From the NCBI GenBank assembly GCA_046598715.1, contig JBKJIE010000093.1, forward strand, positions 16,964 through 80,963: a stretch of DNA of 64,000 nucleotides. The letters run 5' to 3'. Numbering within the stretch: the first letter of the stretch is position 1; every line of letters begins with the position of its first letter. Source of the stretch: Acidimicrobiales bacterium (GTDB taxonomy: Bacteria > Actinomycetota > Acidimicrobiia > Acidimicrobiales > VFJN01). The position numbers and the translations under genes are program-made. The notes under the pieces were generated by a model, which saw only the letters and a program-made list of their open reading frames with translations, was not told where the DNA came from and did not search any database. Of this stretch, positions 1-64,000 are shown piece by piece.

Positions 1-476
1 TCCGCCTCGCTCGTGAAGTAGGCCGCCTCCACGTAGGCATCGGGGGCGGTCCACACCCGGAGACCGCCGAGGAGATCAGGTCGCATGTCGGCGAACTGCT
101 CGAAGCTCTTGTCGAGCCGTTCGACGTCGGCCCGGGCCACGCCTGACACCTTCATGATCTGCACGAAGCCCGCATCGTTGGAGCCCCCACCCAGGAAGTC
201 GGTGGCGTCGGATGACTCGGTGAAGGTGACGTCGCCGTCGTAGTACTTCTCGGTGTCAGCCCACCACGCGCCCTGCTCGGGCCGATCGCTGTTGGCGCGC
301 GCCGCGGCCTCGTCCTGGAACCGCACGATGGTGATCGACCGACCGTCCGCGGTGACCCCTGAGGTCACCCCGAGGAAGTCTGCGGCACCAGGCCGAACCT
401 CGGCTTGCCACTGGTCGCCCTGACGCTTCAAGCCTTCGGCGTCGTTGGTCTGTCCTTCGATGATCTGTACGAACAT
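1..476 (-). CDS. Conserved hypothetical protein, N-terminal 158 aa only (gene runs off the left edge)
   Basis: ATG at 476-474 (reverse strand) preceded by a GGGGG-type RBS. The frame stays open to position 1 and translates as MFVQIIEGQTNDAEGLKRQGDQWQAEV..., with normal (non-shadow) composition. Confidence 0.5.
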   Translation of the reverse strand, partial: MFVQIIEGQTNDAEGLKRQGDQWQAEVRPGAADFLGVTSGVTADGRSITIVRFQDEAAARANSDRPEQGAWWADTEKYYDGDVTFTESSDATDFLGGGSNDAGFVQIMKVSGVARADVERLDKSFEQFADMRPDLLGGLRVWTAPDAYVEAAYFTSEA

Positions 477-543
477 GCTGGCCCCCGTTTCAACTGCCCA
501 CCACTCGCGAAGCATGCGCCTGCGAGCACGGCCCGCGCAATGG

Positions 544-1320
544 TCAGCCGGTGTCGCTGAGTCCGATGGTGCGCACGGTGGGTGACAGGGGCACTTCACC
601 CGGTTCGGGGCGGGTGCCCAGCACTCGGTCGCCCAGGCTGGTGGTGACGCCGAACCAATAGTGCTCGTTGCGGTAGTGGTGCAGGCGGTGGTTGCGCGAC
701 ACCCGGCGGAACCACGCCGTCTTCGGGCGGTAGGGGGCGTGGATCAGGTAGTGCGTCCACTCGTAGTTGAGGAGCATGCCGAAGCCGCACGCGAGCGCCA
801 TGGCCGCCTGCGGTGGTTCGAGTCGCCAGATCGCGAGGGCCACGAGGATCGGTGCCGCGGGGAAGAGGGCTTGGAACGGCACCATCACGATCCGTAGGTC
901 CTTCGGGTTACGGTGGTGATGGCGGTGCTTGCGGGCCGTGACCGGGTCGATGGTGTAGCGGCCGATCTTGGTCGGGCGCCGATGTAGCACGCGCACGTGG
1001 ATGATCCACTCCACGAACGGTTCCGCGGCCACGATGATGATGGGGATGAGCAGGTCCCAGCGGCCCCACCGCCCGATGGCGAGGCGGGCCACGGTGGCAA
1101 TCGCTGCGGTGGTGCCGATGATGATCGGAGAGGGCTTGCGGATGAAGAAGGCGACCAGCTCGGCAAGGGACGCACCTGCCTGCGGCTGATCCGCAGGGAC
1201 CGGGAGCACCTCGGTCTCCATGCCGTCGAGCGTGACGTCGGCCCCACGCACCTTGACCGATCGCTGTTCGAGCTCGTCCATCAGCAGGGACGGTAGCCAG
1301 CGGGGTGGTCCCGAGAGCAA
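544..1320 (-). CDS. Fatty acid hydroxylase / sterol desaturase superfamily membrane protein
   Basis: 258-aa ORF with histidine boxes HVRVLH, HRHHH, HYLIH and HRLHH, typical of di-iron membrane hydroxylases. The start is TTG at 1320 or ATG at 1281. Confidence 0.75.
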   Translation of the reverse strand: MLSGPPRWLPSLLMDELEQRSVKVRGADVTLDGMETEVLPVPADQPQAGASLAELVAFFIRKPSPIIIGTTAAIATVARLAIGRWGRWDLLIPIIIVAAEPFVEWIIHVRVLHRRPTKIGRYTIDPVTARKHRHHHRNPKDLRIVMVPFQALFPAAPILVALAIWRLEPPQAAMALACGFGMLLNYEWTHYLIHAPYRPKTAWFRRVSRNHRLHHYRNEHYWFGVTTSLGDRVLGTRPEPGEVPLSPTVRTIGLSDTG

Positions 1321-1486
1321 GCCGAACGGTCACCGTAGTCAAGCCAGTGGGCTCACCCGTGGGCTCCTTGAGCAGGGGCCCGATCAGAGGCGTAGCGTTT
1401 CGGACGCCGCCGCTGGGCTGACCCGCATCCCCCGCCGCACCTCGCCCATCGACACCCAGGAGACAGACCAACCAGAGGAGCGCACC

Positions 1487-1852
1487 ATGTCCGGACTCAT
1501 CCGCAAGAGCCTCGACGCACCTGACGAGACCCGACCCTTCCCCGATGGAATGGGCCAGCTGGAGCTGGTCAACAGCGACAAGGGTCCGGTTGGCCGGGCC
1601 ACCTTCGAGCCGGGGTGGCAGTGGTCGAAGCACATCAAGCCGATCGCCGGCACCGACAGCTGCCAGGCGGCGCACATGGGCTATGTGATCTCCGGCCGCA
1701 TGAAGGTCGTCATGGACGACGGCCAGGAAGACGAGTTCGGTCCGGGCGACTTCATGGTCTGCCCGCCGGGCCACGACGCGTGGATCGTGGGCGATGAGGC
1801 CTGTGTCGTGGTCGATTGGCAGGGCCTGGCGGACTACGCCAAGCCCTCCTGA
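1487..1852 (+). CDS. Cupin domain protein
   Basis: ATG 1487 preceded by AGAGGAG. The 121-aa product has a cupin_2-like core (GYVISGRMKVVMDDG...GDFMVCPPGHDAW). The upstream part of ORF 1220..1852 looks non-coding. Confidence 0.75.
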   Translation: MSGLIRKSLDAPDETRPFPDGMGQLELVNSDKGPVGRATFEPGWQWSKHIKPIAGTDSCQAAHMGYVISGRMKVVMDDGQEDEFGPGDFMVCPPGHDAWIVGDEACVVVDWQGLADYAKPS

Positions 1853-1923
1853 TCCAACCCGTCGAGCGACGAGCATGCCGCCTCGGATTCTGCTCGCGCG
1901 CCCATTCCCGGGAGAATGGAGGG

Positions 1924-3666
1924 GTGACACAGCCTCCGACCGACCCGCACGACTCGAGCCCCGACGATCGCGGCGACACCGAGAGCGGTGACGGCGAGCT
2001 CGGGTTCACGGGTCTGGGGCTCCGCGAGGAGCTCCTCCAAGCCCTCGCCCGCCTCGGCTACGAGGAGCCCACACCGATCCAGCGCGAGGCGATCCCGCTG
2101 CTGATCGCGGGCGCCGATGTGCTCGGCCAAGCGGCCACCGGTACGGGGAAGACCGCCGCCTTCGCGCTGCCGATCCTCCAGGCGATCGGTCGCAATGCAC
2201 CGGCGGTGCCGACGGCGCTCGTCGTGGTGCCGACCCGCGAGCTCGCAGTGCAGGTGAGCGAGGCGATGTTCAAGTACGGCCGCGAGCTCGGCGTGAAGGT
2301 GCTGCCCATCTTCGGCGGACAGCCCATCGGTCGGCAGCTCCAGGAGCTCCATCGTGGGGTGCACGTCGTCGTCGCCACGCCGGGCCGGGCCATCGACCAC
2401 ATCAATCGCGGTTCTTTGGCGCTCGACGAGATCCGCACGGTGGTCCTCGATGAGGCCGACGAGATGCTCGACATGGGCTTCACCGACGACATCGAGTCGA
2501 TCCTCGAGGGCACGCCTCGTGATCGCCAGACCGTGCTGTTCTCGGCCACGATGCCCCGCCGCATCGAGAACATCGCCAAGCGCCACCAGCGCAACCCGGT
2601 GCGCATCGAGATCGGCAGGAGCGCCACCGACTCCGGCAAGGCGCTCGTGCGCCAGACTGTCTACTTCGTGGAGCGGGCCCACAAGGCGTCGGCCCTGGGG
2701 CGCGTGCTCGACATCGAAGGTCCGACGGCGGCGATCATCTTCTGTCGCACGCGCACCGAGGTCGACGAGCTGACGGCCACGATGAACGGGCGCGGCTATC
2801 GCGCCGAGGCACTGCACGGTGGCATGGACCAGAACCAGCGCGATCGGGTGATGGGGCGTCTGCGTGACGGGTCAGCGGAGCTCCTCATCGCCACCGACGT
2901 GGCGGCGCGCGGCCTCGATGTCGACCAGCTCACGCACGTCGTCAACTACGACGTGCCATCAGCGGCCGAGAGCTATGTGCACCGCATCGGGCGGGTGGGT
3001 CGGGCCGGTCGCGAAGGGGTGGCCATCACCCTCGCCGAACCGCGGGAGCGGCGACTGCTCGCCAACATCGAGCGCCTCACGAAGCAGTCGATCGCCATCG
3101 CCAAGGTGCCGACGGTCGCCGACCTGCGGACCAAGCAGATCGAGCTGACGGTGGAGTCGCTCAACGACGCCCTGGGATCCGACGACCTCGACGACTACCA
3201 GGGCGTGCTCCATGCGCTCGCCGGCGAGGACAGCCGACGCGTCGCGCTGGCCGCCATCAAGCTCGTGCACGAGGCCCGCGGCGCCACGCTCGACGAGCGC
3301 GAGATCCCCGACCCCTGGGTGAGCACCAAGCGCCCGGGCCGCGACCGCGACGACCGCAGCCGAGGAAGCGACGGTGGTGGTGCTCGCCAACCTGGGCGGA
3401 CTGATCGCAGCCGCGGCGGGGCGGCGGAGGAGACCGGGTTCGTGTATGTGAGCCTGGGGAAGGCCGCCGGCGTGCGACCGGCCGATCTGGTGGGAGCGAT
3501 CGCCAACGAGAGCGGGCTCACGGGCCGCTCGATCGGCCCGATCCGCATCTCTGATCACTACTCGGTGGTCGGCGTGCCCAAGGCCTCAGTGGCAGAGGTC
3601 GTCCGCACGATGGGCACCACCACGATCCGCGGCCAGAAGGCAGAGGTCCGCCCGTACGTCGAGTGA
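1924..3666 (+). CDS. DEAD-box ATP-dependent RNA helicase with DbpA/DeaD-like C-terminal RNA-binding domain
   Basis: Motifs AATGTGKT, PTRELA, DEAD, SAT and HRIGRVGRAG, followed by an R/G-rich linker and a C-terminal GFVYVSLGKAAGVRPADLVGAI domain. The likely start is GTG 1924 after GGAGAATGGAGG; the maximal ORF begins at 1816. Confidence 0.9.
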   Translation: MTQPPTDPHDSSPDDRGDTESGDGELGFTGLGLREELLQALARLGYEEPTPIQREAIPLLIAGADVLGQAATGTGKTAAFALPILQAIGRNAPAVPTALVVVPTRELAVQVSEAMFKYGRELGVKVLPIFGGQPIGRQLQELHRGVHVVVATPGRAIDHINRGSLALDEIRTVVLDEADEMLDMGFTDDIESILEGTPRDRQTVLFSATMPRRIENIAKRHQRNPVRIEIGRSATDSGKALVRQTVYFVERAHKASALGRVLDIEGPTAAIIFCRTRTEVDELTATMNGRGYRAEALHGGMDQNQRDRVMGRLRDGSAELLIATDVAARGLDVDQLTHVVNYDVPSAAESYVHRIGRVGRAGREGVAITLAEPRERRLLANIERLTKQSIAIAKVPTVADLRTKQIELTVESLNDALGSDDLDDYQGVLHALAGEDSRRVALAAIKLVHEARGATLDEREIPDPWVSTKRPGRDRDDRSRGSDGGGARQPGRTDRSRGGAAEETGFVYVSLGKAAGVRPADLVGAIANESGLTGRSIGPIRISDHYSVVGVPKASVAEVVRTMGTTTIRGQKAEVRPYVE

Positions 3667-3704
3667 TGGGCTGAACGGCTGGGACGTTGTTGAACAACGG
3701 CGTC

Positions 3705-4316
3705 CTAGCGCTTCGTGCGGAGCCCACCCGGTGGGCTGAGCGCGGCCTCGAACACGGCGGCGACGTCGGCTCCGTAGACGAGCGCGGTGCTGCGGCCCAC
3801 CTGCACCACCGACATGAGCAGCGAGAGCATGATGGCGACGACGCCGTTGCCGATCACCAGGGCGTCGATGTCGTTGCGGACGGCCCCACTGAGCTGCTCG
3901 GCGCGGATGCGCTCGGCGCACGCCTTGCGGAGCTCCTCGAGCGCGGGGATCTCGAGCACGCGCTCGGTGACCTCGGGTTCGAGCCCGCCGAGCACCCGCC
4001 GGGCGAGCGGGTGCAGATCGACGGCGTCCATGAGCGTGAAGATCAGCGTCTGACGCCAGTCGGCGATCCCTGGGTCGGCCATGATGCTGGTGAGGCCCTC
4101 ATGGATGATGGCGGCCGAGTCCTCGTCGAGGGCGGCGAGGAACAGCGCCTCCTTGTTGGGGAAGTAGGCGTAGGCGACGGATCCCCCGACGCCCGCGTCA
4201 CGGGCGATGTCGGCGACCGAGGTGGAGCGGTACCCGTCGCGCCCGAACCGAGTGATGGCGGCACCGAGGATCGCCTGGCGCGTGAGCTCGCCCTTCGTCA
4301 TGGCCATGTGACGCAT
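3705..4316 (-). CDS. TetR family transcriptional regulator
   Basis: N-terminal HTH region (TRQAILGAAITRFGRDGYRSTSVADIARDAGVGGSVAYAYFPNKEALF). It is divergent from 4355..5242. Confidence 0.85.
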   Translation of the reverse strand: MRHMAMTKGELTRQAILGAAITRFGRDGYRSTSVADIARDAGVGGSVAYAYFPNKEALFLAALDEDSAAIIHEGLTSIMADPGIADWRQTLIFTLMDAVDLHPLARRVLGGLEPEVTERVLEIPALEELRKACAERIRAEQLSGAVRNDIDALVIGNGVVAIMLSLLMSVVQVGRSTALVYGADVAAVFEAALSPPGGLRTKR

Positions 4317-4334
4317 GCTACAGGAAATGAGTAC

Positions 4335-4351
4335 TTGAGGGAATCTCTCAA
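4335..4351. promoter_or_regulatory. Candidate TetR operator (imperfect inverted repeat TTGAGGG-aat-CTCTCAA) in an AT-richer divergent intergenic region
   Basis: The inverted repeat is read directly in the 39-bp gap between the TetR gene and the PF10118-like gene. It matches in 6 of 7 arm positions. Confidence 0.25.
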
Positions 4352-4354
4352 ATC

Positions 4355-5242
4355 ATGTTACGGTCGGCACCAATGACCCAGACCAGCAATCCCACGCGAA
4401 AGGTCCCCACGCGACGGATCTCCTTCGAGGAGTCGCTGCGCGACCTCCCGAAGCACTTCGCCGTCGACGGTGACCTCATCCTGAGCCACCTTGCCGCGTC
4501 CCTCTCAGCGGTCTTCCCCGACGGGGAGGACTTCTTCGTCCGCTCCGTGCGCAACTACCGCGACCAGATCACCGACCCGGAGCTGAAGCGCCAGGTGGCC
4601 GGCTTCATCGGCCAGGAGGCCGTGCACGGCCGCGAGCACCGGGTGTTCAACGATCGCCTCGACGTGCTCGGATACCCCACGAAGCGGTTCGAGCGGATCA
4701 CCAAGGCCGGCCTCGCGCTGCGCGAGCGCATCGCCCCACCGGCGGCCAACCTGGCGGCCACCGCGGCGCTGGAGCACTTCACGGCCACGCTGGCCGAGCT
4801 CGTGCTCTCCAGCGAGGAGACCCGCGACCTCTTCGGTCACCAGGAGGTGCGCAACCTCTTCCTCTGGCATGCCCTCGAGGAGTCGGAGCACAAGGCCGTC
4901 GCGTTCGACGTGTACAAGGCCGTTGGCGGCACCGAGCGCATGCGGGTGTGGACGATGAAGTTCATCCGCTGGGGCTTCGTTGGCGGCATGGCGCTGCAGA
5001 TCGGGGTGTCGCTGCTCCTCGACCGTGCCACCTACCGCCCTGGCAACCTGCGCCGCAGCTGGCGGCGCGTCCGCCAATCGCCGTTCATGCAGCGTGAGCT
5101 GTGGGATCAGCTCTGCGACTACGACCGGCCCGACTTCCACCCCGACGACCGCGACACCAACGATCTCGTCGACCAGTGGCGCACGGAGCTCTTCGGCGCC
5201 GAGGGCACGCTCAACGACAAGCTCGCCAGCTCGGCTGCCTGA
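4355..5242 (+). CDS. Predicted metal-dependent hydrolase (PF10118-like)
   Basis: 295-aa ORF with a family-typical N-terminal region (FPDGEDFFVRSVRNYRDQITDPELKRQVAGFIGQEAVHGREH) and helical C-terminal hydrophobic segments. ATG 4373 is an alternative start. Confidence 0.7.
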   Translation: MLRSAPMTQTSNPTRKVPTRRISFEESLRDLPKHFAVDGDLILSHLAASLSAVFPDGEDFFVRSVRNYRDQITDPELKRQVAGFIGQEAVHGREHRVFNDRLDVLGYPTKRFERITKAGLALRERIAPPAANLAATAALEHFTATLAELVLSSEETRDLFGHQEVRNLFLWHALEESEHKAVAFDVYKAVGGTERMRVWTMKFIRWGFVGGMALQIGVSLLLDRATYRPGNLRRSWRRVRQSPFMQRELWDQLCDYDRPDFHPDDRDTNDLVDQWRTELFGAEGTLNDKLASSAA

Positions 5243-5247
5243 AGGCG

Positions 5248-6741
5248 ATGACCGAGCACATCGATGTCCTGATCGTCGGCGCCGGGCTCTCCGGCATCGG
5301 CGCCGCCCACTACGTGCAGACAGAGTGCCCGTGGGCCACCTACGCGGTTCTCGAGGCGCGTGACGCCATCGGCGGCACCTGGGACCTCTTCCGCTACCCG
5401 GGGATCCGATCCGACTCCGACATGTTCACCCTCGGCTACTCGTTCCGTCCGTGGCCGGGCGAGAAGTCGATCGCCGACGGCCCGTCGATCCTGCAGTACA
5501 TCAAGGACACCGCGGCGGAGGCTGGCATCGACGAGCACATCCGCTTCCAGCATCGGATCCTCTCGGCCGACTGGTCGACCGACGACGCCACCTGGCACAT
5601 CGCCGCGGAGCGCACCGACACCGGTGCCACGGTCGAGCTCACGTGCGGCTTCATCTTCTCCTGCAGCGGGTACTACCGCTACGACCACGGCTACCTCCCC
5701 GACTTCGCCGGCATGGACCGCTTCGGGGGCACGATCGTGCACCCGCAGGAGTGGCCTGACGACCTCGACTACGCGGACAAGCGAGTGGTGGTGATCGGCA
5801 GCGGCGCCACGGCGGTCACCCTCGTGCCGTCGATGGCCCAGGACGCGGCCCACGTCACCATGCTCCAGCGCTCCCCGAGCTACATCGTGTCGGTGCCGGC
5901 CAAGAACCCCGCCGCCGACCTGCTCCGCAGGATCCTTCCGGAGCGCTACGCCGGCAACGTGATCCGGTGGGCGCTCGCCCTCGGCACCCAGGCCACCTAC
6001 GTCGTGAGCAAGAAGCACCCGGCGCTCGTCAAGCGGTTGCTGCGCAAGGGGCTCGAGCGGGAGCTGCCGGCGGGCTACGACATCGACACCCACTTCACCC
6101 CTCGGTACAATCCGTGGGACCAGCGGCTCTGTGCCGTGCCTGATGGGGATCTCTTCAAGGCCATCCGGTCGGGCGCCGCCTCTGTGGTGACCGACCACAT
6201 CGACACGTTCACCGAGACGGGGCTGCGCCTCGAGTCCGGCACCGAGCTCAACGCCGACATCGTCGTCACCGCCACCGGGCTGGAGCTGCTCTTCATCGGC
6301 GGCATCGAGCTGGCGGTCGACGGCGAGAAGGTCGACCTCCCCAGCAAGCTCACCTACAAGGGGATGATGCTCGAAGGTGTGCCGAACCTGGCGCTGGCCA
6401 TCGGCTACACCAATGCCTCCTGGACCCTGAAGTGCGACCTCACGTGCGGCTACGTGACTCGGCTCCTCAACCACCTCCACGCCACGGGGGAGCGGCAGTG
6501 CACGCCTCGCAACACCGACTCGTCGGTCAGCGCCGAACCGCTTCTCGGGCTCTCGTCGGGCTATGTGCAGCGCTCGGCCGATCGGTTCCCGAAGCAGGGG
6601 TCGAAGTTCCCGTGGCAGGTGCATCAGAGCTACCTGCGCGACTACCGGGCGCTGAAGCGCAGCGGGATCGAGGACGACGCCATGGAGTTCTCCAACCCCA
6701 CACCCACGCACGCGTCGGCCGTCGCCGCCGTGTCCGCTTAG
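5248..6741 (+). CDS. FAD-dependent Baeyer-Villiger-type monooxygenase (EthA-like)
   Basis: GAGLSG FAD-binding motif, BVMO fingerprint FGGTIVHPQEWP (FxGxxxHxxxWP) and a second GSGATA dinucleotide motif. ATG 5248 lies 6 nt after the upstream stop. Confidence 0.85.
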   Translation: MTEHIDVLIVGAGLSGIGAAHYVQTECPWATYAVLEARDAIGGTWDLFRYPGIRSDSDMFTLGYSFRPWPGEKSIADGPSILQYIKDTAAEAGIDEHIRFQHRILSADWSTDDATWHIAAERTDTGATVELTCGFIFSCSGYYRYDHGYLPDFAGMDRFGGTIVHPQEWPDDLDYADKRVVVIGSGATAVTLVPSMAQDAAHVTMLQRSPSYIVSVPAKNPAADLLRRILPERYAGNVIRWALALGTQATYVVSKKHPALVKRLLRKGLERELPAGYDIDTHFTPRYNPWDQRLCAVPDGDLFKAIRSGAASVVTDHIDTFTETGLRLESGTELNADIVVTATGLELLFIGGIELAVDGEKVDLPSKLTYKGMMLEGVPNLALAIGYTNASWTLKCDLTCGYVTRLLNHLHATGERQCTPRNTDSSVSAEPLLGLSSGYVQRSADRFPKQGSKFPWQVHQSYLRDYRALKRSGIEDDAMEFSNPTPTHASAVAAVSA

Positions 6742-6752
6742 GAGCGACCGAC

Positions 6753-7580
6753 GTGAAGCAGTTCGACGATCGAGTAGCCGCCATCACCGGCGCCGGGTCC
6801 GGAATCGGCCGGGCCCTGGCCAAGGAGCTGGCCCGCCGTGGGGCGCACCTCGCGCTGTGCGACATCGACGAGGCAGGGCTGGCCGACACCGTCGCCCAGT
6901 GCGAGGGCCGCGCGGTGAAGGTCACGTCACAGCGGGTCGACGTGGCCGACCGTGACGCTGTGCATGCCTGGGCCGACCAGGTGGTGCTCGATCACGGCAG
7001 AGTCAACCTGATCGTCAACAACGCGGGGGTCGCGCTCGGCGCCACCGTCGAGGGCATGTCCTACGACGACTTCGAGTGGCTGATGAGCATCAACTTCTGG
7101 GGCGTCGTGCACGGCACGAAGGCGTTCCTGCCCCATCTCAAGGCTGCCGGCGAGGGCCACATCGTGAACCTCTCCAGTGTGTTCGGCTTGATCAGCGTCC
7201 CGTCGCAGTCCGCGTACAACGCGGCCAAGTTCGGGGTCCGTGGCTTCACTGACGCGCTGCGGATGGAGCTGGACATGGCTGACTGCGGCGTGTCCGCCAC
7301 CACGATCCACCCGGGCGGCATCAAGACGAACATCGCACGCAACGCCCGGATGGATGCGAGCGCAACCGCCATGGGCGGCTCCGCCGACCCGGCCCGCGAC
7401 TTCGACAAGATCGCCATGACCAACCCTGACAAGGCGGCGCGCCAGATCCTCGCCGCTGTGGAGCACGGTCGGCGGCGAGCGCTGATCGGGCCCGACGCGA
7501 AGGTGATCGATCTGATCTCGCGGCTCCCCGGTGCGCTGTACCAGCGCGTGCTGGTGCGCGGCGCCAAGCGCCGCGGCTGA
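6753..7580 (+). CDS. Short-chain dehydrogenase/reductase (SDR)
   Basis: TGAGSGIG cofactor motif, NNAG, and YNAAK (YxxxK). GTG 6753 follows TAGGAGCG. Confidence 0.85.
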   Translation: MKQFDDRVAAITGAGSGIGRALAKELARRGAHLALCDIDEAGLADTVAQCEGRAVKVTSQRVDVADRDAVHAWADQVVLDHGRVNLIVNNAGVALGATVEGMSYDDFEWLMSINFWGVVHGTKAFLPHLKAAGEGHIVNLSSVFGLISVPSQSAYNAAKFGVRGFTDALRMELDMADCGVSATTIHPGGIKTNIARNARMDASATAMGGSADPARDFDKIAMTNPDKAARQILAAVEHGRRRALIGPDAKVIDLISRLPGALYQRVLVRGAKRRG

Positions 7581-7588
7581 GCCCGCGG

Positions 7589-8773
7589 TTGAGGCATGCT
7601 CGCGGCATGACGATGCTCGCGGCTGCAACCCGCCCGGGTCTGACACCGGAGGCCCTGGCCGCCGCGGCGCGCTCGGCCGCCGGTGCCGGCTCGCTTGCCT
7701 TCCGCATCCGGCCCACCGGGGCTGCCGTGACCTACCGAATCGACCACTCCACGGTGACGGTGGTCGATGGCGTCGACGACGCGGCCACGGTGGTGGAGCT
7801 CGATGAGGATGCGTGGTCGGATCTCACCGGCCAGCGGCGCACGTTCATCAACCTCTTCCTCGCTGGCGCGCTCACCTTCGAGGGCGGCGGGTTCGAGCAG
7901 CTGGCCACGTGGGATCCCGCGCTCCGTCTCCTGCATGACGGGATCCCGATCTACGACCCGGAGCAGGTCGACCTCGACGGGCGCGATCCGGCTGCGGTGC
8001 TCACTCTCGACACTCCGGACGAGGAGCTGCGCGCACAGCTGCAGACGATGGGCTACCTCCACCTGAGAGGCGTCTTCACTGCGGAGGAGATGGCAACCGC
8101 CAACGCCGAGGTCGATCGCCTCGCGGAGCTCGCCCGCCCCGGTGACGATCAGTCGTGGTGGGCCGAGGGCGAAGACGGCGAACAGGTCGTGTGCCGCCTG
8201 GTGTATGCCACTCTCCGATCTGAGCGCCTGGCCACCCTCGAGGGTGATCCCCGCGTCGCCCGCCTCGGCCTCCTGCTCGATCCCACCCTCCGCATCGCGG
8301 CCGACCGGATGGAGGGTTCACCGGTGCTGCTCAAGGCGCCGGGCGAGACCAAGGGCCTGTCGAACATCCCGTGGCATCAGGACTGCGGCATGGGCGGTCA
8401 CGGGATCGTGTGTCCCTCGGTGAGCATCGGCATCCAGCTCACGGGCTCGTCCGCGGCGAGCGGCAACCTCAAGGTGATCCCCGGCAGCCATGGTCGCACG
8501 CTGCACTACCAGTGGGAGCGCCACCTGCACGACGTCCCCATCGTCACGATCGACACCGCCCCCGGTGACGTCACCGTGCACATACAGGACGTGATGCACG
8601 CGTCGCCGAAGCCCACTGGCGCGGGCGGTCGCCGGACGATGTACGTCACGTTCTACCCGGTGAAGCTGTGGGACCACGTCGGTCCGGGCGAGGCGTTCAA
8701 CGACCTGGTCCGCAATCGCACTGCCGAGGTCGCCAACCTCCGTGGCAACCGACACCCCGGGCGAGCGGGCTGA
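7589..8773 (+). CDS. Phytanoyl-CoA dioxygenase (PhyH) family Fe(II)/2OG oxygenase with an extra N-terminal domain
   Basis: The C-terminal two-thirds matches PhyH-type sequence (IPWHQDCG...GNLKVIPGSH). The N-terminal ~150 aa looks SCP2-like, which is inference. The start is uncertain (7589, 7607 or 7613). Confidence 0.75.
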   Translation: MRHARGMTMLAAATRPGLTPEALAAAARSAAGAGSLAFRIRPTGAAVTYRIDHSTVTVVDGVDDAATVVELDEDAWSDLTGQRRTFINLFLAGALTFEGGGFEQLATWDPALRLLHDGIPIYDPEQVDLDGRDPAAVLTLDTPDEELRAQLQTMGYLHLRGVFTAEEMATANAEVDRLAELARPGDDQSWWAEGEDGEQVVCRLVYATLRSERLATLEGDPRVARLGLLLDPTLRIAADRMEGSPVLLKAPGETKGLSNIPWHQDCGMGGHGIVCPSVSIGIQLTGSSAASGNLKVIPGSHGRTLHYQWERHLHDVPIVTIDTAPGDVTVHIQDVMHASPKPTGAGGRRTMYVTFYPVKLWDHVGPGEAFNDLVRNRTAEVANLRGNRHPGRAG

Positions 8774-8775
8774 CC

Positions 8776-9627
8776 GTGGGCGACGCCATCCGCATCGAAG
8801 ACGACGGCGCTGTCCGTCACCTGGTCCTGTGTCGCCCAGATGCGTTCAACACCATCACGCTTCAGCTGCGCGACGAGCTCGACGCCGCGCTCGACGCCGC
8901 CGATGCCGACAAGGGTGTGAAGGTGGTGCTCATCCGGGCGGAGGGCAGCTCGTTCTGCGCCGGCTTCGGCCTCGACTGGTCCACCGTCTCCCAAGCCACC
9001 GCCGACGGAGCCAAGGGCAGGGTCTGGGACTCCGTCGCTGACGTGCAGATGATCGGCCTGTTCGGCAACACCTTCGCCAAGCTGCACTCGATCTCGAAGC
9101 CCACGATCGCGGCCGTGCAAGGGTGGTGCATCGCCGGCGGCACCGACATGATCCTCAACGCCGACCTCATCGTGGCCAGCGAGTCAGCGCGCTTCGGCTA
9201 TCCGCCGGCCCGCGTGTGGGGGGTGCCCGAGGCGCCGTGGGTGTGGGTGGCGCGCCTCGGCCTCGAGCGGGCCAAGCGCTACCTCTTCACCGGTGACGAG
9301 CTCACCGCAACCGAGGCGGCGGCGGTGGGGATGATCCTCGAGTGCGTGCCCGACGACGCGCTGCAGGAGCACGTGTCGAGCTTGGCCCAACGGATGGCAC
9401 TGCTGCCCCTCAACCAGCTCCAGATGATGAAGTGGATGCTCAATGACGTCGCCCGTCATCAGTACCAACCCGACACGAGCAGGCTGCTCGGCTTCGTGTT
9501 CGACGGCGTCGCCCGTCACACGCAGGAAGGTCTCGACTTCGTTGCGCGGGCCCAGGACATCGGTTGGCGCGAGGCCGTCCGTGAGCGCGACCGACCCTTC
9601 GGCGACTACGGCGAACGACCTCGCTGA
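8776..9627 (+). CDS. Enoyl-CoA hydratase/isomerase (crotonase) family protein
   Basis: Crotonase-type motifs (RPDAFNTIT, VVLIRAEGSSFCAGFGL, KPTIAAVQGWCIAGG). GTG 8776 lies 3 nt after the upstream TGA. Confidence 0.8.
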   Translation: MGDAIRIEDDGAVRHLVLCRPDAFNTITLQLRDELDAALDAADADKGVKVVLIRAEGSSFCAGFGLDWSTVSQATADGAKGRVWDSVADVQMIGLFGNTFAKLHSISKPTIAAVQGWCIAGGTDMILNADLIVASESARFGYPPARVWGVPEAPWVWVARLGLERAKRYLFTGDELTATEAAAVGMILECVPDDALQEHVSSLAQRMALLPLNQLQMMKWMLNDVARHQYQPDTSRLLGFVFDGVARHTQEGLDFVARAQDIGWREAVRERDRPFGDYGERPR

Positions 9628-9647
9628 CCAACCAGGCTCCTGTGGAC

Positions 9648-10289
9648 TCAGGCCGGCAGCTCCATCAGGGCCGACACGGCGGACTCGACCTGCTCGGCCG
9701 GCGGGTCTGACGACAGACCCACCCAGAAGTTCGCCCACTGCTCGTCGACGGCGAACTTGGCGCCAAAGTCGCCGTAGTGGAGGAAGTCCTCGAAGCCGAC
9801 CAGCGTCGTGAAGGTGCCTTCGCCGCGACCGATCGTCTGCACGCTGCGCACCCGTCCGCCGAGGCGCTCGAGGTGACCACGCGCCGTCGCCTGGGAGGCG
9901 AGGTGATCGACGAGACGACCCGGACGGGTCTTGAACGCCACCGCGATCAGCACCCGCGAGTACTCCGTGGGAAGGCCTTCGGTGGCGTCAAGGTCGTTCA
10001 TCAGGTAGTTCTCGACGTTGGTACCCGAGGGATCGGCCATGGCGCCTGCCCAGAAGGCCTGCCACTCAGTGCTCGTACCGACGGCCTGCATCGTCTTGCC
10101 ATAGGCGACCTGGTCTTCATACGCGACGACGAAGTTGATGGTGCCGGCCTCGCCGCCCGCGATGGGCTGCCACATCGTGACGATCCCTCCGTTGGCCTCG
10201 AGGATCGTCTTGGCCTGGGTCATCGACACGATGAGGTCACCAGCCCGCCCTGCGAGTGGACGCCACGTGTGCACTGAGAACACTGCCAT
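9648..10289 (-). CDS. Hypothetical protein, two-repeat alpha/beta-barrel-like
   Basis: Only the last 213 aa of ORF 9648..11036 look coding (MAVFSVHTWRPLAG...). ATG at 10289-10287. The upstream 249 aa are shadow sequence antisense to the MprF-like gene. Confidence 0.55.
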   Translation of the reverse strand: MAVFSVHTWRPLAGRAGDLIVSMTQAKTILEANGGIVTMWQPIAGGEAGTINFVVAYEDQVAYGKTMQAVGTSTEWQAFWAGAMADPSGTNVENYLMNDLDATEGLPTEYSRVLIAVAFKTRPGRLVDHLASQATARGHLERLGGRVRSVQTIGRGEGTFTTLVGFEDFLHYGDFGAKFAVDEQWANFWVGLSSDPPAEQVESAVSALMELPA

Positions 10290-10385
10290 TTCGCTTGCTC
10301 CGATCCGGGGCCGGCTTGACCCGCGTTGTTCCGACGAGTCGGTTGTCGCGCCGTGACGTCGGCCCAGCAATGACACCAACGGGCC

Positions 10386-13300
10386 ATGAACGTCAACGGT
10401 CCGCGAGGGTCCACGCCCCCGCTCCGAGCCAGAACGGTGCGGGCAGTACGGTTCGTCGGTGGCAACTCGGCTCGACCTACACCTGGCGGTCCGAGGTTGA
10501 ACCCGGCGCAACCGGAGGATGCCGCAGGTGGCGCCATCGCCGACCGCGTCGAGGTGCGCCTGCCGCGAGGTGCGACGGTCGTGATCTGCAGCGATCTCCA
10601 CCTCAGCGAGCGCGCGACAGAGGCGTCGCGGATCGTCACCGGCGAGCTCTGTGAGCGCCTCCGGCAGCTGACCGGTCCGGGTGCGGTGGTGCTCAACGGT
10701 GACTGCTTCGAGCTGCTCCTCGCCCTCCAGCCGTCGGTCGCGGCTGTGCTGGACGCCCACCCGGACTTCGCGGCGGTGCTCGCGGAGGTCGGGCACTCGG
10801 AGGGTCGCGAGGTCGTCGTCACCGTCGGCAACCACGACGGCCGGCTCGCGTGGGACGCGGCCGAGGCCGACGTGCTCCGGGCGCGGATCGGAGCGGTCGT
10901 CGCGCTGAGCGTGGACCTGCTCCTCGACACCGCCCGCGGCGTGCGGGTCGTCCGGGTGGAGCACGGGCACCAGTTCGATCCTGCCAACGCGCTTCGCGAT
11001 GCCCGAGATCCCCTCGACACGCCGCTCGGACAGCACATGGTGCAGGAGGTGGTGCCGGAGCTCACGGCGCGCCCGTTCCTCGCCGATGCGCAGTGGCTGT
11101 CCGATCCGGATCAGCTTCCTCGCTTCGTCGGCTCACGCGTGGTGTACCGAGAGCTGCTCGGCCGAGCGACCTGGCTGCTGGTGCCACTCATGCTCCTGCT
11201 GCTCGCCCTGCGGACGCCGATCATCGCGGCCGCGATGTCGGTGACCCCAGGGAGGCAGGAGCTGGCGGGGTTCTTGCTGGTCGGCGTCGTCGGGGTGGTC
11301 GTCGACGTCGCGGCCGTGGCGGTGCTGATCGTGGTCATCGCCCGGCGAGTGTTCCGGTCGCTCACGACCGCCCGCCTCGGCGCACGTGGCACCCATCTGA
11401 ACGAGCCTCCGCGTGCTGCTGGGGAGGCCCTGTGCGGCCAGGGGTTCGCCGGGTTCGTCACCGGTCACACCCATCACCCCGAGCTCACCCCACTGCGCGA
11501 GGGCTTCTACGCGAACAGCGGGTGTGGCGTGCAAGCGGTGGAGGCCCGTCGAACGCGCGGTGGGATGCCGCCGGTCTTCGTGGGCGTGCACCGCCGCTCG
11601 TGGCTGGAGCTCGACGCCGGTCGCGACGTCGAGACCCGCCTCATCGTGGCCGAGACGCCGGTGCCGGGCGCCACCAGGCTGGAGCGCCTCGCCAGTCGGA
11701 AGCACCCGGCTCGTCCGGCCGTGCCCACCGTCGTGGGCTCGTGCCCCGGCGGCGCCGGATGGCCGATCGATCACGCCGCCCTCGGTGACGCCTCACAGAA
11801 CCGACGCAGCCGGCGCGCCGCCGCCGGATTCGTGCTCCTCGCCGCGATGGTCGGGGTGTACTCGGCCGTCACGCCGCCGTCCCGCAGTCGCCTGCGGGCG
11901 CTGCTCGGGGTCATGCCTGTCGAGCTGCCCCAGGCGGCGTCGGCGACCCTGGTGTTCGCATCGATCTCGCTGCTCCTGCTCGCCCGGGGGTTGCGTCGCG
12001 GGAACCGCCTCGCGTGGCTGGCGACCTTGGGCGTGCTGACCGCGTCCGCCGTGCTCCACCTGCTCAAGGGAGGTGACGTCGAAGAAGCCGCGCTCGCCGT
12101 GGGCATCGTGATCTGGCTGACGGCGCGCTCGTCGGCGTTCCAGGTCCGCCCTGACACGGCGTCGGTCCGGCGGGCCGCCGTTCTCTCTCTCGCGGGGGCG
12201 GCGATCGCGGTGACGCTGTCCGAAGCGCTCGTGCTCGCGGTGGGCACCCACCGGCCGACGAACGCGTCGATCGGCGCGCTCGTGGAACGGCTGGCCGGGA
12301 ACGCCACCGTCCCCCTGCCCGGTGACACGCCCTTCGTCACGCCGGCCTTGGCGGCGACCGGTGTGGGTCTTGCCCTCGCCGTCGTGCTCATCCTCTTGGC
12401 CCCGCGCCGCCCGCCCAAGCCCTCGGCTCGTCAGCACCTCGCCGACCGCGCCCGGGCCCGGCGGATCGTCGAACGCCATGGTGGCGACACGCTCGCCTAC
12501 TTCGCGCTGAGGGACGACAAGCAGTGGTTCTTCACGGGCGGGTCCGTGGTGGCCTACGGGGTGCGCAACGGCGTCTGCCTCGTGTCGCCCGACCCCATCG
12601 GTCCGGTCGACGAGTGGGCCGCCACGTGGTCGGAGTTCGCGGCCTTCGCCGATCGACACGGTTGGGCCGTAGCGGTGCTGGCGGCCGGTCCGGGCTGGCT
12701 GCCCGTCTACGAGGCGGCCGGGATGCAGACCATCTACATGGGCGACGAGGCCATCGTCGACTGCCAGGCCTTCACGCTCGAGGGCGGCACCATGAAGGGT
12801 CTGCGCGGCTCGCACAACCGAGTGAGGAAGGCCGGGTACACGACAATCTTCCTTCGCTCTGGCGAGGTCGAACCCGAGCTCGAGCGAGCGCTGCGCGACA
12901 TGATGGCCGACACGCGGCACGGCGAGACCGAGCGGGGGTTCTCCATGACCCTCTCCCGGATCTTCGACCCTGAGGATCACGATCTCCTCCTGTCGATCGC
13001 GCTCGATCCGAACGGCCGGCCGACGGCGTTCTGCCAGTGGGTCCCGGCCGCAGAGATCGCCGGCTGGTCGCTCGACCTGACCCGTCGATCGAGGGCCGAG
13101 CAGCCCAACGGCGTCTCCGACTTCCTCATCGTCGAGATGATCCTGCACCTCAAGGCCACCCACCAGGTGGGCCTTGGGCTCAACTTCGCTGTGATGCGGG
13201 AGATCGTGGCCGGCGAGCGCGAGGGCGGGTTCTCCAACCTCGAGCGGAGGATCCTGCAGAAGTTCAGCGAGACGATGCAGATCGAGTCGCTCTGGCGCTA

Positions 13301-13451
13301 CAACGAGAAGTTCCGTCCGTACTGGCGGCCCCGCTACGTGGTGCTCGACGCGGTGGAGCACAGTGCCGCTGGAACCATCGCCATCGCAGGCGCCGAGTCG
13401 ATCTCCGAGCTGCCGTTGTTGGGTCGCTTCTTCAGCCAGCCGCGCCACTGA
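10386..13451 (+). CDS. Fusion protein: membrane-anchored calcineurin-like metallophosphoesterase + MprF-type C-terminal TM segments + aminoacyl-phosphatidylglycerol synthase domain (DUF2156/LPG_synthase_C)
   Basis: Metallophosphoesterase motifs: CSDLH, NGDCFE, VGNHD, EHGH, and after two inserted TM helices, VTGHTHHPE. aa ~478-675 carry MprF-like TM helices (LLLLARGLRRGNRLAWL...LLKGGDVEEAAL). aa ~690-1021 carry the DUF2156 signature (HGGDTLAYFALRDDKQWFF...GLRGSHNRVRKAGY). Confidence 0.8.
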   Translation: MNVNGPRGSTPPLRARTVRAVRFVGGNSARPTPGGPRLNPAQPEDAAGGAIADRVEVRLPRGATVVICSDLHLSERATEASRIVTGELCERLRQLTGPGAVVLNGDCFELLLALQPSVAAVLDAHPDFAAVLAEVGHSEGREVVVTVGNHDGRLAWDAAEADVLRARIGAVVALSVDLLLDTARGVRVVRVEHGHQFDPANALRDARDPLDTPLGQHMVQEVVPELTARPFLADAQWLSDPDQLPRFVGSRVVYRELLGRATWLLVPLMLLLLALRTPIIAAAMSVTPGRQELAGFLLVGVVGVVVDVAAVAVLIVVIARRVFRSLTTARLGARGTHLNEPPRAAGEALCGQGFAGFVTGHTHHPELTPLREGFYANSGCGVQAVEARRTRGGMPPVFVGVHRRSWLELDAGRDVETRLIVAETPVPGATRLERLASRKHPARPAVPTVVGSCPGGAGWPIDHAALGDASQNRRSRRAAAGFVLLAAMVGVYSAVTPPSRSRLRALLGVMPVELPQAASATLVFASISLLLLARGLRRGNRLAWLATLGVLTASAVLHLLKGGDVEEAALAVGIVIWLTARSSAFQVRPDTASVRRAAVLSLAGAAIAVTLSEALVLAVGTHRPTNASIGALVERLAGNATVPLPGDTPFVTPALAATGVGLALAVVLILLAPRRPPKPSARQHLADRARARRIVERHGGDTLAYFALRDDKQWFFTGGSVVAYGVRNGVCLVSPDPIGPVDEWAATWSEFAAFADRHGWAVAVLAAGPGWLPVYEAAGMQTIYMGDEAIVDCQAFTLEGGTMKGLRGSHNRVRKAGYTTIFLRSGEVEPELERALRDMMADTRHGETERGFSMTLSRIFDPEDHDLLLSIALDPNGRPTAFCQWVPAAEIAGWSLDLTRRSRAEQPNGVSDFLIVEMILHLKATHQVGLGLNFAVMREIVAGEREGGFSNLERRILQKFSETMQIESLWRYNEKFRPYWRPRYVVLDAVEHSAAGTIAIAGAESISELPLLGRFFSQPRH

Positions 13452-13501
13452 CGGCCCGGCGTGCGTTCTGTAGGGCGTGCGAGCACGCGGGTCGTCGGAC
13501 C

Positions 13502-15073
13502 TCAGCCGCCGCCGGCTGCCTCGAGGTCGAGCTCGATGGCCCGCAGCTCCTCGGGGGTGCCCTGGATCTTCGGGCCCGTGAACCACTTGCGGGCCGACAG
13601 TGTCCAGTAGCCGTACACGTAGAGCATGAGCAGGCCGAGAGCCACTGGGGCGTAGTTGAAGCTGGCGTAGGTGATCGGGCTGAACTGCGGCAGCAGGAAG
13701 TAGATGCTGATGAAGCCGACCCACACCACCGCGATCCACCCGATGACGTAGCTCCAGCGGCCGAGGTGCCAGGGCCCCCGCTGGAAGCTCTCACCCTGCC
13801 GCAACCGGAGGAACACCGGGAGGATGTAGGCGATGTAGAGCCCGATGACGCCGATCGACACGATGGCGAAGAAGGTGGCCGGGAACCCGCCCGCCTCCCG
13901 AAGCGATGGCACGCCGGCGAGGAAGGCCAGGAAGGCGCAGATCCAGATCGAGTTCGTTGGCGTCCGCGTGCGGGGGTTGATGCGGTGCCAGCGCTTGTGA
14001 CCGGGCACGGCGCCATCCCTGGAGAAGGCGTAGAGCATCCGGGAGTTGGCCGTGAGCGAGGCGTTGCCGCAGAAGAACTGGGCGACGCAGGCGATGCCCA
14101 CCAGGATCTTCGTGCCGTCGGCTCCGATGGCGTTGAGGATGATCGGGATGGGGGCGGTGATGAGGCTGCCGGCCGCGGTGACCGTGTCGAAGCCCGGCTC
14201 GATGGCGAAGGCCACGGCGAGCAGCAAGATGTACCCGGCGATGCCAGAGAGCCACACCGAGGTGACCATCCCCTTGGGACCGGCAACCGCCGCGTTCTCG
14301 GTCTCCTCAGTCATGTGGGCCGAGGCGTCGAAGCCGGTGATCGTGTACTGCGCGAGCAGCAGCCCGATGAAGAACACGTACACGCCCGAGCCCCGTCCAG
14401 CCCACCCGGTGTTGTTCTGGAAGTGGCTGAACACATAGCTGGCCGAGGCGTGTCGATCGGGGAGCACCACCAGAAAGGCGAGGAACACGGCCACGCCGAT
14501 CAGGTGCCACCACACGCTGATGTCGTTGAGCAGAGCCGTGATCCGGATCCCCAACGTGTTGAGGATGCCGTGGAGGACGAGCAGCACGCCGTAGATGAAC
14601 AGCAGCGAGCGGGGCGTCGGCACGAAGTCGGTCGTGAGGGTGAGGAAGCCGCCCACGAAGTTGGCCAGCGCGAAGTCGATGCTCGCCGTGATGGCTACCT
14701 GGCCGATGAGGTTGAACCAGCCGGTGGTCCAGCTCCACAACGGGGCGTTGCGCTTGGCCAGCTTCGCCGACCAGTAGTAGAGGCCGCCGGCGGTGGGGTA
14801 GCTGGAGCAGACCTCGCCCATCGACATGGCCACCGTGAGCGACATGACCGTGACGATGGGCCAGCCGTAGACGATTGCCGGGCCCCCACCTGCGTAGAGC
14901 ACCAGGTAGAAGGTGGTCAGGCAGCCGGCCAGGATCGAGATGATCGAGAACGAGACCGCCATGTTCGAGAAGCCCTGCATCTTGCGGCCGAGCTCTTGGG
15001 CGTAGCCCAGCTCGTGGAGCCGCTCGGTGTCGGACTTGTGGGTCGCAGGCGACCCAGGCATGTCGACGGACAT
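13502..15073 (-). CDS. APC-superfamily amino acid/amine permease
   Basis: 523 aa with ~12 predicted hydrophobic segments. N-terminal region typical of amino acid/choline/GABA-type permeases (LGRKMQGFSNMAVSFSIISILAG...EVCSSYPTAGGLYYW). Confidence 0.85.
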   Translation of the reverse strand: MSVDMPGSPATHKSDTERLHELGYAQELGRKMQGFSNMAVSFSIISILAGCLTTFYLVLYAGGGPAIVYGWPIVTVMSLTVAMSMGEVCSSYPTAGGLYYWSAKLAKRNAPLWSWTTGWFNLIGQVAITASIDFALANFVGGFLTLTTDFVPTPRSLLFIYGVLLVLHGILNTLGIRITALLNDISVWWHLIGVAVFLAFLVVLPDRHASASYVFSHFQNNTGWAGRGSGVYVFFIGLLLAQYTITGFDASAHMTEETENAAVAGPKGMVTSVWLSGIAGYILLLAVAFAIEPGFDTVTAAGSLITAPIPIILNAIGADGTKILVGIACVAQFFCGNASLTANSRMLYAFSRDGAVPGHKRWHRINPRTRTPTNSIWICAFLAFLAGVPSLREAGGFPATFFAIVSIGVIGLYIAYILPVFLRLRQGESFQRGPWHLGRWSYVIGWIAVVWVGFISIYFLLPQFSPITYASFNYAPVALGLLMLYVYGYWTLSARKWFTGPKIQGTPEELRAIELDLEAAGGG

Positions 15074-15193
15074 AGCGTCCTCCTCCCGCCCATCCCCCCG
15101 GGGTGAGCGCTCAAGATGTGACTAACAGTTACCCATCGAGCCCGCTGCGGAGGTGGATGGTGGTTCGCGCCCTCGCGCCCGGCGGTGGTGTGA

Positions 15194-16570
15194 TTGACTG
15201 CCGCGGTGCCCACCCCGCTGACCGTGGAGGAGCTCCGGTCCCTCGTGGAGGGCGGCGACGTCGACACGGTGCTCGTCGCCTTCACCGACATGCAGGGCCG
15301 CCTGCAGGGCAAGCGCTGCCATGCGCAGTACTTCCTCGACGAGGTGCTGGCCCACGCCACCGAGGCGTGCAACTACCTGCTCGCGGTCGACGTGGAGATG
15401 AACACCGTGGCGGGCTACGCCATGTCGTCGTGGGACACCGGGTATGGCGACTTCGTGCTGCGCCCCGACCTCTCCACGCTGCGCCTCGTGCCCTGGCAGC
15501 CAGGAACCGCGCTCGTGCTCTGCGATGTGGAGTGGGACGACGGCTCGCCTGTGGTGGCTTCGCCGCGCCAGATCCTGCGTCGGCAGGTCGAGCGCCTCGC
15601 CGAGCGAGGGTTGGTGGCCTTCGCCGGGACCGAGCTGGAGTTCATCGTCTTCCAGGACACGTATGAGGCGGCGTGGACGGCCGGGTACCACGGGCTCACC
15701 CCGGGGAACCAGTACAACGTCGACTACTCCCTGCTGGGCACGGCGCGCGTCGAGCCGCTGCTCCGCCGCATCCGCAACGACATGACGGGTGCCGGGTTGG
15801 TGGTCGAGTCGGCGAAGGGCGAGTGCAACCCGGGGCAGCACGAGATCGCCTTCCTCTACGACGAGGCGCTCGTCACCGCCGATCGGCACTCCATCTACAA
15901 GACGGGGGCCAAGGAGATCGCCGCGCAGGAGGGCATGAGCCTCACCTTCATGTCCAAGTACAACGAGCGCGAGGGCAACTCCTGTCACATCCACCTGAGC
16001 GTGCGCTCCACCGACGGTGTGCCAGCGATGGCCGGTGACGGCGCCGGTGACGCGTCCGGGTTCTCGCCGCTGATGGAGCGCTGGCTCGCCGGCCAGCTGG
16101 CCTGCCTGGAGGAGCTCACGCTGCTCTTTGCCCCCAACGTCAACTCGTACAAGCGATTCGCCGAGGGCAGCTTCGCTCCCACCGCGATCGCGTGGGGGCG
16201 GGACAACCGCACGTGCGCGATGCGGGTGGTCGGCCATGGCCCCGCGCTCCGAGTCGAGAACCGAGTGCCGGGCGGCGACGTCAACCCCTACCTCGCACTG
16301 GCCGGTGTGATCGCGGCGGGCCTCCATGGCATCGATGAGGGCCTCGTACTCGAGCCACCGCTGGCGGGCAACGCCTACGTGTCGGACCGGCCACGAGTGC
16401 CCTCCACGCTGCGGGATGCCGCCGATCGCTTCACGGCCTCGGAGGTGGCACGGGCGGCGTTCGGCGACGACGTGGTGGAGCACTACACCCACGCGGCCCG
16501 GGTCGAGCAGGCGGCCTTCGACTCAGCGGTCACCGATTGGGAGCGCGTCCGCGGGTTCGAGCGGCTGTGA
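15194..16570 (+). CDS. Glutamine synthetase-family gamma-glutamyl-amine ligase (GlnA3/GlnA4/PuuA-like)
   Basis: 458-aa GS-fold sequence (VAFTDMQGRLQGKR, ELEFIVF, NSCHIHLS, NSYKRF, NRTCAMRV...ENRVPGGDVNPYL). The start is TTG 15194 or GTG 15206. Confidence 0.85.
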   Translation: MTAAVPTPLTVEELRSLVEGGDVDTVLVAFTDMQGRLQGKRCHAQYFLDEVLAHATEACNYLLAVDVEMNTVAGYAMSSWDTGYGDFVLRPDLSTLRLVPWQPGTALVLCDVEWDDGSPVVASPRQILRRQVERLAERGLVAFAGTELEFIVFQDTYEAAWTAGYHGLTPGNQYNVDYSLLGTARVEPLLRRIRNDMTGAGLVVESAKGECNPGQHEIAFLYDEALVTADRHSIYKTGAKEIAAQEGMSLTFMSKYNEREGNSCHIHLSVRSTDGVPAMAGDGAGDASGFSPLMERWLAGQLACLEELTLLFAPNVNSYKRFAEGSFAPTAIAWGRDNRTCAMRVVGHGPALRVENRVPGGDVNPYLALAGVIAAGLHGIDEGLVLEPPLAGNAYVSDRPRVPSTLRDAADRFTASEVARAAFGDDVVEHYTHAARVEQAAFDSAVTDWERVRGFERL

Positions 16571-17307
16571 GCTGGACGGGGGCTGCTTCGGCGCCACCTC
16601 GCATCGGGTTGACCACCTACCTCGAGCGGGCCCGGTTCGGCGTGTGGGACGAGCAGGCGGCCTTGCTGCCAGCCAGCTACGTGGAGGTCGTGGCCGCGGC
16701 CGGGGGGCTGCCCGTGCTGCTGCCCCCGATCGTGCCCGCCGATCTCGCGGCAGCCGCCGCGGCGGCCGTCGAGGGCATCAACGGGCTCGTGCTCACCGGC
16801 GGGGCCGACGTCGGCCCCGAGCACTATGGAGCTGAGCCCCATGCCGAGACGGACCGGCCCCGCGCGGAGCGCGATCACTGGGAGCTGGCCTTGCTCCGGG
16901 CGGCGCTCGATGCGGATCTCCCCGTGCTCGCCGTGTGCCGCGGTGCGCAGCTGCTCAACGTGGCGCGTGGCGGGTCGTTGCACCAGCACCTCCCCGACCT
17001 GGTCGGCGGACCCACCCACCGACCTGCGCTCGGCACCTTCGCGCACCTGTCGGTGCAGGCCACGCCCGGAAGTCGGCTGGCCCACATCGTCGGCGAGTCC
17101 GCCGAGGTGCACTGCCATCACCATCAGGCCATCGATCGGCTGGGGGACGGTCTCACGGTGTGCGCCCGTGCCGACGACGGCACCGTCGAGGGCGTCGAGC
17201 TGGCCAGCGCCCGCTTCGCGCTCGGCGTGCAGTGGCACCCCGAGGAGGCGGGCGATCAGCGGCTGTTCCGAGCGCTTGTCGACGCCGCGACGGCGAGCCG
17301 ACCGTGA
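16567..17307 (+). CDS. Gamma-glutamyl-amide hydrolase (peptidase C26 / class-I glutamine amidotransferase, PuuD-like)
   Basis: Motifs VLAVCRGAQLLNV, HHQAI and GVQWHPE. The GTG 16567 start forms a GTGA overlap with the upstream stop. Confidence 0.85.
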   Translation: MSWTGAASAPPRIGLTTYLERARFGVWDEQAALLPASYVEVVAAAGGLPVLLPPIVPADLAAAAAAAVEGINGLVLTGGADVGPEHYGAEPHAETDRPRAERDHWELALLRAALDADLPVLAVCRGAQLLNVARGGSLHQHLPDLVGGPTHRPALGTFAHLSVQATPGSRLAHIVGESAEVHCHHHQAIDRLGDGLTVCARADDGTVEGVELASARFALGVQWHPEEAGDQRLFRALVDAATASRP

Positions 17308-18662
17308 CCAGTCACGACGTCGTCAACCCGGCCACCGAGGAGGTGGTGTGCAGCGTTCCCGGCACCTCCGCGGAAGCAGTCGACTCGGCCATCGTTCGCG
17401 CCCGCGCCGCGTTCCCCGCCTGGGCCGAGGTGGCTCCGGGCGATCGCGCCCGCCTCCTGCGCCGCTTCGCCGCTGCGATCGACGCAAACCTCGAGCACCT
17501 CGCCGACCTCGAGGTGGCCAACGCCGGTCACACGATCAGCAACGCCCGCTGGGAGGCGGGCAACGCCCGCGATGTCGTCGAGTACTACGCCGCGTCGCCG
17601 GAACGCCTCTTCGGCCGACAGATCCCGGTGGCCGGCGGCCTCGACGTGACCTTTCGCGAGCCCCTCGGCGTGGTGGGCGTCATCGTGCCCTGGAACTTTC
17701 CGATGCCCATCGCGGCGTGGGGGTTCGCTCCCGCCCTGGCCGCTGGGAACACCGTGGTGCTCAAGCCGGCAGAGCTGACCCCGCTCACGGCCGTCCGCCT
17801 CGGCGAGCTGGCCCGCGAGGCCGGCATCCCTGAGGACGTCTTCCAGGTGCTCCCTGGTAAGGGCTCGATCGTGGGACAGCGGCTCGTCCACCATCCCGAC
17901 GTCCGCAAGATCACCTTCACCGGATCCACCGAGGTCGGACGGTCGATCATGGTGGGCGCCGCGGCCACCATGAAGCGCATCACCCTCGAGCTCGGTGGCA
18001 AGAGCGCCAACATTGTGTTCGCCGACTCGGATCTCGAGCAGGCCGCCGCCACCGCCCCCTACGCGGTGTTCGACAACGCGGGCCAGGACTGCTGCGCCCG
18101 CTCGCGCATCCTCGTCGAGCGCACCGTGCACGATCGGTTCCTCGAGCTCCTCGAGCCGGCGGTCAAGGGCGTGCGGGTGGGCGATCCCCGCTCCGACGAC
18201 ACGGAGATGGGGCCGCTCATCTCGGCGGCGCATCGCGACGTCGTGGCCTCCTACGTACCAGAGGGCGCGCCGGTGGCCTTCCGCGGCGAAGCACCGACCG
18301 GGCCTGGGTTCTGGTTCCCGGCCACCGTGCTGGCGCCGGTGGCGGCGCACGACCGCGCCTTCACGGAGGAGATCTTCGGCCCGGTGGTCACCGTCGTGCC
18401 CTTCGACGACGAGGCCGACGCCATCCGGATCGCCAACGACAGCCCCTACGGCCTGTCGGGGTCGATCTGGACGCAGAACGTCGGCCGGGCCCTGCGGGTG
18501 GCCCGGGCCGTCGAGGCCGGCAACCTGTCGGTCAACTCCCACTCGTCGGTTCGGTACTGGACCCCCTTCGGCGGGTTCAAGCAGTCGGGTCTCGGTCGAG
18601 AGCTCGGCCCCGACGCGCTCGACGCCTTCACCGACGTCAAGAACGTCTTCATCGCAACCTGA
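17304..18662 (+). CDS. NAD(P)-dependent aldehyde dehydrogenase
   Basis: ALDH motifs VPWNFP, FTGSTEVG, ELGGKSANIV and the catalytic-Cys region GQDCCARSR. The GTG 17304 start forms a GTGA overlap with the upstream stop. Confidence 0.9.
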   Translation: MTSHDVVNPATEEVVCSVPGTSAEAVDSAIVRARAAFPAWAEVAPGDRARLLRRFAAAIDANLEHLADLEVANAGHTISNARWEAGNARDVVEYYAASPERLFGRQIPVAGGLDVTFREPLGVVGVIVPWNFPMPIAAWGFAPALAAGNTVVLKPAELTPLTAVRLGELAREAGIPEDVFQVLPGKGSIVGQRLVHHPDVRKITFTGSTEVGRSIMVGAAATMKRITLELGGKSANIVFADSDLEQAAATAPYAVFDNAGQDCCARSRILVERTVHDRFLELLEPAVKGVRVGDPRSDDTEMGPLISAAHRDVVASYVPEGAPVAFRGEAPTGPGFWFPATVLAPVAAHDRAFTEEIFGPVVTVVPFDDEADAIRIANDSPYGLSGSIWTQNVGRALRVARAVEAGNLSVNSHSSVRYWTPFGGFKQSGLGRELGPDALDAFTDVKNVFIAT

Positions 18663-18673
18663 TCGGAGCACCG

Positions 18674-19447
18674 GTGGATCTCACGCAACGCTTGTCCGGG
18701 AGGGTCGCCGTCATCACCGGCGGCGCGGGCGGCATCGGCCTGGCCACCGCCCGCCGCCTCGCTGCGGAGGGGGCCACGGTGGTGATCGCTGATCTCGACG
18801 ACGCCAGCGGCGCGGCCGCCGCGGAGGCCGTGGGTGGGCTGTTCATCGCCACCGATGTCACCGACGACGCGCAGGTGGAGGCGCTCTTCGCCCGCACCCG
18901 CGACACCTACGGCGCGGTCGACGTGGCCTTCAACAATGCGGGGATCTCGCCGCCCGACGACGATTCGATCCTCACCACGGGGCTCGACGCGTGGCGTCGC
19001 GTGCAGGACGTGAACCTCACCTCGGTGTACCTGTGCTGCAGGCACGCGCTGCCCCACATGCAGCGGCAGGGTCGGGGATCCATCATCAACACGGCGTCGT
19101 TCGTGGCCGTGATGGGGTCGGCCACCTCGCAGATCTCCTACACGGCGTCCAAGGGGGGTGTGCTGGCCATGAGCCGCGAGCTGGCCGTGCAGTTCGCGCG
19201 CGAGGGCATCCGGGTCAACGCGCTGTGCCCCGGCCCGGTGAACACGCCGCTGCTCCAGGAGCTCTTCGCCAAGGACCCGGCCCGCGCCGCGCGACGCCTG
19301 GTGCACATCCCGATGGGCCGCTTCGCCGAGGCCGACGAGATCGCGGCTGCGGTGGCCTTCCTCGCCAGCGACGACGCCTCCTTCGTGACCGGCTCCACCT
19401 TCCTCGTCGACGGCGGCATCTCCGGGGCCTACGTCACGCCAGAGTGA
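18674..19447 (+). CDS. SDR family oxidoreductase (3-oxoacyl-ACP reductase-like)
   Basis: TGGAGGIG, NNAG, and the S...YTASK catalytic motif. It lies 12 nt downstream of the ALDH gene. Confidence 0.85.
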   Translation: MDLTQRLSGRVAVITGGAGGIGLATARRLAAEGATVVIADLDDASGAAAAEAVGGLFIATDVTDDAQVEALFARTRDTYGAVDVAFNNAGISPPDDDSILTTGLDAWRRVQDVNLTSVYLCCRHALPHMQRQGRGSIINTASFVAVMGSATSQISYTASKGGVLAMSRELAVQFAREGIRVNALCPGPVNTPLLQELFAKDPARAARRLVHIPMGRFAEADEIAAAVAFLASDDASFVTGSTFLVDGGISGAYVTPE

Positions 19448-19457
19448 ACGCCTTCAG

Positions 19458-21734
19458 CTACTGGCGGGCGATGGCTTCCTCCGCGGCGATCTCGGGATCC
19501 TCGACGGCGGCGCCGGCCACATCGATGTCGACCCGGTGCAGCGTGCCGGTGAACTCGAACCGACCGCGGTAGTCCTCGTCAGCGGGGGAGAAGTCTGGCG
19601 ACCAGCCGGCGGTGAGGCCGGCGCCGGTCAGCGAGAAGCGGCTCCACACCGTGCGCTTCACCTCGCCGGAGCCGATCACCTCGCCGTCGACGAGCAGCTC
19701 CACGGTCGGTGGGTCGAACCGCATCGACAGGGTGTGGTCGCCGGGCGTGAGGCGACCGCCGGGGACGGTCGCCTCCACCCGGTACACGCGCCAACCGGCC
19801 AGGTTGTGCACGTACACGAGCCGGCCGTCGCCGAGGAGGTGGAACGACCAGCCGCCGAGCACTGAGCCTTGGACCGCCAGCACCCCCTCGACCGTTGCCA
19901 GGCTCTCGGGGATCGTGACGTGCGCCGTGATGGCGTGGGCCCGGCTGCGCACGTTCACGGCCACGCTCTCGGCGACGGGGGAGCGCCCCGGCCAGTAGGT
20001 GTACCGCGCTCGCTCGCGCACCGACGACGCTCGCTCGAACACGAGCTCGGAGAACGGGCGGTTGTCGAGCGGCAGCACGTTGTTGCGCTCCGCCTCCACC
20101 CACCACCACGCCACCATCGCAGCGAGCCGATCCGGTTCGGCCTCCGCGAGGTCATGGCACTCCGAGGGGTCGGCGCGCAGGTCGTAGAGCTCCCAGGGCG
20201 CCTTGTCGAGACCAGGCTCCTCCACCTGCACCTCGTGGTAGGTCACCGCCTTCCACCCGTCCTGGTAGAGGGCCCGACACCCGAGCATCTCGTAGTACTG
20301 GGTGGTGTGGCGCTCAGGCGCCTCGGCCTCGGCGAACGAGTAGGCGAAGCTCACGCCATCGAGCGACATCTGCTCCACCCCGTTGACCGCCTCTGGCATC
20401 TCGATGCCGATCACCTCCAGCAGCGTGGGGACGATGTCGACGGCGTGCACGTACTGGCTCCGCACCTCGCCGCTGGCCCCGAGCCCACGCGGCCAGTGGA
20501 CGATGAGCGGATCGGCGACACCGCCCTCGTGGGTCTCGCGCTTCCAGCGCCGGAAGGGCGTGTTGCCGGCGACCGTCCAGCCCCACGGGTAGTTGTTGTG
20601 GATGCGGGGGCCGCCGATGTCGTCGAGACGACCAGCGGCCTCCTCGACCGTGCGGGGGAGAGCGTTCCAGACGCGGGCGTCGTTCAGTGATCCGAACGGA
20701 CCTCCCTCCGATGACGCGCCGTTGTCGGAGAGCACGATGATCACCGTGTTGTCGAGCTCGCCGAGCCCGTCGAGGCGGGCCACGAGCCGGCCGATCTCGG
20801 CATCGGTGTGCGAGAGGAAGCCCGCGAACGCCTCCATGTAGCGCGCGTACACGCGCCGCTCCTCAGCGGAGAGAGAGTCCCAGGCCGGCACCCAGTCCGG
20901 TCGCTCCGAGAGCTCGGCATGCGGCGGCATCACCCCCGTTGCCTTCTGGCGAGCCAGCGTCGCCTCCCGCCAGGTGTCCCATCCAGCGTCGAAGTGCTCG
21001 TGGTAGTGCTCGATCCACGTCGCTGGCGACTGATGGGGCGAGTGACACGCACCGGTGGCCAGGTACAGGAACCACGGCTTGTCCACGTCGACGTTGCGGA
21101 GGTCCTCGATGAACTCGATCGAGTGGTCGACGAGGTCGGTGGTGAGGTGATAGCCGTCCTCGTAGGTGCCCGGCGGCTCGACCTGGTGGTTGTCGTGGAT
21201 CAGAGCGGGCACGAACTGGTGGGTCTCGCCGGGGAAGAACCCATAGAAGCGCTCGAAGCCGCGTCCGAGGGGCCACCGGTCACGGCGAGCACCGAGGTGC
21301 TCTTCGTCCTCGGGTGTCAGGTGCCACTTGCCCACCGCGTAGGCCGCATAGCCGTGCGGCGTGAGGATGGCGGGCAGCATGCCGCAGGCCTTGGGGATCC
21401 GACCGTCGTAGCCCGGGAAGCCGGTGGCCAGGTCGACGATGCGGCCCACACCGGTGCGGTGGTGGTTGCGACCCGTGAGCACGCAGGCGCGCGTGGGCGA
21501 GCAGAGCGCGGTGGTGTGGAAGCTCGAGTAGCGCAGCCCGCCGGCGGCCAGCGCGTCGAGGTGCGGCGTGGCGATGTCGGAACCGAAGCAGCCAAGCTGC
21601 GCGAAGCCGACGTCGTCGAGGATGACGAGCAGCACGTTGGGTGCGGCCTCGGGCGGACGCGGGTCATCCGGCCACCAGGCCGTCGACTCCCAGTGGTAGC
21701 GACCAATCGTGCCCTTGAACTCCCCGGGTTCCAT
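19458..21734 (-). CDS. Arylsulfatase-type sulfatase (Cys-type, ~758 aa, with C-terminal beta-rich extension)
   Basis: Sulfatase signature LCSPTRACVLTGR (CxPxR) after LVILDDVGF, and SDNGAS later in the sequence. Confidence 0.9.
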   Translation of the reverse strand: MEPGEFKGTIGRYHWESTAWWPDDPRPPEAAPNVLLVILDDVGFAQLGCFGSDIATPHLDALAAGGLRYSSFHTTALCSPTRACVLTGRNHHRTGVGRIVDLATGFPGYDGRIPKACGMLPAILTPHGYAAYAVGKWHLTPEDEEHLGARRDRWPLGRGFERFYGFFPGETHQFVPALIHDNHQVEPPGTYEDGYHLTTDLVDHSIEFIEDLRNVDVDKPWFLYLATGACHSPHQSPATWIEHYHEHFDAGWDTWREATLARQKATGVMPPHAELSERPDWVPAWDSLSAEERRVYARYMEAFAGFLSHTDAEIGRLVARLDGLGELDNTVIIVLSDNGASSEGGPFGSLNDARVWNALPRTVEEAAGRLDDIGGPRIHNNYPWGWTVAGNTPFRRWKRETHEGGVADPLIVHWPRGLGASGEVRSQYVHAVDIVPTLLEVIGIEMPEAVNGVEQMSLDGVSFAYSFAEAEAPERHTTQYYEMLGCRALYQDGWKAVTYHEVQVEEPGLDKAPWELYDLRADPSECHDLAEAEPDRLAAMVAWWWVEAERNNVLPLDNRPFSELVFERASSVRERARYTYWPGRSPVAESVAVNVRSRAHAITAHVTIPESLATVEGVLAVQGSVLGGWSFHLLGDGRLVYVHNLAGWRVYRVEATVPGGRLTPGDHTLSMRFDPPTVELLVDGEVIGSGEVKRTVWSRFSLTGAGLTAGWSPDFSPADEDYRGRFEFTGTLHRVDIDVAGAAVEDPEIAAEEAIARQ

Positions 21735-21779
21735 GGCAGCAGCATGCCCGACCGGCCGGCGCCGGTCGGCAGCGGCGAG

Positions 21780-22106
21780 CTACGGCTCCATCACGACCCA
21801 GCCCCGTCGCTGCAGCTCGGCGGCGAGCTGCTCGGCGGGCACCTTGCGCAGCGCCTGCTCCGCCGCGGACAGCCGGGGTGCGGCCACGCGGGCGACACCG
21901 GGGCCCGAATCGTCGGCCGGTTGCAGACCCTCGATGAACGCGTCGGCCTCGTCGCGCGTGAACTTGCCACCGGCCTGGCGTTGGGTGAACCCCATCGGGC
22001 CGCGCGCGTCCTTGAAGTCGGCGTGACCGGCCTCTTGGAGCAGCCCCAGCAGCTCCTGGACCTGCTTGCTGGAGGCGGGGGGACCGGATTGCTGACCGAA
22101 TGCCAT
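21780..22106 (-). CDS. Small hypothetical protein (108 aa)
   Basis: Only the C-terminal 108 aa of ORF 21780..22907 have non-shadow composition (MAFGQQSGPPASSKQVQELLGLL...). ATG at 22106-22104. Confidence 0.5.
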   Translation of the reverse strand: MAFGQQSGPPASSKQVQELLGLLQEAGHADFKDARGPMGFTQRQAGGKFTRDEADAFIEGLQPADDSGPGVARVAAPRLSAAEQALRKVPAEQLAAELQRRGWVVMEP

Positions 22107-22250
22107 GCCCGCAGTCTCACACTGGGGTACGACAACGCCCGCCATGCCCCGGCGCCGCGACACGTCGCGCGACGAGATCCGCCGGGGGCTGTCGCGAACG
22201 ACGCTCCGGCCAGTAGGTTCATACGCCCGTTCACCGCCGGAAGAAGACCC

Positions 22251-22625
22251 ATGCCGACCGTCAAGACCCTCACCCTCGCCAAGCACCGCAAGAACCTCGA
22301 GGCCCTCCGCGCCGCGACGGAGCAGCGGATCGAGATCCTGCAGCGGGGGTACGACGAGCTCATCGAGGCGGGGGACGACGTCGGCGCCGGTGACGACGAG
22401 GGGGGCTCCGAGGCCGACGGCAGCTTCGTCGAGCGTGACCGTCTTCGTGCCCAGGTCGGCGAGGAGCGCATCCTGCTCGAGGCCGTGGACGCCGCGCTGG
22501 CCCGCGCCCAGAGCCGCACGTGGCAGCAGTGCCGTTCGTGTGGGGAGTCGATCGGGATCGAGCGCCTCGAGGCACTTCCCACCGCCGACAGCTGCGTGAG
22601 CTGCAAGGCCCGCCAGTCCTGGTGA
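22251..22625 (+). CDS. DksA/TraR-family C4 zinc-finger protein
   Basis: ATG 22251. Coiled-coil N-terminus, then CRSCGESIGIERLEALPTADSCVSC (CxxC-x17-CxxC). Confidence 0.75.
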   Translation: MPTVKTLTLAKHRKNLEALRAATEQRIEILQRGYDELIEAGDDVGAGDDEGGSEADGSFVERDRLRAQVGEERILLEAVDAALARAQSRTWQQCRSCGESIGIERLEALPTADSCVSCKARQSW

Positions 22626-22718
22626 TGCGCCGCCCCCGCTAGCCCTGGCCAACGCTCCTGGCCGCCGACCACCAGGTGCTCGGGCCAAGATGGCAGGCGT
22701 GACCAGGACCAGGCGCCC

Positions 22719-23999
22719 GTGCTCCTCCTGAGCGACCTGGTGGGCTCCGACGTCCGCGCCGCGGATGGCGAGGTCATCGGCCGTCTCGTCGACCTGGCGG
22801 TCGAGGTCGGCGATGACCACCCTGCGGTCAGCCGGCTGGTCATCGGTCGGCGACGCCGCAACCTGGCCGTCGTCGACTGGGTCGACGTGCTCTCCTTCGA
22901 GCACCACGACATCCAGCTGGCGACCTCAGGCGCGGCGCTGGCGGAGTGGAGCGCCGACCTCGGTTCGCGTGAGCTGCTCCTCGGGCGCGACGTGCTCGAC
23001 ACGCAGATCGTCGATGTGGGCGGCAAGCGGTTGGCGCGGGTGTCCGAAGTGCTTCTGGCCCGATCCGACGCGGCGGTGCGCGTGGTTGCCGTCGAGGTGG
23101 GTCCCGCTGGCGTGTGGCGACGCCTCGGGCTCGATCGCCTGGCTGCCCGCACCCCGGAGCAGGCCGTCGACTGGCTCGACCTGCACCTCACCTCGGCGCG
23201 AGGTCATGCCATGCAGCTCGCCATCCCTGGTGCGGCCGTGCATCGGCTCGGCGGACCGGAGCTGGCCTCGGTGGTGGCACACCTGTCCACCCCCCGGGCC
23301 GCGGCTGTCCTCGACGCCGTGCACCCTGACATGGCGGCCAGCGCCCTGAGCGCGTCGCACCCTCGTGTGGGGGCACGGCTGCTGGATGCGGTGTCGAGGC
23401 GGACGGCGTCGTCGGTGGTGGCCCGGATGCCCATCGACGACGCGGCCGCGGTGCTGCGCGGCCTCCACGCCGATGCGATCGCGGCGCTCCTCGGCGACAT
23501 GGAGTCGGAGCGGGCGGCCACCCTGCGTCGCCTGCTCGCCCACCCCGCGGGCACCGCCGGGGGGCTGATGAACACCGACGTGCGCACGGCTGCGATCGGC
23601 GAACCGGTGGAGGCCATACGGACAAGGCTCGCCGCCGACATGCCTCGGCTCGAGGGGCTGGCCACCGTGTTCGTGGTCGACGAGGCGGGGCGCCCGGTCG
23701 GCAGCTTTGAGCCGATCGATCTGCTCGCCGGCCGGACCACGCCGCGCCACGTGCCGACCGTCGCCGTGACGCTGCCGGTGGATCGGGTGATCGACCTCTT
23801 CGCGCTGCAGGATCACCTGGCCCTGCCGGTCGTCGACGCCGAGGAACGCCTGGTTGGGGTGGTCGCCCTCGATGACGTGCTCGAGGAGCTGTTGGCCGAG
23901 CGGCTCCCCGGCCAGGGCCGCTACGCCCGGGTCAGGCGTCGAGCCCGGGAACTGCGATCGAGCCGGCCACGGGCCACGCCGCCAACCGCTGGGCCGTGA
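22719..23999 (+). CDS. Soluble PRC-barrel + MgtE_N-like + CBS-pair protein (no TM domain)
   Basis: N-terminal PRC-barrel-like LLSDLVGSDVRAADGEVIGRLVDL. Central helical-repeat region resembling the MgtE intracellular N domain. C-terminal CBS pair (GGLMNTDVRTA...VFVVDEAGRPVG...LPVVDAEERLVGVVALDDVLEEL). There are no hydrophobic helices. Confidence 0.8.
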   Translation: MLLLSDLVGSDVRAADGEVIGRLVDLAVEVGDDHPAVSRLVIGRRRRNLAVVDWVDVLSFEHHDIQLATSGAALAEWSADLGSRELLLGRDVLDTQIVDVGGKRLARVSEVLLARSDAAVRVVAVEVGPAGVWRRLGLDRLAARTPEQAVDWLDLHLTSARGHAMQLAIPGAAVHRLGGPELASVVAHLSTPRAAAVLDAVHPDMAASALSASHPRVGARLLDAVSRRTASSVVARMPIDDAAAVLRGLHADAIAALLGDMESERAATLRRLLAHPAGTAGGLMNTDVRTAAIGEPVEAIRTRLAADMPRLEGLATVFVVDEAGRPVGSFEPIDLLAGRTTPRHVPTVAVTLPVDRVIDLFALQDHLALPVVDAEERLVGVVALDDVLEELLAERLPGQGRYARVRRRARELRSSRPRATPPTAGP

Positions 24000-25222
24000 T
24001 GCCGCTACGTCGCCGACTCGCCGTCCTCGCCGCCGTGATGGGCCCGGGTCTGCTGGCCGGGCTGTCCGACGACGACCCGGCGGGGATCACCACCTACTCG
24101 GTGCTGGGTGCCGAGCACGGCTACCGCCTCCTGTGGGTGCTGCTGCTGTCCACGGTCGCGCTCGTGCTCTTCCACGACCTCGGGGCCCGCATGGGCGTGG
24201 TCACCGGCCAGGGCCTCACCGGGTTGGTGCGCGAGGCCTACGGCGTGCGCCGAGCCGCCGTGGCGGTGGCCGCGCTGGTGATCGCCAACGTGGGGACCAC
24301 CTGCGCCGAGTTCGCTGGGATCGCCGCAGGCTTCGAGCTCTTCGGGGTGAGCCGTTACATGAGCGTGCCCCTCGCCGCGGCTGGTGTCTCGCTGCTCGTC
24401 ATGCGCGGGAGCTTCCACCGGGTCGAGCACGTGCTCATGGCGGTCAGCGCCGTCTTCGTGACCTACGTGCTCGCCGGCGTGCTGGCCCACCCCGACTGGG
24501 GCGCAGCGCTGCACGGCACCATCGCGCCCACCCTGCCCCGTTCGCGCGACGCCATCGCGCTTGCCACCGCCACGATCGGCACCACCCTCGCGCCCTGGGG
24601 ACTCAGCTTCATCCAGTCGTACGCGGCCGACAAGCGACTGAGCTCGGAGGAGCTGCGCTACGAGCGGGTCGATGTCGTCATGGGTGCGTGTCTCACGGGC
24701 ATCATCGGGTTCTTCATCGTGATCGCCTGCGCGGCAACGCTCAACCCCAAGGGTGTGTCGATCAACGACGCTGCCGACGCGGCCCGCGCCCTGGAGCCTC
24801 TGGCCGGTGCCCTGGCCGGGAAGCTCTTCGGGGTGGGTCTCATCGGCGCCGCCCTGCTGGCCGCCTCGATCCTGCCGCTGTCCACGGCCTACTCGGTGAG
24901 CGAGTTCGTGGGCCGAGAGGCAGCGGTCGACGACCGGCCTCGAGAGGCACCCCTCTTCTACGGCACCTACGCGGTCATCGTGGTGGTGGGGGCTGGCGTC
25001 ATCCTCGTGCCAGGTGCCCCGCTGGTGTCGATCCTGGTGCTCACCCAGATCCTCAACGCAGTGCTCCTGCTGCCGCTCCTGGCCTTCATGTACGGCATCT
25101 CACGCAACCGCACTCTCATGGGTGACCACGTGGCCACTCGGGCCGCCGCTGGCGGCTACCTCGTGGCCATCGCCTTCATCGGCACCTGCGTCGCGGCGCT
25201 CGGGGTGCTGTCGCTCACCTGA
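23996..25222 (+). CDS. Nramp-family divalent cation transporter with NRMT-type (Mg2+-type) binding-site residues
   Basis: 408 aa and ~11 predicted TM segments. TM1 reads DDDPAG where the canonical motif is DPGN. TM6 reads GTTLAPW where the canonical motif is GA(T/V)xMPH. The start GTG 23996 or ATG 23999 overlaps the upstream TGA at 23997-23999. Confidence 0.85.
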   Translation: MMPLRRRLAVLAAVMGPGLLAGLSDDDPAGITTYSVLGAEHGYRLLWVLLLSTVALVLFHDLGARMGVVTGQGLTGLVREAYGVRRAAVAVAALVIANVGTTCAEFAGIAAGFELFGVSRYMSVPLAAAGVSLLVMRGSFHRVEHVLMAVSAVFVTYVLAGVLAHPDWGAALHGTIAPTLPRSRDAIALATATIGTTLAPWGLSFIQSYAADKRLSSEELRYERVDVVMGACLTGIIGFFIVIACAATLNPKGVSINDAADAARALEPLAGALAGKLFGVGLIGAALLAASILPLSTAYSVSEFVGREAAVDDRPREAPLFYGTYAVIVVVGAGVILVPGAPLVSILVLTQILNAVLLLPLLAFMYGISRNRTLMGDHVATRAAAGGYLVAIAFIGTCVAALGVLSLT

Positions 25223-25271
25223 GGCGCGCGTGGCGAGCGGCGAGCGGCTGCGCCAGGTAGAACCTCGAAGG

Positions 25272-26093
25272 ATGACTGCGCTCCCGCTGCTGGCTACCAA
25301 CCTCGCGGTGACCATCGGGTGCATGCTCGTGCTGTGGACGGTCAGCATCCGTCGGCGCGACCCGAGCTTCATCGACGCGTGGTGGCCGATGGGGTTCGTC
25401 GTCATCGCCTGGGTCACCTTCGCGCTCACGGACGGCGACCCCACCCGTCGAGCGGTCCTCGCCGTGCTCGCCACCGTCTGGGGCCTGCGCCTGGGCGGCT
25501 ACCTGTTCTGGCGGTGGCGTCGCGACGGCCCCGACCGGCGCTACGTGAGCATGCTGCGCCATGCCAAGGGGAGCCCCCACGTGTTCACGCTCACGCGGGT
25601 GTTCCTGCTCCAGGGCGTGCTGCTGTGGGTGGTGTCGGCGCCGTTGCAGCTCGGGCAGCGCTACGCCAGCCCGGCGGGGCTCCGACCGCTGGGTTGGATC
25701 GGAGTGATCGTGGCCGTGGTGGGGGTCGCCTTCGAGTCGGTCGGCGACGCGCAGCTCATGCGCTTCAAAGCCGACCCCGCCAACGCTGGTCAGGTGCTCC
25801 GCTCGGGACTGTGGCGGTACACGCGCCATCCCAACTACTTCGGTGACGCCTGCCTGTGGTGGGGCGTGTTCCTCGTGGCGGTGGTGAACCCCGTCACGGC
25901 CGCCGCGATCGCGGGACCATGCGTGATGACGTTCCTGCTCGCACGGTGGAGCGGCGTGGGTCCGCTCGAAGCGCGCCTCAAGCGGCACAAGCCCGACTAC
26001 GCCGACTACATCGCCCACACCAGCGGCTTCATCCCGTTGCCCCCACGCCCGACCCAGCGTCGGGCCGACACTCTCGGAGGTTCCCCGCGATGA
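25272..26093 (+). CDS. DUF1295 family membrane protein (steroid 5-alpha-reductase/ICMT-like fold)
   Basis: ATG 25272. Family-typical C-terminal region (GLWRYTRHPNYFGDACLWWG). Confidence 0.75.
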   Translation: MTALPLLATNLAVTIGCMLVLWTVSIRRRDPSFIDAWWPMGFVVIAWVTFALTDGDPTRRAVLAVLATVWGLRLGGYLFWRWRRDGPDRRYVSMLRHAKGSPHVFTLTRVFLLQGVLLWVVSAPLQLGQRYASPAGLRPLGWIGVIVAVVGVAFESVGDAQLMRFKADPANAGQVLRSGLWRYTRHPNYFGDACLWWGVFLVAVVNPVTAAAIAGPCVMTFLLARWSGVGPLEARLKRHKPDYADYIAHTSGFIPLPPRPTQRRADTLGGSPR

Positions 26094-27325
26094 GCACCGA
26101 CGTCTTCATCCTCGGCGGTCACCAGACCGACTTCGCCCGCAACTACGCCAAGGAGAGGCTCGAGGTGAGCGACCTCGTGGCCGACACCGTTTCGGGCACG
26201 CTCGCCGCCGCGCAGGTGGAGGCGTCCGCCATCGAGACGATCCATGTTGGAAACGCGTTCGGGCAGCTGTTCAACGGTCAAGGTCAGCTGGGCGGCATGC
26301 CCGCCACGGTGGAGCCAGACCTGTGGGGGGTGCCGTCGGCCCGTCACGAGGCGGCGTGTGCCTCCGGTGGCATCGCCGTGCTGGCGGCCATGGCCGAGAT
26401 CGAGGCGGGTCGCTACGACTGCGCGCTCGTGCTGGGCGTGGAGCAGGAGCGCAACGTGCGCGGCGACCAGGCCGCGCACCACCTCGGAGCGGCGGCGTGG
26501 GTGGGCCATGAGGGCGAGGGCGCCACGTTCATGTGGCCCCACATGTTCAGCCTGCTGGCCGACGAGTACGACCGCCGTTACGGGATCGACGAACGCCACC
26601 TCGGCGCGATCGCGGAGCTCAACTTCCGCAACGCCAAGCACAACCCGAACGCGCAGACGCGGGCGTGGGAGCACACGCCGGAGAGCTTCACCGCGGACGA
26701 CGTCGCCAACCCCGTGGTCGACGGTCGGATGCGGCGGACCGACTGCAGCCAGGTCACCGACGGCGGAGCGGGCGTGGTGCTCGCCGGTCGCCGCACCGCC
26801 GAGGCGTGGGCGGCCAGCCGCGGTCGCTCGGTCGACGACCTGCCGCGAGTGCTGGGATGGGGGCATCGCACCGTGGGCCTGCCCTACGACGAGAAGATCC
26901 GCCGATCGCACGACGACGAGTACGTGCTGCCCCACGTGCGCCGGGCCATCACCGATGCCTTCGGGCGAGCAGGCGTGGAGGACGTGTGGAGCGTTGATGC
27001 CGTCGAGACCCACGACTGCTTCACCCCCTCCGAGTACGCGGCGATCGACCACTTCGGGATCACCCCGGCGGGCAAGAGCTGGCAGGCCATCGAGGACGGC
27101 ACGCTCGAGCGCGACGGCGCTCTTCCCGTCAACCCGTCGGGTGGCCTCATCGGGGGCGGCCACCCCGTGGGGGCCAGCGGCGTGCGGATGGTGGTCGACG
27201 CGGCCAAGCAGGCCACCGGCACCGCGGGCGCCACGCAGGTCGACGGCGCCCGTCGAGTGGCCACCCTCAACATCGGTGGGTCGACCACCACCACCGTGTC
27301 GTTCGTCGTCGGCTTCGCCGACTGA
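26090..27325 (+). CDS. Thiolase-like protein (SCP-x/acetyl-CoA acetyltransferase family)
   Basis: ATG 26090 in an ATGA overlap with the upstream stop. Active-site Cys region HEAACASGG, and C-terminal NPSGGLIGGGHPVGASG. Confidence 0.8.
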   Translation: MSTDVFILGGHQTDFARNYAKERLEVSDLVADTVSGTLAAAQVEASAIETIHVGNAFGQLFNGQGQLGGMPATVEPDLWGVPSARHEAACASGGIAVLAAMAEIEAGRYDCALVLGVEQERNVRGDQAAHHLGAAAWVGHEGEGATFMWPHMFSLLADEYDRRYGIDERHLGAIAELNFRNAKHNPNAQTRAWEHTPESFTADDVANPVVDGRMRRTDCSQVTDGGAGVVLAGRRTAEAWAASRGRSVDDLPRVLGWGHRTVGLPYDEKIRRSHDDEYVLPHVRRAITDAFGRAGVEDVWSVDAVETHDCFTPSEYAAIDHFGITPAGKSWQAIEDGTLERDGALPVNPSGGLIGGGHPVGASGVRMVVDAAKQATGTAGATQVDGARRVATLNIGGSTTTTVSFVVGFAD

Positions 27326-27473
27326 GGGGGGGCAGGCTGAACGCCGTGCACGCGGCCTGCAACACTGGGAGCAGGCCGCTTCGACTGCTCTACATGTTCC
27401 CTGTCGATGCCTTCAGCGACGTGGCCTACGTGTTTGCAGATCCCGCCGAGAGGTACGAGGAGCCCTAGAGCGC

Positions 27474-28229
27474 ATGGATCTCGGCATCAGTGGTCGGCGA
27501 GCGGTGATCGCGGGCTCGTCGGCGGGTCTGGGCCTGGCTTCGGCGAGCGCCCTGTCGGCGTCGGGCGCACGGGTGGTGATCTGCGGGCGTGATGCCGGGC
27601 GGCTCGATGCGGCCGTCGCACGCCTGCGTGGCGCGGGCGGTGACATCACCGGTCTGGTGGCCGACGTCGGCTCGATCGAGGGCGCGACGCAGTTCGTCGC
27701 GGAGGCGACCGAGGTGCTCGGTGGCATCGACATCCTCGTGCCCAACGCTGGTGGTCCCCCACCGGGCACGTTCGCATCGACGGAGATGGATGCGTATCTG
27801 CCTGCACTGGAGCTCAACCTCCTCTCGACGGTGGCCATGTGCAAGGCCGCCGTTCCCGGCATGGTCGAGAACGGGTGGGGCAGGGTTTGCGCCATCACGT
27901 CGATCTCGGTGCGGCAGCCCATCGGCGTGCTGATCCTGTCGAACACGGCCCGCGCCGGGGTGACCGGCTTCCTCAAGACGCTTGCCACCGAGGTTGCACC
28001 ACACGGCGTCACGGTCAACACCGTGTTGCCGGGATCCCACGCCACGGATCGCCTCACCAAGGTCCACGGTGGTGACCTGTCGACGGCCGCGGCTGCAGTG
28101 CCGGCGGGTGTCCTCGGTCGGCCTGAGGACTTCGGCCAGGTCGTCGCGTTCCTGTGCTCGGATCAGGCCCGGTTCATCACGGGCGTGGCGCTGCAGGTCG
28201 ACGGTGGCGCCAGTCGAGCCCTTCTCTGA
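27474..28229 (+). CDS. SDR family oxidoreductase
   Basis: ATG 27474. GSSAGLG cofactor loop, NAGGPPPG and SNTARAG. The long upstream part of ORF 26244..28229 is shadow sequence over the thiolase gene. Confidence 0.85.
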   Translation: MDLGISGRRAVIAGSSAGLGLASASALSASGARVVICGRDAGRLDAAVARLRGAGGDITGLVADVGSIEGATQFVAEATEVLGGIDILVPNAGGPPPGTFASTEMDAYLPALELNLLSTVAMCKAAVPGMVENGWGRVCAITSISVRQPIGVLILSNTARAGVTGFLKTLATEVAPHGVTVNTVLPGSHATDRLTKVHGGDLSTAAAAVPAGVLGRPEDFGQVVAFLCSDQARFITGVALQVDGGASRALL

Positions 28230-28260
28230 ACCAGGTCCCCTTCTGAACGAGGTTGTTGCC

Positions 28261-28575
28261 GTGGGCTTTCGCCATGTCGTGATGTTCCGCTGGAACGATG
28301 CTGCCGACGAGGCCGGGCGGCAAGCGGTGGTCGACGCACTGGGGGGTCTGCCAGCGCAGATCCCCGAGATCCTCGAGTACCGAGTGGGTCCCGACGCCGG
28401 TCTCGCCGAGGACAACTGGGACTTCGTTGTGGTGGCCGACTTCTCGGACCAGGCGGGCTACGAGGTGTACCGCGACCACCCGGCGCACCTCGCAGTCATC
28501 GCCGACCGCATCCGCCCGCTCGTCGCCCAGCGCGCCGCGGTGCAGACACACGTCGCAGACGAGGTGGCCAGCTGA
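28261..28575 (+). CDS. Dabb (stress-responsive alpha/beta barrel) domain protein
   Basis: GTG 28261. Product VGFRHVVMFRWNDAA...YRDHPAHLAV is typical of the Dabb family. Confidence 0.75.
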   Translation: MGFRHVVMFRWNDAADEAGRQAVVDALGGLPAQIPEILEYRVGPDAGLAEDNWDFVVVADFSDQAGYEVYRDHPAHLAVIADRIRPLVAQRAAVQTHVADEVAS

Positions 28576-28589
28576 CCCTCGCCCGACTA

Positions 28590-28618
28590 TTGACCTAACC
28601 CCTGCCAGTACTTAGGTT
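28590..28618 (+). promoter_or_regulatory. Candidate sigma-70-type promoter (TTGACC-17 nt-TAGGTT) embedded in inverted repeat ACCTAA-N14-TTAGGT
   Basis: Read directly in the AT-richer gap, 33 nt upstream of ATG 28651. Confidence 0.3.
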
Positions 28619-28650
28619 GCGCCTCCGGACGTGATTCGGGGGTCGATTCG

Positions 28651-29409
28651 ATGTCGGAGCAAGCAGGGGGTGCAGGTCGTCGCGTCGCCATCGTGAGCGA
28701 CGCCGCTGGCTATGTCGGCCCGAACCTGAGCCGCGTGCTCGTGGAGCGCGGCCACGACCTCGTCATCGGTGATCCCGCCGACGGACTCGTCGACGAGCTG
28801 ACTGGCATGGGTGCCGCCATCGAGGTCGTCGAGCGGGTGCGCGACCTCGCCAAGGGCGACGCCGCCGAGCGCCTCGTGCAGGCGGCCATGGACCGCTTCG
28901 GGCGCATCGACTCGGCCACCGCGTTCACGGGCCGGATCGTGGTGGGCCGGTTCCTCCGCTCGACGATGGACGACATGCGCGCCGCGCTGGTGGGCTGCGT
29001 AGAGGCGCCCTATGCGTTTCTCCGGGTGGTGGTGCCGGTGATGGTGGAGCAGGGCGAGGGACAGGTGCTGGTGTTCACCAGCGCGGCTGGGGCCCGGCCG
29101 ACGCCCGGCGCGCCGCTGTACTCCTCGGCACGGGCGGGGGCCAACATGCTCGTGCGCAACGTCGCCGCCGAGGTGGCGGGCAAGGGCGTGCAGGTGAACG
29201 CCATCGGCACGAACTTCATGGACTTTCCCGAGTTCCTCAAGGCCAACAACGCCGAAGACCCAGAGGGCCGAGCCCGCGTGGAGGCGGCCGTGCCCATGGG
29301 TCGGCTCGGCACGCTCGCCGAGCTGGCCAGCTTCTCCGCCGCGTTCGTCGACGGCACCAGCCGCTTCGCGACCGGCCAGTTCGTGGCCTTCGCCGGAGGC
29401 TGGGCATGA
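28651..29409 (+). CDS. Halohydrin dehalogenase-like SDR-fold protein (HHDH family candidate)
   Basis: It lacks the TGxxxGxG cofactor loop and has S16-x4-Y21-x-G23 instead. The catalytic pattern is S144-x12-Y157-x3-R161 (TSAAGARPTPGAPLYSSARAG), that is Ser-Tyr-Arg rather than Ser-Tyr-Lys. The C-terminal region resembles HheC from memory (YSSARAGA..., MGRLGT...TGQFVAFAGGW). Confidence 0.75.
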   Translation: MSEQAGGAGRRVAIVSDAAGYVGPNLSRVLVERGHDLVIGDPADGLVDELTGMGAAIEVVERVRDLAKGDAAERLVQAAMDRFGRIDSATAFTGRIVVGRFLRSTMDDMRAALVGCVEAPYAFLRVVVPVMVEQGEGQVLVFTSAAGARPTPGAPLYSSARAGANMLVRNVAAEVAGKGVQVNAIGTNFMDFPEFLKANNAEDPEGRARVEAAVPMGRLGTLAELASFSAAFVDGTSRFATGQFVAFAGGWA

Positions 29410-31664
29410 CCTCGCCGAACGAGCCCTTCGGCGGCCACATCGGCCGCACCTATCACGACTCCACCCCGTGGTGGCCCGATCCGCCCGCGGGACTGGGTGG
29501 TCCGAACGTGGTGATGGTGGTGCTCGACGACACGGGCTTCGGGCACTTCGGGTGCTACGGATCTGAGCTGGCCACGCCGGCCATCGACCGCCTGGCCGCC
29601 GGCGGACTCCGGTACACCGGGTTCCACACCACAGCACTGTGCTCGCCGTCGCGCGCGGCGCTGCTCACAGGCCGCAACCCGCACGCCGTCGGCATGCGGG
29701 GCGTGTCCAACTGGAGCACCGGGTTCCCCCACATGCGGGGCGGGATCAGCCCGCGCGCGGCCACGGTGGCCGAGTTGCTCCGCGCCCACGGGTACGCCAC
29801 CTACGCGGCGGGGAAGTGGCACCTCGCGCCCATGGAGGAGTGCTCGGCTGCTGGCCCGCACACCAACTGGCCGCTGCAGAAGGGCTTCGATCGGTTCTAC
29901 GGCTTCCTCCAAGGCGAGACCGACCAGTTCCACCCCGAGCTCACGAGCGACAACGGCCACATCGATCCGCCGGGCCGTCCTGAGGACGGCTACCACGTGT
30001 CGGAGGACATCGTCGACCGCGCTACCGGGTGGATCGGCGACCTGCAGTCGATCCGTCCCGACCGGCCGTTCTTCCTCTACCTGCCCTTCGGGGCCACGCA
30101 CGCGCCCCATCAGGCACCGGCCGCGTACCTCGCTCGTTGGCGAGGCCGCTTCGACGACGGCTATGACGCCGCCCGAGCGCGCTGGTTCGCGCGTCAGATC
30201 GAGCTCGGCATCGTGCCGCCAGGCACCACGTTGGCCCCGCCAAACCCGGGCGTGCCCGCGTGGACCGATCTCACCGACAACCAGCGCCGGTTCTCCGCTC
30301 GGTTGCAGGAGGCGTTCGCAGCGATGCTCGAGCACACCGATGTGCAGATCGGGCGCCTCGTCGACTTCCTCGAGCGCCGGGCGCTGCTCGACAACACCAT
30401 CGTGATGGTGCTGTCCGACAACGGCGCCTCGCGCGAGGGCGGGCCCTTCGGTGTGATGGACGAGTTCAGCTTCTTCAACGCGGCGTGGGAGGACATCGAC
30501 GAGCTCGTGGCCACCCGCCTCGACGACATCGGGGGGCCCCACTCGCACTCGAACTACCCGTGGGGCTGGGCCCAGGCTGGCAACTCGCCGCTTCGTTGGT
30601 ACAAGCAGAACACCTACGGCGGCGGCGTGCGCGACCCGCTCGTCGTCCACTGGCCCACGGGCATCACCGACGCCGGCGCCATCCGCACGCAGTTCTGCCA
30701 CGCCGTCGACATCACCCCCACCATCCTCGAGCTCACGGGCGCGCCGGTGGCCGATCACCACAACGGCGTGGCGCAGATCCCCATGCACGGGGCATCGATC
30801 ACGGCCACCTTCGACAACCCGGCGGCGTCTGCACCGCGCTCGATCCAGTACTTCGAGCAGATGGGACACCGGGGCCTCTGGGCCGACGGCTGGAAGATCT
30901 CGACCTACCACGAGCAAGGCCAGCCGATCGACGACGACGAGTGGGCGCTCTTCCACCTCGACGAGGACTTCTCGGAGTGCCACGACGTCTCGGCGGAGCA
31001 TCCCGAGAAGCTCCGCGAGCTCATCGAGCTGTGGTGGGTGGAGGCGGGTCAGCACGGCGTGCTGCCCCTCGACGACCGCACGATCGAGCTGTTCGGCGGC
31101 CAAGCGCGCCCCGCCACGGTGCACGCCCGCCGCGACTACGTGTACTTCCCGCCGCTGGCCCACATCCCCGCCGACGCCGCGCCACCGCTGGGGGGCCGGT
31201 CGTGGACGATCACCGCCGAGGTCGACGTGCCCCACGGCGACGGCGAGGGTGTGCTCTACGCCCGGGGCGGACACAACGTGGGCCACACGTTCTTCGTCAA
31301 GGACGGTGCATTGCAGTTCGACTACAACGCGCTCGGCACGCACCACCGAGCCGCGGGCGCGCTGCCGCCGATGTCGGGCCGACATGCGCTCTCCGCACGG
31401 TTCGAACGGGCAGGGAAGGGCGGCACGCTGTCCCTCGCGCTCGACGGCGCAGAGGTGGCGAGCATCGAGATACCCAAGATCGTGCGGATGCTGGGCTCGA
31501 CGGGGCTCGACGTGGGACGCGACGCGCTGTCACCCGTGGTCGACGACTACGACGCGCCCTTCCCGTTCACGGGCACAATCGATCGCATCACCTTCGCCAT
31601 CCGGAGCCGACCCGACGCGGCCGAGATCGAGGCGACCGCCCGCGCGGAGCTCGCCAAGGAGTGA
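29406..31664 (+). CDS. Arylsulfatase-type sulfatase (Cys-type, 752 aa), paralogue of 19458..21734
   Basis: LCSPSRAALLTGR (CxPxR) after VVLDDTGFG, and SDNGAS. ATG 29406 forms an ATGA overlap with the HHDH-like stop. Confidence 0.9.
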   Translation: MTSPNEPFGGHIGRTYHDSTPWWPDPPAGLGGPNVVMVVLDDTGFGHFGCYGSELATPAIDRLAAGGLRYTGFHTTALCSPSRAALLTGRNPHAVGMRGVSNWSTGFPHMRGGISPRAATVAELLRAHGYATYAAGKWHLAPMEECSAAGPHTNWPLQKGFDRFYGFLQGETDQFHPELTSDNGHIDPPGRPEDGYHVSEDIVDRATGWIGDLQSIRPDRPFFLYLPFGATHAPHQAPAAYLARWRGRFDDGYDAARARWFARQIELGIVPPGTTLAPPNPGVPAWTDLTDNQRRFSARLQEAFAAMLEHTDVQIGRLVDFLERRALLDNTIVMVLSDNGASREGGPFGVMDEFSFFNAAWEDIDELVATRLDDIGGPHSHSNYPWGWAQAGNSPLRWYKQNTYGGGVRDPLVVHWPTGITDAGAIRTQFCHAVDITPTILELTGAPVADHHNGVAQIPMHGASITATFDNPAASAPRSIQYFEQMGHRGLWADGWKISTYHEQGQPIDDDEWALFHLDEDFSECHDVSAEHPEKLRELIELWWVEAGQHGVLPLDDRTIELFGGQARPATVHARRDYVYFPPLAHIPADAAPPLGGRSWTITAEVDVPHGDGEGVLYARGGHNVGHTFFVKDGALQFDYNALGTHHRAAGALPPMSGRHALSARFERAGKGGTLSLALDGAEVASIEIPKIVRMLGSTGLDVGRDALSPVVDDYDAPFPFTGTIDRITFAIRSRPDAAEIEATARAELAKE

Positions 31665-31670
31665 CAGGCA

Positions 31671-31874
31671 CTAGCGAGCGGGCTTGGGCTCCCACGTGGG
31701 CCGGGCCAGGGCACCGCGGCCGAGGAGCAGCTCCCGACACGGAGGGCACGTCCACCAGCCGGTCTCGAGGCCTTGTGAGAGCGTCTCGTCGCCGGCGAAG
31801 TCCTTGCGGCACCGTCCGCACACCCGCGGGGCGGGCGGCCCGTTGAGCTCCTCTGCGATCTGCGATGCGGACAC
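31671..31874 (-). CDS. Small zinc-ribbon-like hypothetical protein (67 aa)
   Basis: GTG start with GGAGG 7 nt upstream. Two CxxC pairs (CGRC, CPPC). Confidence 0.45.
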   Translation of the reverse strand: MSASQIAEELNGPPAPRVCGRCRKDFAGDETLSQGLETGWWTCPPCRELLLGRGALARPTWEPKPAR

Positions 31875-31983
31875 GATGATGCCTCCGAGCTGAGCTCAGA
31901 AGAGGCGTCGGGCCGAGCAGGCCGTCCCTTCCAAGGAAGACCCTCACGGTATCGGGGCGAGGCGACGAACCGCCCGTTCGACC

Positions 31984-32796
31984 TCAGGCGAACAGTGCTG
32001 CGCCGGCTCGGATCGCGGTGTACGCGGCCACCGCCACGAGGAGCGCGGCGAACCAGCGGAGGCTGCCCTCAGGGTCGAGGCGGTCGGCGATCTTGCCGCC
32101 GCTGAGCACGCCGGCGATGGCCGCCACCGTGAAGGGGAGGGTGACACCCCAGTCGATGCTCGTGGTGGCCAGGCGGGTGGTGAGGGCGACGGCTGAGTTG
32201 ATGGCGATCACGAGCAGCGACGTGCCGATCGCCTGCGGCATGGGGAGCTTGAGCACGAGGGCCAGCGCGGGGACGATCACGAAGCCGCCGCCGACGCCGA
32301 ACAGGCCAGTGAGGAACCCCACGGCGGTACCCGCGGACAGCACCACGACTGCCGTCCGGACATCGATCGGTCGCCGGGTGGCGACCGCCGTCGTGCCGGA
32401 TCGGTCGAGCTCCCGGGTCTCCCCGACCTTGGTGCACGTCGGGCACGCAGTGAGCATGCGCCACGCCGCGATCACGACGAGGCCGCTGAAGGCCAGGAGG
32501 AGCACATCAGGGTCGAGTCGACGGTTCAGCAGGGATCCGGCGAGGGAACCCCCGATGCCACACAGGCCGAACACCACTCCTTGGGCCACCCGCACCCGTC
32601 CCGCCCGCCAGTGGGCGCCCATCCCGACCAGCGAGGCGGTGCCCACCAGGAAGAGGCTGGTGGCGGTGGCAGCCTTCGGATCCTGACCGGCGGCGTAGAC
32701 GAGCGCCGGCACAGCGAGGATGGAACCGCCGCCGCCGAGGGCGCCGAGCGACAACCCGATCAGGAAGCCGAGTGGAGACGCGAGCAGGGCGCGCAT
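31984..32796 (-). CDS. TauE/SafE family sulfite/anion exporter
   Basis: 270 aa with ~8 predicted hydrophobic segments and repeated GxGGG motifs (LGALGGGGSILAVP, LFGVGGGFVIVP). The start overlaps the upstream stop by 1 nt. Confidence 0.85.
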   Translation of the reverse strand: MRALLASPLGFLIGLSLGALGGGGSILAVPALVYAAGQDPKAATATSLFLVGTASLVGMGAHWRAGRVRVAQGVVFGLCGIGGSLAGSLLNRRLDPDVLLLAFSGLVVIAAWRMLTACPTCTKVGETRELDRSGTTAVATRRPIDVRTAVVVLSAGTAVGFLTGLFGVGGGFVIVPALALVLKLPMPQAIGTSLLVIAINSAVALTTRLATTSIDWGVTLPFTVAAIAGVLSGGKIADRLDPEGSLRWFAALLVAVAAYTAIRAGAALFA

Positions 32797-34205
32797 CAGC
32801 GGGGCTGGGGCCCCGGCTCACCGGTCGGCGCGGTGCCAGGCCGTGTGGCGATCCAGGCGCCGTAGCCACCGATGAGGTCGGCGACGGTGTGGAACCCGTG
32901 CGCGCGCAACGTCGAGGCCGCCACCGACGACCGGTAGCCACCCGCGCAGTAGACGATCGTGGGACGGCCTCGGTCGAGGTCGTCGATGTGGTCGAGCAGC
33001 GATGGCAGGGGCACGTTGCGAGCGCCCGGGATGATGCCCTCGGCGGTCTCGCCCAGGTTGCGGACGTCGACCACCTGCAGGGTCGGATCCTCCGCGAGCC
33101 ACGTGGCGACGTCAGCCGCGGGGAGACGGCTCGCGGTCGCGGCAAGGTCGGGCCGGTCGGCGAGGACGGCTTCGATGGAGGGCACCTCGCCGACGACGTC
33201 GTCGAAGCCGATGCGAGCCAGGCGCACCTTGGCCTCGACGCCGCGGCCCGCCTCACCAAGGAGCACCACCTGCTGGCCCGGGCGCACGACGTCGCCCGCG
33301 TACTCGGCGAACCGGCCGTCGAGGCCCACGTTCACCGAGCCCCGCACGTGGCCGGACGCGAACGACTCCGGCGGACGGGTGTCGAGCAGGACGGCGCCAG
33401 TGCGTCCCAGGTCGAGCGCCTCGTCGATGGTCAGCGCAGCCGGCGGCTCGTGGTCGTCGAGGAGCTCTCGCTCCCGACGGTTGGCGTTGGCTGCGAACGC
33501 GAAGTACAGCGGCGCCACCCCTTGGCCTTCGGTGACCGCCTCGACGAACGCGTCTTCCGACATGGGTGCCAGCGCGTAGTTCGTGGCCCGTTGCTCGCCG
33601 ATCGTGGACGACGCTGCCGTGGACAGGTTCTTGCCGCAGGCGGAGCCGGCACCGTGGGCGGGGAAGACGCGCGTGGGGTCGGGGAGCGTGAGCAGCTGCT
33701 CGTGCAGCGACCGGTGCAGGTCGCGGGCGAGGCTGTCCGCGGTGCGCCCCACCGAGGTGAGCAGGTCGGGTCGGCCGACATCGCCGATGAACAGGGTGTC
33801 GCCGGTGAGCACACCCCAAGGGGCCGCGTCGGGGTGCTCGTAGACGACGATCGAGATGCTCTCGGGCGTGTGGCCGGGGGTGTGACGGATCTCGAGGGTC
33901 ACCTCGCCCAGCGAGAGCCGCTGACCGTGAGCGAGCGGATCGATGGCGAAGTCGGCCTCGGCGGCATCGCCGTAGGAGATCACAGCGCCCGTGGCCGCGG
34001 CGAGCTCGAGATGCCCCGAGAGGAAGTCGGCGTGGAAGTGCGTCTCGATGACCCGCTCGATGGTGAGGCCATGGACCTCGGCGTCGGCGAGGTAGTCGGA
34101 GGTGTCTCGTTGGGGATCCACGACCACGGCGCGGCCGGTCGTCTCGTCGCCGATCACGTAGCTGTAGAGCGACAGGCAACCGAGCTGGTGCTGGTGAAAG
34201 TACAC
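32796..34205 (-). CDS. Persulfide dioxygenase (MBL fold, ETHE1/CstB-like) fused to two rhodanese domains
   Basis: MBL motif THFHADF. The C-terminal rhodanese has the active-site loop YCAGGYRS. Confidence 0.85.
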   Translation of the reverse strand: MYFHQHQLGCLSLYSYVIGDETTGRAVVVDPQRDTSDYLADAEVHGLTIERVIETHFHADFLSGHLELAAATGAVISYGDAAEADFAIDPLAHGQRLSLGEVTLEIRHTPGHTPESISIVVYEHPDAAPWGVLTGDTLFIGDVGRPDLLTSVGRTADSLARDLHRSLHEQLLTLPDPTRVFPAHGAGSACGKNLSTAASSTIGEQRATNYALAPMSEDAFVEAVTEGQGVAPLYFAFAANANRRERELLDDHEPPAALTIDEALDLGRTGAVLLDTRPPESFASGHVRGSVNVGLDGRFAEYAGDVVRPGQQVVLLGEAGRGVEAKVRLARIGFDDVVGEVPSIEAVLADRPDLAATASRLPAADVATWLAEDPTLQVVDVRNLGETAEGIIPGARNVPLPSLLDHIDDLDRGRPTIVYCAGGYRSSVAASTLRAHGFHTVADLIGGYGAWIATRPGTAPTGEPGPQPR

Positions 34206-34233
34206 GATGTTCCTCCGTGTGGTCGTCGGGGGG

Positions 34234-36399
34234 TCAGTGGGAGAAGCTGATGTGCGGAAGGCGGCGATCGAGCCAGGCGGGCACGTACCACGCTCGTTCG
34301 CCGAGCATGCCCAAGAGGGACGGCACCAGCATCATGCGGATGACCGTGGCGTCGAGCAGCACGGCGAGGGCCAGGGTGACCCCCAGCTCGGTCGGTGGGA
34401 TCGGACCCGTCACGCCGAACGCGATGAAGACCACGATCATGATCAGCGCCGCGTTCGTGATGGGGCGCCCGGTGCGGGCGATGCCCTCGCGCACGGCCAG
34501 CCGAGCGTCGCCCGTTGCGTCCCGGCGCTCCTTGATGGCTGCAAGCAGGAACAGCTGGTAGTCCATCGACAGGCCGAACAGCAGCGCGAAGAAGAACAGC
34601 GGCGCCCATGCATCCACGAAGCCCTGGTGCTCGATGCCGAGAAGCGACGCCCCGTAGCCGTGCTGGAAGACCAGTGTGGCGAAACCGAAGCTGGCGGCAA
34701 CACCGACCAGGTTCAGGAGGATCGACGAGACGGCGATCACCAGGCTGCGGAACACCACGAGCAGCAGCACGAACGCGACCAGCATGATCGCTCCAACGGC
34801 CAGCGGTGCCGCGCCCGTGAGCGCCGCGGTGAGGTCGTGGTTCTGGGCCCCAGGTCCACCGACGGTGGCGTCGGGGACGACGGGCTCCAGGTCGTGGCGG
34901 AGGCGGCCGACCAGCGATGAGGTGGCCTGGTCGTCCACGGCAGTGGCGGGGATGACCCGCACGACGGTGCGTCCGGTGGCGGACGGTTCGCTCACGACCC
35001 GAGCGTCAACGACCCCTGGCTCGGCGGCTGCCATCTCGACGACCGTGGTGGAACGCCCGGCAGGCGCGGTGATGAACAGGGGTGCAGCGGCCCCAGGGCC
35101 GAAGGCATCGACGACCGCTTCGTAGCCGTCGCGGCTCTGCTGGCCCCGGTCGACCACGCGCGCGCCGGGCATGCCCAATCGCATCCCGAACGCGGGGCTG
35201 GCCAGGAGCAGCAGGATGCCGAGGCCAGCGGCCAGCGTGACCCCCGGACGCCGCATGGCCGCAGCGGTCCACCGGGCCCACCGCCCCTCCGCGGCACGGT
35301 CCAGATCTTCGTGGCCACGGGCCACGAGGACCCGATCGCCGAGGGCGACGAGGATCGCGGGCAGGAGGGTGAGCGATGCGGCCGCGGTGGCCACCACCGA
35401 GAGGATCATCCCAAGGGCCATCGAGCGGAAGACCATCACGGGCACGAAGAAGACAGCCGCCAGCGAGAGCACGACCGTGAGGGCAGACAGGAACACCGCC
35501 TTGCCGGCGGTGGCGAGGGTGCCGGCCACCGCGTCGAGGGCATCCTTGCCGTCCTCGCGCTCCTCTCGGTAGCGGGAGACGATGAAGAGGCTGTAGTCGA
35601 TGCCGACGGCGAGGCCGATCATCATCGAGAAGTTCATGGACCACACCGACAACGGCGTGAGCCCCGTACCCAGGTGGAGCGCCGCGAACCCGACCGCGAT
35701 GCCGGCGATGGCGAGGATCAGGGGGATCCCGGCGGCGATGGCCGACCCGAAGGCGACGAAGAGGAGGATGACGGTTGGCAGCCCGGAGAGCAGCTCGGCG
35801 CGGTGGAGCGCCTGCTCGTTCTCGGTGTTGAAGTCGTGCCACACAGCCCATTCGCCCGTGGCGTTCGCAGTCGCGCCCTTGGGTAGGTCGATGCCCGCGA
35901 TGGTGTCCATCACCGCACCCGCGGCCTCTGGCCGGTCGGTGTCGTGCGGGGCGTCGAGCCCGACCGGCACCAAGGCGGTGCGGCCATCGGGGGAGATGAG
36001 GCCGGCGTCGGGGGGTGCTTTGAGCGGATCGACCACCGTGGTGGTGCGGCGGCTCCCCTGAAGGCCAGCGACGAGCGCGTGGAGGCCCGCAGGGTCCCGG
36101 ACGATCGGAGCAGCCTGGTGGTAGGCCACGATTGCTGCCTCCGCGCCGAGCTGGGGGAAGTCGCGCCGGATCTCGTCGCGCACCTGCTGCGCGGAGGAGC
36201 CCTGGGCCTCCCATCCGGCTCCTGAGAGGGCTGACGTGACGGTGATGGCGAGCGGTGCGGCCACCAGCACGATGAGCACCCACATGGTGAGCACCCGTCG
36301 CGGTCGGCGGCCGGCGGCCCGGCCGAGGCGGGCGAGGATGCCATCACCCTGCGGGTGATCCGATGATGACTGGGTGCGGGGATCCTCGATGAGGGTCAC
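34234..36399 (-). CDS. MMPL family RND-type membrane transporter
   Basis: 721 aa with two blocks of ~6 predicted TM helices separated by soluble loops, and typical MMPL sequence (ILARLGRAAGRRPRRVL..., MNFSMMIGLAVGIDYSLFIVSRYREE). GTG start at 36399. Confidence 0.85.
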   Translation of the reverse strand: MTLIEDPRTQSSSDHPQGDGILARLGRAAGRRPRRVLTMWVLIVLVAAPLAITVTSALSGAGWEAQGSSAQQVRDEIRRDFPQLGAEAAIVAYHQAAPIVRDPAGLHALVAGLQGSRRTTTVVDPLKAPPDAGLISPDGRTALVPVGLDAPHDTDRPEAAGAVMDTIAGIDLPKGATANATGEWAVWHDFNTENEQALHRAELLSGLPTVILLFVAFGSAIAAGIPLILAIAGIAVGFAALHLGTGLTPLSVWSMNFSMMIGLAVGIDYSLFIVSRYREEREDGKDALDAVAGTLATAGKAVFLSALTVVLSLAAVFFVPVMVFRSMALGMILSVVATAAASLTLLPAILVALGDRVLVARGHEDLDRAAEGRWARWTAAAMRRPGVTLAAGLGILLLLASPAFGMRLGMPGARVVDRGQQSRDGYEAVVDAFGPGAAAPLFITAPAGRSTTVVEMAAAEPGVVDARVVSEPSATGRTVVRVIPATAVDDQATSSLVGRLRHDLEPVVPDATVGGPGAQNHDLTAALTGAAPLAVGAIMLVAFVLLLVVFRSLVIAVSSILLNLVGVAASFGFATLVFQHGYGASLLGIEHQGFVDAWAPLFFFALLFGLSMDYQLFLLAAIKERRDATGDARLAVREGIARTGRPITNAALIMIVVFIAFGVTGPIPPTELGVTLALAVLLDATVIRMMLVPSLLGMLGERAWYVPAWLDRRLPHISFSH

Positions 36400-36484
36400 A
36401 GAGTCGCTCGTTTCAGGTCGGGGCGCGGATGAGACTGGGGTCGCGGTGACACGGACGCGGCAGTTGCCGGTTGTGCGGGCTGCG

Positions 36485-36754
36485 TCAGGCCAGCTTGGTG
36501 AACATCTTCTGGACGTCGGCCAACTCGTAGCCCTCGGCCGCCGAGCGCTCGGGGTCCTCGAGGCACCAGGTCAGCCCGGCGGCGACGAGCACGAACCCCG
36601 TCTGCTCCAGTGCCTTGTTGGCGGCCGAGAGCTGGGTGACGATGTCTCGACAGTCGCGGTGGTCCGCGAGCATCTGCTGGATCCCGCGCACCTGGCCCTC
36701 CACTCGGCGCAGGCGGCGAATCAGGTCGTCGACGGTGTCCTCAGGGAGCTCCAT
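36485..36754 (-). CDS. CsoR/RcnR-family repressor, CstR-like (persulfide-sensor type)
   Basis: 89-aa DUF156 fold (RLRRVEGQVRGIQQML). Cys35 and Cys64 are present, with Gly60 where Cu-sensing CsoR has His (x-C-x-C fingerprint). Confidence 0.85.
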   Translation of the reverse strand: MELPEDTVDDLIRRLRRVEGQVRGIQQMLADHRDCRDIVTQLSAANKALEQTGFVLVAAGLTWCLEDPERSAAEGYELADVQKMFTKLA

Positions 36755-36765
36755 GGCTCCACGCT

Positions 36766-36785
36766 ATATACCCCTGGGGGTATAT
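36766..36785. promoter_or_regulatory. CsoR/CstR-type operator 1: ATATACCCC-TG-GGGGTATAT (perfect 9-bp inverted repeat)
   Basis: Read directly, 12 nt upstream of the cstR-like start in the divergent intergenic region. The G/C tract flanked by AT-rich arms is the known CsoR-family operator style. Confidence 0.6.
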
Positions 36786-36826
36786 GCAACACCCGAAGGG
36801 CCCCTTGGCTCGGGACCTTTCGGATC

Positions 36827-36840
36827 TACCCCCCGGGGTA
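36827..36840. promoter_or_regulatory. CsoR/CstR-type operator 2: TACCCC-CC-GGGGTA
   Basis: Read directly, about 20 nt upstream of the SQR start. It has the same core as operator 1. Confidence 0.5.
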
Positions 36841-36861
36841 TGGATGCCCTTGGCTAGAGGT

Positions 36862-38109
36862 ATGACACATCGAGTTGTGATCCTCGGCGGCGGAACCGGC
36901 GGAACCCTCACTGCGAACCGGCTGCGCCGTCGATTCAGCACCGACGCCGTCGCCATCACCGTGGTGGACCAGGACGATCGCCACGTGTACCAGCCTGGGC
37001 TGCTCTTCGTTCCCTTCGGCCTGGCCCACTCTGAGGACATCGTTCGGCCGCGGCACCGTCAGCTGCACGATGACATCGAGTTCCGCCAGACGGCGATCGA
37101 TCGGGTGGAGATCGTGGACAACGAGGTCCACCTCGCCGATGGCGCCGTCGTGCCCTATGACGTGCTCGTCATCGCCACGGGCGCGGTCCTCGTGCCCGAG
37201 GAGACTGAGGGCATGACGGGGCCGGGGTGGATGGAGAAGGTCTTCACCTTCTACACACCCGAGGGCGCTGGTGCCCTCGAAGCCGCGCTGGCCACCTTCG
37301 ACGCGGGGCGGGTCGTCGTCAACGTCGTCGACATGCCGATCAAGTGCCCCGTCGCGCCGCTCGAGTTCTGCTTCCTGGCCGACTGGTACTTCCACGAACG
37401 CGGCATCCGCGACCGCGTGCAGCTCACCTACGTGACGCCCCTCGACGGCGCGTTCACCAAGCCAGTCGCGTCGAAGCAGCTCGGGGCGATGCTGGCCGAC
37501 AAAGGCATCGAGCTCATCACCGAGTTCAACACCGGCGAGGTCGACGGGGCCGGGGGTCGGCTCGTGTCCTACGACGAGCGCGAGGTGGCCTTCGATCTCG
37601 CCGTGGTGATCCCGCTGCACGGCGGCGCCCCCTACGTGGGTCGGTCGGCCGGTCTCGGTGACGACCTCAACTTCGTTCCCACCGACGAACACACGCTGCA
37701 GTCGAAGGTGGCCCCCAACGTGTTCGTGATCGGTGACGCCGCCAACGTGCCTGCCTCCAAGGCTGGCTCGGTGACGCACTTCGAAGGCGAGACGCTGGTG
37801 GAGAACGTCAGTCGGTTCCTCGAGGGCGAACCGCTCGAGGCCGGCTTCGACGGCCACGCGAACTGCTTCATCGAGACCGGCTTCCACAAGGCGCTGCTCA
37901 TCGACTTCAACTACGACACCGAGCCCCTGCCCGGCCACTACCCGACCGGCGTGGGACTCCCACTGCTGAAGGAGTCGCGCCTGAACCACCTCGGGAAGCT
38001 GCTCTTTCAGCCCTTCTACTGGCACGGGCTCCTGCCCGGCCGTGAGATCCCCGGCATCGGGTCGGCCATGCCGACCGCCGGCAAGCAACCCATCCAGAGG
38101 GAGGACTGA
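36862..38109 (+). CDS. sqr: Sulfide:quinone oxidoreductase-like FAD-dependent oxidoreductase
   Basis: ILGGGTGG FAD motif, conserved Cys contexts PIKCPVAPLEF and GHANCFIETG, and GDAANVP. The start is ATG 36862, or 36844. Confidence 0.8.
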   Translation: MTHRVVILGGGTGGTLTANRLRRRFSTDAVAITVVDQDDRHVYQPGLLFVPFGLAHSEDIVRPRHRQLHDDIEFRQTAIDRVEIVDNEVHLADGAVVPYDVLVIATGAVLVPEETEGMTGPGWMEKVFTFYTPEGAGALEAALATFDAGRVVVNVVDMPIKCPVAPLEFCFLADWYFHERGIRDRVQLTYVTPLDGAFTKPVASKQLGAMLADKGIELITEFNTGEVDGAGGRLVSYDEREVAFDLAVVIPLHGGAPYVGRSAGLGDDLNFVPTDEHTLQSKVAPNVFVIGDAANVPASKAGSVTHFEGETLVENVSRFLEGEPLEAGFDGHANCFIETGFHKALLIDFNYDTEPLPGHYPTGVGLPLLKESRLNHLGKLLFQPFYWHGLLPGREIPGIGSAMPTAGKQPIQRED

Positions 38110-38111
38110 CG

Positions 38112-38531
38112 ATGTCGACAACGACGATCGCCGCCACCGAGGTCGAGCTGAACGACGAGGGCTTCTTCGTCCATCCCGAGCAGTGGACCGAGGACATGGC
38201 GCCTGAGCTGGCCCGTCGAGATGGCATCGACGAGCTCACCGAGCCCCACTGGACCGTGCTGCGGTTCATGCGGGCCGAGTACTTCGACAAGGGCACCGGG
38301 CCGACGGTCCGCGTGCTCGGCAAGACCTCCGGCGTGTCGATCAAGGAGCTCTACCAGCTCTTCCCCAACGGCCCGGCCAAGGTCGCCGCCCGCATCGCCG
38401 GCATCCCCAAGCCTCGCGGCTGGCATCTGAACAGGAGCGAACCATGGCTGAACGCATCACACCCGACCCGATCACGAAGGTCTCGATCGTCATCTCGAAG
38501 GGGTCCCTCGACGGGGTCTACCCAGGGCTGA
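38112..38531 (+). CDS. DsrC/TusE-family sulfur-relay protein, with the C-terminus apparently disrupted by a +1 frame change
   Basis: Family-typical LTEPHWTVLRFMRAEYF...LFPNGPAKVAARIAGIPKPRG. It then reads W-H-L-N plus a 34-aa Arg/Ser-rich tail overlapping the next gene. Removing one G at 38422/38423 gives the canonical ...PKPRGCI-stop ending at 38430. Confidence 0.7.
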   Translation: MSTTTIAATEVELNDEGFFVHPEQWTEDMAPELARRDGIDELTEPHWTVLRFMRAEYFDKGTGPTVRVLGKTSGVSIKELYQLFPNGPAKVAARIAGIPKPRGWHLNRSEPWLNASHPTRSRRSRSSSRRGPSTGSTQG

Positions 38532-38716
38532 TCATGGCCAACGGCGCCCGCGCCGAGGGCATCGAGGCCAACCTGTTCTTCACCTTCTTCGGCCTCGACG
38601 CCATCCACAAGGCGCGCCACGAGCACATCAAGATGGCCACCGTGGGCAACCCGGGTCTGCACGTGCCCACGATGCTCGGCGGCATCCCCGGCGTGTCGTC
38701 GATGATGACGCAGTAA
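38444..38716 (+). CDS. DsrE/DsrF-like (DsrE_2) protein, N-terminal half
   Basis: AGGAGC RBS then ATG 38444. The product KVSIVISKGSLDGVYPGLIMANGARAEGIEANLFFTFFGLDAI matches the first half of ~160-aa DsrE_2 proteins. It ends at TAA 38714-38716. Confidence 0.65.
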   Translation: MAERITPDPITKVSIVISKGSLDGVYPGLIMANGARAEGIEANLFFTFFGLDAIHKARHEHIKMATVGNPGLHVPTMLGGIPGVSSMMTQ

Positions 38717-38717
38717 C

Positions 38718-38927
38718 ATGAACCACAAGATGGAGAAGCTCGACATCCCCTCCATCCCGGAGTTCGTCGAGATGATCGCGGACACCGGCGCCGGCATGTA
38801 CGCGTGCAAGGCGTCGGTCGATCTGTTCGGCCTCGAGAAGAACGACTTCATCGAGCAGGTGCAGGACATCATCACCGTGGGCGAGTTCTACGAGAAGGCC
38901 GCCGGGGGTCAGATCATCTTCACGTAG
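38718..38927 (+). CDS. DsrE/DsrF-like (DsrE_2) protein, C-terminal half (carries the conserved YACKAS cysteine)
   Basis: It starts 1 nt after the TAA of the previous ORF, in the +1 frame. The product IPSIPEFVEMIADTGAGMYACKASVDLFGLEK...GGQIIFT matches the second half of the same family. Confidence 0.65.
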   Translation: MNHKMEKLDIPSIPEFVEMIADTGAGMYACKASVDLFGLEKNDFIEQVQDIITVGEFYEKAAGGQIIFT

Positions 38928-38987
38928 CGACCGACGGGACAGACTGCGGATCCTTGATGTTCGCAGCGCCCGGGAGGCACGGCACAC

Positions 38988-39785
38988 ATGTCCACGGCTC
39001 GAGCGGTTGTGGTGACCGGTTCTGCATCTGGGATGGGTGCCGCGACAGCGGCCCGCCTCGAGGCAGACGGACGGCGAGTGATCGGTGTCGACCTGCATGA
39101 CGCCGAGGTGACGGCCGACCTCAGCACGAGCGCTGGCCGTCGCCATGCCATCGACGCCATCGGCGACCTTGCCGGTGGTTCCCTCGATGGTGTCGTCACC
39201 TGGGCGGGCGTGGCCGGCCTCACCGGTTTGGCGGGGAGCCTCCTGGCCTCGGTGAACTACTTCGGCACGGTGGCGCTGCTCGACGGGCTCCGGCCCCTGC
39301 TCGCCGTGGGCGACCGGCCCGCCGCGGTTGCCATCAGCTCCAACTCCACGACCTGCCAGCCCGGTGTGCCGATGGACGTGGTCGAGCACTGCCTGTCCGA
39401 TGACGAGGTGGCGGCGAGGGCGGCCGCCGATGCCGCGGGCGCCCTGGCGACCTACCCGGCGACGAAGCTGGCCGTGGCCCGCTGGGTGCGCCGCAAGGCC
39501 CCGACGCAGGAGTGGGCTGGCTCGGGCATCACCTTGAACGTCGTTGCCCCCGGTGCCATCGAGACGCCGATGCTCCAGGCCACGCGCGACGACGCCACGA
39601 TCGGGCCGTTCATCGATTCCTTCCCGGTGCCGGTGGGCCGCAAGGGCACCGCGGACGAGCTGGCCGCCTTCGTGCAGTTCTTGCTCGGTCCGGACGCCCG
39701 CTTCTTCTGTGGTTCCGTGCTGTTCGTCGATGGCGGCACCGACGCGCTCTTGCGGGCCGATGACATGCCGATTCCGATGCGGTGA
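38988..39785 (+). CDS. SDR family oxidoreductase
   Basis: GGGAGG RBS. TGSASGMG cofactor loop and YPATK (YxxxK). Confidence 0.8.
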   Translation: MSTARAVVVTGSASGMGAATAARLEADGRRVIGVDLHDAEVTADLSTSAGRRHAIDAIGDLAGGSLDGVVTWAGVAGLTGLAGSLLASVNYFGTVALLDGLRPLLAVGDRPAAVAISSNSTTCQPGVPMDVVEHCLSDDEVAARAAADAAGALATYPATKLAVARWVRRKAPTQEWAGSGITLNVVAPGAIETPMLQATRDDATIGPFIDSFPVPVGRKGTADELAAFVQFLLGPDARFFCGSVLFVDGGTDALLRADDMPIPMR

Positions 39786-39976
39786 CGCCGTCGTCCTTGT
39801 GGCGACCGGCGCCCGGTTCAGCTGATCGCGCAGCAGCAGCAAGACCGCATCATCCGGACAAACCAAGTCATGGCCGGTCGGCGTCAGCGGTGCTGCAGTA
39901 CCGTGCGGGTGTCCGAGCCACGTGACGCGATCGTCTGCCCCCGTGCGACCGATCGATCGACAACCGGAGGTCTCCC

Positions 39977-40543
39977 ATGCGCCATACCCTGCGCCCCTGG
40001 CTGCCGCGAGCCGCGCTCGTATCAGCGTCGCTGTTCCTTGGCGCGTGCCTGCCCATCACCCTCCCCGGTACCAGCACCACGCCTCCCTGTCCGGAGGGCA
40101 CCTTCCACATCACCGACCAGGTACTGAGCGGGCTGGTGCCCACCTCCCTGGGCAACGTGCAGCTCACCCTCGTGCCAGGAGGGAACCTGGCGCTCTCGGT
40201 CACGGCGAGCTCGTGGAGCCTCGCCGGGTCGCAGAGCCTCACCGTGAGCGGCATCACGCCATGGGGGCCCGTGTCGGGCACGGCCTCGGTCACCGTCAAC
40301 GCGAGCGGGTCGTGGACAAAGACGTCGTCCACGCAGCTGAACTTCACCGTCGGGAGCGTGTCCGGTTCGGGCACGTTCACCGGCACTGTGAGCGGGGCCT
40401 CGGTCTCGCGGACCGCTTCGCTCGCGGACCTCGGCCTCGACCGCGTCTACGGGCTGTCAGGCTCGGCGACGTACGGGTGCGGATCCGCGCCGAGCCTCAC
40501 GCTCACCTTCACCTCAGCGCGCCTCGAGCTCCATCGAGACTGA
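39977..40543 (+). CDS. Putative lipoprotein of unknown function
   Basis: GGAGG RBS. Signal peptide with lipobox LFLGAC. Ser/Thr/Gly-rich beta-type repeats. Confidence 0.6.
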   Translation: MRHTLRPWLPRAALVSASLFLGACLPITLPGTSTTPPCPEGTFHITDQVLSGLVPTSLGNVQLTLVPGGNLALSVTASSWSLAGSQSLTVSGITPWGPVSGTASVTVNASGSWTKTSSTQLNFTVGSVSGSGTFTGTVSGASVSRTASLADLGLDRVYGLSGSATYGCGSAPSLTLTFTSARLELHRD

Positions 40544-40568
40544 CGGTCGCGGCGCCGGGTTGCGCCGT

Positions 40569-42290
40569 CTACGGCAGGATCGGCCCGAAGGGGGCGACCG
40601 GCCCCCGCGGCACGGTCGGGACCTCGGCGACCGACGGCGCGAGGATCCGGTAAGCAAACAGCCCGCTGGCCGGCGAGAGCGGTGATGCCCCGAGGAATCG
40701 GTCGGCGGCGCTTGCACCAAAGGCCTTGAACTCCAGATCGCTGGTCCGCGTGCCCGTGCCGAGGTAGATGGTGTCTCCCACGACGGTGGGCGACGACGAC
40801 GACGCGCCGGCGACTGGCATCACCGAGAGCAGTGCGCCCGTGTCGGCGTGGATGGCGAGCAGGTCGGCCGAGAAGGTCGACGGCACGAGCACGACGCCGT
40901 TGGAATACGTCGGTGCCCCGTAGCTCTGTCGTGACAAGGGAGATCGCCAGAGGATGTCGCCGGTGGCGGCATCGATGGCGGTGAGTGACAGCATGCGGAA
41001 CGGGTCCTCGGCGAGCGTGGTGTCGGCCCAGCTCTGGGGGTGACCCTCGTCGAGCGGCTCGTAGATCGGGGTGGAGAGCGCCGTTGTGGCGAACACGGCG
41101 GGCTTGCCGCTCACCAGGCCAACCGCAGGGGTGCCGATGATGCCGCCCACGGCGAAGCCGTCGGTCACATGCCCTGACTCGCCGACATGGGCGGTCCACC
41201 TCGGTGCGCCGCTTGTCTCCTCGAACGCATAGTACCTGCCGTCCTTGCTGCCGAACCCGACGACGCCGTCGGGCAGAAGGTTGGGGGAGGCGCCGAAGTC
41301 GTCGTCCCAGTCCTCGTTGGCGCGGGGCGTGTCGTGGCGCCACACGAGCGCGCCCGTCTGGAGGTTCACGGCCCACGTGTCCTCACCGACCTCGATGCCA
41401 TCGGATCCGCACGACCCGGTTCCGAAGAACACGAGCTTGCGGTCGACGTCGACAGCGGGGGAGCCCCACACGCTGGCGCAACCGAAGCCGGTGCCCGAGC
41501 CCTCGGTCAGCAGGTTCGCGCCGTGATAGGTGGCGCCGTCGGCATCGCCGACTCCGTCGCCTTCGGGATCGAACTTCCAGTCAGGACTGAGGGTCCAGCG
41601 GTCGCCGACGTGGCGCAAGGTCGACGAGACGACCCCGGTACGGCCGACGTTGCGATCGTTGTGGACGTCGAGACCCACGACGATCTGCAGGGACCCATCG
41701 TCGTGGTGGATGACGGCGGGGGAGGACTCGATCTCCACCTGACCACTGTCGGTCCCGGCGCACCGGGCGACGCCGATGGCGCGGGGGTCGAGGCACAGCG
41801 TGGTGAGCTCCTCGCCAGCGGCGTTCGTCGTGTCGGCGGCGAGGACGTAGATCGTGGCGCCGCCGCCGAAGATCACGACCTTGGTTTCATCAACGGTGGC
41901 GACCGCTGCGCTCGAGACGATTCGGCCGAATGCCACGGAGTTCGTGTCGCCGATCTGGAACGTCCAGGCCGGCGCGGCCACGCCGACTTGGTCGACCGGG
42001 ATGGCGTGGAACGCCCCCGTCCAGTCACCGGCGTAGGCCACTCCGTCGACGATGGTCGGGGACGCGGTGAGCGAGTCGGTCGTGGGCAGGCCCCAGCGGG
42101 GGGTGATCGACGGCGCCGTCAGCGGTGAGAGCGTGGTGCACCCGGTGTTGGCCGCGAAGCTGTGCCCGAGGTCGTGGCCGTACATCGGCCAGTCGCATTC
42201 GAGCTCACCCTCTGCGTGAGCAGTCGGGAGCAGCGAGCCGGCGCCCAGAAGGGCGAGAGCAGCGGCAACGGTCACGATGGCTCGGCGCAC
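40569..42290 (-). CDS. Secreted PQQ-like beta-propeller repeat protein
   Basis: Signal peptide (AAALALLGAGSLLPTAHA), then WPMYGHDLGHSFA and repeated propeller blade-like segments. Confidence 0.75.
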   Translation of the reverse strand: MRRAIVTVAAALALLGAGSLLPTAHAEGELECDWPMYGHDLGHSFAANTGCTTLSPLTAPSITPRWGLPTTDSLTASPTIVDGVAYAGDWTGAFHAIPVDQVGVAAPAWTFQIGDTNSVAFGRIVSSAAVATVDETKVVIFGGGATIYVLAADTTNAAGEELTTLCLDPRAIGVARCAGTDSGQVEIESSPAVIHHDDGSLQIVVGLDVHNDRNVGRTGVVSSTLRHVGDRWTLSPDWKFDPEGDGVGDADGATYHGANLLTEGSGTGFGCASVWGSPAVDVDRKLVFFGTGSCGSDGIEVGEDTWAVNLQTGALVWRHDTPRANEDWDDDFGASPNLLPDGVVGFGSKDGRYYAFEETSGAPRWTAHVGESGHVTDGFAVGGIIGTPAVGLVSGKPAVFATTALSTPIYEPLDEGHPQSWADTTLAEDPFRMLSLTAIDAATGDILWRSPLSRQSYGAPTYSNGVVLVPSTFSADLLAIHADTGALLSVMPVAGASSSSPTVVGDTIYLGTGTRTSDLEFKAFGASAADRFLGASPLSPASGLFAYRILAPSVAEVPTVPRGPVAPFGPILP

Positions 42291-42386
42291 GACATACCCC
42301 AGTCAGATCGGCAGGAAGAAACGTGATGTCTGCCCTGGCAGGGACGCCCGCCTCGGGCGCCCCTGCCAGGAGCACTCAACGTGCAC

Positions 42387-43334
42387 CTACGGGTTCAGCT
42401 CGCCCTCGCAGCCGCCGTGACGAGCGTCGATCGTCTCGCCGGTGGGCTGGCTCACGATGACGCCGCAGGTGCCGGCGTAGGCGCCGGGGATCGGGTACGG
42501 GGTGCCTCCGAGGGGCGAGCCCTCAGGGTTCGGGTCCTCGTAGACCGACACGCCGGGCTGGTTGTAGACGGTGCCGACCTTGTTGTTCCAGTCGTAGATG
42601 TTCTCCTTGTCGCCGTCGGTCGTGGGGTCATCGCACTCGTCGCGACTCGTGTTCGGATCGGTGTTGTTCTGGTCTGGTCCCGAGCAGGTCGCCGGGTCCC
42701 ACGTGACGCCGCTGTAGTCGGCCGAGTCGCGATGGTTGTTCTCATCCCCGCCCTGGTACGCCACGGTCTGCGTGGTCGTCGCCGCGAAGCAGATGCCGTC
42801 AGCGCAGGCCCCGGTGGAAAACGACACGAACGGGAAGGGATGAGTGAACAGGTAGGCCATGTCGCCGCCTTGCACTGCCGTCATCCAGGCCTCGATCGAG
42901 TCGGGATCGAAGGCGACCAGCTGGATGCCGCCGCCATCGCTCGGTCCGTGACCCATGCCCGACGCACCGTCGTGCTCGCCGCCGCTCAGGTTGTCGTCGG
43001 CGCCGAAGTAGATCCGCCCGCCCTGGGTGGGATCGACGCCCTCACCCAAGTCGCCGTCGGTCTGGTAGTGGTGGAGGAAGGTGCCGTCCGCCGTGTGGAG
43101 CGTGCCGGCCCGGACGAGCTCATGGTCGCCGTTCTCCACGAAGATGGTCATGTTCTGACACCGCTCGGTGTTGTCGTGCGGCACGTCCTCTTGCTCGGTG
43201 TCGTTGTGCCACTCGTCGCAGCGTTGGTCTGCGGGGTTGTACACCCCGTCGCTCTGGGCGAGTGCGACACCCGCGGTTCCGACCATGGTGACGCCGGCCA
43301 GGATGGCCATGGCGAGCTTGCGGCTCCGTTGCAT
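42387..43334 (-). CDS. Secreted acidic Cys/His/Asp-rich protein of unknown function
   Basis: ATG at 43334-43332 with an AAGGGGA RBS. Signal peptide MQRSRKLAMAILAGVTMVGTAGVALA. 10 Cys. I recognise no domain. Confidence 0.6.
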   Translation of the reverse strand: MQRSRKLAMAILAGVTMVGTAGVALAQSDGVYNPADQRCDEWHNDTEQEDVPHDNTERCQNMTIFVENGDHELVRAGTLHTADGTFLHHYQTDGDLGEGVDPTQGGRIYFGADDNLSGGEHDGASGMGHGPSDGGGIQLVAFDPDSIEAWMTAVQGGDMAYLFTHPFPFVSFSTGACADGICFAATTTQTVAYQGGDENNHRDSADYSGVTWDPATCSGPDQNNTDPNTSRDECDDPTTDGDKENIYDWNNKVGTVYNQPGVSVYEDPNPEGSPLGGTPYPIPGAYAGTCGVIVSQPTGETIDARHGGCEGELNP

Positions 43335-43360
43335 GAGCGGGGTTCCCCTTCGAAGGTCTT

Positions 43361-43376
43361 CTGACGCGTGCGTCAG
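43361..43376. promoter_or_regulatory. Palindrome CTGACGC-GT-GCGTCAG in the leader/promoter region of the secreted-protein gene
   Basis: A 7-bp perfect inverted repeat read directly, 27 nt upstream of the 43334 start on the minus strand. Confidence 0.25.
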
Positions 43377-43555
43377 GTTTGTGTTGCCAAGGGGTTCGCC
43401 TCGGCAATGACCGATTCCTCCTTCTTGAACCGCAATCCACCCATTTGTGCATCCAGGCGTGCTCACGATGCTGTCGGCGCGGGTCCAGGCACGCGGAATG
43501 CCGGTCCGAGGGAGCCGCGGTGGCTTAGCCTGGCGCCGACACGGGGGTAGCGGAC

Positions 43556-44560
43556 GTGGCCGATGAGGGGGACTGCACCGCGGTGCGGCTCAGAGGGGTG
43601 ACCAAGCGCTTCGATGACGTGCTCGCCGTCGACGACATCCACCTCGAGGTCGGTGCCGGGGAGTTCTTCGCCATGCTCGGGCCGTCGGGCTCCGGCAAGA
43701 CCACCACGCTCCGGCTGATCGCCGGGTTCGAGCTCCCCACGGCCGGCACGATCGAGCTGGGCGGCCGGGACATCAGCAACGACCCGCCGTTCGACCGCGA
43801 CGTGAACACGGTGTTCCAGGACTACGCGCTCTTCCCGCACATGCACGTGGCCGGCAACGTCGAGTACGGCCTGAAGGTCAAGAAGGTGCCCAGGCCGGAG
43901 CGGGCCCGCCGGGTCGAGGAGGCACTGGCGACGGTGCGCCTCGAGGGCTACGGAGGGCGCAAGCCGTCGCAGCTGTCGGGTGGCCAGCGTCAGCGCGTCG
44001 CGCTGGCGCGCGCGCTGGTCAACCGCCCGAGCGTGCTGCTCCTCGACGAGCCGCTCGGGGCCCTCGACCGCAAGCTCAGGGAGGAGATGCAGGTCGAGCT
44101 CAAGCAGATCCAGCAACGGGTGGGCATCACCTTCATCTTCGTCACCCACGACCAGGGCGAGGCGCTGTCGATGAGCGATCGCGTGGCGGTGTTCCACGAC
44201 GGTCGCATCGAGCAGGTGGGCACGCCTCGGGAGATCTATGAGCAGCCAGCCAACGAGTTCGTGGCCGGGTTCGTGGGCACCGCCAACCTCCACAAGGATG
44301 GGGAGCGGCTCGTGAGCGTGCGACCAGAGCGAATCCGGATCGGCGCTCCCTCTGGTGACGACCTCAGCGCCACAGGCGTGATCGAGGACGTCCAGTACCT
44401 CGGGGCCATGACCCGCTACCGGGTGCGCACGACGGATGCGGCCGGTCTCATCGTCGAGGTTCCGAACACCGACACCTCGCCGCGGCTCACGGCAGGTGAC
44501 GCCGTCGAGCTCTCATGGCGGCGCGATGACCGCCAGAGCGTGGGATCGGCCCAGGAGTAG
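43556..44560 (+). CDS. ABC transporter ATP-binding protein (PotA/CysA-like importer ATPase)
   Basis: Walker A GPSGSGKTT, signature LSGGQRQRVALARAL, Walker B LLLDEP, and a C-terminal TOBE-like domain. Confidence 0.9.
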   Translation: MADEGDCTAVRLRGVTKRFDDVLAVDDIHLEVGAGEFFAMLGPSGSGKTTTLRLIAGFELPTAGTIELGGRDISNDPPFDRDVNTVFQDYALFPHMHVAGNVEYGLKVKKVPRPERARRVEEALATVRLEGYGGRKPSQLSGGQRQRVALARALVNRPSVLLLDEPLGALDRKLREEMQVELKQIQQRVGITFIFVTHDQGEALSMSDRVAVFHDGRIEQVGTPREIYEQPANEFVAGFVGTANLHKDGERLVSVRPERIRIGAPSGDDLSATGVIEDVQYLGAMTRYRVRTTDAAGLIVEVPNTDTSPRLTAGDAVELSWRRDDRQSVGSAQE

Positions 44561-44593
44561 GGCAAGACAACGAACACAACAACAGGGGGAACC

Positions 44594-45778
44594 ATGTACA
44601 AGCGACACCGGATGGGCGCAGTGGCTCTGGCGCTGGTCCTCGCCGCGAGCGCGTGCGGCAGCGACAGCAAGGGTGCCAGCGGCACGACCACCACGGGCGC
44701 GCCCGTGCAGAAGGCGATCGGCAAGGGCGAGGGTGCGGTTTCGATCCTTGCGTGGCCGTACTACGCGGAGGACGGCACCCAAGACCCCAACTACGACTGG
44801 GTCTCGAAGTTCGAGACCGACACCGGCTGCACGGCGAGCGTGAAGTACTTCGCCACCTCCGATGAGGCCTTCAACCTGTTCGGCACCGGGAGCTACGACG
44901 TCGTGTCGGCCTCGGGTGACTCCTCGATGCGCAGCGTCGCCTCCGGCGATGCCACCGCCATCAACACCGACCTGCTCACCAGCTACGCCGATCTGGCGCC
45001 GTTCCTCAAAGAGCAGGCCTGGAACTCCATCGACGGCACCGTCTACGGCGTCCCGCACGGCTGGGGCGCCAACGTGCTGCAGTACAACACGGACGTCGTC
45101 AAGCCGGCGCCGGACAGCTGGGGCGCCGTGTTCGACCCCAAGTCGCCGTATGCGGGCAAGATCGCGGCCTACGACTCGCCCACCTACATCGCCGACGCCG
45201 CCGTGTACCTCATGTCGACGCAACCCGACCTCAAGATCACGAACCCGTATGCCCTCGACGACAAGCAGTTCAGGGCGGCGGTCGCCCTCCTCAAGGAGCA
45301 GAAGGGCCTGTTGTCGGAGTACTGGAGCGACTACGTCGCCTACGAGGACAACTACCGGGCGGGAAGCACGGTGATGGGCACCAGCTGGCAGGTCGTCGTG
45401 AACACGCTGCAGGGCGAGAAGCCGCCGGTGCCGGTCGCATCCGTGCTGCCCAAGGAGGGCTCCACAGCCTGGTCGGACAACTGGATGATCCAGAGCAAGG
45501 CCAAGCACCCGAACTGTGCCTACAAGTGGATCAACTACATCACCTCGCCCGAGGTGCAGGCGGAGGTGGCCACGACCTTCGGTGAGGCGCCCGCCAACCT
45601 GAAGGCCTGCACGACCATCGCCGACCACTGCAAGCAGTACCACGCCGACGATGCCGCCTACTACGACCAGCTGTACTACTGGACCACACCCACCAAGGCG
45701 TGCCTCGACGGCCGCACGAACGTGGAGTGCAAGGACTACAGCGAATGGGTGGCGGCCTGGACCGAGATCAAGGGCTGA
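44594..45778 (+). CDS. ABC transporter substrate-binding lipoprotein (PotD/PotF-like)
   Basis: AGGGGGA RBS. Lipobox LAASAC. Polyamine-type SBP length and sequence character. Confidence 0.85.
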   Translation: MYKRHRMGAVALALVLAASACGSDSKGASGTTTTGAPVQKAIGKGEGAVSILAWPYYAEDGTQDPNYDWVSKFETDTGCTASVKYFATSDEAFNLFGTGSYDVVSASGDSSMRSVASGDATAINTDLLTSYADLAPFLKEQAWNSIDGTVYGVPHGWGANVLQYNTDVVKPAPDSWGAVFDPKSPYAGKIAAYDSPTYIADAAVYLMSTQPDLKITNPYALDDKQFRAAVALLKEQKGLLSEYWSDYVAYEDNYRAGSTVMGTSWQVVVNTLQGEKPPVPVASVLPKEGSTAWSDNWMIQSKAKHPNCAYKWINYITSPEVQAEVATTFGEAPANLKACTTIADHCKQYHADDAAYYDQLYYWTTPTKACLDGRTNVECKDYSEWVAAWTEIKG

Positions 45779-46641
45779 GCATCACAGCCCGTCGGCGAGC
45801 GGCGCGCTTCGTCAGCAGCCACCGAGGTCTCCGCCTCGGTGGCCTGCTGGCGGGGCCGTTGCTCTGGCTGATCGTGGCCTACATCGGCGCGCTCGTGGCT
45901 CTGCTCGTCACCTCGCTGTTCCACAACGAGACGTTCGGGATCTCGACTCGGATGGTCACCGATCCGGCCCTCGACAACTACCGCTCCATCCTCCACACCC
46001 CCGTGTATCGGGACGTCGCCCAGCGCACGATCGGTGCGGCCGTCGCCGTGACCGCGATCGACCTCGCCATCGCGCTGCCGGTCGCGTTCTTCATGGCCAA
46101 GGTCGCGTCCTCGCGCTCGCGCCGACGTCTCGTCATCGCTGTCACCATGCCCCTGTGGGCCGGCTACCTCGTGAAGGGCTACGCCTGGCGGGCGATGCTC
46201 AACCCAGAGAGCGGGTTCATCCGGGAGGTGCTCGGATCGACCCCCGGCTACGGGGTCTGGGGGAGCATCGTCACCCTCTCCTACCTCTGGCTCCCGTACA
46301 TGGTGATCCCGATCTACGCCGGGCTCGACCGTCTCCCCAACTCCCTCCTCGAGGCGTCGACCGACCTCGGTGGCACGGCCGGCCGCACGTTCCGCTCGGT
46401 GGTGCTCCCGCTCCTGGTGCCATCGATCGTCGCGGGGTCGATCTTCACGTTCTCGCTCACACTCGGCGACTTCTACGTGAACCGGATCTTCGGCGGCACC
46501 ACGCAGTTCATCGGCAACAACATCTACAGCAACTTCGGTGTGAACCTGCCGCTGGCCGCGGCCTACGCAACGGTGCCCGTGCTGATCATGGCGGGATACC
46601 TCCTCGCCGCCCGTGCCGCCGGGGCACTGGAGGAGCTCTGA
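45745..46641 (+). CDS. ABC transporter permease (PotB-like)
   Basis: About 6 predicted TM segments with an EAA-type loop (LLEASTDLGGTAGRTFRSVVLP). The start is uncertain (ATG 45745 or 45700, overlapping the SBP gene). Confidence 0.8.
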   Translation: MGGGLDRDQGLSITARRRAARFVSSHRGLRLGGLLAGPLLWLIVAYIGALVALLVTSLFHNETFGISTRMVTDPALDNYRSILHTPVYRDVAQRTIGAAVAVTAIDLAIALPVAFFMAKVASSRSRRRLVIAVTMPLWAGYLVKGYAWRAMLNPESGFIREVLGSTPGYGVWGSIVTLSYLWLPYMVIPIYAGLDRLPNSLLEASTDLGGTAGRTFRSVVLPLLVPSIVAGSIFTFSLTLGDFYVNRIFGGTTQFIGNNIYSNFGVNLPLAAAYATVPVLIMAGYLLAARAAGALEEL

Positions 46642-47441
46642 TGTACCTCTCTCGCAGGGCCCGGACGGCGTTGCGCCTCTTCACTGCCTTCGTGGTCGTC
46701 GTCCTGTACTTCCCCTTGCTCTACGTCATGCGCCTCAGCGTGGCGACGTCGCGCGGGTTCACCTGGCCCCCGAGCGGTCTCACCCTCGCGCACTGGCATG
46801 CCGCCAGCCACGCCGGAGGCCCGCGCACGGCGCTGCTGCACTCGCTGACGATCGCCTCATGGGCGACGCTCGTAGCGCTCATCCTCGGCTCGCTGGCCGC
46901 CGCCGCCCTCACGCGCTTTCGATTCTTCGGTCGTGATGTCATCAGCCTGATGCTGGTGCTGCCTCTGGCGCTGCCCGGCATCGTCACGGGCATCGCGTTC
47001 AGCTCTGGGTTCGCCCGGCTGGGCGTCGACCTCTCACGGGCCACGCTCGTCACCGCGCATGCGACGTTCTGCATCGTGATCGTGTTCAACAACGTGTCGG
47101 CCCGCATGCGGCAGCTCTCGCCCAGCCTGGAAGAGGCCTCGGCCGACCTCGGCGCCGATCAGCTCCAGACGTTTCGCTACGTCCGCCTGCCGCTCCTCGC
47201 CAGCGCCCTGCTCGCGGGCGGCCTCCTCGCGTTCGCGCTCAGCTTCGACGAGATCATCGTCACGACGTTCACCGCCCAGGCCGGGTTCCAGACCCTTCCG
47301 CTGTGGATCTTCCAAAACATGTTCCGTGACACGAGCCTGCCGCTCGTCAACGTGACCGCCACGTTCGTCGTGCTCGCGATGATCCTTCCCGTCTACCTCG
47401 CCCAACGGCTCTCCGACGTCGCGTCCGGCGGTCGTACCTGA
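46641..47441 (+). CDS. ABC transporter permease (PotC-like)
   Basis: ATG 46641 overlaps the upstream TGA by 1 nt. EAA loop LEEASADLGADQLQTFRYVRLP. Confidence 0.85.
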   Translation: MYLSRRARTALRLFTAFVVVVLYFPLLYVMRLSVATSRGFTWPPSGLTLAHWHAASHAGGPRTALLHSLTIASWATLVALILGSLAAAALTRFRFFGRDVISLMLVLPLALPGIVTGIAFSSGFARLGVDLSRATLVTAHATFCIVIVFNNVSARMRQLSPSLEEASADLGADQLQTFRYVRLPLLASALLAGGLLAFALSFDEIIVTTFTAQAGFQTLPLWIFQNMFRDTSLPLVNVTATFVVLAMILPVYLAQRLSDVASGGRT

Positions 47442-47474
47442 GTTGCGCTGATCGGCCCCGGTAGCGTCCCCGCC

Positions 47475-47903
47475 ATGACGGAGGAGCTGTATGACCTCTC
47501 GGCTCGCTACGCCGCCGGTGCCGATCGTCGGGACGCGGCGCTGTTCGTGAGCGCCTTCCTCCCGGAGGGTCGATTGCGACGCTACGAGCCGGGCGAGGCG
47601 TCGGAGCCGGCCAGCGATCGATCGGGCCACGAGGCGCTCGCGGCGGTGCCGGGTCTGCTGGCGCGGTACGACCGAACGTTCCACCACCTCGGCCAGGCCC
47701 GCTATGCGGTCGATGGCGACGACGCAACCGGCGAGGTCTACTGCCTCGCCCACCACGTCACGGCGGGCGATCCCGCCGAGGTCCACGTGATACACATCCG
47801 CTACGCCGACCGCTACCGCCGCGTCGAGGGCCGGTGGGGGATCGCCGACCGGCGAGTGCTGGTCGACTGGTCGGAGCGCCGCCCGTTGAGCGATCCCACG
47901 TGA
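47475..47903 (+). CDS. SnoaL/NTF2-like family protein
   Basis: 142 aa with the SnoaL_4-type pattern (LSARYAAGADRRDAALF...HHLGQ...RYADRYRRVEGRWGIADR). Confidence 0.65.
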   Translation: MTEELYDLSARYAAGADRRDAALFVSAFLPEGRLRRYEPGEASEPASDRSGHEALAAVPGLLARYDRTFHHLGQARYAVDGDDATGEVYCLAHHVTAGDPAEVHVIHIRYADRYRRVEGRWGIADRRVLVDWSERRPLSDPT

Positions 47904-48820
47904 TCGGCGGAGCTCGGCGAGCGACCCTCACGCTCGGACTGCCAACGTTCGGCACGATCCAGGGCGGTGACTGGCGCCGTCTCCTCGATCTCGCCTGCAT
48001 CGCGGAGGACGCGGGCATCGACCGGGTGGTCGTCACCGACCATGTCGTGAACGGTCCGCACGTCGACGAGTACCCATGGGGCCGCTTCCCGATCGGTCCC
48101 GAGGGCGACTGGCTCGAGCCGCTCACGGTGCTGACCGCACTTGCCGCCGTCACCGATCGGGTGCGCCTGTCGACCGGGATCCTGATCGCACCGCTGCGAC
48201 CCGCCGCGCTCCTGGCCAAGATGGTGGCCACCCTCGACGTGCTCTCCAGTGGTCGAGTCGACCTCGGCGTCGGCACGGGATGGCAGCCGGCCGAGTTCGC
48301 GGCGCTCGGCGTCGACCACGCGGCCCGCGGCCGGATCCTGACGGACACGATCGGTGCCTGCCGCGCTCTTTGGCAGGACCTCCCCGCCACCTTCAGCTCC
48401 TCGACGGTCTCGTTCGCCGACACGTTCTGCGCGCCGCGACCCGTGCAGGAGCGCGTGCCGGTGTGGTTCTCGGGCACGCTCACCGAGCGCAACCTGCGGC
48501 GGATCGTCGACCTGGGCGATGGGTGGATCCCGATCATGGGGTCGACCGTCGACGACATCCGGGCCGGTGCGCGGCGGCTGCAGGAGGCGTTCGCCCACGC
48601 CGGACGCTCCACCGATTCGCTGCACGTGCAAGGCGCGCTCGGCCCCGTGCGCGATGACCGCGGTCGCCTGGATCTGCCGCCAACGGTGGCGCGGGGTTCG
48701 GCCCTGATCGACGCTGGCGCCACCGACCTCAGCGTGCACCTGAAGGCGATCGATCCAGATCTCGAAGATCCAGCGGCCGCGTGCGCCTCGCTCGTCGACG
48801 CGTTCGCCGCTGCCCCCTGA
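47900..48820 (+). CDS. Luciferase-like monooxygenase (LLM) class flavin/F420-dependent oxidoreductase
   Basis: GTG 47900 in a GTGA overlap. LLM-type sequence (AEDAGIDRVVVTDH, LLAKMVATLDVLSSGRVDLGVGTGW). Confidence 0.8.
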   Translation: MIGGARRATLTLGLPTFGTIQGGDWRRLLDLACIAEDAGIDRVVVTDHVVNGPHVDEYPWGRFPIGPEGDWLEPLTVLTALAAVTDRVRLSTGILIAPLRPAALLAKMVATLDVLSSGRVDLGVGTGWQPAEFAALGVDHAARGRILTDTIGACRALWQDLPATFSSSTVSFADTFCAPRPVQERVPVWFSGTLTERNLRRIVDLGDGWIPIMGSTVDDIRAGARRLQEAFAHAGRSTDSLHVQGALGPVRDDRGRLDLPPTVARGSALIDAGATDLSVHLKAIDPDLEDPAAACASLVDAFAAAP

Positions 48821-48854
48821 GCCGCGCCACCGAGCGGCGGCCGCCCCTCAGTGG

Positions 48855-49253
48855 TCAGATGGGGGCGATCGCCAGCGCAATCCGTCCGGTGAGCACGTTG
48901 TCGTCGGTCTGCCAATCGTGACTGGTCGCCACCGCGTCGAGGACGCGATCGGTCAGGGGGTCGAGCGTGAACCCGGCCTCGGGGTCGAGGTGGGCGCGGC
49001 CTCTGATCGTGAGCAGCGCGCTGCCGAGCTCGAAGGTGACCGTGATGGGACCTCCGTCGCTGGCCTGGATCAGCGTGGCCACGAGCTCGTCAGCCGCCAC
49101 CCTGACGCCTTCGACCGCGTCGATGCCGAGCGTGGTCAGCGAGGCGACCCCGCTGGCCACGAGGCGCACCACCCGCAGCAGCTCAGGGTCGGGGGGCATC
49201 ACGAGGTCGAAGCTCGTGAGGATCTCGGTCTGGGTGAGGGGTTGAATGGTCAT
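48855..49253 (-). CDS. Anti-sigma-factor-like protein with a degenerate HATPase_c_2 (RsbW/SpoIIAB-like) pattern
   Basis: 132 aa, with a 4-nt overlap with the upstream STAS gene. The segment AADELVATLIQAS sits where kinases have ExxxNAxxHA, so the N-box Asn and His are absent. The fold assignment is inference. Confidence 0.5.
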   Translation of the reverse strand: MTIQPLTQTEILTSFDLVMPPDPELLRVVRLVASGVASLTTLGIDAVEGVRVAADELVATLIQASDGGPITVTFELGSALLTIRGRAHLDPEAGFTLDPLTDRVLDAVATSHDWQTDDNVLTGRIALAIAPI

Positions 49254-49618
49254 CGTGATGGTGCGGAGGGTTCAGCGGGCAGCGGGAGCACCAGAAAGAA
49301 ATCGGCCTGTTCGTCGAGGCGGGTCATCGACAGCACCCTGGCGACCACCGCGGAGCGGGGCCCGATCTGCAGGGCGGCGCCCCGCTGGGCCAGCTGTCGG
49401 CCGGCGACGACGAGCGTTCGCAGGGCCGACGAGTCGATGAAGGTCACCCCTGAGAGATCAAGGGTGACGGCGTCGGCGCCGTTGCTCGCCGCCTCCGTGA
49501 CGCTGACGGACAGCGCTGGTGCGCTGGCGAGGTCGAGCTCACCACGCAGGTGGATGACGGGGCCCGCATCCGTGTGCTCCACCCGCAGGTCGAGGTCCTC
49601 TGGTGTCGGTGACGACAT
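49250..49618 (-). CDS. STAS-domain anti-sigma factor antagonist
   Basis: ATG at 49618-49616. LDLSGVTFIDSSALRTL carries the conserved phosphorylatable-Ser context. Confidence 0.8.
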   Translation of the reverse strand: MSSPTPEDLDLRVEHTDAGPVIHLRGELDLASAPALSVSVTEAASNGADAVTLDLSGVTFIDSSALRTLVVAGRQLAQRGAALQIGPRSAVVARVLSMTRLDEQADFFLVLPLPAEPSAPSR

Positions 49619-49704
49619 GGATGGTCTCCCGGAGGGTTCAGCCGGACCTCGTGGCGCGTGACGCGCCCGTGAGGCTACCCGGAGTTGTGTTGGGCTAAAC
49701 GACC

Positions 49705-50463
49705 TCATGGCTCCTCGTCGGGGTCGACGGTGTCCTGTAGCTGGTCACCGAGTCGGGCCAGCGTGGAGCGCAGGATCCGCGACACGTGCACCTGGCTCAC
49801 GCCGATCTCCTCGGCGATCTCGGCCTGGGTGAGCCCAAGGTAGAAGCGCAGGTAGACCACGCGCCGGTCCCGTTGCGGGAGGTCGTTGAGGGCCAGCTGC
49901 ACGTCGACGCGCTGCGATGTCGCATCGAGCTCGGCGTCGTCGACGCCCGGCACCGCGACCTCATCGGTCTCGGACCCGACCGGCCCTGCATCCAGGCTCG
50001 CGGCGCGGTAGCTGGCCCCGGCCTCCATCGCCTCGAGCACCTCTTCCACGGTCGTCTCGAGCGCGTCGGCCAGCTCCGTGACGCTCGGAGGGTGGCCCAG
50101 CTCGTGGGTCAAGAGCTCACTCGCCGTGCGCAGCTCGAGGTGCAGGTCCTTCAAGCGGCGGCTGACACGCATCGACCAGGTTCGGTCGCGGAAGTGGCGA
50201 CGCAGCTCACCGACGATGGTCGGCATGGCGAAGGTGGCGAACCGGAGGTTGAGCTCCGGGTCGAAGCGATCGACAGCCTTTACGAGCGCGAGGCTGGCCA
50301 CCTGCAGCAGATCGTCGGCCGACTCGCCTCGGCCGCCGAAGCGCCGAGCCCCGTGGCGCGCGATCCAAAGGTAGTCCTCGATCAGCCGGTCGCGCAGCGC
50401 GGGGTCGTCAGTAGCGCGCAGGGCCCGGAAGCGTTCCTGTTCGATCTCGCGGTCGTCGGCCAT
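49705..50463 (-). CDS. RNA polymerase sigma factor, SigB/SigF/SigG group
   Basis: Region 2 (DDLLQVASLALVKAVDRFDP, FATFAMPTIVGELRRHFRD), region 3, and the region 4.2 HTH (LTQAEIAEEIGVSQVHVSRIL). ATG at 50463-50461. Confidence 0.85.
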   Translation of the reverse strand: MADDREIEQERFRALRATDDPALRDRLIEDYLWIARHGARRFGGRGESADDLLQVASLALVKAVDRFDPELNLRFATFAMPTIVGELRRHFRDRTWSMRVSRRLKDLHLELRTASELLTHELGHPPSVTELADALETTVEEVLEAMEAGASYRAASLDAGPVGSETDEVAVPGVDDAELDATSQRVDVQLALNDLPQRDRRVVYLRFYLGLTQAEIAEEIGVSQVHVSRILRSTLARLGDQLQDTVDPDEEP

Positions 50464-50582
50464 GGCTGCTTCGGTCGGCAGTGAGACGGAGCAGGCAACT
50501 GCTCGGATCGCCAGCGTACCCACTGGCTCGAGATCCAAACCTACGTTGAGTCGCTCGGCTGGCCGCGCCCTACGCTCACACG

Positions 50583-51509
50583 ATGCCCTCCTGGACTGCC
50601 CGCGACATCCCTGACCTCACCGGCCGCACGATCGTTGTCACGGGCGCCAACAGCGGCCTCGGACTGCGGTCGTCAGAGGCCCTGGCCGCCAAGGGCGCCC
50701 AGGTGCTTATGGCGTGCCGGAACGCCTCGCGGGCCGCAGCCGCGCTGGAGAGGGTGAAGGCCCTCGCCACGGGGCCCGTCCCCGAAGTCGTGGCCCTCGA
50801 TCTGTCGTCGCTCGCCTCGGTGCGCGAGTGCGCCGCGGAGCTGGCCGAGCGCTTCACCCACATCGACGTGCTCCTCAACAACGCCGGGATCATGGCCGTG
50901 CCCAAGGCCGTGACCGTCGATGGGTTCGAGAGCCAGATCGGCACCAACCACCTCGGTCACTTCGCCTTCACCGGCCTGCTGCTCCCGACCCTTCTCGCCG
51001 CGCCGGAGCCGCGCGTGGTGACCGTGTCGTCGAATGCCCACAAGTTCGGCCGAATGCACCTCGATGACCTCGGCTTCGAACGCACCCACTACTCGCGCTG
51101 GCGCGCCTACGGGCAGTCGAAGCTGGCCAACCTGCTCTTCACGAGCGAGCTGCAGCGACGGGCGGTGGCCGCCCACACGGCGCTGACCGCCGCCGCGGCA
51201 CACCCGGGCTACGCGGCCACGAACCTCACGTCGGGGCCGGCCGTCGGCGCCGCCATCCTCAAGCCCTTCCTCGCGCTGGGCGACAAGATCGCCGGCCAAC
51301 CCGACCACATGGGCGCGCTGCCGCAGCTCTACGCGGCGACGATGCCCGACGTGATGGCCGACGACTACTGGGGGCCCGACTCGTTCCGAGAGCAGCGCGG
51401 CCACCCCACTCGGGTCGGTCGGACCAAGCAGGCCCAGGACACCGAGGCCGCCCGGACCCTGTGGGAGCGCAGCGAGGAGCTCACGGGCGTCACCTACCCC
51501 TGGCCCTGA
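50583..51509 (+). CDS. SDR family oxidoreductase (retinol dehydrogenase/WWOX-like subgroup)
   Basis: TGANSGLG, NNAG and YGQSK. Confidence 0.85.
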   Translation: MPSWTARDIPDLTGRTIVVTGANSGLGLRSSEALAAKGAQVLMACRNASRAAAALERVKALATGPVPEVVALDLSSLASVRECAAELAERFTHIDVLLNNAGIMAVPKAVTVDGFESQIGTNHLGHFAFTGLLLPTLLAAPEPRVVTVSSNAHKFGRMHLDDLGFERTHYSRWRAYGQSKLANLLFTSELQRRAVAAHTALTAAAAHPGYAATNLTSGPAVGAAILKPFLALGDKIAGQPDHMGALPQLYAATMPDVMADDYWGPDSFREQRGHPTRVGRTKQAQDTEAARTLWERSEELTGVTYPWP

Positions 51510-51526
51510 CCCAACCCCCCAACGGC

Positions 51527-51573
51527 TTCTGTGTGCGGGCAACCACGCAGTGCGTGGTTGCCCGCACACAGAA
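51527..51573. repeat. 47-bp perfect palindrome (23-bp arms) TTCTGTGTGCGGGCAACCACGCA-G-TGCGTGGTTGCCCGCACACAGAA; terminator-like hairpin and member of a repeated element
   Basis: Read directly. It lies 18 nt after the stop at 51509 and 28 nt before the ATG at 51601. It has no U-tract. Confidence 0.7.
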
Positions 51574-51600
51574 CCGAGTGAGGGGCCCTAGCCTCCGGGC

Positions 51601-52413
51601 ATGTCGCTGCCCACCCCTGCCCCTGACCGCACCTGCCTCGTCACCGGGGCGTCCTCCGGCATCGGCGTGGAGCTGGCCCGGCTCCTCGCCGCCCGAGGCC
51701 ACGGGGTCACCCTGGTGGCCCGACGGGAGGACCGGCTCAAGGTCCTCGCCGACGAGCTGGCCACCACCTACGGCGTGCGGGCCGAGGTCATCTCGGCCGA
51801 CCTCACCGACGAAGGAGCGCGCACCGCGATCGTCGACACGGTGGCCCAGCGTGGCCTCACCGTCGATGTGCTGGTGAACAACGCCGGACTGTCCACCACG
51901 GGTCCGGTCGCCACCAGCGACATCGCCGCCGAGCTGCGGATGATCCGCACTGACGTGGAGGCCGTGGTGCACCTGTGCAGCGCCTTCGTGCCGGGGATGG
52001 TCGAGCGCGGTCGAGGTGCCGTGCTGAACGTGGCATCGATGGCCGCGTTCCAGCCCCTGCCGGGCCAAGCGGGGTACGCGGGGTCGAAGTCGTTCGTGCT
52101 GTCCTACACGCGGGCCATGGCTCAGGAGCTGCGCGGCAAGGGTGTGGTGGCCACCGCGCTGTGCCCTGGGCCCGTCGAGACCGAGTTCGCGGAGGCGGCG
52201 GGGTTCGGCGAGCTGGAGGCGGGCGACTCGCTCCCCAAGATCATGTGGGTCTCTGCCCACGACGTCGCCAAGGCGGGCATCGAGGGCATGGAGCGCGGAC
52301 GTGATGTGGTCATCCCCGGCCGCGCCAACCGACTGATGGCGGGCGCGGCCCACCTCATCCCGCACCGGCTGCTGCTCCCGGTCCTCGCCAAGCAGCACCC
52401 CTCCCTCAAGTGA
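51601..52413 (+). CDS. SDR family oxidoreductase
   Basis: TGASSGIG, NNAG and YAGSK. Confidence 0.85.
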   Translation: MSLPTPAPDRTCLVTGASSGIGVELARLLAARGHGVTLVARREDRLKVLADELATTYGVRAEVISADLTDEGARTAIVDTVAQRGLTVDVLVNNAGLSTTGPVATSDIAAELRMIRTDVEAVVHLCSAFVPGMVERGRGAVLNVASMAAFQPLPGQAGYAGSKSFVLSYTRAMAQELRGKGVVATALCPGPVETEFAEAAGFGELEAGDSLPKIMWVSAHDVAKAGIEGMERGRDVVIPGRANRLMAGAAHLIPHRLLLPVLAKQHPSLK

Positions 52414-52418
52414 CACGG

Positions 52419-52467
52419 CTTCTGTGTGCCCGCAGCCACGACCCCCGTGGTTCGGTGCGCACAGAAG
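52419..52467. repeat. Second, imperfect copy of the palindromic element (CTTCTGTGTGCCCGCAGCCACG-ACCCC-CGTGGTTCGGTGCGCACAGAAG)
   Basis: It shares the ACGGCTTCTGTGTGC left end and the GCACACAGAA-type right end with 51527..51573. It lies between convergent genes. Confidence 0.55.
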
Positions 52468-52488
52468 GCGGGTCGGCTGGGGTGTCCC

Positions 52489-54087
52489 TCACGTGATGGC
52501 GAAGCCCCGGTAGCCGTCGGCCACGATGTCTTCGCACTGCTCCACGTAGGTAGGGAAGCCCGGCAACGGCATGAACACCCGTGTCTTGCCGGCCACGTTG
52601 GCGCCGAGGTACCAGGAGTTGCAGGTGGGGAACAGGGTGAACCCGGCCACGGTGTTCACGTAGTCGACCCACTGGTCCTGGGCCTCGGCCGTGGCCTCGA
52701 TGGTGGTGTGGTCGCTGGCGCGCAGGTCCTCGATGCAATCGCCGATCCACTCCACGTGCTGCTGGATCGACTCCATCATGTTCGTCAGCACCGACGGGCT
52801 TCCCGGCGCCGTGATGGCGAACAGGTTCGGGAACCCGGCCACGGCGAGACCGAGGTAGGTGCGCGGACCGGCGGCCCAGGCGTCGGCCAGGGCGAGGCCA
52901 TCGCGCCCTCGGATGTCGATGCGTGCCAGCGCGCCCGTCATGGCGTCGAACCCCGTTGCGTAGACGATCACGTCGAGCGTGTGGTCGGCGGTGGTGGTGC
53001 GGATGCCCGTTGGGGTGATGGCGTCGATCGGGGAGTCGCGAAGGTCCACGAGCGTCACGTTGGGACGGTTGAAGGTGGCCCAGTACCCGGTGTCCACGCA
53101 GAGGCGCTTGCACCCAACGACCTGGTCGGGAGCGAGCTTGGCCGCGACCTCCGGATCGTCCACCACCTCCCGCAGCTTTTCGAGGACGAACGCGCGCGCC
53201 GTGTCGTTGGCGGAAGCATCGAGGAGGAGGTCGTTGTAGGCACCGAGGAACCCGAGACCGCCAACCTCCCACCGGCGCTCGAACTCGGCCTGCCGCTCGT
53301 CCTCGGATGCGGCCAGCGCTGACACGTCGTTGCGGGCTTGCCGGGCCCCGAACGCGGACGACATCTGTCGGTTGGCTGCGCGGAGCCCGGCGTAGTCCGC
53401 CTTGATCTCCTTCTGCTCCACGGGGTCGAGCGGACGGTTCCACGCCGGCACGGCGTAGGTGGCGGTGCGCTGGAACACCGTGAGCTGAGCGGCCTGCTCG
53501 GCGATGATGGGGATCGACTGCACGGCCGACGAGCCAGTGCCGATCACACCCACCCGGAGCCCGGTGAAGTCCACGCCCTCATGGGGCCAGCGGCCCGTGT
53601 GGTAGCTGGGCCCCTCGAACGACGCCGCGCCGGCGATCTCGGGGATGTTGGCGGACGACAGGCAGCCGGTAGCCATCACGACGAACCTGGCCGTGATCGG
53701 CTCACCCGGATCCGTGTCGACCTGCCAGGTGCGTGAGGGCCCGTCGTAGGTGGCCGCGGTCACACGCGTGTCGAAGCGGATGTCCCGCCGCAGCTCGAAC
53801 CGATCCGCCACGTGGCTGGCATATCGGAGGATCTCGGGCTGGGGCGCGTACCGCTCGGTCCACTCCCACTCCTGCTGGAGCTCCTCGTCGAAGCCGTAGG
53901 AGTACTCCATGCTCTCCACGTCGCACCGCGCCCCGGGGTAGCGGTTCCAATACCAGGTGCCACCCACATCGCCGCCCGCCTCCACGACCCGGGCCGTGAG
54001 CCCGAGCTGACGGGCCTTGTGCAGCATGTACATGCCGGCGAAGCCAGCCCCCACGATCGCCACGTCTACATGCGGCCGTCGCTCCAT
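52489..54087 (-). CDS. Type I Baeyer-Villiger monooxygenase (cyclohexanone monooxygenase-like)
   Basis: GAGFAG, GGTWYWNRYPGARCD, the BVMO fingerprint FEGPSYHTGRWP, and GTGSSA. Confidence 0.9.
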   Translation of the reverse strand: MERRPHVDVAIVGAGFAGMYMLHKARQLGLTARVVEAGGDVGGTWYWNRYPGARCDVESMEYSYGFDEELQQEWEWTERYAPQPEILRYASHVADRFELRRDIRFDTRVTAATYDGPSRTWQVDTDPGEPITARFVVMATGCLSSANIPEIAGAASFEGPSYHTGRWPHEGVDFTGLRVGVIGTGSSAVQSIPIIAEQAAQLTVFQRTATYAVPAWNRPLDPVEQKEIKADYAGLRAANRQMSSAFGARQARNDVSALAASEDERQAEFERRWEVGGLGFLGAYNDLLLDASANDTARAFVLEKLREVVDDPEVAAKLAPDQVVGCKRLCVDTGYWATFNRPNVTLVDLRDSPIDAITPTGIRTTTADHTLDVIVYATGFDAMTGALARIDIRGRDGLALADAWAAGPRTYLGLAVAGFPNLFAITAPGSPSVLTNMMESIQQHVEWIGDCIEDLRASDHTTIEATAEAQDQWVDYVNTVAGFTLFPTCNSWYLGANVAGKTRVFMPLPGFPTYVEQCEDIVADGYRGFAIT

Positions 54088-54158
54088 CTGCAGCTCCCCC
54101 TCGCCTCGGTGGCACGACCGTATCGACCGCGCCGGAGGGAGCGCACACGCCCGCCGGG

Positions 54159-54563
54159 TCAGCGGTCGGAGGGATCGAGGGCGCGGAGTGCCGCCGCCAC
54201 CACATCGTCATGGCGGTAGCTGAGCGTTCCGGCTGCCGCGTCGACGGGCAACCAGCGAACCTCGTCGACCTCGTCGTTCGGCGCGAAGGACCCGCCGCCA
54301 ACCTGCATCGCCCAGTAGCGGACCTGCTTGGGGCGACCCCGGTGGTCGACGTACTGCACCGAGGGGAGCTCGGTCCCGAGGCGGCACCGCAGCCCCGTCT
54401 CCTCCTCGACCTCGCGGACGGCGGCGGCCGGCGCTCGCTCGCCCGGATCGAGCTTTCCCTTCGGGAGCGTCCAGTCGTCGTACTTCGGTCGGTGCACGAG
54501 AAGCACCTCGAGGCCGTGGGCGTCGGAGCTTCGCCAGACCACACCCCCAGCCGCCTCGATCAC
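54159..54563 (-). CDS. NUDIX hydrolase
   Basis: Nudix box GKLDPGERAPAAAVREVEEETGL. GTG start. Confidence 0.85.
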   Translation of the reverse strand: MIEAAGGVVWRSSDAHGLEVLLVHRPKYDDWTLPKGKLDPGERAPAAAVREVEEETGLRCRLGTELPSVQYVDHRGRPKQVRYWAMQVGGGSFAPNDEVDEVRWLPVDAAAGTLSYRHDDVVAAALRALDPSDR

Positions 54564-54633
54564 ACGCAGAGCCTAGAGACGGCGCTGGGTGCGCGGCCTC
54601 TCGCTCGCGCGACGCCGCCCTACCCTGCAGGCC

Positions 54634-54981
54634 ATGGAAGCCGACGAGCCCACACCCCCGATCCCTGGTGTGCCTGTCGATCGGACGCTGCTCAGCGTGC
54701 TCGAGGAGCTTCGGGCCAACGGGTTCGAGCGTGACATGTACATCACCCCCGAGGCTCGCGTGCGCTGCGGGACCTGTCACCACGACGCTGCCCCCGAGGA
54801 GCTCGAGCTCCATGCGATCCGCCGGATCGAGGGAGCGTCGGACCCGTCCGACGAGGCTGCCGTGCTCGCCTTGACCTGCACCGTGTGCGGTGCCAGGGGC
54901 ACCGCTGTCGTTCGCTTCGGACCTGAAGCCGGGCCGCAGGACGACGCCGTGCTCCGAGGGGTGGAGGACCGCCGCTGGTAG
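54634..54981 (+). CDS. Hypothetical protein with two CxxC pairs
   Basis: ATG 54634, 115 aa, with CGTC and CTVC pairs. I recognise no domain. Confidence 0.5.
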   Translation: MEADEPTPPIPGVPVDRTLLSVLEELRANGFERDMYITPEARVRCGTCHHDAAPEELELHAIRRIEGASDPSDEAAVLALTCTVCGARGTAVVRFGPEAGPQDDAVLRGVEDRRW

Positions 54982-55032
54982 TAGGCCAGCGACGGTCCCC
55001 GAGGAGCTGCCCTACTCGCCGGACGAGGGTCG

Positions 55033-55350
55033 ATGACGGCGCTCACCAAGGGTGCGATGTATCACCACTTCCGAGACAAGGACGAGCTCTTCCGCTCCGT
55101 CGTGGAGGATGTGAAGCGTGAGGTGACGGTGGTGGCCGGCCGGTCCTTCGCCGCCGCGGCCGACGGGCCGGACTCGCTGGAGACGGTCGTGCTTGGCTGC
55201 ATGGCGTTCATCGATGCCTTCGCCGATCCCGCTGCGCAACGGATCGCCATCTCGGATGCGCGTGCCGTCCTCGACGACATGGAGACCGCCCGCCAGCACT
55301 CTCGGTCGGTCGTGGGCCGGCTCGTGGAGGGGCTACGGGCGCCAGCTTGA
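55033..55350 (+). pseudogene. TetR-family remnant lacking the N-terminal half of the HTH
   Basis: It begins at ...TKGAMYHHFRDKDELF, which normally sits ~35 aa into TetR proteins. An in-frame TAG lies at 54982 and no alternative-frame N-terminus is found. It is only 105 aa. Confidence 0.5.
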
Positions 55351-55352
55351 TC

Positions 55353-56141
55353 TCACGTGTCGTCGAGATCGCCACCGCGGCCGGTCTTCCAGTAGCCGCG
55401 GACCACTGCTTGGCTGCGGGGGAGACCTCGTTCCTCGAACAGGTGCCGGCGGATGCGCTGCACGGCCGCTGCTTCCCCGGCCACCCACACGCGTTGGTGG
55501 TCGTCGACCGTTCTGGCCACTACGGCCGCCACGAGCGCCTCCCCCGGAGGCGCCCCGGGGGGAAGGTCGTGCCAGTGCACCGTCGCCCCGGGGTGGGTCG
55601 GTAGCACGTGGCGAGCGTCGCGGTGGGCGATCTCGATGTCGACCTCCACGCTGGCCGCCCCCGGAAGCTGCTCGAGCAGCTGACTGATCGCGGGGAGGGC
55701 TGACTCGTCGCCCGCCAGGAGGAACGACCGTGCGGAGGTGTCGATGGTGTACCCACGGCCCGGCCCCGAGATGCCGGCGGGGTCGCCCGGCCGCGCCGCG
55801 CTGGCCCAGGCGGCGACGATGCCTTGGTCGTGGAGCACCACGTCGAGGTCGAGCTCGAGCGACTCGGGGTCAAATGCCCGGGGCGTGTAGGTGCGGATGC
55901 TCGGGCGGGTGCCATCGGCGTCGAGGAACTCATTGCCGTTCCACGTCGGGATCACCAGCTCCGTTTGACCAGGCCGCGGGACCAGGAGGCGCACGCTTGC
56001 CGCCGGTAGCCCGATGTCGAGGCCGGCCAAGTCGGCTCCGCCAACGGTCACGCGCAGCAACCGTGGTGACAGCGCGGCAGTTCGTTGCACCGCCACCCTC
56101 CGAAAGGCAGGAGGCTCCCGGCGGACGCGCATCGTGGCCAT
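55353..56141 (-). CDS. Siderophore-interacting protein (FAD_binding_9 + SIP domains, ViuB-like)
   Basis: ATG at 56141-56139. The RTYTPR motif and C-terminal VWVAGEAAAVQRIRRHL are typical of SIP family reductases. Confidence 0.8.
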   Translation of the reverse strand: MATMRVRREPPAFRRVAVQRTAALSPRLLRVTVGGADLAGLDIGLPAASVRLLVPRPGQTELVIPTWNGNEFLDADGTRPSIRTYTPRAFDPESLELDLDVVLHDQGIVAAWASAARPGDPAGISGPGRGYTIDTSARSFLLAGDESALPAISQLLEQLPGAASVEVDIEIAHRDARHVLPTHPGATVHWHDLPPGAPPGEALVAAVVARTVDDHQRVWVAGEAAAVQRIRRHLFEERGLPRSQAVVRGYWKTGRGGDLDDT

Positions 56142-56207
56142 GGTCGGCAGTCTGCCCGCCGACCGGTGGTGACCCGGCGTCCCGGACTGTGCGGCTACCG
56201 TGCGGCC

Positions 56208-56543
56208 GTGCCCAGTGATGCCCAGGATCCCCCCAGCCAGGCCACGCTCGTGGTGACCGAGGGCGAGGCCCCCGTCGTCAGCCTGCATGGCGAGATCGAC
56301 CTCAGCTCGGTGGGGGCGGTCCGCGCCGTGATCAGCGATGCACTGGCCCACGCCGACACCTCGCTGGTGATCGACCTGTCCGACGTGACGTTCTTCGACT
56401 CGTCGGGGCTCGGCCTGCTCGTGACCGCCAAGGACGAAGGGGCGCCTGCTGGCGTGGAGCTCGTGCTGCGCGCTCCGAGCCCTGCCGTCCAGCGCATCCT
56501 CGAGCTGGCAGGCACCACCGATTGGTTTCGGATCGAGTCGTAG
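56208..56543 (+). CDS. STAS-domain anti-sigma factor antagonist
   Basis: The GTG 56208 start is inferred. IDLSDVTFFDSSGLGLLV carries the conserved Ser. Confidence 0.75.
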   Translation: MPSDAQDPPSQATLVVTEGEAPVVSLHGEIDLSSVGAVRAVISDALAHADTSLVIDLSDVTFFDSSGLGLLVTAKDEGAPAGVELVLRAPSPAVQRILELAGTTDWFRIES

Positions 56544-56550
56544 CGCGTCT

Positions 56551-58788
56551 TCAGCCCTCGTGGCACAGCACGACCAGCGCGACATCGTCATCCGGCTCGC
56601 GCGCAGTGAGCCCGGCGGCCATGAGGGTGTCGGCCACGGAGTCAGCGTCGGTGGCCAGCGCAGTGTGCAGGTGACCCAAGAGACGGTCGATCGACTGGTC
56701 GATGGGCTCGCTGCGTCGCTCCACCAGTCCGTCGGTGTAGGCGACGAGGATCGACCCCGGCGGGAAGGGATGCGTCCCGATCTCGAGGTCCTCCGTCATG
56801 GGCACGCCCAACAGCGGCTGGCGTCCGCCGGTGAGGAGCACGGTGGCACCCTGGGGCGTACGGAGCAGGGGAGGTGGGTGACCAGCGGCGACGTAGGTCA
56901 TCGTCGACGCCTCGGTGTCGACGATCACGAGCAATGCGGTGGCGGTCACGGTGCTCCCGCCTCGGAGCAGGGTGGTGGTCTGAGGGAACACGTGACCAGG
57001 CGGGATGCCGAGCTGCACGAGGGCGCCGATCACGGCTTGGAGCTGGGCCATCTCGCCGACGGCGGTGATGCCATGGCCGGCGACGTCGCCGACGATGAGC
57101 GCGTAGCGGTGGTCATCGAGCACGATTCCCTGGTACCAGTCGCCTCCCATCCCGATGCGACGCGCAGCAGGGAGGTATCGACTCGCAGTGTGGAGCCCGT
57201 CCATCGTGGGGAGCGGAGTGAGCACGCTGTCCCGGAGCGTTGTGACGAGACGGTGCTCGGCGTCTGAGAGCTGGGCCCGTTCGAGGGCCTGAGCGCACAG
57301 GTGGGCGATGTCGAGGATCGCGGCTCGGGCGTCCACCTTGAGGTGCATGGGCTCGGACCACGCCAGGCCGAGCGCGCCGAGGGGCCGGCCCGTGCTGTCC
57401 GGCAGCGCGATGACGGCACAGGCCTGGCGGCCGGCGCTCTTGAGCGCGTCGACGAGGTGGGGGTAGTGGACCGCGAGGGCGTCGAGATCCTCGAACACCA
57501 CCATCCCGCCCGCCCGCACGATGTCGGCATGGGGCACAGGATCGTCGAGGCCGATGGTCTGGTACCGGTCCTGGATCGACTGGGCGAGGCTGGGGTGGTG
57601 GCGCACCAGCAGCACATCGGTGCCGGGCTGATGGACGGCCACGTTGGCGGTGTCGGCTCCGGCGACCGCTGCAGCGTGGAGGGCGATCACGCCCGCCACC
57701 TCGTCGCTCGTGCGGGCGGTGGCGAGCAGCTCGGCCAGTCCGGCCAGCGCCGCGTGGCGCGCCGCGTCCCGATGCACTCGCTCGAGGAGCTGTGCGCGCT
57801 CGATCGCCTGTCCGGCCATCTCCGCGATCGTGGCGATGGTGGAGGTGAGCGCCTCGTCGAAGCAACGGGGCCCAGCCCACGCGTGGACGATCGATCCCAT
57901 CGTCTCGCCACTGCTCGAGCAGATCGGTACTGCGGCGCGCGCGCCGAGGCCGAGCCCGGTGGTGTCGCGGCCGCTGGCCGGGTAGTGCTGGAGGTACGTC
58001 TCGAAGTCCTCGATGAGCACGGCCTCGCCGGTGCGGGCGGCATCGGTGAAGGCCAAGCGAGCCTCGAGCGGCGGGTCGGCGAAGCGACGGCTCACCCCGT
58101 CGTCCACCGCCGAGCCGTGGTGGGTGCGCAGGACGCCTGCGGCGCGGTCGATGAGGCCGACGCTGGTGGCCAGCGCTCCCACCGGTGCCTGTCCCATCGA
58201 GGTGACGGTCTCGAGTGCCTCGTCGATGGTGAGCGCATCCGCGAGCCGTGCCGCGAGCAGCGCCAGATCGGTCGCTCGTTGCGCCGCCAGGTCGGTGGTG
58301 GCGGCTCGGTCGAGCGCCTGCTCGCACAGCTCGGCCACGGTCGCGAGCGTGATCAGCGTGGGCCCGTCGACCTCAGTCTCGATGTCCCAGGACACGGCGA
58401 GGACGGCGATCACCGCGCCGGTGCTGTCGGCGAGGGGAGCGAAAGCGGTGGTGATGAGACCCGACGCGACGACGTCGTCGATCACGGGGGCCGGAGCGTG
58501 GGCGCGCCAGTCGTCGAGGTCGACGAGGACGAGCGTCTCGCCGGAGCGGACGACCTCGGTGATCGGGAGCGGGCTGTCGAGCGAGACCGATGCGTATCGG
58601 GCCGCTAGCTCCGGCGCCACGCTGTCGCTCGGCCGCAAGTGCATCACGCCGGCGTCGACGAGGCCGATGCTCGCCACGGTGGCATCGAGCACGCCCGGCA
58701 GGCCCTGCTCGATCGCGTCTTGGACCTCATCCACCGTGGCGGCAGCGGAGAGGGCACGCGCCAATCCGATGGCGGTGGCCCGCTTCAC
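56551..58788 (-). CDS. Multi-GAF-domain PP2C (SpoIIE/RsbU-type) serine phosphatase
   Basis: The C-terminal PP2C has GGDWY...VGDVAGHG...DGLVE motifs. About 500 aa of GAF-like repeats lie upstream. GTG 58788 forms a GTGA overlap with the upstream gene's stop. Confidence 0.85.
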   Translation of the reverse strand: MKRATAIGLARALSAAATVDEVQDAIEQGLPGVLDATVASIGLVDAGVMHLRPSDSVAPELAARYASVSLDSPLPITEVVRSGETLVLVDLDDWRAHAPAPVIDDVVASGLITTAFAPLADSTGAVIAVLAVSWDIETEVDGPTLITLATVAELCEQALDRAATTDLAAQRATDLALLAARLADALTIDEALETVTSMGQAPVGALATSVGLIDRAAGVLRTHHGSAVDDGVSRRFADPPLEARLAFTDAARTGEAVLIEDFETYLQHYPASGRDTTGLGLGARAAVPICSSSGETMGSIVHAWAGPRCFDEALTSTIATIAEMAGQAIERAQLLERVHRDAARHAALAGLAELLATARTSDEVAGVIALHAAAVAGADTANVAVHQPGTDVLLVRHHPSLAQSIQDRYQTIGLDDPVPHADIVRAGGMVVFEDLDALAVHYPHLVDALKSAGRQACAVIALPDSTGRPLGALGLAWSEPMHLKVDARAAILDIAHLCAQALERAQLSDAEHRLVTTLRDSVLTPLPTMDGLHTASRYLPAARRIGMGGDWYQGIVLDDHRYALIVGDVAGHGITAVGEMAQLQAVIGALVQLGIPPGHVFPQTTTLLRGGSTVTATALLVIVDTEASTMTYVAAGHPPPLLRTPQGATVLLTGGRQPLLGVPMTEDLEIGTHPFPPGSILVAYTDGLVERRSEPIDQSIDRLLGHLHTALATDADSVADTLMAAGLTAREPDDDVALVVLCHEG

Positions 58789-59159
58789 GATGTTGCTGCG
58801 AGATCGAACTCGAACCACACGACCTTGCCGTTGGGGGTGCGGCGGGTGCCCCACCGCGTGGCCAGCTGATCCAGGATCCGCAGGCCGCGACCAGTGGCCG
58901 CCACGAAGGAGGGCGGACGCTTCACCGGCATCTCGAGGCTGCCGTCGGCGACCTCGATGGTGAGGATGTCGTCCTGCCGGGAAACGGTCATGCGGGCGAC
59001 CGTTCGAGCGTGCCGGACGGCATTGGTCACCACCTCAGAGATGCACAACATGAGGTCGCCGCAGCGGGGCTCGCTGCCGAAGCGCGCCGCCACCGCGTCT
59101 CGGGCCGCCCGCGGTGTCGTGAGGTCGACCGGCAGCACGATGGAGAACGCGTCGGTCAT
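58785..59159 (-). CDS. RsbW/SpoIIAB-like anti-sigma factor serine kinase (HATPase_c_2)
   Basis: N-box ISEVVTNAVRHA and G-box ATGRGLRIL. ATG at 59159-59157. Confidence 0.75.
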   Translation of the reverse strand: MTDAFSIVLPVDLTTPRAARDAVAARFGSEPRCGDLMLCISEVVTNAVRHARTVARMTVSRQDDILTIEVADGSLEMPVKRPPSFVAATGRGLRILDQLATRWGTRRTPNGKVVWFEFDLAATS

Positions 59160-59259
59160 GCTCGGTCTGCCCTCCCTGCGACAGTGGTGGCCCACTGCGA
59201 CCTACCCAGTCTGCCAGCCGTCGATGCATCGATCGCCCAACCAGCGCAGTCATGAGCGA

Positions 59260-59652
59260 TCAGCCGGGAGGCGCGAAGAGCTCGAGAGCGATGTTGTCCG
59301 GGTCGCGGAACGACAGCCCGGAACCGTAGGGAGCGTCGACGATGCCGCCGTGGCCGATGCCGAGGTCGTTGAGACGCTTCTCCCACCCTTCGAGCTCGGC
59401 TCGGTTCGCGCAGCCAAAGGCGACGTGATCGAGGCCCGGTCGGAGCTCGTCGAAGGCATCCGAGCTCGTCGGCCGCGGGTGCTGGTGGATGCCGAACAGC
59501 GTGCTGCCCAGCAGCCACACCACGTGGTGGAACGCCCCGGTGTCCTCATCGAGCACCGGTGCCGCATCGAAGAGCTGCTGATACCACGGCCGGCTCTTGT
59601 CGAGGTCGGTGACCGTCACAGCCACGTGCGCGACAGCAGGAAAGTCTTGCAT
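59260..59652 (-). CDS. VOC (glyoxalase/bleomycin resistance/dioxygenase) family protein
   Basis: AAGGGGG RBS and ATG at 59652-59650. VAHVAVTVTDLDKSRPWY and GLDHVAF motifs. Confidence 0.8.
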   Translation of the reverse strand: MQDFPAVAHVAVTVTDLDKSRPWYQQLFDAAPVLDEDTGAFHHVVWLLGSTLFGIHQHPRPTSSDAFDELRPGLDHVAFGCANRAELEGWEKRLNDLGIGHGGIVDAPYGSGLSFRDPDNIALELFAPPG

Positions 59653-59767
59653 GGCAACCCCCTTGGTCTTTTTGCCTGCCGTGAACATAGTGCTCAAGTC
59701 GTCGATGTGGGCGCGCGCGGAGCCCGCGACGATCATCGATGTCACGGCGCCTCCCTAGCCTGCACCC

Positions 59768-61825
59768 ATGTCCGTGGAACCTGAGGCTCTGGATCTGCTG
59801 CGGCGCCTCACCGGCGATCCCGCTGCCAGCTTCCGCCCCGGGCAGCTCGATGCCATCGAACGACTGGTGGAGCAGCGCGGGCGCACCCTCGTGGTGCAGC
59901 GCACCGGCTGGGGAAAGAGCGCGGTCTACTTCATCGCCACCCGACTGCTGCGCGACACCGGCGCCGGCCCCACCGTGCTGGTCTCCCCGCTGCTCGCGCT
60001 CATGCGCAACCAGCTCGAGGCAGCCGCGCGCGCCGGCGTCGTGGCCGTCACCATCAACAGCGCCAACCAAGACGACTGGTCCGAGATCGAGGCGCAGATC
60101 AGCGCGGGCGAGGTCGACCTGCTCCTCATCTCGCCGGAGAGGCTGCAGAACGACCGGTTCCGCGCCACGGTCCTGCCCGATCTCCTGCTCGAGGTGGGAA
60201 TGCTCGTGGTCGACGAGGCGCACTGCATCAGCGACTGGGGTCACGACTTCCGCCCGGACTATCGGCGCATCGCCCAGGTCCTGCAGCAGCTCCCGGCCAC
60301 CGTTCCCGTGCTGTGCACCACCGCCACGGCCAACGACCGCGTCATCGCCGACATCGTCGAACAGCTCGGCGACACCCTCGAGGTGCTGCGAGGCACGCTC
60401 GAACGGAGCTCGCTGCGGCTCGCCGTCGTGGAGCTCCGAGCGCCAGCGGAGCGGCTGGCCTGGCTGGCCACCGTCATCCCCGACCTCCCCGGGTCTGGGA
60501 TCGTCTACTGCCTCACGATCCACGACACGCGGCGGGTTGCAGGGTGGTTGCGGACCCAGGGGATCGACGCGGCCGCCTACAGCGGCGACGATCCGCCCGA
60601 GGAGCGCATCGAGCTGGAGGAGGCGCTGCTCACCAACCGCATCAAGGTGCTCGTCGCCACCTCGGCGCTCGGGATGGGGTTCGATAAGCCCGACCTCGGC
60701 TTCGTGATCCACTACCAGTCACCCGGCTCGCCGATCGCCTACTACCAGCAGGTGGGTCGGGCCGGGCGGGCGCTCGACGAGGCCTTCGGAGTGCTGCTGT
60801 GCGGGAGCGAGGACAGCGACATCCAGGACCACTTCATCAGCACGGCGTTCCCCGAGAGGGAGCCCGCTGAGGGCGTCATCGCTCTCCTGGCCTCGGCCCT
60901 CGAGCCGCTCTCGATCGCCGAGGTCGAGGCGTCGGTCAACGTCCGCCGCGGCCGGCTCATGCTGCTGCTGAAGGTGCTCGAGGTAGACGGCGCCGTCGAG
61001 CGAGCCGGCGGACGGTGGCGTCGCACCGACGTGCCCTGGGCGTACGACGTGGAACGGGTGCGGCGAGTCACCGAGCACCGGCGCGCCGAGCAGGCGGCGA
61101 TGGTTGCCTACGCCGCCTCGACCCGGTGCCGGATGGGCCACCTCCGCGCCCAGCTCGACGACCCCCACGCCGAGCCGTGCGGTCGGTGCGATGCATGCGC
61201 CGGTCTGCCATGGGACGTCGAGCTGCCCGTCGCCCTCGTGGCCGAGGCGCTCCACCACCTGCGCCGCGGCGATCAGGTCATCGAGCCGCGCCTGCGTTGG
61301 CCGGGCGGTGGTCCGGGGGTGCCCACGGGCGCCATCCCGGCTGAGGAGCGCCTCGAACCTGGTCGTGTGCTGTCGGTCTACGGCGACGGAGGATGGGGCC
61401 AGCTGGTGCGGGACGCTCGGTTCGCCGGGCCCGCAGGGTCTGAGCTGTTCGACGCGGCGGCGGCGACCATCGATCGGTGGAACCCCCACCCGACGCCGGA
61501 CTGGATCACCTTCGTGCCGTCGCGCTCCAGCTCGTTGGCGGCTGATCTCGCCGAGGCCCTCGGATCGGCGCTCAGGATCCCGGTCCGGGACGTGCTGCAG
61601 CGAACGGCCGACCGTCCTCCGCAGTCTGCGATGGACAACAGCGCGCAGCAGGTCACCAACGTGCACGGCGCGTTCGTCGTGCACGGCGACGTCCCTCCTG
61701 GCGCCGTGCTCCTCGTCGACGACACCGTCGCCTCGCGTTGGACCCTCACCGCCGTGGGTGCGCTGCTTCGACAGGCCGGCTCAGGCCCCGTGCTCCCGTT
61801 CGCGCTCGCGCTCGCAAGGGGCTGA
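59768..61825 (+). CDS. RecQ-like DNA helicase with Cys cluster and C-terminal ComF-like phosphoribosyltransferase-fold domain (RqlH-type architecture)
   Basis: Helicase motifs TGWGKS, DEAHCISDWGHDFRP, TATA and QQVGRAGR. Cys cluster CRMGH...CGRCDAC. The C-terminal VLLVDDTVASRWT is a degenerate PRPP loop. Confidence 0.85.
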   Translation: MSVEPEALDLLRRLTGDPAASFRPGQLDAIERLVEQRGRTLVVQRTGWGKSAVYFIATRLLRDTGAGPTVLVSPLLALMRNQLEAAARAGVVAVTINSANQDDWSEIEAQISAGEVDLLLISPERLQNDRFRATVLPDLLLEVGMLVVDEAHCISDWGHDFRPDYRRIAQVLQQLPATVPVLCTTATANDRVIADIVEQLGDTLEVLRGTLERSSLRLAVVELRAPAERLAWLATVIPDLPGSGIVYCLTIHDTRRVAGWLRTQGIDAAAYSGDDPPEERIELEEALLTNRIKVLVATSALGMGFDKPDLGFVIHYQSPGSPIAYYQQVGRAGRALDEAFGVLLCGSEDSDIQDHFISTAFPEREPAEGVIALLASALEPLSIAEVEASVNVRRGRLMLLLKVLEVDGAVERAGGRWRRTDVPWAYDVERVRRVTEHRRAEQAAMVAYAASTRCRMGHLRAQLDDPHAEPCGRCDACAGLPWDVELPVALVAEALHHLRRGDQVIEPRLRWPGGGPGVPTGAIPAEERLEPGRVLSVYGDGGWGQLVRDARFAGPAGSELFDAAAATIDRWNPHPTPDWITFVPSRSSSLAADLAEALGSALRIPVRDVLQRTADRPPQSAMDNSAQQVTNVHGAFVVHGDVPPGAVLLVDDTVASRWTLTAVGALLRQAGSGPVLPFALALARG

Positions 61826-61855
61826 CCCCTCACCGGCGTGGTCGTCGTCGCGTCG

Positions 61856-62569
61856 TCAGCCGAGGTGGGTGGCGAAGAAGTCGAGCGTGCGCGACCACGC
61901 CAGCTCCGCCGCTTCGGCCTGGTACATCGACGGTGCGTCCCAGTTGCTGAAGGCATGCCCGGCCTCGTAGCGCTCGAGGGTCATGGTCGGACGACCGGCG
62001 ATTGCTTGCTCCACCTCGGCGATCTTCTCCTCGGGGATGAACGGATCCTGGGCGCCGTAGTGGAACAGCACTGGACACGGCACCTGGTCGAGCAGATCGA
62101 GCAGATCGTTGTTGCCCGAGCCGTAGTACGACACCGCGGCGTCGGGGCCTGCGCCGTCGACCCGGCTCCGGGCGGCGCACGCCAACGTGAGCGTTCCGCC
62201 GAGGCAGAACCCCACGGCGCCCACCTTGCCCGTGCACTCGGGCATGGCCACGAGGTGGGCGTGGGTGGCCGCGATGTCCTCGATGCCCGACTCAGAGTCG
62301 AATCGCTGCACCATCGCGAAGGCGTCGCCCATCCCCGACTCGTCGCTGCGCTCGAAGCGCGGCTCGATGCGCCAGAACATGTCGGGCACGAGCACCACGT
62401 AGCCCTCACCGGCCAGCTTCTCGGCCAGGCCTCGCATGTTGTCGTTGATGCCAAAGATCTCCTGGAACAGCAGGATGCCCGGACCGCTGCCCGAGTCGGG
62501 GATCGCGCAGAAGGCCTCGAAGGTCCCGCCGTCGTGGGCGGTCACAGTCTCGTAGCGGGTCGTCGTCAT
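61856..62569 (-). CDS. Dienelactone hydrolase family protein
   Basis: 237 aa with the nucleophile elbow GFCLGG and DLH-type sequence throughout. Confidence 0.85.
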   Translation of the reverse strand: MTTTRYETVTAHDGGTFEAFCAIPDSGSGPGILLFQEIFGINDNMRGLAEKLAGEGYVVLVPDMFWRIEPRFERSDESGMGDAFAMVQRFDSESGIEDIAATHAHLVAMPECTGKVGAVGFCLGGTLTLACAARSRVDGAGPDAAVSYYGSGNNDLLDLLDQVPCPVLFHYGAQDPFIPEEKIAEVEQAIAGRPTMTLERYEAGHAFSNWDAPSMYQAEAAELAWSRTLDFFATHLG

Positions 62570-62610
62570 GGGCCGGGAGCGTAGCGAGGTGGCCCGGGTA
62601 CGGTGGCCCG

Positions 62611-62970
62611 GTGCGGGTGCTCATCTGTGACGACGAACCGGACATCCGGCTGCTGTACCGGATGGCGTTCGAGGAGCTTGGTGCCGAGGTCACGGAGGCC
62701 GTCGACGGTGACGACTGCATCCTCCGCATGTCGGTCAGCTGCCCGGATCTGGTGATCCTCGACCTGTACATGCCCAAGCGCGACGGGATGTCGGCCCTCC
62801 CCGAGCTGAAGCAGCACTGCCCGAACGCACGGATCCTGGTCGTCAGCGCCCACGCCGCCGAGGAGACCTTCACCCGAAGTCGGGCAAGGGGTGCCACTGC
62901 CTGCTTCGAGAAGCTCAGCTTCGTCACGCGGATCCCACGTCTCGTGGAGCGCTACGGCGGGGCTGCGTAG
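62611..62970 (+). CDS. Single-domain response regulator (CheY-like receiver)
   Basis: Acidic pocket ICDDE, phospho-acceptor context VILDLYMP, and conserved S/T (VVSA) and K positions. GTG start. Confidence 0.85.
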   Translation: MRVLICDDEPDIRLLYRMAFEELGAEVTEAVDGDDCILRMSVSCPDLVILDLYMPKRDGMSALPELKQHCPNARILVVSAHAAEETFTRSRARGATACFEKLSFVTRIPRLVERYGGAA

Positions 62971-62995
62971 GCCGCGCCAGATCGCGTAGGTCCCG

Positions 62996-63667
62996 TCAGA
63001 TGAGGTTGAGGGGCGGCGGGGGAGCGGTGAGCAGCGAGGCGTGGGTGCTCAGCTGACCGGCGTGGGTGTCGAAGCTGCCGCGGTCGACCGCGTAGGCGCG
63101 CGTCGGGAGACCGGCGTCGATGAGCGTGGCCACCGTGTCGAACCGTGCGCGCAGCGTCTCGGCGGCCGCTGTGCTCGCCACCACTGGGGTGACGGAGGAC
63201 GCGACCGACAGCAGGTCGGCCGTCGAGCTGGCCACCAGGTCACCGAGGGGCGCCCGGCCGCGGTCGGTGTCGGTCAGCTGCTCGATCAGATGGCGGAGTG
63301 CCTCGTCGCCAGGAAGGGCGAAGGGACCGGGCGGGACCACGGCCGCCGAACGGCGACGTCCCCGTGCCAGCAGGGGCATGGCGCGGCCGACTGCGATCGC
63401 GTCGAGCGGGCCTGTGCCCGCGGCGTCGAGCCAGCGACCGATCCACCCAGACCGCGTGTCGTCCTCCCCGCCGGCCTGCCACACGTCCATGCAGTGGAAG
63501 TGGCTGCGGTCGAGGCCCTCGAAGCCCACGCCGTGCACCACCGCGAGGCGGCCGCTGTCCCACAGGGCCTTGCACTGGGTGAGGGATGGGTGGAGCGAGA
63601 AGCCCTCGCCGCGATCGTGGGAGGCGGTGGGGTCGAGGGCGAGCGTGCCGCGCGATTGGTGCCCTTG
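62996..63667 (-). pseudogene. DUF1501-family gene fragment (internal piece; N-terminal Tat-signal region and C-terminal ~170 aa missing)
   Basis: My translation upstream of the listed ORF gives [47 protein letters not shown]...FDTHAGQ, and it then ends early at ...LLTAPPPPLNLI-stop. A TGA at 63670-63668 bounds the frame. Confidence 0.55.
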
Positions 63668-64000
63668 TCATGGCGGCGGGGCGCGAGCACGCCCTGACCG
63701 GTGCGCGCGATCGTCCAGCCGGTGAGGGCCCGGGCCGCGTCGGCGACGTCGTGCTCGGTGTAGGGCTGCTCGCGGTGGCCGGCGTGGCCGGTGCCGTGCC
63801 CCAGCGTGAACAGCTCCAGCAGCTCCCGGGCGAAGTTCTCATTGGGAGCACCCACGCGGTTCTCCCGCCCGTCGAGCCACACGAGCATCGCGGGGTCACG
63901 AGCGACGGCATGGACAAGGTCGTCGAAGCGGCCGGGCGCGAGGTCGTAGAGGGACTGGCGCTGCAGGTAGAGCAGCTCGGCCACCTTCACCTTCTCGAGG
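63658..64000 (-). pseudogene. DUF1800-family gene fragment (continues beyond the right edge; C-terminal half missing)
   Basis: The frame is open to the window edge. DUF1800-typical [17 protein letters not shown]...[16 protein letters not shown]...RRHDKGT then degenerates into Ala/Arg/Ser/Pro shadow sequence. Confidence 0.55.

What the first reader, a model, noticed from the sequence alone, without database searches (positions are those of the whole stretch)
10386..13451. 1021-aa fusion of a TM-interrupted metallophosphoesterase with an MprF-type aminoacyl-phosphatidylglycerol synthase module
Seen in sequence:
- aa ~62-380 carry all calcineurin-like phosphoesterase motifs (DLH, GDxxE, GNHD, GH, GHTH). 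Two hydrophobic helices are inserted before the GHTH motif.
- aa ~478-675 look like the last TM helices of MprF.
- aa ~690-1021 are the DUF2156/LPG-synthase domain.

Established knowledge:
- MprF normally couples this synthase to an N-terminal flippase domain.
- Mycobacterial LysX couples it to a lysyl-tRNA synthetase.

Inference:
- Replacing the flippase with a membrane-anchored phosphoesterase suggests a different lipid-remodelling logic. One possibility is coupling aminoacylation of PG to hydrolysis of a phosphodiester or pyrophosphate lipid head group.
- The aminoacyl/lipid specificity cannot be read from the sequence.
Basis: partly seen in the sequence, partly recalled or inferred. Interest (0 to 1): 0.7.

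Follow-up and report, generated by a model that had tools for sequence, protein, structure and literature searches.

The report
LpxH-like phosphoesterase fused to aminoacyl-lipid synthase
This is a real, widely conserved actinobacterial membrane protein that joins a membrane-anchored metal-dependent phosphoesterase to a tRNA-dependent enzyme that adds amino acids to membrane lipids, a combination found in databases but in no paper I could search, so what the phosphoesterase half does is an open and testable question.

Summary
ORF 10386..13451 (+) is one continuous gene; the likely start is TTG 10497, giving 984 aa. It has three modules:
- a metallophosphoesterase (MPE) with all nine metal/catalytic residues intact, split by a helical insertion that contains a two-helix membrane hairpin;
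- six TM helices of the LysX/MprF synthase-proximal type;
- a DUF2156/LPG_synthase_C domain (E=1.9e-66).

It is not an assembly artefact. More than 44 full-length homologues (35-98% identity) exist, including in Micromonospora and Dactylosporangium isolates.

The MPE's closest solved structure is LpxH with lipid X, and the insertion sits where LpxH has its lipid-binding domain. It fails the LpxH family models. The module also exists as a stand-alone family of about 430 aa, and its only fusion partner is this synthase.

"Replacing the flippase" is not the best description. The nearest relatives of the synthase half are short six-TM synthases that never had a flippase.

Only 24 of 44 fused members keep all catalytic residues, so catalytic coupling is not universal.

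Best hypothesis: a cytoplasm-facing lipid head-group phosphoesterase that unmasks or regulates the acceptor lipid for aminoacylation.

New variant of a known kind; interest moderate.

The parts
10386..13451 (+). Whole ORF, 1021 codons plus stop. The probable true start is TTG 10497, giving 984 aa.
   Evidence: Searches list and translate the ORF. One search shows continuous GC3 of 0.82-0.93. One search shows ATG 10386 is the first start after the stop at 10371-10373, and that TTG 10497 matches the starts of P0001 (984 aa, 98% identity) and P0007. In one search, aa 1-47 have pLDDT below 50.
10539..10979 (+). Metallophosphoesterase catalytic core, N-terminal part (aa 52-198). It carries motifs I-IV: D70/H72, D106, N149/H150, H193/H195.
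   Evidence: PF00149; motif conservation; residue census; pLDDT 90-97; coordinates.
10980..11441 (+). Helical insertion within the MPE (aa 199-352). It sits at the same topological position as the helical insertion domain of LpxH. It contains conserved DTPLGxHxVQEV and SRxxYR elements and the membrane hairpin.
   Evidence: models helices 214-227, 230-237, 241-285, 290-327 and 340-351. Searches show the conserved residues. (PMC5016852) places the LpxH insertion between residues 118 and 174.
11169..11234 (+). Hairpin helix a (aa 262-283), predicted to cross from inside to outside.
   Evidence: hydropathy peak 2.2. One search shows 4 K/R residues before it and a short loop with 1 K/R after it.
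11265..11345 (+). Hairpin helix b (aa 294-320), predicted to cross from outside to inside.
   Evidence: hydropathy peak 3.06. One search shows 5 K/R residues in the 25 residues after it.
11442..11750 (+). Metallophosphoesterase catalytic core, C-terminal part (aa 353-455), with motif V G360-H361-T-H363.
   Evidence: One search shows the profile matching the VPS29 GHTH region at E=6e-5. One search gives pLDDT 89-96.
11811..12410 (+). Six-helix TM domain (aa 476-675), homologous to the LysX TM region and to the last six TM helices of MprF.
   Evidence: LysX model from position 13, MprF model from position 323. (PF16995 in homologues). (helices and charge bias: 28 K/R in predicted inside loops against 7 outside). 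(aligns to P. aeruginosa MprF from residue 362).
12459..13343 (+). DUF2156 / LPG_synthase_C tRNA-dependent aminoacyl-lipid synthase domain (aa 692-986). It includes D897 (13074-13076), which aligns with D765 of the P. aeruginosa enzyme.
   Evidence: E=1.9e-66. (TM-score 0.74-0.84 normalised to the target, against solved L-PGS, A-PGS and DUF2156 domains). (alignment). (S895, L896, D897, R901 and E849-M854 invariant in 44 fused members).

Best explanation
The gene encodes one integral-membrane, two-enzyme protein.

SHOWN BY COMPUTATION
1. The C-terminal half (six TM helices plus a tandem-GNAT DUF2156 domain) belongs to the short actinobacterial LysX/MprF-type tRNA-dependent aminoacyl-lipid synthases.
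2. The N-terminal ~420 aa are a binuclear metallophosphoesterase. Its closest solved relative is LpxH. Its catalytic core is interrupted, at the position of LpxH's lipid-binding helical insertion, by a larger helical insertion that includes a two-helix membrane hairpin.
3. By the positive-inside rule, both catalytic domains face the cytoplasm and sit on the inner leaflet.

INFERRED
4. The hairpin and insertion hold the metal centre at the membrane surface, so the substrate is the phosphorylated head group of a membrane lipid, not a soluble molecule.
5. The most economical role next to the synthase is to remove a phosphate and so unmask the hydroxyl that the synthase then aminoacylates. The first choice is phosphatidylglycerol-phosphate to phosphatidylglycerol, and the second is phosphatidate to diacylglycerol. 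The acceptor would be made and consumed within one protein.
6. In lineages where the metal ligands have decayed, the module probably survives as a lipid-binding or scaffolding domain.

The amino acid and the acceptor lipid cannot be read from the sequence.
For: - Architecture and continuity.
- Conservation of the fusion: 44 full-length homologues at 35-98% identity, including Micromonospora sp. NBC_00617 (complete genome) and Dactylosporangium cerinum. Ten of the 80 species-representative genome loci kept are intact fusions, three more are fused genes truncated or frameshifted, and the window is syntenic with an Acidimicrobiales MAG.
- MPE identity: all motifs intact; PF00149 passes on the module alone; Foldseek top hit is E. 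coli LpxH with lipid X, E=2.3e-5, followed by VPS29 and Rv0805; the best named NCBIfam hits are LpxH models.
- Insertion position: it matches that of the LpxH helical insertion domain, which holds lipid X against the metal centre and contacts the membrane.
- Topology: 28 K/R in predicted cytoplasmic loops against 7 outside, with an even number of helices on each side.
- Synthase: PF09924 E=1.9e-66; TM-score 0.74-0.84 (normalised to the target) against solved synthase domains; aligned to P. aeruginosa MprF residues 362-856; the D765 equivalent D897 and neighbouring motifs are invariant.
- Functional link: among the best 150 cluster representatives of the MPE module, 49 are fused to this TM+synthase, 30 are stand-alone, and no other fusion partner appears.
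- The full-length model has pTM 0.80, which suggests a defined arrangement of the domains.
Against: - No biochemical data exist for any member.
- Only 24 of 44 fused members retain all nine metal/catalytic residues. The window's closest relatives at 72-79% identity (P0002-P0007) have GSHD or GTHD in place of GNHD, and about eight members are heavily degenerate. Catalysis by the MPE is therefore dispensable in several lineages.
- About 66 stand-alone MPE genes have no synthase gene within 6 kb, so gene neighbourhood gives no support beyond the fusion itself.
- LpxH-type chemistry cleaves a pyrophosphate, whereas the proposed role is a monoesterase. Resemblance to LpxH is weak: 14% identity, TM-score 0.55, 14 bits against a cut-off of 134.
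- The window locus lacks the partners seen with related synthases elsewhere, namely the DMT-like membrane protein and the PF00756 esterase.
- I could not inspect model coordinates or the predicted aligned error, so whether the two active sites face each other is unknown.
Confidence: 0.45

Rival explanations
1. The MPE module is mainly non-catalytic in the fusion. It acts as a membrane-embedded lipid-binding, dimerisation or regulatory domain, like the inert MPE-fold scaffold VPS29, that presents or gates acceptor lipid for the synthase.
For: - 20 of 44 fused members have lost at least one of the nine metal/catalytic residues, on several separate branches, while the synthase motifs remain invariant.
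- Non-catalytic elements of the insertion (S250, R251, Y254, N339, the hairpin) stay conserved even in degenerate members such as P0043.
- VPS29 is among the top sequence-profile and fold hits.
Against: - The window protein keeps 9 of 9 residues, as do 23 other fused members.
- Stand-alone relatives keep them invariantly (44/44, except one position at 42/44), which shows the ancestral module is an enzyme.
- A single N149S/T change need not abolish metal binding.
Confidence: 0.25
2. The MPE is active, but on a substrate that is not the acceptor precursor. One version is a nucleotide-linked lipid, for example CDP-diacylglycerol cleaved to PA plus CMP in an LpxH-like pyrophosphatase reaction that tunes phospholipid flux. 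Another is a soluble or RNA substrate, such as cyclic nucleotides, Ap4A or 2',3'-cyclic-phosphate tRNA ends, linked to the tRNA side of the reaction.
For: - LpxH, the closest structure and the closest named HMM, is a nucleotide-diphosphate-lipid pyrophosphatase.
- Rv0805, a cAMP phosphodiesterase, is also among the fold hits.
- From my own knowledge, some MPEs repair RNA 2',3'-cyclic phosphate ends.
Against: - A permanent membrane hairpin in the substrate-recognition insertion argues for a membrane substrate rather than a soluble one.
- CDP-DAG hydrolysis gives PA, which is not a known acceptor, so the exclusive fusion to the synthase would lack a rationale.
Confidence: 0.2
3. Two separate genes, an MPE and a short synthase, have been joined by an assembly or frameshift error in this window.
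For: Stand-alone versions of both halves exist. Broken copies of the fusion occur in some MAGs (L090, L053).
Against: - The coding signal is continuous in one frame.
- More than 44 independent full-length homologues come from different assemblies, including a complete isolate genome.
- The linker and junction residues are conserved.
- L090 is a fused gene damaged by a deletion and frameshift, not a true split.
Confidence: 0.01

Closest known systems
LysX (Mycobacterium tuberculosis Rv1640c; NCBIfam NF002821)
   Same: It is actinobacterial. The TM region is of the same type (PF16995 in homologues) and is followed by the DUF2156 synthase. The LysX model aligns from position 13 to 570 over aa 470-1008 with the best score of any named family, 286 bits. 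It is likewise a synthase core with one extra enzyme fused on.
   Different: There is no C-terminal lysyl-tRNA synthetase. The extra enzyme is N-terminal and is a phosphoesterase. The score is far below the equivalog cut-off of 742.
MprF (S. aureus, P. aeruginosa, Rhizobium; NF033480; PDB 7DUW, 9J8S, 9GOE)
   Same: The last six TM helices and the cytoplasmic synthase are homologous: 26% identity over about 540 columns to P. aeruginosa MprF, with the catalytic-site Asp conserved.
   Different: The N-terminal flippase block (model positions 1-322) is absent. The score is 222.8 bits against a cut-off of 600. An MPE module sits at the N-terminus instead.
Short actinobacterial aaPGS homologues (545-630 aa; Kineococcus, Aquihabitans, Cellulomonas, Brevibacterium and others)
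   Same: They are the nearest relatives of the TM+synthase half, at 48-62% identity over 95-99% of it.
   Different: They have no MPE module. They often carry an overlapping downstream DMT-like membrane-protein gene and a PF00756 esterase gene, both absent from the window.
LpxH (UDP-2,3-diacylglucosamine pyrophosphatase; PDB 8QJZ, 5B49)
   Same: It is the closest solved structure to the N-terminal module (Foldseek E=2.3e-5). It has the same GDxFE-type motif II. A helical insertion sits between motifs IV and V, which in LpxH binds the lipid and touches the membrane. JGI auto-annotation names the family LpxH.
   Different: Identity is 14%. The LpxH equivalog models score 14 bits against cut-offs of 134-190. 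The insertion is about three times longer and contains true membrane-spanning helices. Motif III is GNHD, not GNRD. From established knowledge, Actinobacteria make no lipid A.
LpxG (Chlamydia trachomatis CT461)
   Same: It is a membrane-anchored, Mn2+-dependent calcineurin-like phosphoesterase that acts on a lipid pyrophosphate (PMC4807358).
   Different: It is anchored by a single N-terminal TM helix, not an internal hairpin. No detectable specific sequence relationship was found here.
AlaDAGS/PesT of Corynebacterium
   Same: It is an actinobacterial aaPGS homologue that works with an accessory hydrolase-type protein and uses a non-PG acceptor, diacylglycerol (PMC6103681).
   Different: The accessory protein is a separate esterase, not a fused phosphoesterase. 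The relationship to the window protein was not tested.

Membership tests
Calcineurin-like metallophosphoesterase superfamily (PF00149/PF12850) | Five-motif signature: DxH / GDxx[DE] / GNH[DE] / H / GHxH | tested here: met
   D70-x-H72, G105-D106-xx-E109, G148-N149-H150-D151, H193/H195 and G360-H361-T-H363 are all present.
Calcineurin-like metallophosphoesterase superfamily (PF00149/PF12850) | HMM score at or above the Pfam gathering score | tested here: met
   The score is 23.4 bits against 21.5 when the module is scanned alone, and 20.8 (just below) on the whole protein. All 45 aligned module sequences (the window's included) match PF00149 and 43 of 45 match PF12850.
Calcineurin-like metallophosphoesterase superfamily (PF00149/PF12850) | MPE beta-sandwich fold | tested here: met
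   The AlphaFold model has pLDDT 79.8. The top Foldseek PDB hits are all MPEs: LpxH, VPS29, AQ665 and Rv0805.
Calcineurin-like metallophosphoesterase superfamily (PF00149/PF12850) | Metal-dependent phosphoester hydrolysis | not testable with these tools
   This needs an enzyme assay.
LpxH (UDP-2,3-diacylglucosamine diphosphatase) | Equivalog HMM at or above cut-off (NF003743 134 bits; TIGR01854 190 bits) | tested here: not met
   The window module scores 14 bits. Stand-alone relatives score 23.2 and 19.9 bits.
LpxH (UDP-2,3-diacylglucosamine diphosphatase) | [quoted passage not shown] | tested here: inconclusive
   An all-helical insertion occupies the same topological position. It is about 155 aa rather than about 55, is unrelated in sequence, and contains membrane-spanning helices. 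Lipid binding was not tested.
LpxH (UDP-2,3-diacylglucosamine diphosphatase) | Host has the Raetz lipid A pathway | not tested
   The hosts are Actinomycetota, which by established knowledge lack lipid A. No lpx genes were searched for.
tRNA-dependent aminoacyl-lipid synthase (DUF2156 / LPG_synthase_C, PF09924) | PF09924 at or above the gathering score over the full domain | tested here: met
   The score is 224.6 bits against 27.5, with model positions 1-297 of 298 matched.
tRNA-dependent aminoacyl-lipid synthase (DUF2156 / LPG_synthase_C, PF09924) | Tandem-GNAT fold of the solved L-PGS and A-PGS domains | tested here: met
   Foldseek TM-scores normalised to the target are 0.74-0.84 against 4V36, 5VRV and 4V34.
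tRNA-dependent aminoacyl-lipid synthase (DUF2156 / LPG_synthase_C, PF09924) | Conserved active-site Asp (D765 of the P. aeruginosa enzyme; its role is recalled from memory of Hebecker et al. 2015) | tested here: met
   SLD(765)LMR aligns with S895-L896-D897-L-T-R-R. D897 is invariant in the 44 fused members. The numbering was derived by counting in the alignment of chain 9GOE.
tRNA-dependent aminoacyl-lipid synthase (DUF2156 / LPG_synthase_C, PF09924) | Cytoplasmic location of the synthase domain, for access to aminoacyl-tRNA | tested here: met
   This is a prediction only: six TM helices, with 9 K/R in the 27 residues after TM6.
tRNA-dependent aminoacyl-lipid synthase (DUF2156 / LPG_synthase_C, PF09924) | Formation of an aminoacylated lipid | not testable with these tools
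   This needs expression and lipid analysis.
MprF, bifunctional flippase/synthase (NF033480) | Equivalog score at or above 600, and an N-terminal flippase TM block | tested here: not met
   The score is 222.8 bits. Only model positions 323-823 are matched, and an MPE module takes the place of positions 1-322.
LysX, bifunctional synthase / lysyl-tRNA synthetase (NF002821) | Equivalog score at or above 742, and a C-terminal LysRS domain | tested here: not met
   The score is 286 bits. Only model positions 13-570 of 1102 are matched, and there is no aaRS Pfam domain.
LysX, bifunctional synthase / lysyl-tRNA synthetase (NF002821) | LysX-type TM region (PF16995) | tested here: inconclusive
   PF16995 is not reported for the window protein at E<=0.1. 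It is present in many close homologues, and the LysX model covers the region.

The most novel reading that the evidence does not exclude
The fusion is a two-step 'unmask-then-aminoacylate' machine. The membrane-embedded MPE removes the phosphate from a phosphorylated lipid, either phosphatidylglycerol-phosphate to PG or phosphatidate to diacylglycerol. That exposes exactly the hydroxyl that the adjacent synthase then esterifies with an amino acid from aminoacyl-tRNA. If true, it would also assign a lipid-phosphatase function to the orphan stand-alone 'LpxH-like' membrane MPE family of Actinobacteria, which is about 490 clusters at 50% identity counting stand-alone and fused members together. 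It would also give a first case of acceptor-lipid channelling in lipid aminoacylation.
Probability: 0.2. Interest if true: 0.75.

Novelty: new variant of a known kind. Interest (0 to 1): 0.55.

Why it matters
Known aminoacyl-lipid synthases are fused either to a flippase (MprF) or to an aminoacyl-tRNA synthetase (LysX, fungal ErdS). In those cases the partner exports the product or supplies the amino-acid donor.

A conserved fusion to a lipid-type phosphoesterase would be a third logic, acting on the acceptor-lipid side.

It also gives the only functional clue to a sizeable orphan family of membrane-anchored, LpxH-like phosphoesterases in bacteria that make no lipid A.

The repeated decay of the phosphoesterase active site within the fusion, set against strict conservation in the stand-alone form, is a natural experiment on whether the domain works as an enzyme or as a scaffold.

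Cultured carriers exist (Micromonospora, Dactylosporangium), so the question can be tested directly.

Tried and rejected
- Assembly or frameshift artefact: rejected.
- Gene-neighbourhood link between stand-alone MPE genes and synthase genes: none within 6 kb in about 66 loci. Their context is conserved core-genome synteny in closely related MAGs (suf operon, ABC-2 transporter, ctaA; or thiL/thiD, rpmB, fakA) and is uninformative.
- A possible naturally split version (L090): it is a fused gene with a ~45-aa deletion plus a frameshift.
- Other fusion partners of the MPE module: the mid-length proteins are contig-truncated copies of the same fusion, and no other partner was found.
- Conserved partners in the window: the DMT-like membrane protein and the PF00756 esterase seen next to related synthases are absent from all 64 kb.
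- Single-sequence search of the PDB with the MPE module found nothing significant. The profile search reached VPS29 and, weakly, LpxH.
- Smith et al. 2015, which defines seven aaPGS types, could not be read. I cannot say which type, if any, includes this architecture.
- Rfam scan of the whole window: no hits.
- Literature searches combining MprF/aaPGS/LysPG with metallophosphoesterase, calcineurin-like or LpxH: no papers. Papers mentioning DUF2156/PF09924 do not mention the fusion.

Full report
1. THE OBSERVATION

The window has about 70% G+C, so long spurious ORFs are common. ORF 10386..13451 (+) is nonetheless a real single gene.
- Third-position GC is 0.82-0.93 in every 150-codon window along it.
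- Pfam finds LPG_synthase_C (PF09924) at aa 692-986 with E=1.9e-66, and Metallophos (PF00149) at aa 64-208 with 20.8 bits, just under the gathering score of 21.5.
- Scanned alone, the N-terminal module scores 23.4 bits. All 45 aligned module sequences (the window's included) match PF00149, and 43 also match PF12850.
- NCBIfam aligns aa 470-1008 to positions 13-570 of the LysX model (286 bits) and aa 476-988 to positions 323-823 of the MprF model (222.8 bits). Both scores are far below the equivalog cut-offs.
- All five MPE motifs are present, and two strongly hydrophobic helices (aa 262-283, 294-320) lie between motifs IV and V.

The first ~50 residues are unconserved and disordered in the model. 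TTG 10497 coincides with the starts of the 98%-identical P0001 (984 aa) and of P0007, so the true product is probably 984 aa.

2. NOT AN ARTEFACT, AND NOT RARE

A search of 5.8 billion proteins returned about 45 full-length homologues with 35-98% identity over about 95% of the query. They come from Dactylosporangium, Micromonospora, Acidimicrobiales and other Actinomycetota.
- The gene sits in the complete genome of Micromonospora sp. NBC_00617 and in D. cerinum.
- In a scan of one genome per species, 223 relatives of the N-terminal module were found. Of the 80 kept, 10 are intact fusions, two are fusions cut by contig ends, and one is frameshifted.
- The best hit (76%) is an Acidimicrobiales MAG whose locus is syntenic with the window: FMO-SDR-enoyl-CoA hydratase-[fusion]-GS-like-peptidase C26-SDR. 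The window probably comes from a relative of it.
- Neighbours in the window are unrelated metabolic genes. No neighbour is conserved across the fused family as a whole.

3. THE N-TERMINAL MODULE IS A SELF-CONTAINED FAMILY

Used alone as a query, aa 55-470 finds many stand-alone proteins of 410-460 aa. They are about 40% identical over about 98% of the module, hairpin included. JGI labels them 'LpxH', and NCBI mostly calls them hypothetical.
- An exhaustive HMMER search of 1.84 billion cluster representatives finds 490 clusters at E<=0.001 and 106 at E<=1e-30.
- Among the best 150 there are 49 with the TM/synthase half, 30 complete stand-alone proteins, 59 fragments and 12 with unresolved tails.
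- The mid-length ones checked are contig-truncated copies of the same fusion. No other fusion partner appears.
- In the stand-alone alignment every metal-binding or catalytic residue is invariant.
- A rough neighbour-joining tree puts 40 of the 44 stand-alone sequences in one clade nested among fused lineages. The fused form is therefore old and diverse. The direction of change (fusion or fission) is not resolved, because the tree is a midpoint-rooted distance tree.

4. WHAT KIND OF PHOSPHOESTERASE

Single-sequence search of the PDB finds nothing. The family profile reaches VPS29 (6e-5) and LpxH (0.021).
- The AlphaFold model of the module (pLDDT 79.8, pTM 0.78) has as its best Foldseek PDB match E. 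coli LpxH bound to lipid X (E=2.3e-5, TM-score 0.55 normalised to the target). VPS29, AQ665 and Rv0805 follow.
- The best named NCBIfam hits are LpxH equivalogs, at 14-23 bits against cut-offs of 134-190. It resembles LpxH most but is not an LpxH.
- In P. aeruginosa LpxH the catalytic domain (residues 1-118 and 174-240) is interrupted by a four-helix insertion domain. That domain clamps the acyl chains of lipid X against the dimetal centre, and its outer face is proposed to contact the membrane. The authors stress that such inserted domains set substrate specificity in MPEs (PMC5016852).
- Here an all-helical insertion of about 155 aa (aa 199-352) lies at the same point, between motif IV and the strand that leads into GHTH. 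Two of its helices (modelled as 241-285 and 290-327) are long and hydrophobic enough to cross the bilayer.
- Chlamydial LpxG shows that a TM-anchored MPE can act on a lipid pyrophosphate (PMC4807358).

I infer that the substrate is a phosphorylated lipid head group at the membrane surface.

5. TOPOLOGY

Hydropathy gives the hairpin plus six helices at 478-497, 515-535, 541-560, ~567-580, 597-620 and 648-673.
- Loops predicted inside carry 28 K/R, and loops predicted outside carry 7. Nine K/R follow TM6, four precede the hairpin and five follow it.
- With even helix counts, the N-terminal MPE core, its C-terminal part and the synthase are all cytoplasmic.
- This fits the need for aminoacyl-tRNA. 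It is the usual arrangement for MprF and LysX, unlike LysX2 (PMC8974105).
- It is a prediction, not a measurement.

6. THE SYNTHASE HALF

The full-length model (pLDDT 81.1, pTM 0.80) matches cryo-EM MprF structures over about 540 columns (P. aeruginosa 9J8S, E=8e-25, 26% identity). It matches isolated L-PGS, A-PGS and DUF2156 domains with TM-scores of 0.74-0.84 normalised to the target.
- phmmer aligns aa 481-989 to P. aeruginosa MprF residues 362-856 (9GOE numbering). By counting in that alignment, D765 corresponds to D897 in the motif S895-L-D897. I recall D765 as the proposed catalytic base in Hebecker et al. 2015, which I could not check.
- That motif, ERGFSM (849-854), R901, N973 and K975 are invariant or nearly so in 44 fused members.
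- The nearest relatives of this half that lack an MPE are short proteins of 545-630 aa with six TM helices and the synthase only, at 48-62% identity. They come from Kineococcus, Aquihabitans, Cellulomonas, Brevibacterium and others. I confirmed that three of them have no MPE gene upstream.

The core is therefore a short LysX-type synthase that never carried the MprF flippase. The MPE was added to it and did not replace a flippase.

7. A CAUTION ABOUT COUPLING

At the nine key MPE positions, stand-alone proteins are 44/44 intact, with one position at 42/44.
- Among 44 fused proteins only 24 keep all nine. N149 is kept in 29.
- The window's relatives at 72-79% identity (P0002-P0007) have GSHD or GTHD.
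- P0014, P0015, P0017, P0018, P0020, P0039, P0043 and P0045 have several disabling changes, on different branches.
- Non-catalytic features of the insertion remain conserved in them.

The fused MPE therefore has a role that survives loss of catalysis in some lineages. The window protein (9 of 9 intact) and its 98% twin may still be active.

8. MECHANISM I COMMIT TO

Shown: architecture, fold assignments, conservation and predicted topology.

Inferred: the MPE is a cytoplasm-facing lipid head-group phosphoesterase held in the membrane beside the synthase.
- The reaction that best explains an exclusive fusion to an aminoacyl-lipid synthase is dephosphorylation that exposes the acceptor hydroxyl.
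- The first candidate is PGP to PG, where the 3'-phosphate occupies the position that is later aminoacylated.
- The second is PA to DAG, given that actinobacterial homologues can aminoacylate DAG (PMC6103681). Other MprFs use glycolipids (abstract listed, PMC11630815).
- I put about 0.45 on the general statement and about 0.2 on the specific 'unmask-then-aminoacylate' version.

Rivals are a mainly structural or regulatory MPE (0.25), an MPE active on CDP-DAG or on nucleotide or RNA substrates (0.2), and an artefact (0.01).

9. COMPARISON AND NOVELTY

It works like a LysX/MprF-type synthase joined to an LpxH-like enzyme. It fails the membership tests for MprF (no flippase block, 222.8 bits against 600), LysX (no LysRS, 286 against 742) and LpxH (14 against 134).
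- It is a member of the PF09924 and PF00149 superfamilies.
- Databases hold the architecture under generic names: NCBI uses 'phosphatidylglycerol lysyltransferase domain-containing protein', and JGI uses 'DUF2156 family/UDP-2,3-diacylglucosamine pyrophosphatase'.
- I found no paper that describes it.

I rate it a new variant of a known kind, with moderate interest (0.55).

Noticed in passing
L007:10060-10875, L009:9868-10728, L091:5632-6516, L093:7719-8516: A polytopic membrane-protein gene of 265-294 aa overlaps the stop codon of the synthase gene in two fused loci and two unfused loci (Aquihabitans, Kineococcus). The copies are 44-51% identical to each other. They have no significant Pfam family; the only hits are weak and below threshold: one copy to EamA (E=0.014) and another, over its full length, to the DMT-transporter model NF038012 (E=0.0028). 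It is a candidate separate flippase or exporter for this flippase-less synthase clade. It is absent from the window.
   Followed up: partly
L006:9948-11030 (-), L091:6572-7771, L093:589-1701; also ~1.4 kb upstream in L053, L070, L075, L078, L084: PF00756 'putative esterase' genes recur next to both fused and unfused synthase genes. This is reminiscent of the esterase PesT that accompanies AlaDAGS in Corynebacterium. None is in the window.
   Followed up: partly
Alignment A2 (fused homologues P0001-P0047): The MPE metal and catalytic residues have decayed repeatedly within the fusion (20 of 44 members), while stand-alone members and all synthase motifs stay intact. This looks like several independent conversions towards a pseudo-enzyme.
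   Followed up: partly
L090:4829-7692 and L053:4392-7533: Two MAG loci carry the fusion broken into two ORFs. L090 has a ~45-aa deletion plus a frameshift just after the MPE core. These could be pseudogenes or assembly errors.
   Followed up: partly
P0042 (1695 aa): One homologue has about 740 extra N-terminal residues with no Pfam match ahead of the MPE-TM-synthase unit. This could be an additional domain or a merged gene call.
   Followed up: no
window 9648-10289 (-): A 213-aa gene is transcribed divergently from the target. It consists of two similar halves (...WQAFWAGAMADPSG... and ...WANFWVGLSSDPPAE...), has no Pfam match, and is absent from the syntenic MAG locus L010.
   Followed up: partly
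window 13502-19447: This stretch holds an amino-acid permease (-), then a GS-like gamma-glutamyl ligase, a peptidase C26 (PuuD-like), an aldehyde dehydrogenase and an SDR (+). Together they look like a gamma-glutamyl polyamine/amine catabolic cluster. Compared with the syntenic MAG locus L010, the window has four extra genes: the permease, the aldehyde dehydrogenase, a PhyH dioxygenase at 7589-8773, and the 213-aa gene.
   Followed up: partly
L027 (JACDEK010000036.1): A stand-alone MPE homologue (36% identity) lies on a contig binned as 'Candidatus Saccharibacteria', far outside the otherwise actinobacterial distribution. This could be mis-binning or horizontal transfer.
   Followed up: no
window 1-64000: No Rfam family reaches its gathering score anywhere in the 64-kb window.
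   Followed up: yes

Follow-up and report, generated by a model that had tools for sequence, protein, structure and literature searches.

The stretch of DNA analysed here, 64 kb in length and termed the window in the following, carries two overlapping plus-strand genes, one for a predicted halohydrin dehalogenase (HHDH) and one for a sulfatase, with putative expression signals upstream:

28588..28610, plus strand: putative, degenerate copy, TATTGACCTAACCCCTGCCAGTA, of an island operator whose 23-bp palindromic consensus is TATTGACA-N7-TGTCAATA
28590..28618, plus strand: putative promoter read from the sequence (-35 TTGACC at 28590-28595, 17-nt spacer, -10 TAGGTT at 28613-28618)
28638..28642, plus strand: possible ribosome-binding site GGGGG, 8 nt 5' of the HHDH ATG, proposed from sequence only
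28651..29409, plus strand: predicted G-type HHDH, 252 aa (sequence comparison, alignments, Foldseek)
28696..28719, plus strand: HHDH motif 1, S16-x4-Y21-x-G23 (SDAAGYVG), in the translation
29080..29133, plus strand: HHDH motif 2, predicted catalytic triad S144-x12-Y157-x3-R161, in the translation
29406..29409, plus strand: ATGA stop/start overlap between the HHDH and sulfatase genes, in the sequence
29406..31664, plus strand: formylglycine-type (S1) sulfatase, 752 aa (PF00884, E = 1.7e-63)
29640..29675, plus strand: sulfatase signature C79-S-P-S-R-A-A-L-L-T-G-R (translation, alignment to the arylsulfatase PAS)
31062..31661, plus strand: sulfatase C-terminal domain, residues 553-752, a concanavalin A-like/laminin-G-type beta-sandwich

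Codon-position GC at the HHDH open reading frame (GC3 0.89) favours the plus frame over the overlapping minus-strand ORFs. An earlier note, made from the sequence alone, had described the 252-aa ORF with its S16/Y21/G23 and S144/Y157/R161 motifs, and all of these were reproduced together with their coordinates. In the first motif, the T-G-x3-G-x-G loop of short-chain dehydrogenases (SDRs) is replaced by SDAAGYVG, with Asp as the second and Tyr as the sixth residue. Motif 1 lines the nucleophile/halide pocket of HHDHs and replaces the Gly-rich NAD(P) loop (PMC11976700). The published forms are T-X4-F/Y-X-G for motif 1 and S-X12-Y-X3-R for motif 2 (PMC11976700); the earlier note had quoted the second as published but had let the first begin with T/S instead of T. 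The strict motif 1 string is not matched by the window HHDH, which has Ser16 where Thr is expected. Natural variants of motif 1 are on record (PMC11976700), the crystallised and active relatives start with Ser (AbHheG, 8h8y) or Gly (7wkq), and, judged by alignment, the serine in the window is such a natural variant, also present in AbHheG. Among 81 relatives of the window HHDH, the first residue of motif 1 is A in 37, S in 19, G in 9, N in 6 and T in 4, while Y/F is kept in 80 and G in 79. S144, Y157 and R161 are each invariant (81 of 81), with Arg at the position of the SDR Lys.

In phmmer searches against the PDB, the best solved relatives of the protein were 7wkq (E = 1e-105, 66.7% identity) and 8h8y, AbHheG (9e-95, 61.5%), followed by HheG at about 1e-59 (45.9%). 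HheA, HheB, HheC and others gave values from 1e-16 to 1e-21, so that the comparison with known Hhe sequences proposed in the earlier note groups the protein, at the level of sequence, with HheG and not with types A-F. Strand and helix elements alternate in the AF2 model as in a Rossmann-type SDR fold, and the best 25 Foldseek matches were all chains of G-type HHDHs (TM 0.78-0.85 against HHDH structures). Could the protein nevertheless be an ordinary NAD(P)-dependent short-chain dehydrogenase in which both motifs are matched by accident? In Pfam and NCBIfam the protein matches nothing more specific than generic SDR families (adh_short_C2, E = 1.5e-27), and the source annotations of relatives read 'SDR family oxidoreductase' or '3-oxoacyl-ACP reductase'. 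However, ordinary SDRs appeared in the PDB search only at about 1e-20 (the first at 2.5e-20), some 80 orders of magnitude worse than the solved HHDHs, SDAAGYVG stands in place of the Gly-rich loop, and an Arg, not a Lys, is invariant in the 81 relatives. In addition, no NCBIfam model reached its cut-off for either the HHDH or the sulfatase, where only generic SDR/arylsulfatase similarity was seen. Homology to solved HHDH structures, with E values of 1e-105, 9e-95 and 5e-60, puts the motif match far beyond chance. The closest homologues are not of the Lys type that the earlier note had named as a possible refutation, and its claim of an HHDH-type SDR without the NAD(P) loop stands. We therefore consider the dehydrogenase reading, refuted as far as sequence can refute it, to be extremely improbable, and assignment of the 252-aa protein to the G type of HHDHs to be almost certain.

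The two closest structures, 7WKQ and AbHheG (8H8Y/8HQP), both from 'Acidimicrobiia bacterium', align with the window HHDH over the full length without gaps and have the Ser-Tyr-Arg triad in common with it. They share the non-Thr start of motif 1 and the bacterial class, and differ from the window protein at 33-38% of residues and by an 8-residue N-terminal extension. The archetypal G-type enzyme, HheG from Ilumatobacter coccineus (PDB 5O30), has 46% identity and the fold, triad and host class in common with the window HHDH. It converts internal and cyclic epoxides of high steric demand (PMC11536340, PMC10099379), and deletion of its flexible loop 39-47 renders it inactive (PMC11536340). In the alignment to HheG, about 12 residues of this loop are absent from the window HHDH. 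Since the loop is also absent from 7wkq and AbHheG, its loss is taken to mark a loop-less subclade, in which the window HHDH belongs by alignment, and not exclusion from the G type. We infer that 7WKQ is the enzyme of Wang et al. 2022 (reference 62 of PMC11976700). The literature on 7WKQ and AbHheG concerns biocatalysis, and we did not find their gene context described in it. As two close relatives have already been crystallised and are in biocatalysis use, the enzyme itself is not novel; the new part of the finding is the genomic context, an island of sulfatase, haloalkane dehalogenase (HLD) and TetR genes.

The 752-aa sulfatase has no visible signal peptide. Its best solved relative is the Pseudomonas aeruginosa arylsulfatase PAS/AtsA (1HDH, 4CXK; residues 33-552, E = 7e-79), with which the CxPxR motif, the metal-binding Asp pair and the Lys/His/Asp-Asn residues align. 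The segments LDDTG, GKWHL, ATHAPHQ, SDNGA and WYKQ line up with PAS (4cxk), and we take their roles to be those of the corresponding residues in the PAS structure. Cys79 is the residue that would become formylglycine; a crude search for a GN[VIL]WEW-type FGE motif gave no match in the six frames of the 64-kb window. Unlike PAS, the protein continues into a laminin-G-like C-terminal domain of 200 residues (AF2 model, pLDDT 80.5). Foldseek matched this domain to CBM40, laminin-G/LNS, pentraxin and SHBG domains (TM 0.4-0.55); Pfam Laminin_G_3 failed to reach the cut-off with the window protein (E = 0.006) but passes with the ortholog P0149.

The HHDH stop codon TGA (29407-29409) overlaps the sulfatase start codon ATG (29406-29408). 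The overlap-coupling to a Cys-type sulfatase reported in the earlier note was thus confirmed, along with the PF00884 match and the CSPSR signature. An A/GTGA overlap of the two genes is found in seven loci (the window, L001, L006, L007, L010, L016 and L021), whose HHDHs are 71-90% identical. Co-transcription of the HHDH and sulfatase genes is highly probable.

A strict sigma-70 and terminator scan of positions 27300-32200 called nothing, and the putative promoter was detected only by comparison of the upstream regions of orthologous loci, where it was aligned by eye with a conserved TTGACA-N17-TAG(G/T)TT. The 23-bp palindrome lies over the -35 element of the operon promoter. Of 80 related loci, 33 have it in front of the HHDH operon, and a divergent TetR gene accompanies it in 21 of the 33; in 937 kb of sequence it hardly occurs anywhere else. 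The window copy has three mismatches to the consensus; with up to three mismatches allowed, positions 28588-28610 were the sole match in the 64-kb window, and 100 shuffles yielded none. The palindrome is probably a TetR operator that marks a shared regulon, and the island in Acidimicrobiia is probably TetR-controlled. The HHDH and sulfatase genes would form a two-gene operon, transcribed from a promoter of its own that lies in the 75 nt between a Dabb gene and the HHDH gene. Inclusion of this Dabb gene (28258-28575) and an SDR gene upstream of it (27474-28229) in the unit was considered and rejected: both are shared only with L081, from the same organism, and L001, the closest relative, and the conserved promoter sits 3' of both.

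The 80 related genome loci are all of Acidimicrobiia type, and kinship among them means that the following counts overstate independence. A sulfatase of any kind lies within 6 kb of the HHDH gene in 27 loci and a long one of the window type in 18; the HHDH-sulfatase synteny, the recurrence of which the earlier note had proposed to examine, hence extends beyond this genome. Further neighbours are TetR (30 loci, divergent), HLD (20), DinB-like (17) and short sulfatase, SRPBCC and c10 proteins (13 each), and at least one island component is found near the HHDH gene in 51 of the 80. Fuller versions of the island comprise an HLD-I haloalkane dehalogenase, one protein of the DinB superfamily and one of 170 aa, and a second, shorter sulfatase accompanied by an SRPBCC protein. 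The E-value of a representative HLD against 6f9o (1.6e-117) identifies it as a true haloalkane dehalogenase. The DinB-like protein has weak matches only (DinB_2, 6e-06; 3cex, 4.5e-4; mycothiol-S-transferase, 0.17), and the c10 protein has none in Pfam or the PDB.

Sulfatase density amounts to 0.33 per kb within 200 bp of the HHDH gene versus 0.029 per kb at 2-6 kb, an approximately 11-fold difference, and ten sulfatases adjoin the HHDH gene where 0.88 are expected (Poisson P = 4e-8, or 2e-3 on the assumption of just 5 independent events). The associations differ in arrangement and fall into at least 7 of 17 HHDH clades (75% identity). In L021, HHDH-ATGA-sulfatase-GTGA-HLD constitute a coupled three-gene operon 3' of the operator. 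Three loci found from sulfatase orthologs lack the HHDH gene (L082, L083 and L084); in L082 the HLD gene is divergent from a sulfatase gene, and L084 reads HLD<-TetR followed by sulfatase-DinB-SRPBCC-sulfatase. HHDH is therefore an optional module of the island, and with a sulfatase in about one third and an HLD in about one quarter of the related loci the coupling is facultative.

In the window, tblastn (E = 1e-3) found no TetR, HLD, DinB-like, SRPBCC or short sulfatase gene. Because only the long sulfatase stands beside the HHDH, the window holds a reduced form of the island, consisting of a degenerate operator/promoter, HHDH and sulfatase. A second long sulfatase (758 aa) is encoded 7 kb away at 19458-21734, and in sulfatase-rich genomes such as these some HHDH-sulfatase proximity is expected by chance. 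Downstream lies a sulfur cluster with genes for TauE, MBL-rhodanese, MMPL, CsoR-like, SQR-like and DsrC-like proteins. This cluster was dismissed as a partner, being convergent and common only to the closest relatives L001 and L010.

Operons of the hheC-echA type, as in Agrobacterium radiobacter AD1, combine an HHDH with an epoxide hydrolase (PMC11976700, PMC4989007), and a review counts only two HHDH genes that share an operon with an epoxide hydrolase gene (PMC4989007). The present operon resembles the hheC-echA type in that the HHDH would share its transcript with another enzyme of a presumed haloalcohol pathway. The partner there acts after the HHDH step, whereas the sulfatase here would act before it; the island is without an epoxide hydrolase, and HheC is only distantly related to the window HHDH (E = 1.7e-16). 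The DhaA-HheC-EchA route for 1,2,3-trichloropropane, in which an HLD is followed by an HHDH and an epoxide hydrolase, is known mainly as an assembled or engineered one. A quarter of the related loci (20 of 80) pair HLD and HHDH naturally, with the same logic of halohydrin and then epoxide; unlike that route, the window has no HLD, and sulfatases, TetR, DinB-like and SRPBCC proteins are additional parts of the natural island. Our literature search returned no paper treating an HHDH together with a sulfatase and nothing specific on HHDH gene context; one match for haloalkane dehalogenase, sulfatase and gene cluster was a reference-list coincidence only and was discarded.

Our main reading, to which we assign a probability of about 0.6, is that the HHDH shares a pathway or regulon with the sulfatases and haloalkane dehalogenases. 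The operon would provide a cofactor-free G-type HHDH and a cytoplasmic formylglycine-type sulfatase with a laminin-G-like ligand-binding domain, and the substrate may be a hydrophobic aliphatic compound bearing halogen and sulfate-ester groups. Hydrolysis of the sulfate ester would free a hydroxyl; with a halogen on the neighbouring carbon, the HHDH could then let the oxygen displace the halide, yielding an epoxide and halide, with Tyr157 as the presumed base, Ser144 holding the oxygen and Arg161 lowering the Tyr pKa. In other genomes, haloalkane dehalogenase would turn vicinal dihalides into halohydrins by the same logic, and removal of the epoxide may fall to the DinB-like protein, for which a function as epoxide-conjugating transferase is a guess. 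Bulky epoxides, internal or cyclic, are the preferred substrates of G-type HHDHs, and turnover of small beta-chloroalcohols is very low (PMC10099379). On the substrates tried so far, in vitro dehalogenation by these enzymes is weak. Candidate substrates may be chlorinated alkyl sulfates such as algal chlorosulfolipids, which in chrysophytes and marine plankton contain secondary sulfate esters flanked by chlorines (PMC5632803, PMC13413282). Many of the hosts are soil MAGs, and chlorosulfolipid producers are not known to be prominent in that habitat. The pathway on a halogenated and/or sulfated metabolite suggested in the earlier note is strengthened by the true HLDs and the shared operator, while it remains unproven and its substrate conjectural. 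Sulfated halohydrins as the substrate we put forward only tentatively. More doubtful still is the full scheme, a dedicated TetR-regulated island of Acidimicrobiia for natural chlorinated alkyl sulfates, catabolic or detoxifying, in which sulfatases and HLDs would furnish vicinal halohydrins for conversion to internal epoxides by the HHDH.

The genes could instead be co-located without a common substrate, the sulfatase serving sulfur scavenging or sulfate-ester turnover and the HHDH detoxification of haloalcohols or epoxides within a loose xenobiotic/stress island. Such an arrangement would suit the facultative coupling, with the window sulfatase type in 18 of 80 loci, the sulfatase-rich genomes, of which the 758-aa protein at 19458-21734 is an example, the promiscuous arylsulfatase as closest solved relative of the sulfatase, and the free shuffling of island components. 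It accords poorly with a 4-nt translational overlap kept in seven loci, with the coupled HHDH-sulfatase-HLD operon of L021, with a single operator motif that in 937 kb is nearly confined to the island promoters, and with the 11-fold excess of adjoining sulfatases over the 2-6 kb zone, and we judge it unlikely, if a serious competitor. Another explanation keeps the functional link and changes its chemistry: in vivo the HHDH would mainly open epoxides with a physiological anion, or act as a non-halide lyase that expels sulfate from a vicinal hydroxy-sulfate, so that the connection to sulfatases would concern sulfate and not halogen. G-type HHDHs are nearly devoid of dehalogenation activity on the tested beta-chloroalcohols and open epoxides with many anions (PMC10099379), a review allows other physiological functions of HHDHs (PMC4989007), and the gene is flanked by two different sulfatase families. 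True HLDs, however, are the most frequent enzymatic neighbour (20 of 80 loci), which argues for carbon-halogen chemistry. We know of no HHDH with sulfate as leaving group or nucleophile, and the literature consulted held none. We regard this explanation as improbable.

Two suppositions of the earlier note, that HHDHs are rare and, as a query, that the metabolite is marine, are not supported for this clade: it comprises at least 281 genome loci in more than 120 clusters at 90% identity, although only 47 at 50%, and the relatives are mostly MAGs from soil, peat, freshwater and groundwater. For enzyme mining, the Thr-less motif 1 holds a practical lesson, since the T-X4-F/Y-X-G fingerprint fits only 4 of the 81 relatives examined and motif-based mining therefore misses most of this large clade. 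The candidate TetR/operator pair could serve in inducer screening. Biocatalysis relies heavily on HHDHs and haloalkane dehalogenases, the natural substrates of which are still unknown, and the recurrent, co-regulated pairing of G-type HHDH, sulfatase and HLD points to a synthesisable class, the beta-halogenated alkyl sulfates. If true, the scheme of a dedicated island for chlorinated alkyl sulfates would give G-type HHDHs and HLD-I haloalkane dehalogenases their first physiological pathway and class of substrates, and would explain the preference of the G type for bulky internal epoxides.

The halohydrin dehalogenase (HHDH) gene and the sulfatase gene that follows it occupy these positions in the window:

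28588-28610: degenerate copy of the putative operator
28590-28595: putative -35 box, TTGACC
28613-28618: putative -10 box, TAGGTT
28651..29409, + strand: HHDH reading frame, 252 residues
29406..31664, + strand: long sulfatase, 752 residues, with C79-S-P-S-R-A-A-L-L-T-G-R

The positions that the earlier note had assigned to S16, Y21 and G23 (nt 28696-28719) and to S144, Y157 and R161 (nt 29080-29133) proved exact, and the overlap it had described between the HHDH stop TGA and the sulfatase ATG is real. The sequence S-D-A-A-G-Y-V-G sits where members of the short-chain dehydrogenase/reductase superfamily (SDRs) carry the cofactor loop T-G-x3-G-x-G. Window G+C is 69.7%, and third-position GC values of 0.89 and 0.91 for the two reading frames favour them over the long antisense frames. 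Proteins nearly identical to the window HHDH carry annotations that assign them to Acidimicrobiales MAGs.

HHDHs possess a Ser-Tyr-Arg triad and catalyze reversible epoxide closure from vicinal haloalcohols; where SDRs have the NAD(P) site, motif 1 lines a pocket for the nucleophile or halide (PMC4989007, PMC11976700). Pfam and NCBIfam recognize the window protein as a generic SDR only, and none of the NCBIfam models reached its cut-off. The reading as an HHDH is nevertheless upheld by comparison with solved structures, the closest of which are G-type HHDHs. The best match was 7wkq, "halohydrin dehalogenase from Acidimicrobiia bacterium" (1.2e-105, 66.7% identity), followed by AbHheG, 8h8y (9e-95, 61.5%), and the HheG variants of Ilumatobacter coccineus (about 1e-59, 45.9%), whereas A-, B- and C-type HHDHs and ordinary SDRs gave 1e-16 to 1e-21. 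The alignments with 7wkq and AbHheG contain no gaps. When the AlphaFold model (pLDDT 74.7) was compared with the PDB, the first 25 matches were G-type HHDH chains only, with ordinary SDRs next at 1e-15. The flexible loop of about 12 residues in HheG (residues 39-47) is missing in the window HHDH, 7wkq and AbHheG alike, which places the window protein in a loop-less subclade of the G type. As judged from its sequence, it is thus a new representative of a subclade that is already known and crystallised.

Motif conservation was counted over an alignment of 81 sequences, the window protein and 80 genome relatives. The triad Ser, Tyr and Arg never vary; in motif 1 the aromatic position holds Y or F in 80 sequences, and the Gly is kept in 79. 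The first residue of motif 1 varies within the clade (A 37, S 19, G 9, N 6, T 4); it is Ser in the window HHDH and in AbHheG but Gly in 7wkq. The earlier note had quoted a T/S start as the published fingerprint; the published form is T-X4-F/Y-X-G, and the window has Ser. Mining with that fingerprint would miss most enzymes of this clade, as only 4/81 carry Thr.

Rarity, also put forward in the earlier note, holds in sequence space but not in numbers and is unsupported overall. A set of 1.84 billion proteins contains only 47 representatives at 50% identity with E <= 1e-30, many of them fragments. More than 120 clusters at the 90% identity level are at least 80% identical to the window HHDH, and species-representative genomes contain at least 281 loci that code for a relative. 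The best 80 of these carry the labels Acidimicrobiia/Acidimicrobiales, Microthrixaceae, Ilumatobacteraceae or unresolved Actinomycetota. They come mostly from soil, peat, freshwater, groundwater and glacier-fed streams, with a single isolate from a sponge, and these sources do not indicate the marine origin that had been considered.

The 80 loci (numbered from L001, with 6-kb flanks) were compared by tblastn; the queries were the window proteins together with representative members of the most frequent families of neighbours. The coupling to a sulfatase, on which the earlier note had built its proposal, recurs: in 18/80 loci the HHDH gene has a long sulfatase of the same type no more than 6 kb away. 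In L001, L006, L007, L010, L016, L021 and L053 the sulfatase follows immediately on the HHDH strand; in L026 and L074 it diverges from a position just upstream; in L042, L044, L045 and L047 it is convergent and lies behind a TetR gene; in the remainder it is farther away. An ATGA or GTGA junction is present in the window, L001, L006, L007, L010, L016 and L021. A short sulfatase family (about 510 aa, CMPSR) was found in 13/80 loci, mostly behind a gene for an SRPBCC protein. Altogether, 27/80 loci contain a sulfatase of any kind, and in a similarity tree such associations occur in at least 7 of the 17 HHDH clades defined at 75% identity.

Sulfatase-rich genomes raise the chance expectation for such adjacency. 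The window itself holds a second long Cys-type sulfatase (19458..21734, - strand, 758 aa, CSPTR), 44% identical to that of the operon, which adjoins SDR, aldehyde dehydrogenase and glutamine-synthetase-like genes. The 80 loci were therefore used as their own control. Sulfatase gene density was 0.33 per kb within 200 bp of the HHDH gene, 0.06 per kb at 0.2-2 kb and 0.029 per kb at 2-6 kb. With the distal density as background, 10 adjacent sulfatases were observed against 0.88 expected (Poisson P = 4e-8). This background errs on the conservative side, as the distal sulfatases include some that are themselves part of the island. Counting just five adjacency events as independent gives P = 2e-3, and this number of events is the safer one since the loci are related to each other.

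Other genes recur in what we call the island, the neighbourhood shared by these loci. A divergent TetR gene is found in 30/80 loci, an alpha/beta hydrolase in 20/80, a DinB_2-superfamily protein in 17/80 and a 170-aa protein without any family match (c10) in 13/80; at least one recurrent component is present in 51/80. The alpha/beta hydrolase matches 6f9o at 1.6e-117 and also strongly 4mj3, 5esr and DhlA (1b6g/1edb), and on these alignments it is a genuine haloalkane dehalogenase (HLD). In L021 (5947-9910) the putative operator precedes a translationally coupled operon for three hydrolytic/lyase enzymes, HHDH-ATGA-sulfatase-GTGA-HLD. The c10 protein, which gave no Pfam or PDB match, is encoded directly upstream of the HHDH in its 13 loci (e.g. 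L046 5483-5995, L006 3612-4064, L014 5531-5992), and the two genes are apparently co-transcribed. Among loci reached from sulfatase orthologs, L084 (4399-10805) has the gene order HLD<-TetR | long sulfatase-DinB-like-SRPBCC-short sulfatase, L082 (2161-5536) has an HLD diverging from a long sulfatase, and L083 has neither HHDH nor HLD. As L084 and L082 carry the island without an HHDH, the latter is an optional module. In a Microthrixaceae-labelled HHDH clade a cytochrome P450 lies nearby, upstream, instead of sulfatase or HLD (L025, L027, L028, L030, L034, L041, L043). In the clade of L029, L037-L039 and L055-L066 an amine-oxidase-like flavoprotein and a lipoprotein-like gene lie beyond the TetR-HLD pair. 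The window contains no TetR, HLD, DinB-like, c10 or SRPBCC gene and hence holds a reduced version of the island.

Alignment of upstream regions revealed a conserved CTATTGACA-N7-TGTCAATAG followed by TAG(G/T)TT. The element is a 23-bp palindrome (consensus TATTGACA-N7-TGTCAATA) overlapping a TTGACA -35 box, which a spacer of 17 nt separates from the -10 box TAnnnT. With a few mismatches allowed, the pattern matches upstream of the HHDH operon in 33/80 loci, including those where the c10 or DinB gene comes first, and 21 of these 33 have a divergent TetR gene. Elsewhere in 937 kb, both strands included, there were almost no matches, and the few others adjoin island genes. The degenerate copy in the window, 41 nt before the ATG, is the sole match in 64 kb at <=3 mismatches, and 100 shuffles gave none. 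From its position and symmetry we infer that the palindrome would be a TetR operator.

The operon sulfatase matches PF00884 at 1.7e-63, and its nearest solved structure is the Pseudomonas aeruginosa arylsulfatase (1hdh/4cxk; 7e-79, residues 33-552), with which the signature Cys, the Asp pair and the Lys/His/Asp-Asn segments line up. Residues 553-752 had no PDB sequence match, and their Laminin_G_3 (Pfam) match is sub-threshold, with one ortholog above threshold. The model of this part is a beta-sandwich (pLDDT 80.5) resembling CBM40, laminin-G/LNS, pentraxin and SHBG domains (TM 0.4-0.55); as modelled, it belongs among the concanavalin A-like ligand-binding modules. No signal peptide was seen by eye, and a crude motif search of the window found no formylglycine-generating enzyme.

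Convergent to this sulfatase, and common only to the closest relatives L001 and L010, is a cluster whose gene content resembles cst-type sulfide detoxification operons and which may handle sulfide and persulfide:

31984-32796, - strand: TauE/SafE exporter
32796-34205, - strand: metallo-beta-lactamase and rhodanese fusion
34234-36399, - strand: MMPL transporter
36485-36754, - strand: CsoR-family repressor
36784-38109, + strand: SQR-like flavoprotein
38112-38531, + strand: DsrC-like protein

During annotation no link to the operon was seen for an MprF-like protein with a lysyl-phosphatidylglycerol synthase C-terminal domain (10386-13451, + strand, 1021 aa as longest ORF), two flavin monooxygenase-like proteins (5101-6741, + strand; 52489-54087, - strand) or a PhyH-family dioxygenase (7589-8773, + strand).

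We propose that the island may act on hydrophobic aliphatic compounds that are both halogenated and esterified with sulfate. Given the SRPBCC protein and the laminin-G-like domain, the ligands may resemble lipids. The sulfatase would free a hydroxyl group and, with a halogen on the next carbon, the HHDH would close an epoxide and release halide. In fuller islands the HLD would likewise convert vicinal dihalides to halohydrins. The DinB-like protein has weak similarity to thiol S-transferases (E = 0.17) and might clear the epoxide. This scheme agrees with what G-type HHDHs accept: they favour bulky internal epoxides and are nearly inactive on small beta-chloroalcohols (PMC10099379). Precisely such chemistry occurs in nature: chrysophytes and marine plankton contain chlorosulfolipids, which are polychlorinated alkyl sulfates, among them danicalipin A, a hexachlorinated derivative of 1,14-docosane disulfate (PMC5632803, PMC13413282). 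We consider compounds of this type conceivable but rather unlikely natural substrates. In danicalipin A, chlorines at C13 and C15 flank the C14 sulfate. The earlier idea of a pathway on a sulfated and/or halogenated metabolite is strengthened by the recurrent neighbourhood and the motif but stays conjectural.

In known HHDH operons the partner is an epoxide hydrolase (PMC4989007, PMC11976700), whereas in this island it is a sulfatase, in places joined by an HLD. In the literature searched, which took in few subscription journals, neither a natural recurrent HHDH-sulfatase(-HLD) island with its own operator nor a paper combining 'halohydrin dehalogenase' and 'sulfatase' was found. What is new is the gene context and not the protein itself. 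This context offers a specific and testable lead as to what HHDHs and HLDs do in nature.

Follow-up and report, generated by a model that had tools for sequence, protein, structure and literature searches.

A probable CstR-type persulfide-responsive regulon in Acidimicrobiia with a conserved MMPL transporter and two frameshifted sulfur-carrier genes

The Acidimicrobiia locus described here, which lies in a 64-kb window (the whole stretch of DNA that was analysed), is most probably (probability about 0.8) a CstR-type persulfide-responsive regulon in which two divergent operons share a 107-bp control region. By profile search the minus strand carries cstR-mmpL-cstB-tauE, in that order, and the plus strand sqr-tusE-dsrE2. 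We base the CstR-type call on the candidate operators, a sulfide:quinone oxidoreductase (SQR) of type III, the clade of repressors with invariant C-G-C residues, and the recurrence of the operator in relatives. Sulfide and persulfide detoxification clusters under a CstR-like repressor are an already known kind of system, and the nearest relative of this one is the Streptomyces coelicolor ScCsoR circuit, to which a type III SQR–TusE–DsrE2 operon is added here. New with respect to the known systems are the MMPL transporter as a conserved member and the apparent knockout of both small sulfur-carrier genes by one-base insertions. The locus comprises:

31984-32796, minus strand: tauE/safE-family anion exporter, 270 aa (PF01925, 163 bits), last gene of the minus-strand operon
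32796-34205, minus strand: CstB-like persulfide dioxygenase (PDO) with two rhodanese domains, 469 aa (PF00753 and two PF00581 stretches)
34234-36399, minus strand: MMPL-family (RND superfamily) transporter, 721 aa (PF03176, 262 bits, two stretches)
36485-36754, minus strand: CstR-like CsoR-family repressor, 89 aa (PF02583, 78.7 bits), first gene of the minus-strand operon
36766-36785: candidate operator 1, perfect 9+2+9 palindrome ATATACCCC-TG-GGGGTATAT, 12 nt from the cstR start codon
36824-36845: candidate operator 2, weaker palindrome ATCTACCCCCCGGGGTATGGAT, 22 nt upstream of the sqr ATG
36862-38109, plus strand: type III SQR, 415 aa (NF049943)
38112-38531, plus strand: TusE/DsrC-like sulfur-carrier gene, frameshifted (PF04358, 106.5 bits over residues 6-103)
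38444-38716, plus strand: DsrE2-like N-terminal fragment, 90 aa (PF13686 profile positions 4-68 of 156)
38718-38927, plus strand: DsrE2-like C-terminal fragment, 69 aa, in the +1 frame (PF13686 profile positions 89-153 of 156)

Enzymes of the two operons

The minus-strand genes and coordinates given by an earlier, sequence-only reading were upheld, with tauE, the MBL protein with two rhodaneses, MMPL and CsoR all matching Pfam profiles; in the Pfam check, PF02583, PF00753 with PF00581, PF04358, PF13686 and PF01925 were all matched at the locus. Neither a sigma-70-like promoter nor an intrinsic terminator was detected at the locus, so the operon boundaries are presumed ones. Elsewhere in the window a truncated TetR remnant lies at 55033-55350.

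The CstB-like protein has the architecture of a CstB-type enzyme, an MBL PDO domain followed by a non-catalytic and then a catalytic rhodanese domain, with both a PDO cysteine and a rhodanese cysteine. Its motifs include THFHADF (metal) at residue 55, Cys190 in GAGSACGK and the catalytic Cys420 in the rhodanese active loop YCAGGYRS, which was found at residues 419-426 as previously read. Nearly all of the protein aligns with 3TP9 (E 4.5e-88 over residues 11-452) and with 3R2U of Staphylococcus aureus (E 1.2e-60 over residues 1-448), and its two cysteines are matched in the alignments. A GGAGG lies 6 nt ahead of the cstB GTG start, and the cstB stop and tauE start do overlap by 1 nt, as had been noticed, at a TGATG junction (CGCTGATGCGC). 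TauE covers positions 4-236 of the 237 in PF01925.

On the plus strand, the true start of sqr is the ATG at 36862, and the open reading frame start at 36784 is not used. The product matches NF049943 over its full length (2-406 of 406) at 569 bits against a curated cut-off of 525; this profile is named for a selenoprotein subtype, and the window SQR has Cys and no in-frame TGA. The FAD motif ILGGGTGG is at residue 7, and the redox cysteines C162 (IKCPVAP) and C335 (HANCFIE) are invariant in 80/80 relatives and fall on the catalytic pair of human SQOR, to which residues 3-393 align (E 4e-38). We rejected NDH-2 as an identity for this flavoprotein, since NDH-2 matches were weak and N-terminal only, the type III SQR profile was passed and both redox cysteines are kept; the original description of it as SQR-like can be narrowed to type III SQR, and sulfide-dependent quinone reduction is its predicted activity. 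Of 80 loci, 76 have the SQR-TusE-DsrE2 triad intact and four are cut by contig ends; 18 of the 80 have a CsoR-family gene no more than 7 kb from the triad.

The repressor and its candidate operators

The repressor matches PF02583 (CsoR/DUF156) well above the cut-off of 22.8 bits, over profile positions 3-75 of 78. Its translation bears out the signature that had been read from it, x-C-G-C, with Cys35, Gly60 and Cys64, Gly60 standing at the position of the His of Cu-CsoRs. These three residues are invariant in 52/52 clade relatives, so the Cu-ligand His is never present in the clade. By sequence the repressor resembles a Cu-CsoR (4M1P) and CstR (7MQ1/7MQ3) to much the same degree, and because 4M1P scores slightly above 7MQ1, similarity alone cannot separate it from Cu-CsoRs. 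Its best NCBIfam match is the Cu sensor RicR, at 57 bits against a cut-off of 175. As published, the x-C-x-C criterion asks for a conserved Cys pair and, at the Cu-ligand position Y of W-X-Y-Z, a residue other than His; x-C-x-C clusters have been assigned to persulfide sensing (PMC8643695). Actinomycete CstR-like proteins make up SSN cluster 3 of Fakhoury et al. 2021 (PMC8643695), of which an S. coelicolor member has already been characterised (PMC7533328). As in other CstR proteins, the window repressor would be expected to let go of DNA when treated with persulfide or polysulfide, by Cys persulfidation or by di-, tri- and tetrasulfide crosslinks, and to be insensitive to Cu(I).

Candidate operator 1 fits ATACCn6GGTAT, the consensus from EMSA and MEME work on ScCsoR (PMC7533328), and is identical in L165, a relative that is 92% identical. 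Operator 2, with its core TACCCCCCGGGGTA at 36827-36840, is less conserved and reads TACGCCCCGGGGCA in L165. The motif TACCN6GGTA has two sites in the 64 kb, both within 36755-36861, where 0.03 would be expected by chance, and 0/100 shuffles gave two matches. Both sites are pseudo-palindromes of the G/C-tract type, resemble the Streptococcus mitis cst core ATATACCCTTATGGGGTATAT (PMC8643695) and are candidate operators of the repressor. In related loci an operator of this type occurs within 250 nt upstream of sqr in 18/79 cases (0.96 sites/kb versus a background of 0.042) and also upstream of cstB, csoR and mmpL; with the strict motif in just 23% of related sqr operons, CstR control of the SQR triad appears lineage-specific. 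An extra base at 36818-36820 in the intergenic region is found in the window only and is absent from three other assemblies.

A metal (Cu, Ni, Co) or aldehyde sensor of the CsoR/RcnR/FrmR kind, next to sulfur genes by chance, is very improbable. Such a sensor would fit RicR being the best NCBIfam match and a Cu-CsoR the best PDB match, and the operator type is common to Cu-CsoRs, its motif having been built from CsoR and RicR sites (PMC7533328). However, the RicR score is far under its cut-off, the Y-position His that C-H-C Cu(I) binding requires is Gly throughout the clade, there is no N-terminal His or Pro W residue, and the x-C-x-C clusters are assigned to persulfide sensing (PMC8643695). 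The genomic context also argues against it: none of the ~57 window genes is a cop gene, and copA, copZ, rcnA and frmA are absent from the 64 kb; SQR, CstB and TauE adjoin the repressor; this association with sulfur genes recurs in relatives; and in many genomes the operator precedes sqr, cstB or a predicted CoA-disulfide reductase with a C-terminal rhodanese. The earlier picture of an x-C-x-C CsoR-family repressor between divergent SQR and CstB/TauE operons stands, and two candidate operators of CsoR type lie between these operons; the completeness ascribed to the regulon is not upheld, because the TusE-like acceptor Cys is gone and the DsrE2-like gene is split, by insertions absent from every relative examined.

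Insertions in the two carrier genes

Both small plus-strand genes had been taken as intact. Their family assignments hold, but neither reading frame is intact, and the breaks had gone unnoticed. The first gene belongs to the PF04358 family as proposed (106.5 versus a cut-off of 24.9 bits; TIGR03342, 88.3 versus 53.5 bits), but its frame runs on to 38531 without the ending PKPRGCI*. An extra G at 38422/38423 turns GGC TGC ATC TGA into GGC TGG CAT CTG A..., giving a 139-aa product that reads ...PKPRGWHLNRS..., in which the penultimate C-terminal Cys, the persulfide acceptor, is lost and 36 foreign residues are added. Without the insertion the sequence at 38418-38430 would be GGCTGCATCTGA, and the ancestral stop would fall at 38428-38430 to give 105 aa ending PKPRGCI. 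All 76 readable relatives end in (A/G)GIPKPxGC(I/V)*; 116 of the best 120 of 6123 matches in a family search are 105 aa long, and the best match, 96% identical, is intact. By ancestry the gene is a TusE/DsrC/DsvC member, and its product as written is predicted not to function as one. DsrC proper, the dissimilatory protein, was considered and rejected, since Ala stands where the second Cys is expected ~10 residues upstream and there is no other Cys in the window protein or its relatives; the carrier is assigned as a TusE-type, single-Cys protein.

The DsrE_2-like gene likewise belongs to its proposed family, PF13686, but 38444-38927 is two open reading frames and no single polypeptide spans the profile. 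An extra A at 38715/38716 makes a TAA (38714-38716) from an ancestral TAC Tyr codon, and the second fragment resumes at the ATG at 38718; the insertion-free sequence at 38711-38720 would be CAGTACATG. Relatives have one in-frame codon, mostly TAC or ATG, between the two halves. The Cys of the family (YACKAS), conserved in 72/73 relatives, is in the second fragment. Against the DsrE2 equivalog NF047629 the fragments score 57.8 and 26.7 bits, and since even their sum is far below the cut-off of 210, "DsrE2-like" here denotes family resemblance only.

We localised the insertions by alignment against L165, the closest relative, in which the gene order is identical and the carrier genes are intact at 105 and 155 aa. 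The +1 insertions have probably inactivated both carrier genes in this genome. Sequencing or assembly errors, under which tusE-like and dsrE2-like would be intact and the regulon complete as first proposed, are a real possibility that we nonetheless hold to be unlikely. Several observations are of the kind that errors would produce: both lesions are +1 and double a lone base into a run of two (G to GG, A to AA); a third extra base, at 36818-36820, is present in the window and missing from three other assemblies; and the metagenome-assembled genomes L007, L014, L049 and L073 show broken matches in the same genes that are most likely assembly errors. The carrier genes are also otherwise conserved like sqr (79-88% versus 84% amino-acid identity to L001), so apart from the insertions they show no sign of decay. 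Against errors, an independently assembled Logan contig, SRR31159417_147548, has both insertions, with the 139-aa TusE-like product and a separate 69-aa gene called, and differs from the window by 3 SNPs and no gaps over 5938 bp. At the intergenic extra base, another contig of the SRR31159417 sample differs from the window, so the two assemblies are not copies of each other. Moreover, between the window and L165, over 7.8 kb, no coding indel except the two carrier insertions departs from a multiple of three, ~57 other window genes match Pfam at full length with none split by a frameshift, and two random errors in one pair of adjacent, functionally linked genes spanning 0.8 kb would be improbable (~0.02 estimated for the second given the first).

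Known systems, a proposed mechanism and the MMPL transporter

The ScCsoR (SCO0620) circuit comprises Scpdo (SCO0618)-tauE (SCO0619), csoR and rhod (SCO0621) (Lu et al. 2020, PMC7533328). Common to it and the window are an actinomycete CsoR-family repressor with a Cys pair 29 residues apart (C37/C66 in ScCsoR, C35/C64 here), ATACCn6GGTAT operators including one in the repressor's own promoter and, as predicted for the window, autoregulation and targets that include a PDO-rhodanese fusion and TauE. The ScCsoR circuit has no SQR, as its authors stressed, and no MMPL, TusE or DsrE2, whereas in the window a type III SQR operon diverges from cstR and MMPL lies between cstR and cstB. Identity between the window repressor and the CsoR of Streptomyces locus L060, whose genes follow the ScCsoR-like order pdo-tauE-csoR-rhod, is only 41%.

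In S. aureus the cst system has CstR and cstA-cstB-sqr with a divergent tauE. It resembles the window locus in its x-C-x-C CsoR-family persulfide sensor, SQR, TauE, divergent layout around repressor operators and three-domain CstB, 3R2U aligning over nearly the whole window protein. It differs in having a type II rather than type III SQR, no MMPL, and one fused CstA in place of separate DsrE2-like and TusE-like carriers, both broken here. With neither a CstA-like fusion nor a type II SQR in the window, the locus would work like a cst operon and is not an orthologous copy of one. Homologues of DsrE, rhodanese and TusA are fused in CstA (PMC9918477), and sulfur transfer from DsrEFH to DsrC is established (PMC3397948). 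That DsrE-type and TusE-type carriers might stand in for CstA, as had been suggested, is reasonable, but this genome, in which the genes are broken, appears not to use them.

A three-gene operon of type III SQR and two small, putative sulfur carriers is also found in Methylacidiphilum fumariolicum SolV (MFUM_v2_0219-0221; Schmitz et al. 2023, PMC10205796), where the genes are annotated as type III SQR, a homologue of TusA and a putative DsrE2 and the operon is ~1.7-fold up in H2S-adapted cells; the carrier roles are putative in both organisms. That bacterium is of a different phylum, CsoR-type control is not described for it, and its middle gene is annotated TusA-like, whereas that of the window is PF04358 TusE/DsrC-like. 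The CstR operons of Enterococcus faecalis and S. mitis (rhdA-coaP-rhdB, SSN cluster 10; PMC8643695) share a CstR-type repressor and operator with the window, and relatives L025, L026, L029, L031 and L032 pair a csoR homologue with a predicted CoA-disulfide reductase-rhodanese, the enzyme type of the E. faecalis operon (PMC8643695). Unlike these, the window has no CoA-persulfide-reductase-like gene and would use the oxidative SQR/PDO route.

From these parts we infer the inducer chemistry, repression and sulfur flow as follows. While there is little reactive sulfur, the x-C-G-C repressor, as tetramers, would bind both pseudo-palindromic operators and shut off cstR-mmpL-cstB-tauE and sqr-tusE-dsrE2. 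Oxidation of sulfide would yield sulfane sulfur that modifies Cys35/Cys64, releasing the repressor from the DNA and switching on both operons. Electrons from H2S would go through the type III SQR to the quinone pool, with formation of an enzyme-bound persulfide, the CstB-like fusion would convert persulfide to sulfite and thiosulfate, and TauE would export the anion. What the co-regulated MMPL protein exports is probably a product of sulfide oxidation, or else a sulfur compound that is hydrophobic or persulfidated. Ancestrally, in the form kept in all relatives, the DsrE2-like and single-Cys TusE-like proteins would relay the SQR product; as both carrier genes are inactivated in this genome, SQR sulfur may pass straight to CstB or a small acceptor, unless the relay has simply been lost.

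The MMPL protein has no cysteine. Of its 721 residues, 281 are conserved to 97% or more across 81 aligned sequences, among them two Asp-Tyr pairs, D268-Y269 and D613-Y614. Its closest solved structure is MmpL3 (E 1e-47), and the pairs resemble those that form the proton relay of MmpL3. The operator lies just upstream of mmpL or csoR-mmpL in 66/73 orthologue loci (4.9 versus 0.045 sites/kb), and mmpL is the gene most consistently tied to it; it is thus a core member of the regulon and not the bystander it had been taken for. We found no literature on an MMPL protein as a member of such a regulon.

Many orthologous csoR-mmpL pairs are on contigs without visible sulfur genes, so the primary signal of the clade could be another thiol-reactive compound. 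The clade might then mainly control an MMPL exporter under other thiol-reactive stress (an electrophile, quinone or organosulfur toxin), with sulfide genes recruited later, including here. We consider this improbable, even though the csoR-mmpL or operator-mmpL pair is the most conserved module, many contigs have no adjoining cstB or sqr, and MMPL/RND pumps usually carry hydrophobic or amphiphilic organics. The contigs are mostly short, which makes missing neighbours weak evidence, and the neighbours that can be seen include cstB (20 loci), tauE (14 loci) and small genes read by eye as putative AhpD-like CxxC, DUF2892 and DUF302 proteins, all of these neighbours being sulfur- or thiol-related; the characterised actinomycete homologue, moreover, answers to sulfane sulfur (PMC7533328).

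For a persulfide-responsive regulon, a more specific proposal, which we make with low confidence, is that MMPL, induced by persulfide, is devoted to exporting a product of sulfide oxidation and that the Acidimicrobiia regulon has csoR-operator-mmpL as its ancient core. Candidate cargoes are membrane-dissolved zero-valent sulfur or polysulfane from the membrane-bound SQR, or a persulfidated low-molecular-weight thiol. If true, this would give MMPL proteins a new class of substrate and supply a missing export step in heterotrophic sulfide detoxification, and the natural tusE and dsrE2 double knockout would show that a cell able to export does not need the cytoplasmic relay.

Gene content of the locus

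The sequence-only reading had proposed a sulfide-stress regulon arranged around a CsoR-family repressor, and all of the genes that it named are present, with profile matches to PF01925, PF03176, PF02583, PF04358 and PF13686. Four minus-strand and three plus-strand genes diverge from a shared control region of 107 bp (36755-36861):

31984-32796, minus strand: tauE (PF01925)
32796-34205, minus strand: cstB, MBL and two-rhodanese fusion, predicted CstB-type persulfide dioxygenase (PDO)
34234-36399, minus strand: MMPL transporter gene (PF03176)
36485-36754, minus strand: CsoR-family repressor gene (PF02583)
36862-38109, plus strand: flavoprotein gene (sqr)
38112-38531, plus strand: DsrC/TusE-like gene (tusE), read on to 38531 as 139 aa (PF04358)
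38444-38927, plus strand: DsrE2-like gene (dsrE2), in two frames (PF13686)

The sqr start was set at ATG 36862 because relatives align there from residue 1, and cstB and tauE overlap by one base (TGATG), as had been stated.

With 569 bits the flavoprotein clears the cut-off of 525 set for the NCBIfam type III SQR model, and it aligns to human SQOR over residues 3-393, with C162 and C335, both invariant in 80 relatives, falling on the catalytic cysteines. NDH-2 structures match only the N-terminal Rossmann segment, and therefore the SQR-versus-NDH-2 comparison favours SQR, in keeping with the earlier assignment. The name of the NCBIfam model, "type III sulfide quinone reductase, selenoprotein subtype", raised the possibility of a selenoprotein, which was rejected: the ORF is without an in-frame TGA, and in all 80 relatives both catalytic residues are Cys. 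Annotation pipelines that take their names from this model would give the Cys-type SQR at 36862-38109 a wrong label. Of the 469 residues of the fusion protein, 1-448 align with S. aureus 3R2U and 11-452 with 3TP9, nearly the full length in each case. The metal motif is conserved, as are Cys190 of the PDO domain and Cys420 of the rhodanese, and the reported YCAGGYRS loop lies at residues 419-426; by these features the protein is a predicted CstB-type PDO.

The window has a GC content of about 70%, and its proteins are nearest to those of Acidimicrobiia MAGs (Ilumatobacteraceae, Microthrixaceae and Acidimicrobiaceae), the best SQR match having 84% amino-acid identity. Acidimicrobiia are an abundant class of soil and freshwater. 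DNA 99.8-99.95% identical to the window is present in Logan SRR31159417, JGI 3300015163 and ENA ERZ28573534, all three of them public data sets, and a 92%-identical relative, L165 (JGI contig Ga0506494_0019933), has the same gene order. Every close relative found is a MAG or a metagenome contig. Comparisons used 80 genome loci retrieved via SQR and 80 metagenome loci retrieved via MMPL.

About 7.7 kb at 39787-47477 are missing from three close relatives (L165, L166 and L167), in which the SDR gene (ending at about 39786 in the window) adjoins the SnoaL-like gene (starting at about 47478). This stretch carries an ABC transporter of four genes (two permeases, a solute-binding protein and an ATPase with TOBE domain) along with genes for a PQQ-like beta-propeller protein and two hypothetical proteins. 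Genes of the sigma-factor partner-switching type lie at 48886-50557 and 56236-59157, and include:

49272-49598: STAS protein
49709-50557: sigma-70-family factor
56236-56523: second STAS protein
56553-58797: GAF-SpoIIE phosphatase
58798-59157: HATPase anti-sigma-like protein

Repressor, operators and the MMPL transporter

The control region contains two operators. Operator 1 (36766-36785) is a perfect 9+2+9 palindrome, ATATACCCC-TG-GGGGTATAT, 12 nt from the cstR start codon, and operator 2 (36824-36845), a palindrome too but a weaker one, has TACCCCCCGGGGTA as its core and lies 22 nt upstream of the sqr ATG. Both match TACCN6GGTA, which occurs nowhere else in the 64 kb (0.03 expected; two matches reached in 0 of 100 shuffles), and by sequence both fit ATACCn6GGTAT, which S. 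coelicolor ScCsoR binds in EMSA (PMC7533328). They also resemble the S. mitis cst operator (PMC8643695). In L165 operator 1 is identical and operator 2 is degenerate. Scans of the control region and operon ends for sigma-70 promoters and intrinsic terminators found none, which is unsurprising because of the 70% GC; the operon boundaries are thus inferred ones. Midway between the operators, at 36793-36808, lies a GC-rich palindrome, CCGAAGGGCCCCTTGG, partially conserved in L165 as CCGATGGCCCCATTGG.

The repressor has Cys35, Gly60 and Cys64 as previously described, and these residues are invariant across an alignment of 52 clade members; the His that C-H-C Cu(I) coordination needs is absent from all 52. 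A scan of approximately 57 genes throughout the window turned up no cop, rcn or frm gene. Since comparison with solved structures by sequence does not discriminate sensor type (Cu-CsoR 4M1P scored slightly above CstR 7MQ1 and 7MQ3), we assign the repressor as CstR-type from its signature residues, its operator and its genomic context. The system probably falls among the CstR-like proteins already known from actinomycetes, SSN cluster 3 of PMC8643695.

The SQR-TusE-DsrE2 triad is complete in 76 of 80 loci, the remaining four being cut by contig ends. A CsoR-family gene lies within 7 kb of the triad in 18 of 80 loci, in varying arrangements: upstream of sqr, between the triad and cstB-tauE, or beside a protein with CoA-disulfide reductase and C-terminal rhodanese sequence. 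The operator occurs within 250 nt upstream of sqr in 18 of 79 loci (0.96 versus 0.042 sites per kb), and is found upstream of cstB, csoR and mmpL too. Within 300 nt upstream of mmpL or csoR-mmpL it is present in 66 of 73 evaluable loci (4.9 versus 0.045 sites per kb), and most of the seven apparent exceptions reflect misplaced start estimates or an operator before an upstream csoR-cstB pair. The csoR gene is directly upstream of mmpL in the same direction in at least 22 loci, and cstB directly downstream of mmpL in at least 10. TauE recurs as a neighbour in 14 loci; other recurrent small neighbours, read by eye, appear to be AhpD-like CxxC, DUF2892 and DUF302 proteins. In Acidimicrobiia, one repressor-operator logic would cover type III SQR with the two sulfur carriers dedicated to it, the CstB-TauE pair and MMPL.

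Of the earlier interpretation, the identity of the regulon stands, and the MMPL gene had been under-read: the near-universal operator before this subfamily points to a role for the transporter in reactive-sulfur homeostasis. The MMPL protein is without cysteine, its closest solved relative is MmpL3, and its two Asp-Tyr pairs (D268-Y269 and D613-Y614) are like those that form the proton relay in MmpL3. Literature searches for MMPL with CsoR, CstR, sulfide or polysulfide returned no relevant paper. That it is a persulfide-induced exporter of a sulfide-oxidation product is a speculative proposal, and we consider it improbable. Two paralogous sulfatases of about 750 aa (PF00884 and SGSH_C, approximately 65% nucleotide identity) are encoded at 19461-21734 (minus) and 29406-31664 (plus), the second convergent with tauE across a 320-nt gap. 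Because the operator precedes neither, both are probably outside the regulon; their position beside a sulfite/sulfide module is notable.

Single-base lesions in the two carrier genes

The locus had been called a complete regulon using DsrC/TusE and DsrE_2 proteins. For the genome as sequenced this is wrong, as both small plus-strand genes are frameshifted, breaks that had been overlooked. The TusE-like protein ends (A/G)GIPKPxGC(I/V)* in all 76 relatives with a readable gene end, and the penultimate cysteine is the persulfide acceptor of TusE/DsrC proteins. In the window the frame reads GGC TGG CAT CTG A... and on to 38531, giving 139 aa, whereas 116 of the best 120 of 6123 family relatives are 105 aa; the top relative among those 120, 96% identical, is intact. 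Two bases are added relative to L165: a G at 38423, which removes this cysteine, and an A at 38716. The A divides the DsrE2-like protein into two pieces, of 90 and 69 residues, with a TAA at 38714 and continuation one base out of frame from ATG 38718; in relatives one in-frame codon, mostly TAC or ATG, joins the two halves. No other coding indel over the 7.8 kb compared with L165 has a length that is not a multiple of three.

We consider real and recent inactivation the leading explanation, with a probability of roughly 70%. An independently assembled Logan contig, SRR31159417_147548 (99.95% identical, 3 SNPs), carries both lesions, and that sample's other contig differs from the window at another indel. 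Frame integrity was checked by codon-usage Viterbi segmentation and Pfam coverage, and among the approximately 57 genes scanned a frameshift splits no other window gene. Sequencing or assembly error is the less probable alternative: each lesion turns a single base into a 2-base run, neither carrier gene is otherwise decayed, and a third extra base, private to the window, stands at 36818-36820. Exact-protein look-ups with the SDR neighbour and the 69-aa DsrE2 fragment found the Logan contig as the only further assembly spanning the lesions, and a gap-tolerant DNA pattern over the dsrC lesion gave 0 matches to either the intact or the broken allele of the window's species among JGI metagenome contigs.

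A DsrE2 made by programmed frameshifting, or one that works as two separate pieces (TAA, one base, ATG), was set aside because no relative has the arrangement.

The third extra base makes TTT where the Logan contig, JGI contig L082 and L165 have TT. It sits between the operators, shifts their spacing by 1 bp and disrupts an inverted repeat, CCGAAGG (36793-36799)...CCTTCGG, that would be perfect without it; either a genuine variant or an assembly error may account for this base. Four related MAG loci (L007, L014, L049 and L073) have broken tblastn matches in sqr, dsrC, dsrE2, cstB or tauE, at least four of them in L049 alone. Assembly frameshifts are the likely cause, and such cases show why a single-base indel in a MAG should be confirmed in the reads.

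A TetR-family remnant (105 aa; 55033-55350, plus), between a 130-aa ORF and a convergent siderophore-interacting-protein gene, is the one further damaged gene that the window showed. Of its HTH just the end is left (TetR_N profile positions 28-46 of 47), and its C-terminal domain stops after 44 of 108 profile positions; it is probably a truncated pseudogene. Protein P0002 (NCBI record, 803-bp contig) is a 163-aa TusE/DsrC-like protein with a tandem duplication of about 58 residues, containing ALTERHWLVVRFMRERF...KIGGIP twice and still ending PKPRGCI.

Proposed pathway

Much is known of CstR-type persulfide sensing in Firmicutes and, among actinomycetes, in one Streptomyces circuit. The S. coelicolor ScCsoR circuit is without SQR, whereas the window locus adds the SQR triad and MMPL. 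The window system works like the cst operon; the S. aureus operon, however, has type II SQR and CstA. The locus is no orthologous copy of it, because its SQR is type III rather than type II and CstA is absent.

Gene content, operators and conservation were observed directly, and for the chemistry we infer a scheme from characterised homologues: S. coelicolor ScCsoR (PMC7533328) and Firmicutes CstRs (PMC8643695), sulfur transfer from DsrEFH to DsrC (PMC3397948), CstA as a DsrE-Rhod-TusA fusion (PMC9918477), and a Methylacidiphilum operon, upregulated with H2S, in which two putative sulfur carriers accompany a type III SQR (PMC10205796). The reduced repressor would sit on both operators until H2S-derived sulfane sulfur modifies Cys35/Cys64, derepressing both operons. 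SQR would oxidise sulfide at the membrane, and in the ancestral state the DsrE2-like and TusE-like carriers would take up the sulfane sulfur. CstB would convert sulfane sulfur to sulfite and thiosulfate, TauE would export the anions and MMPL may export some substrate. The carrier step would have been lost in the window genome.

Automated annotation would name this pathway complete unless frame integrity were checked. The probable inactivation of both carriers beside an intact SQR is a natural experiment on whether the SQR-TusE-DsrE2 triad, for all its strong conservation, can do without them.
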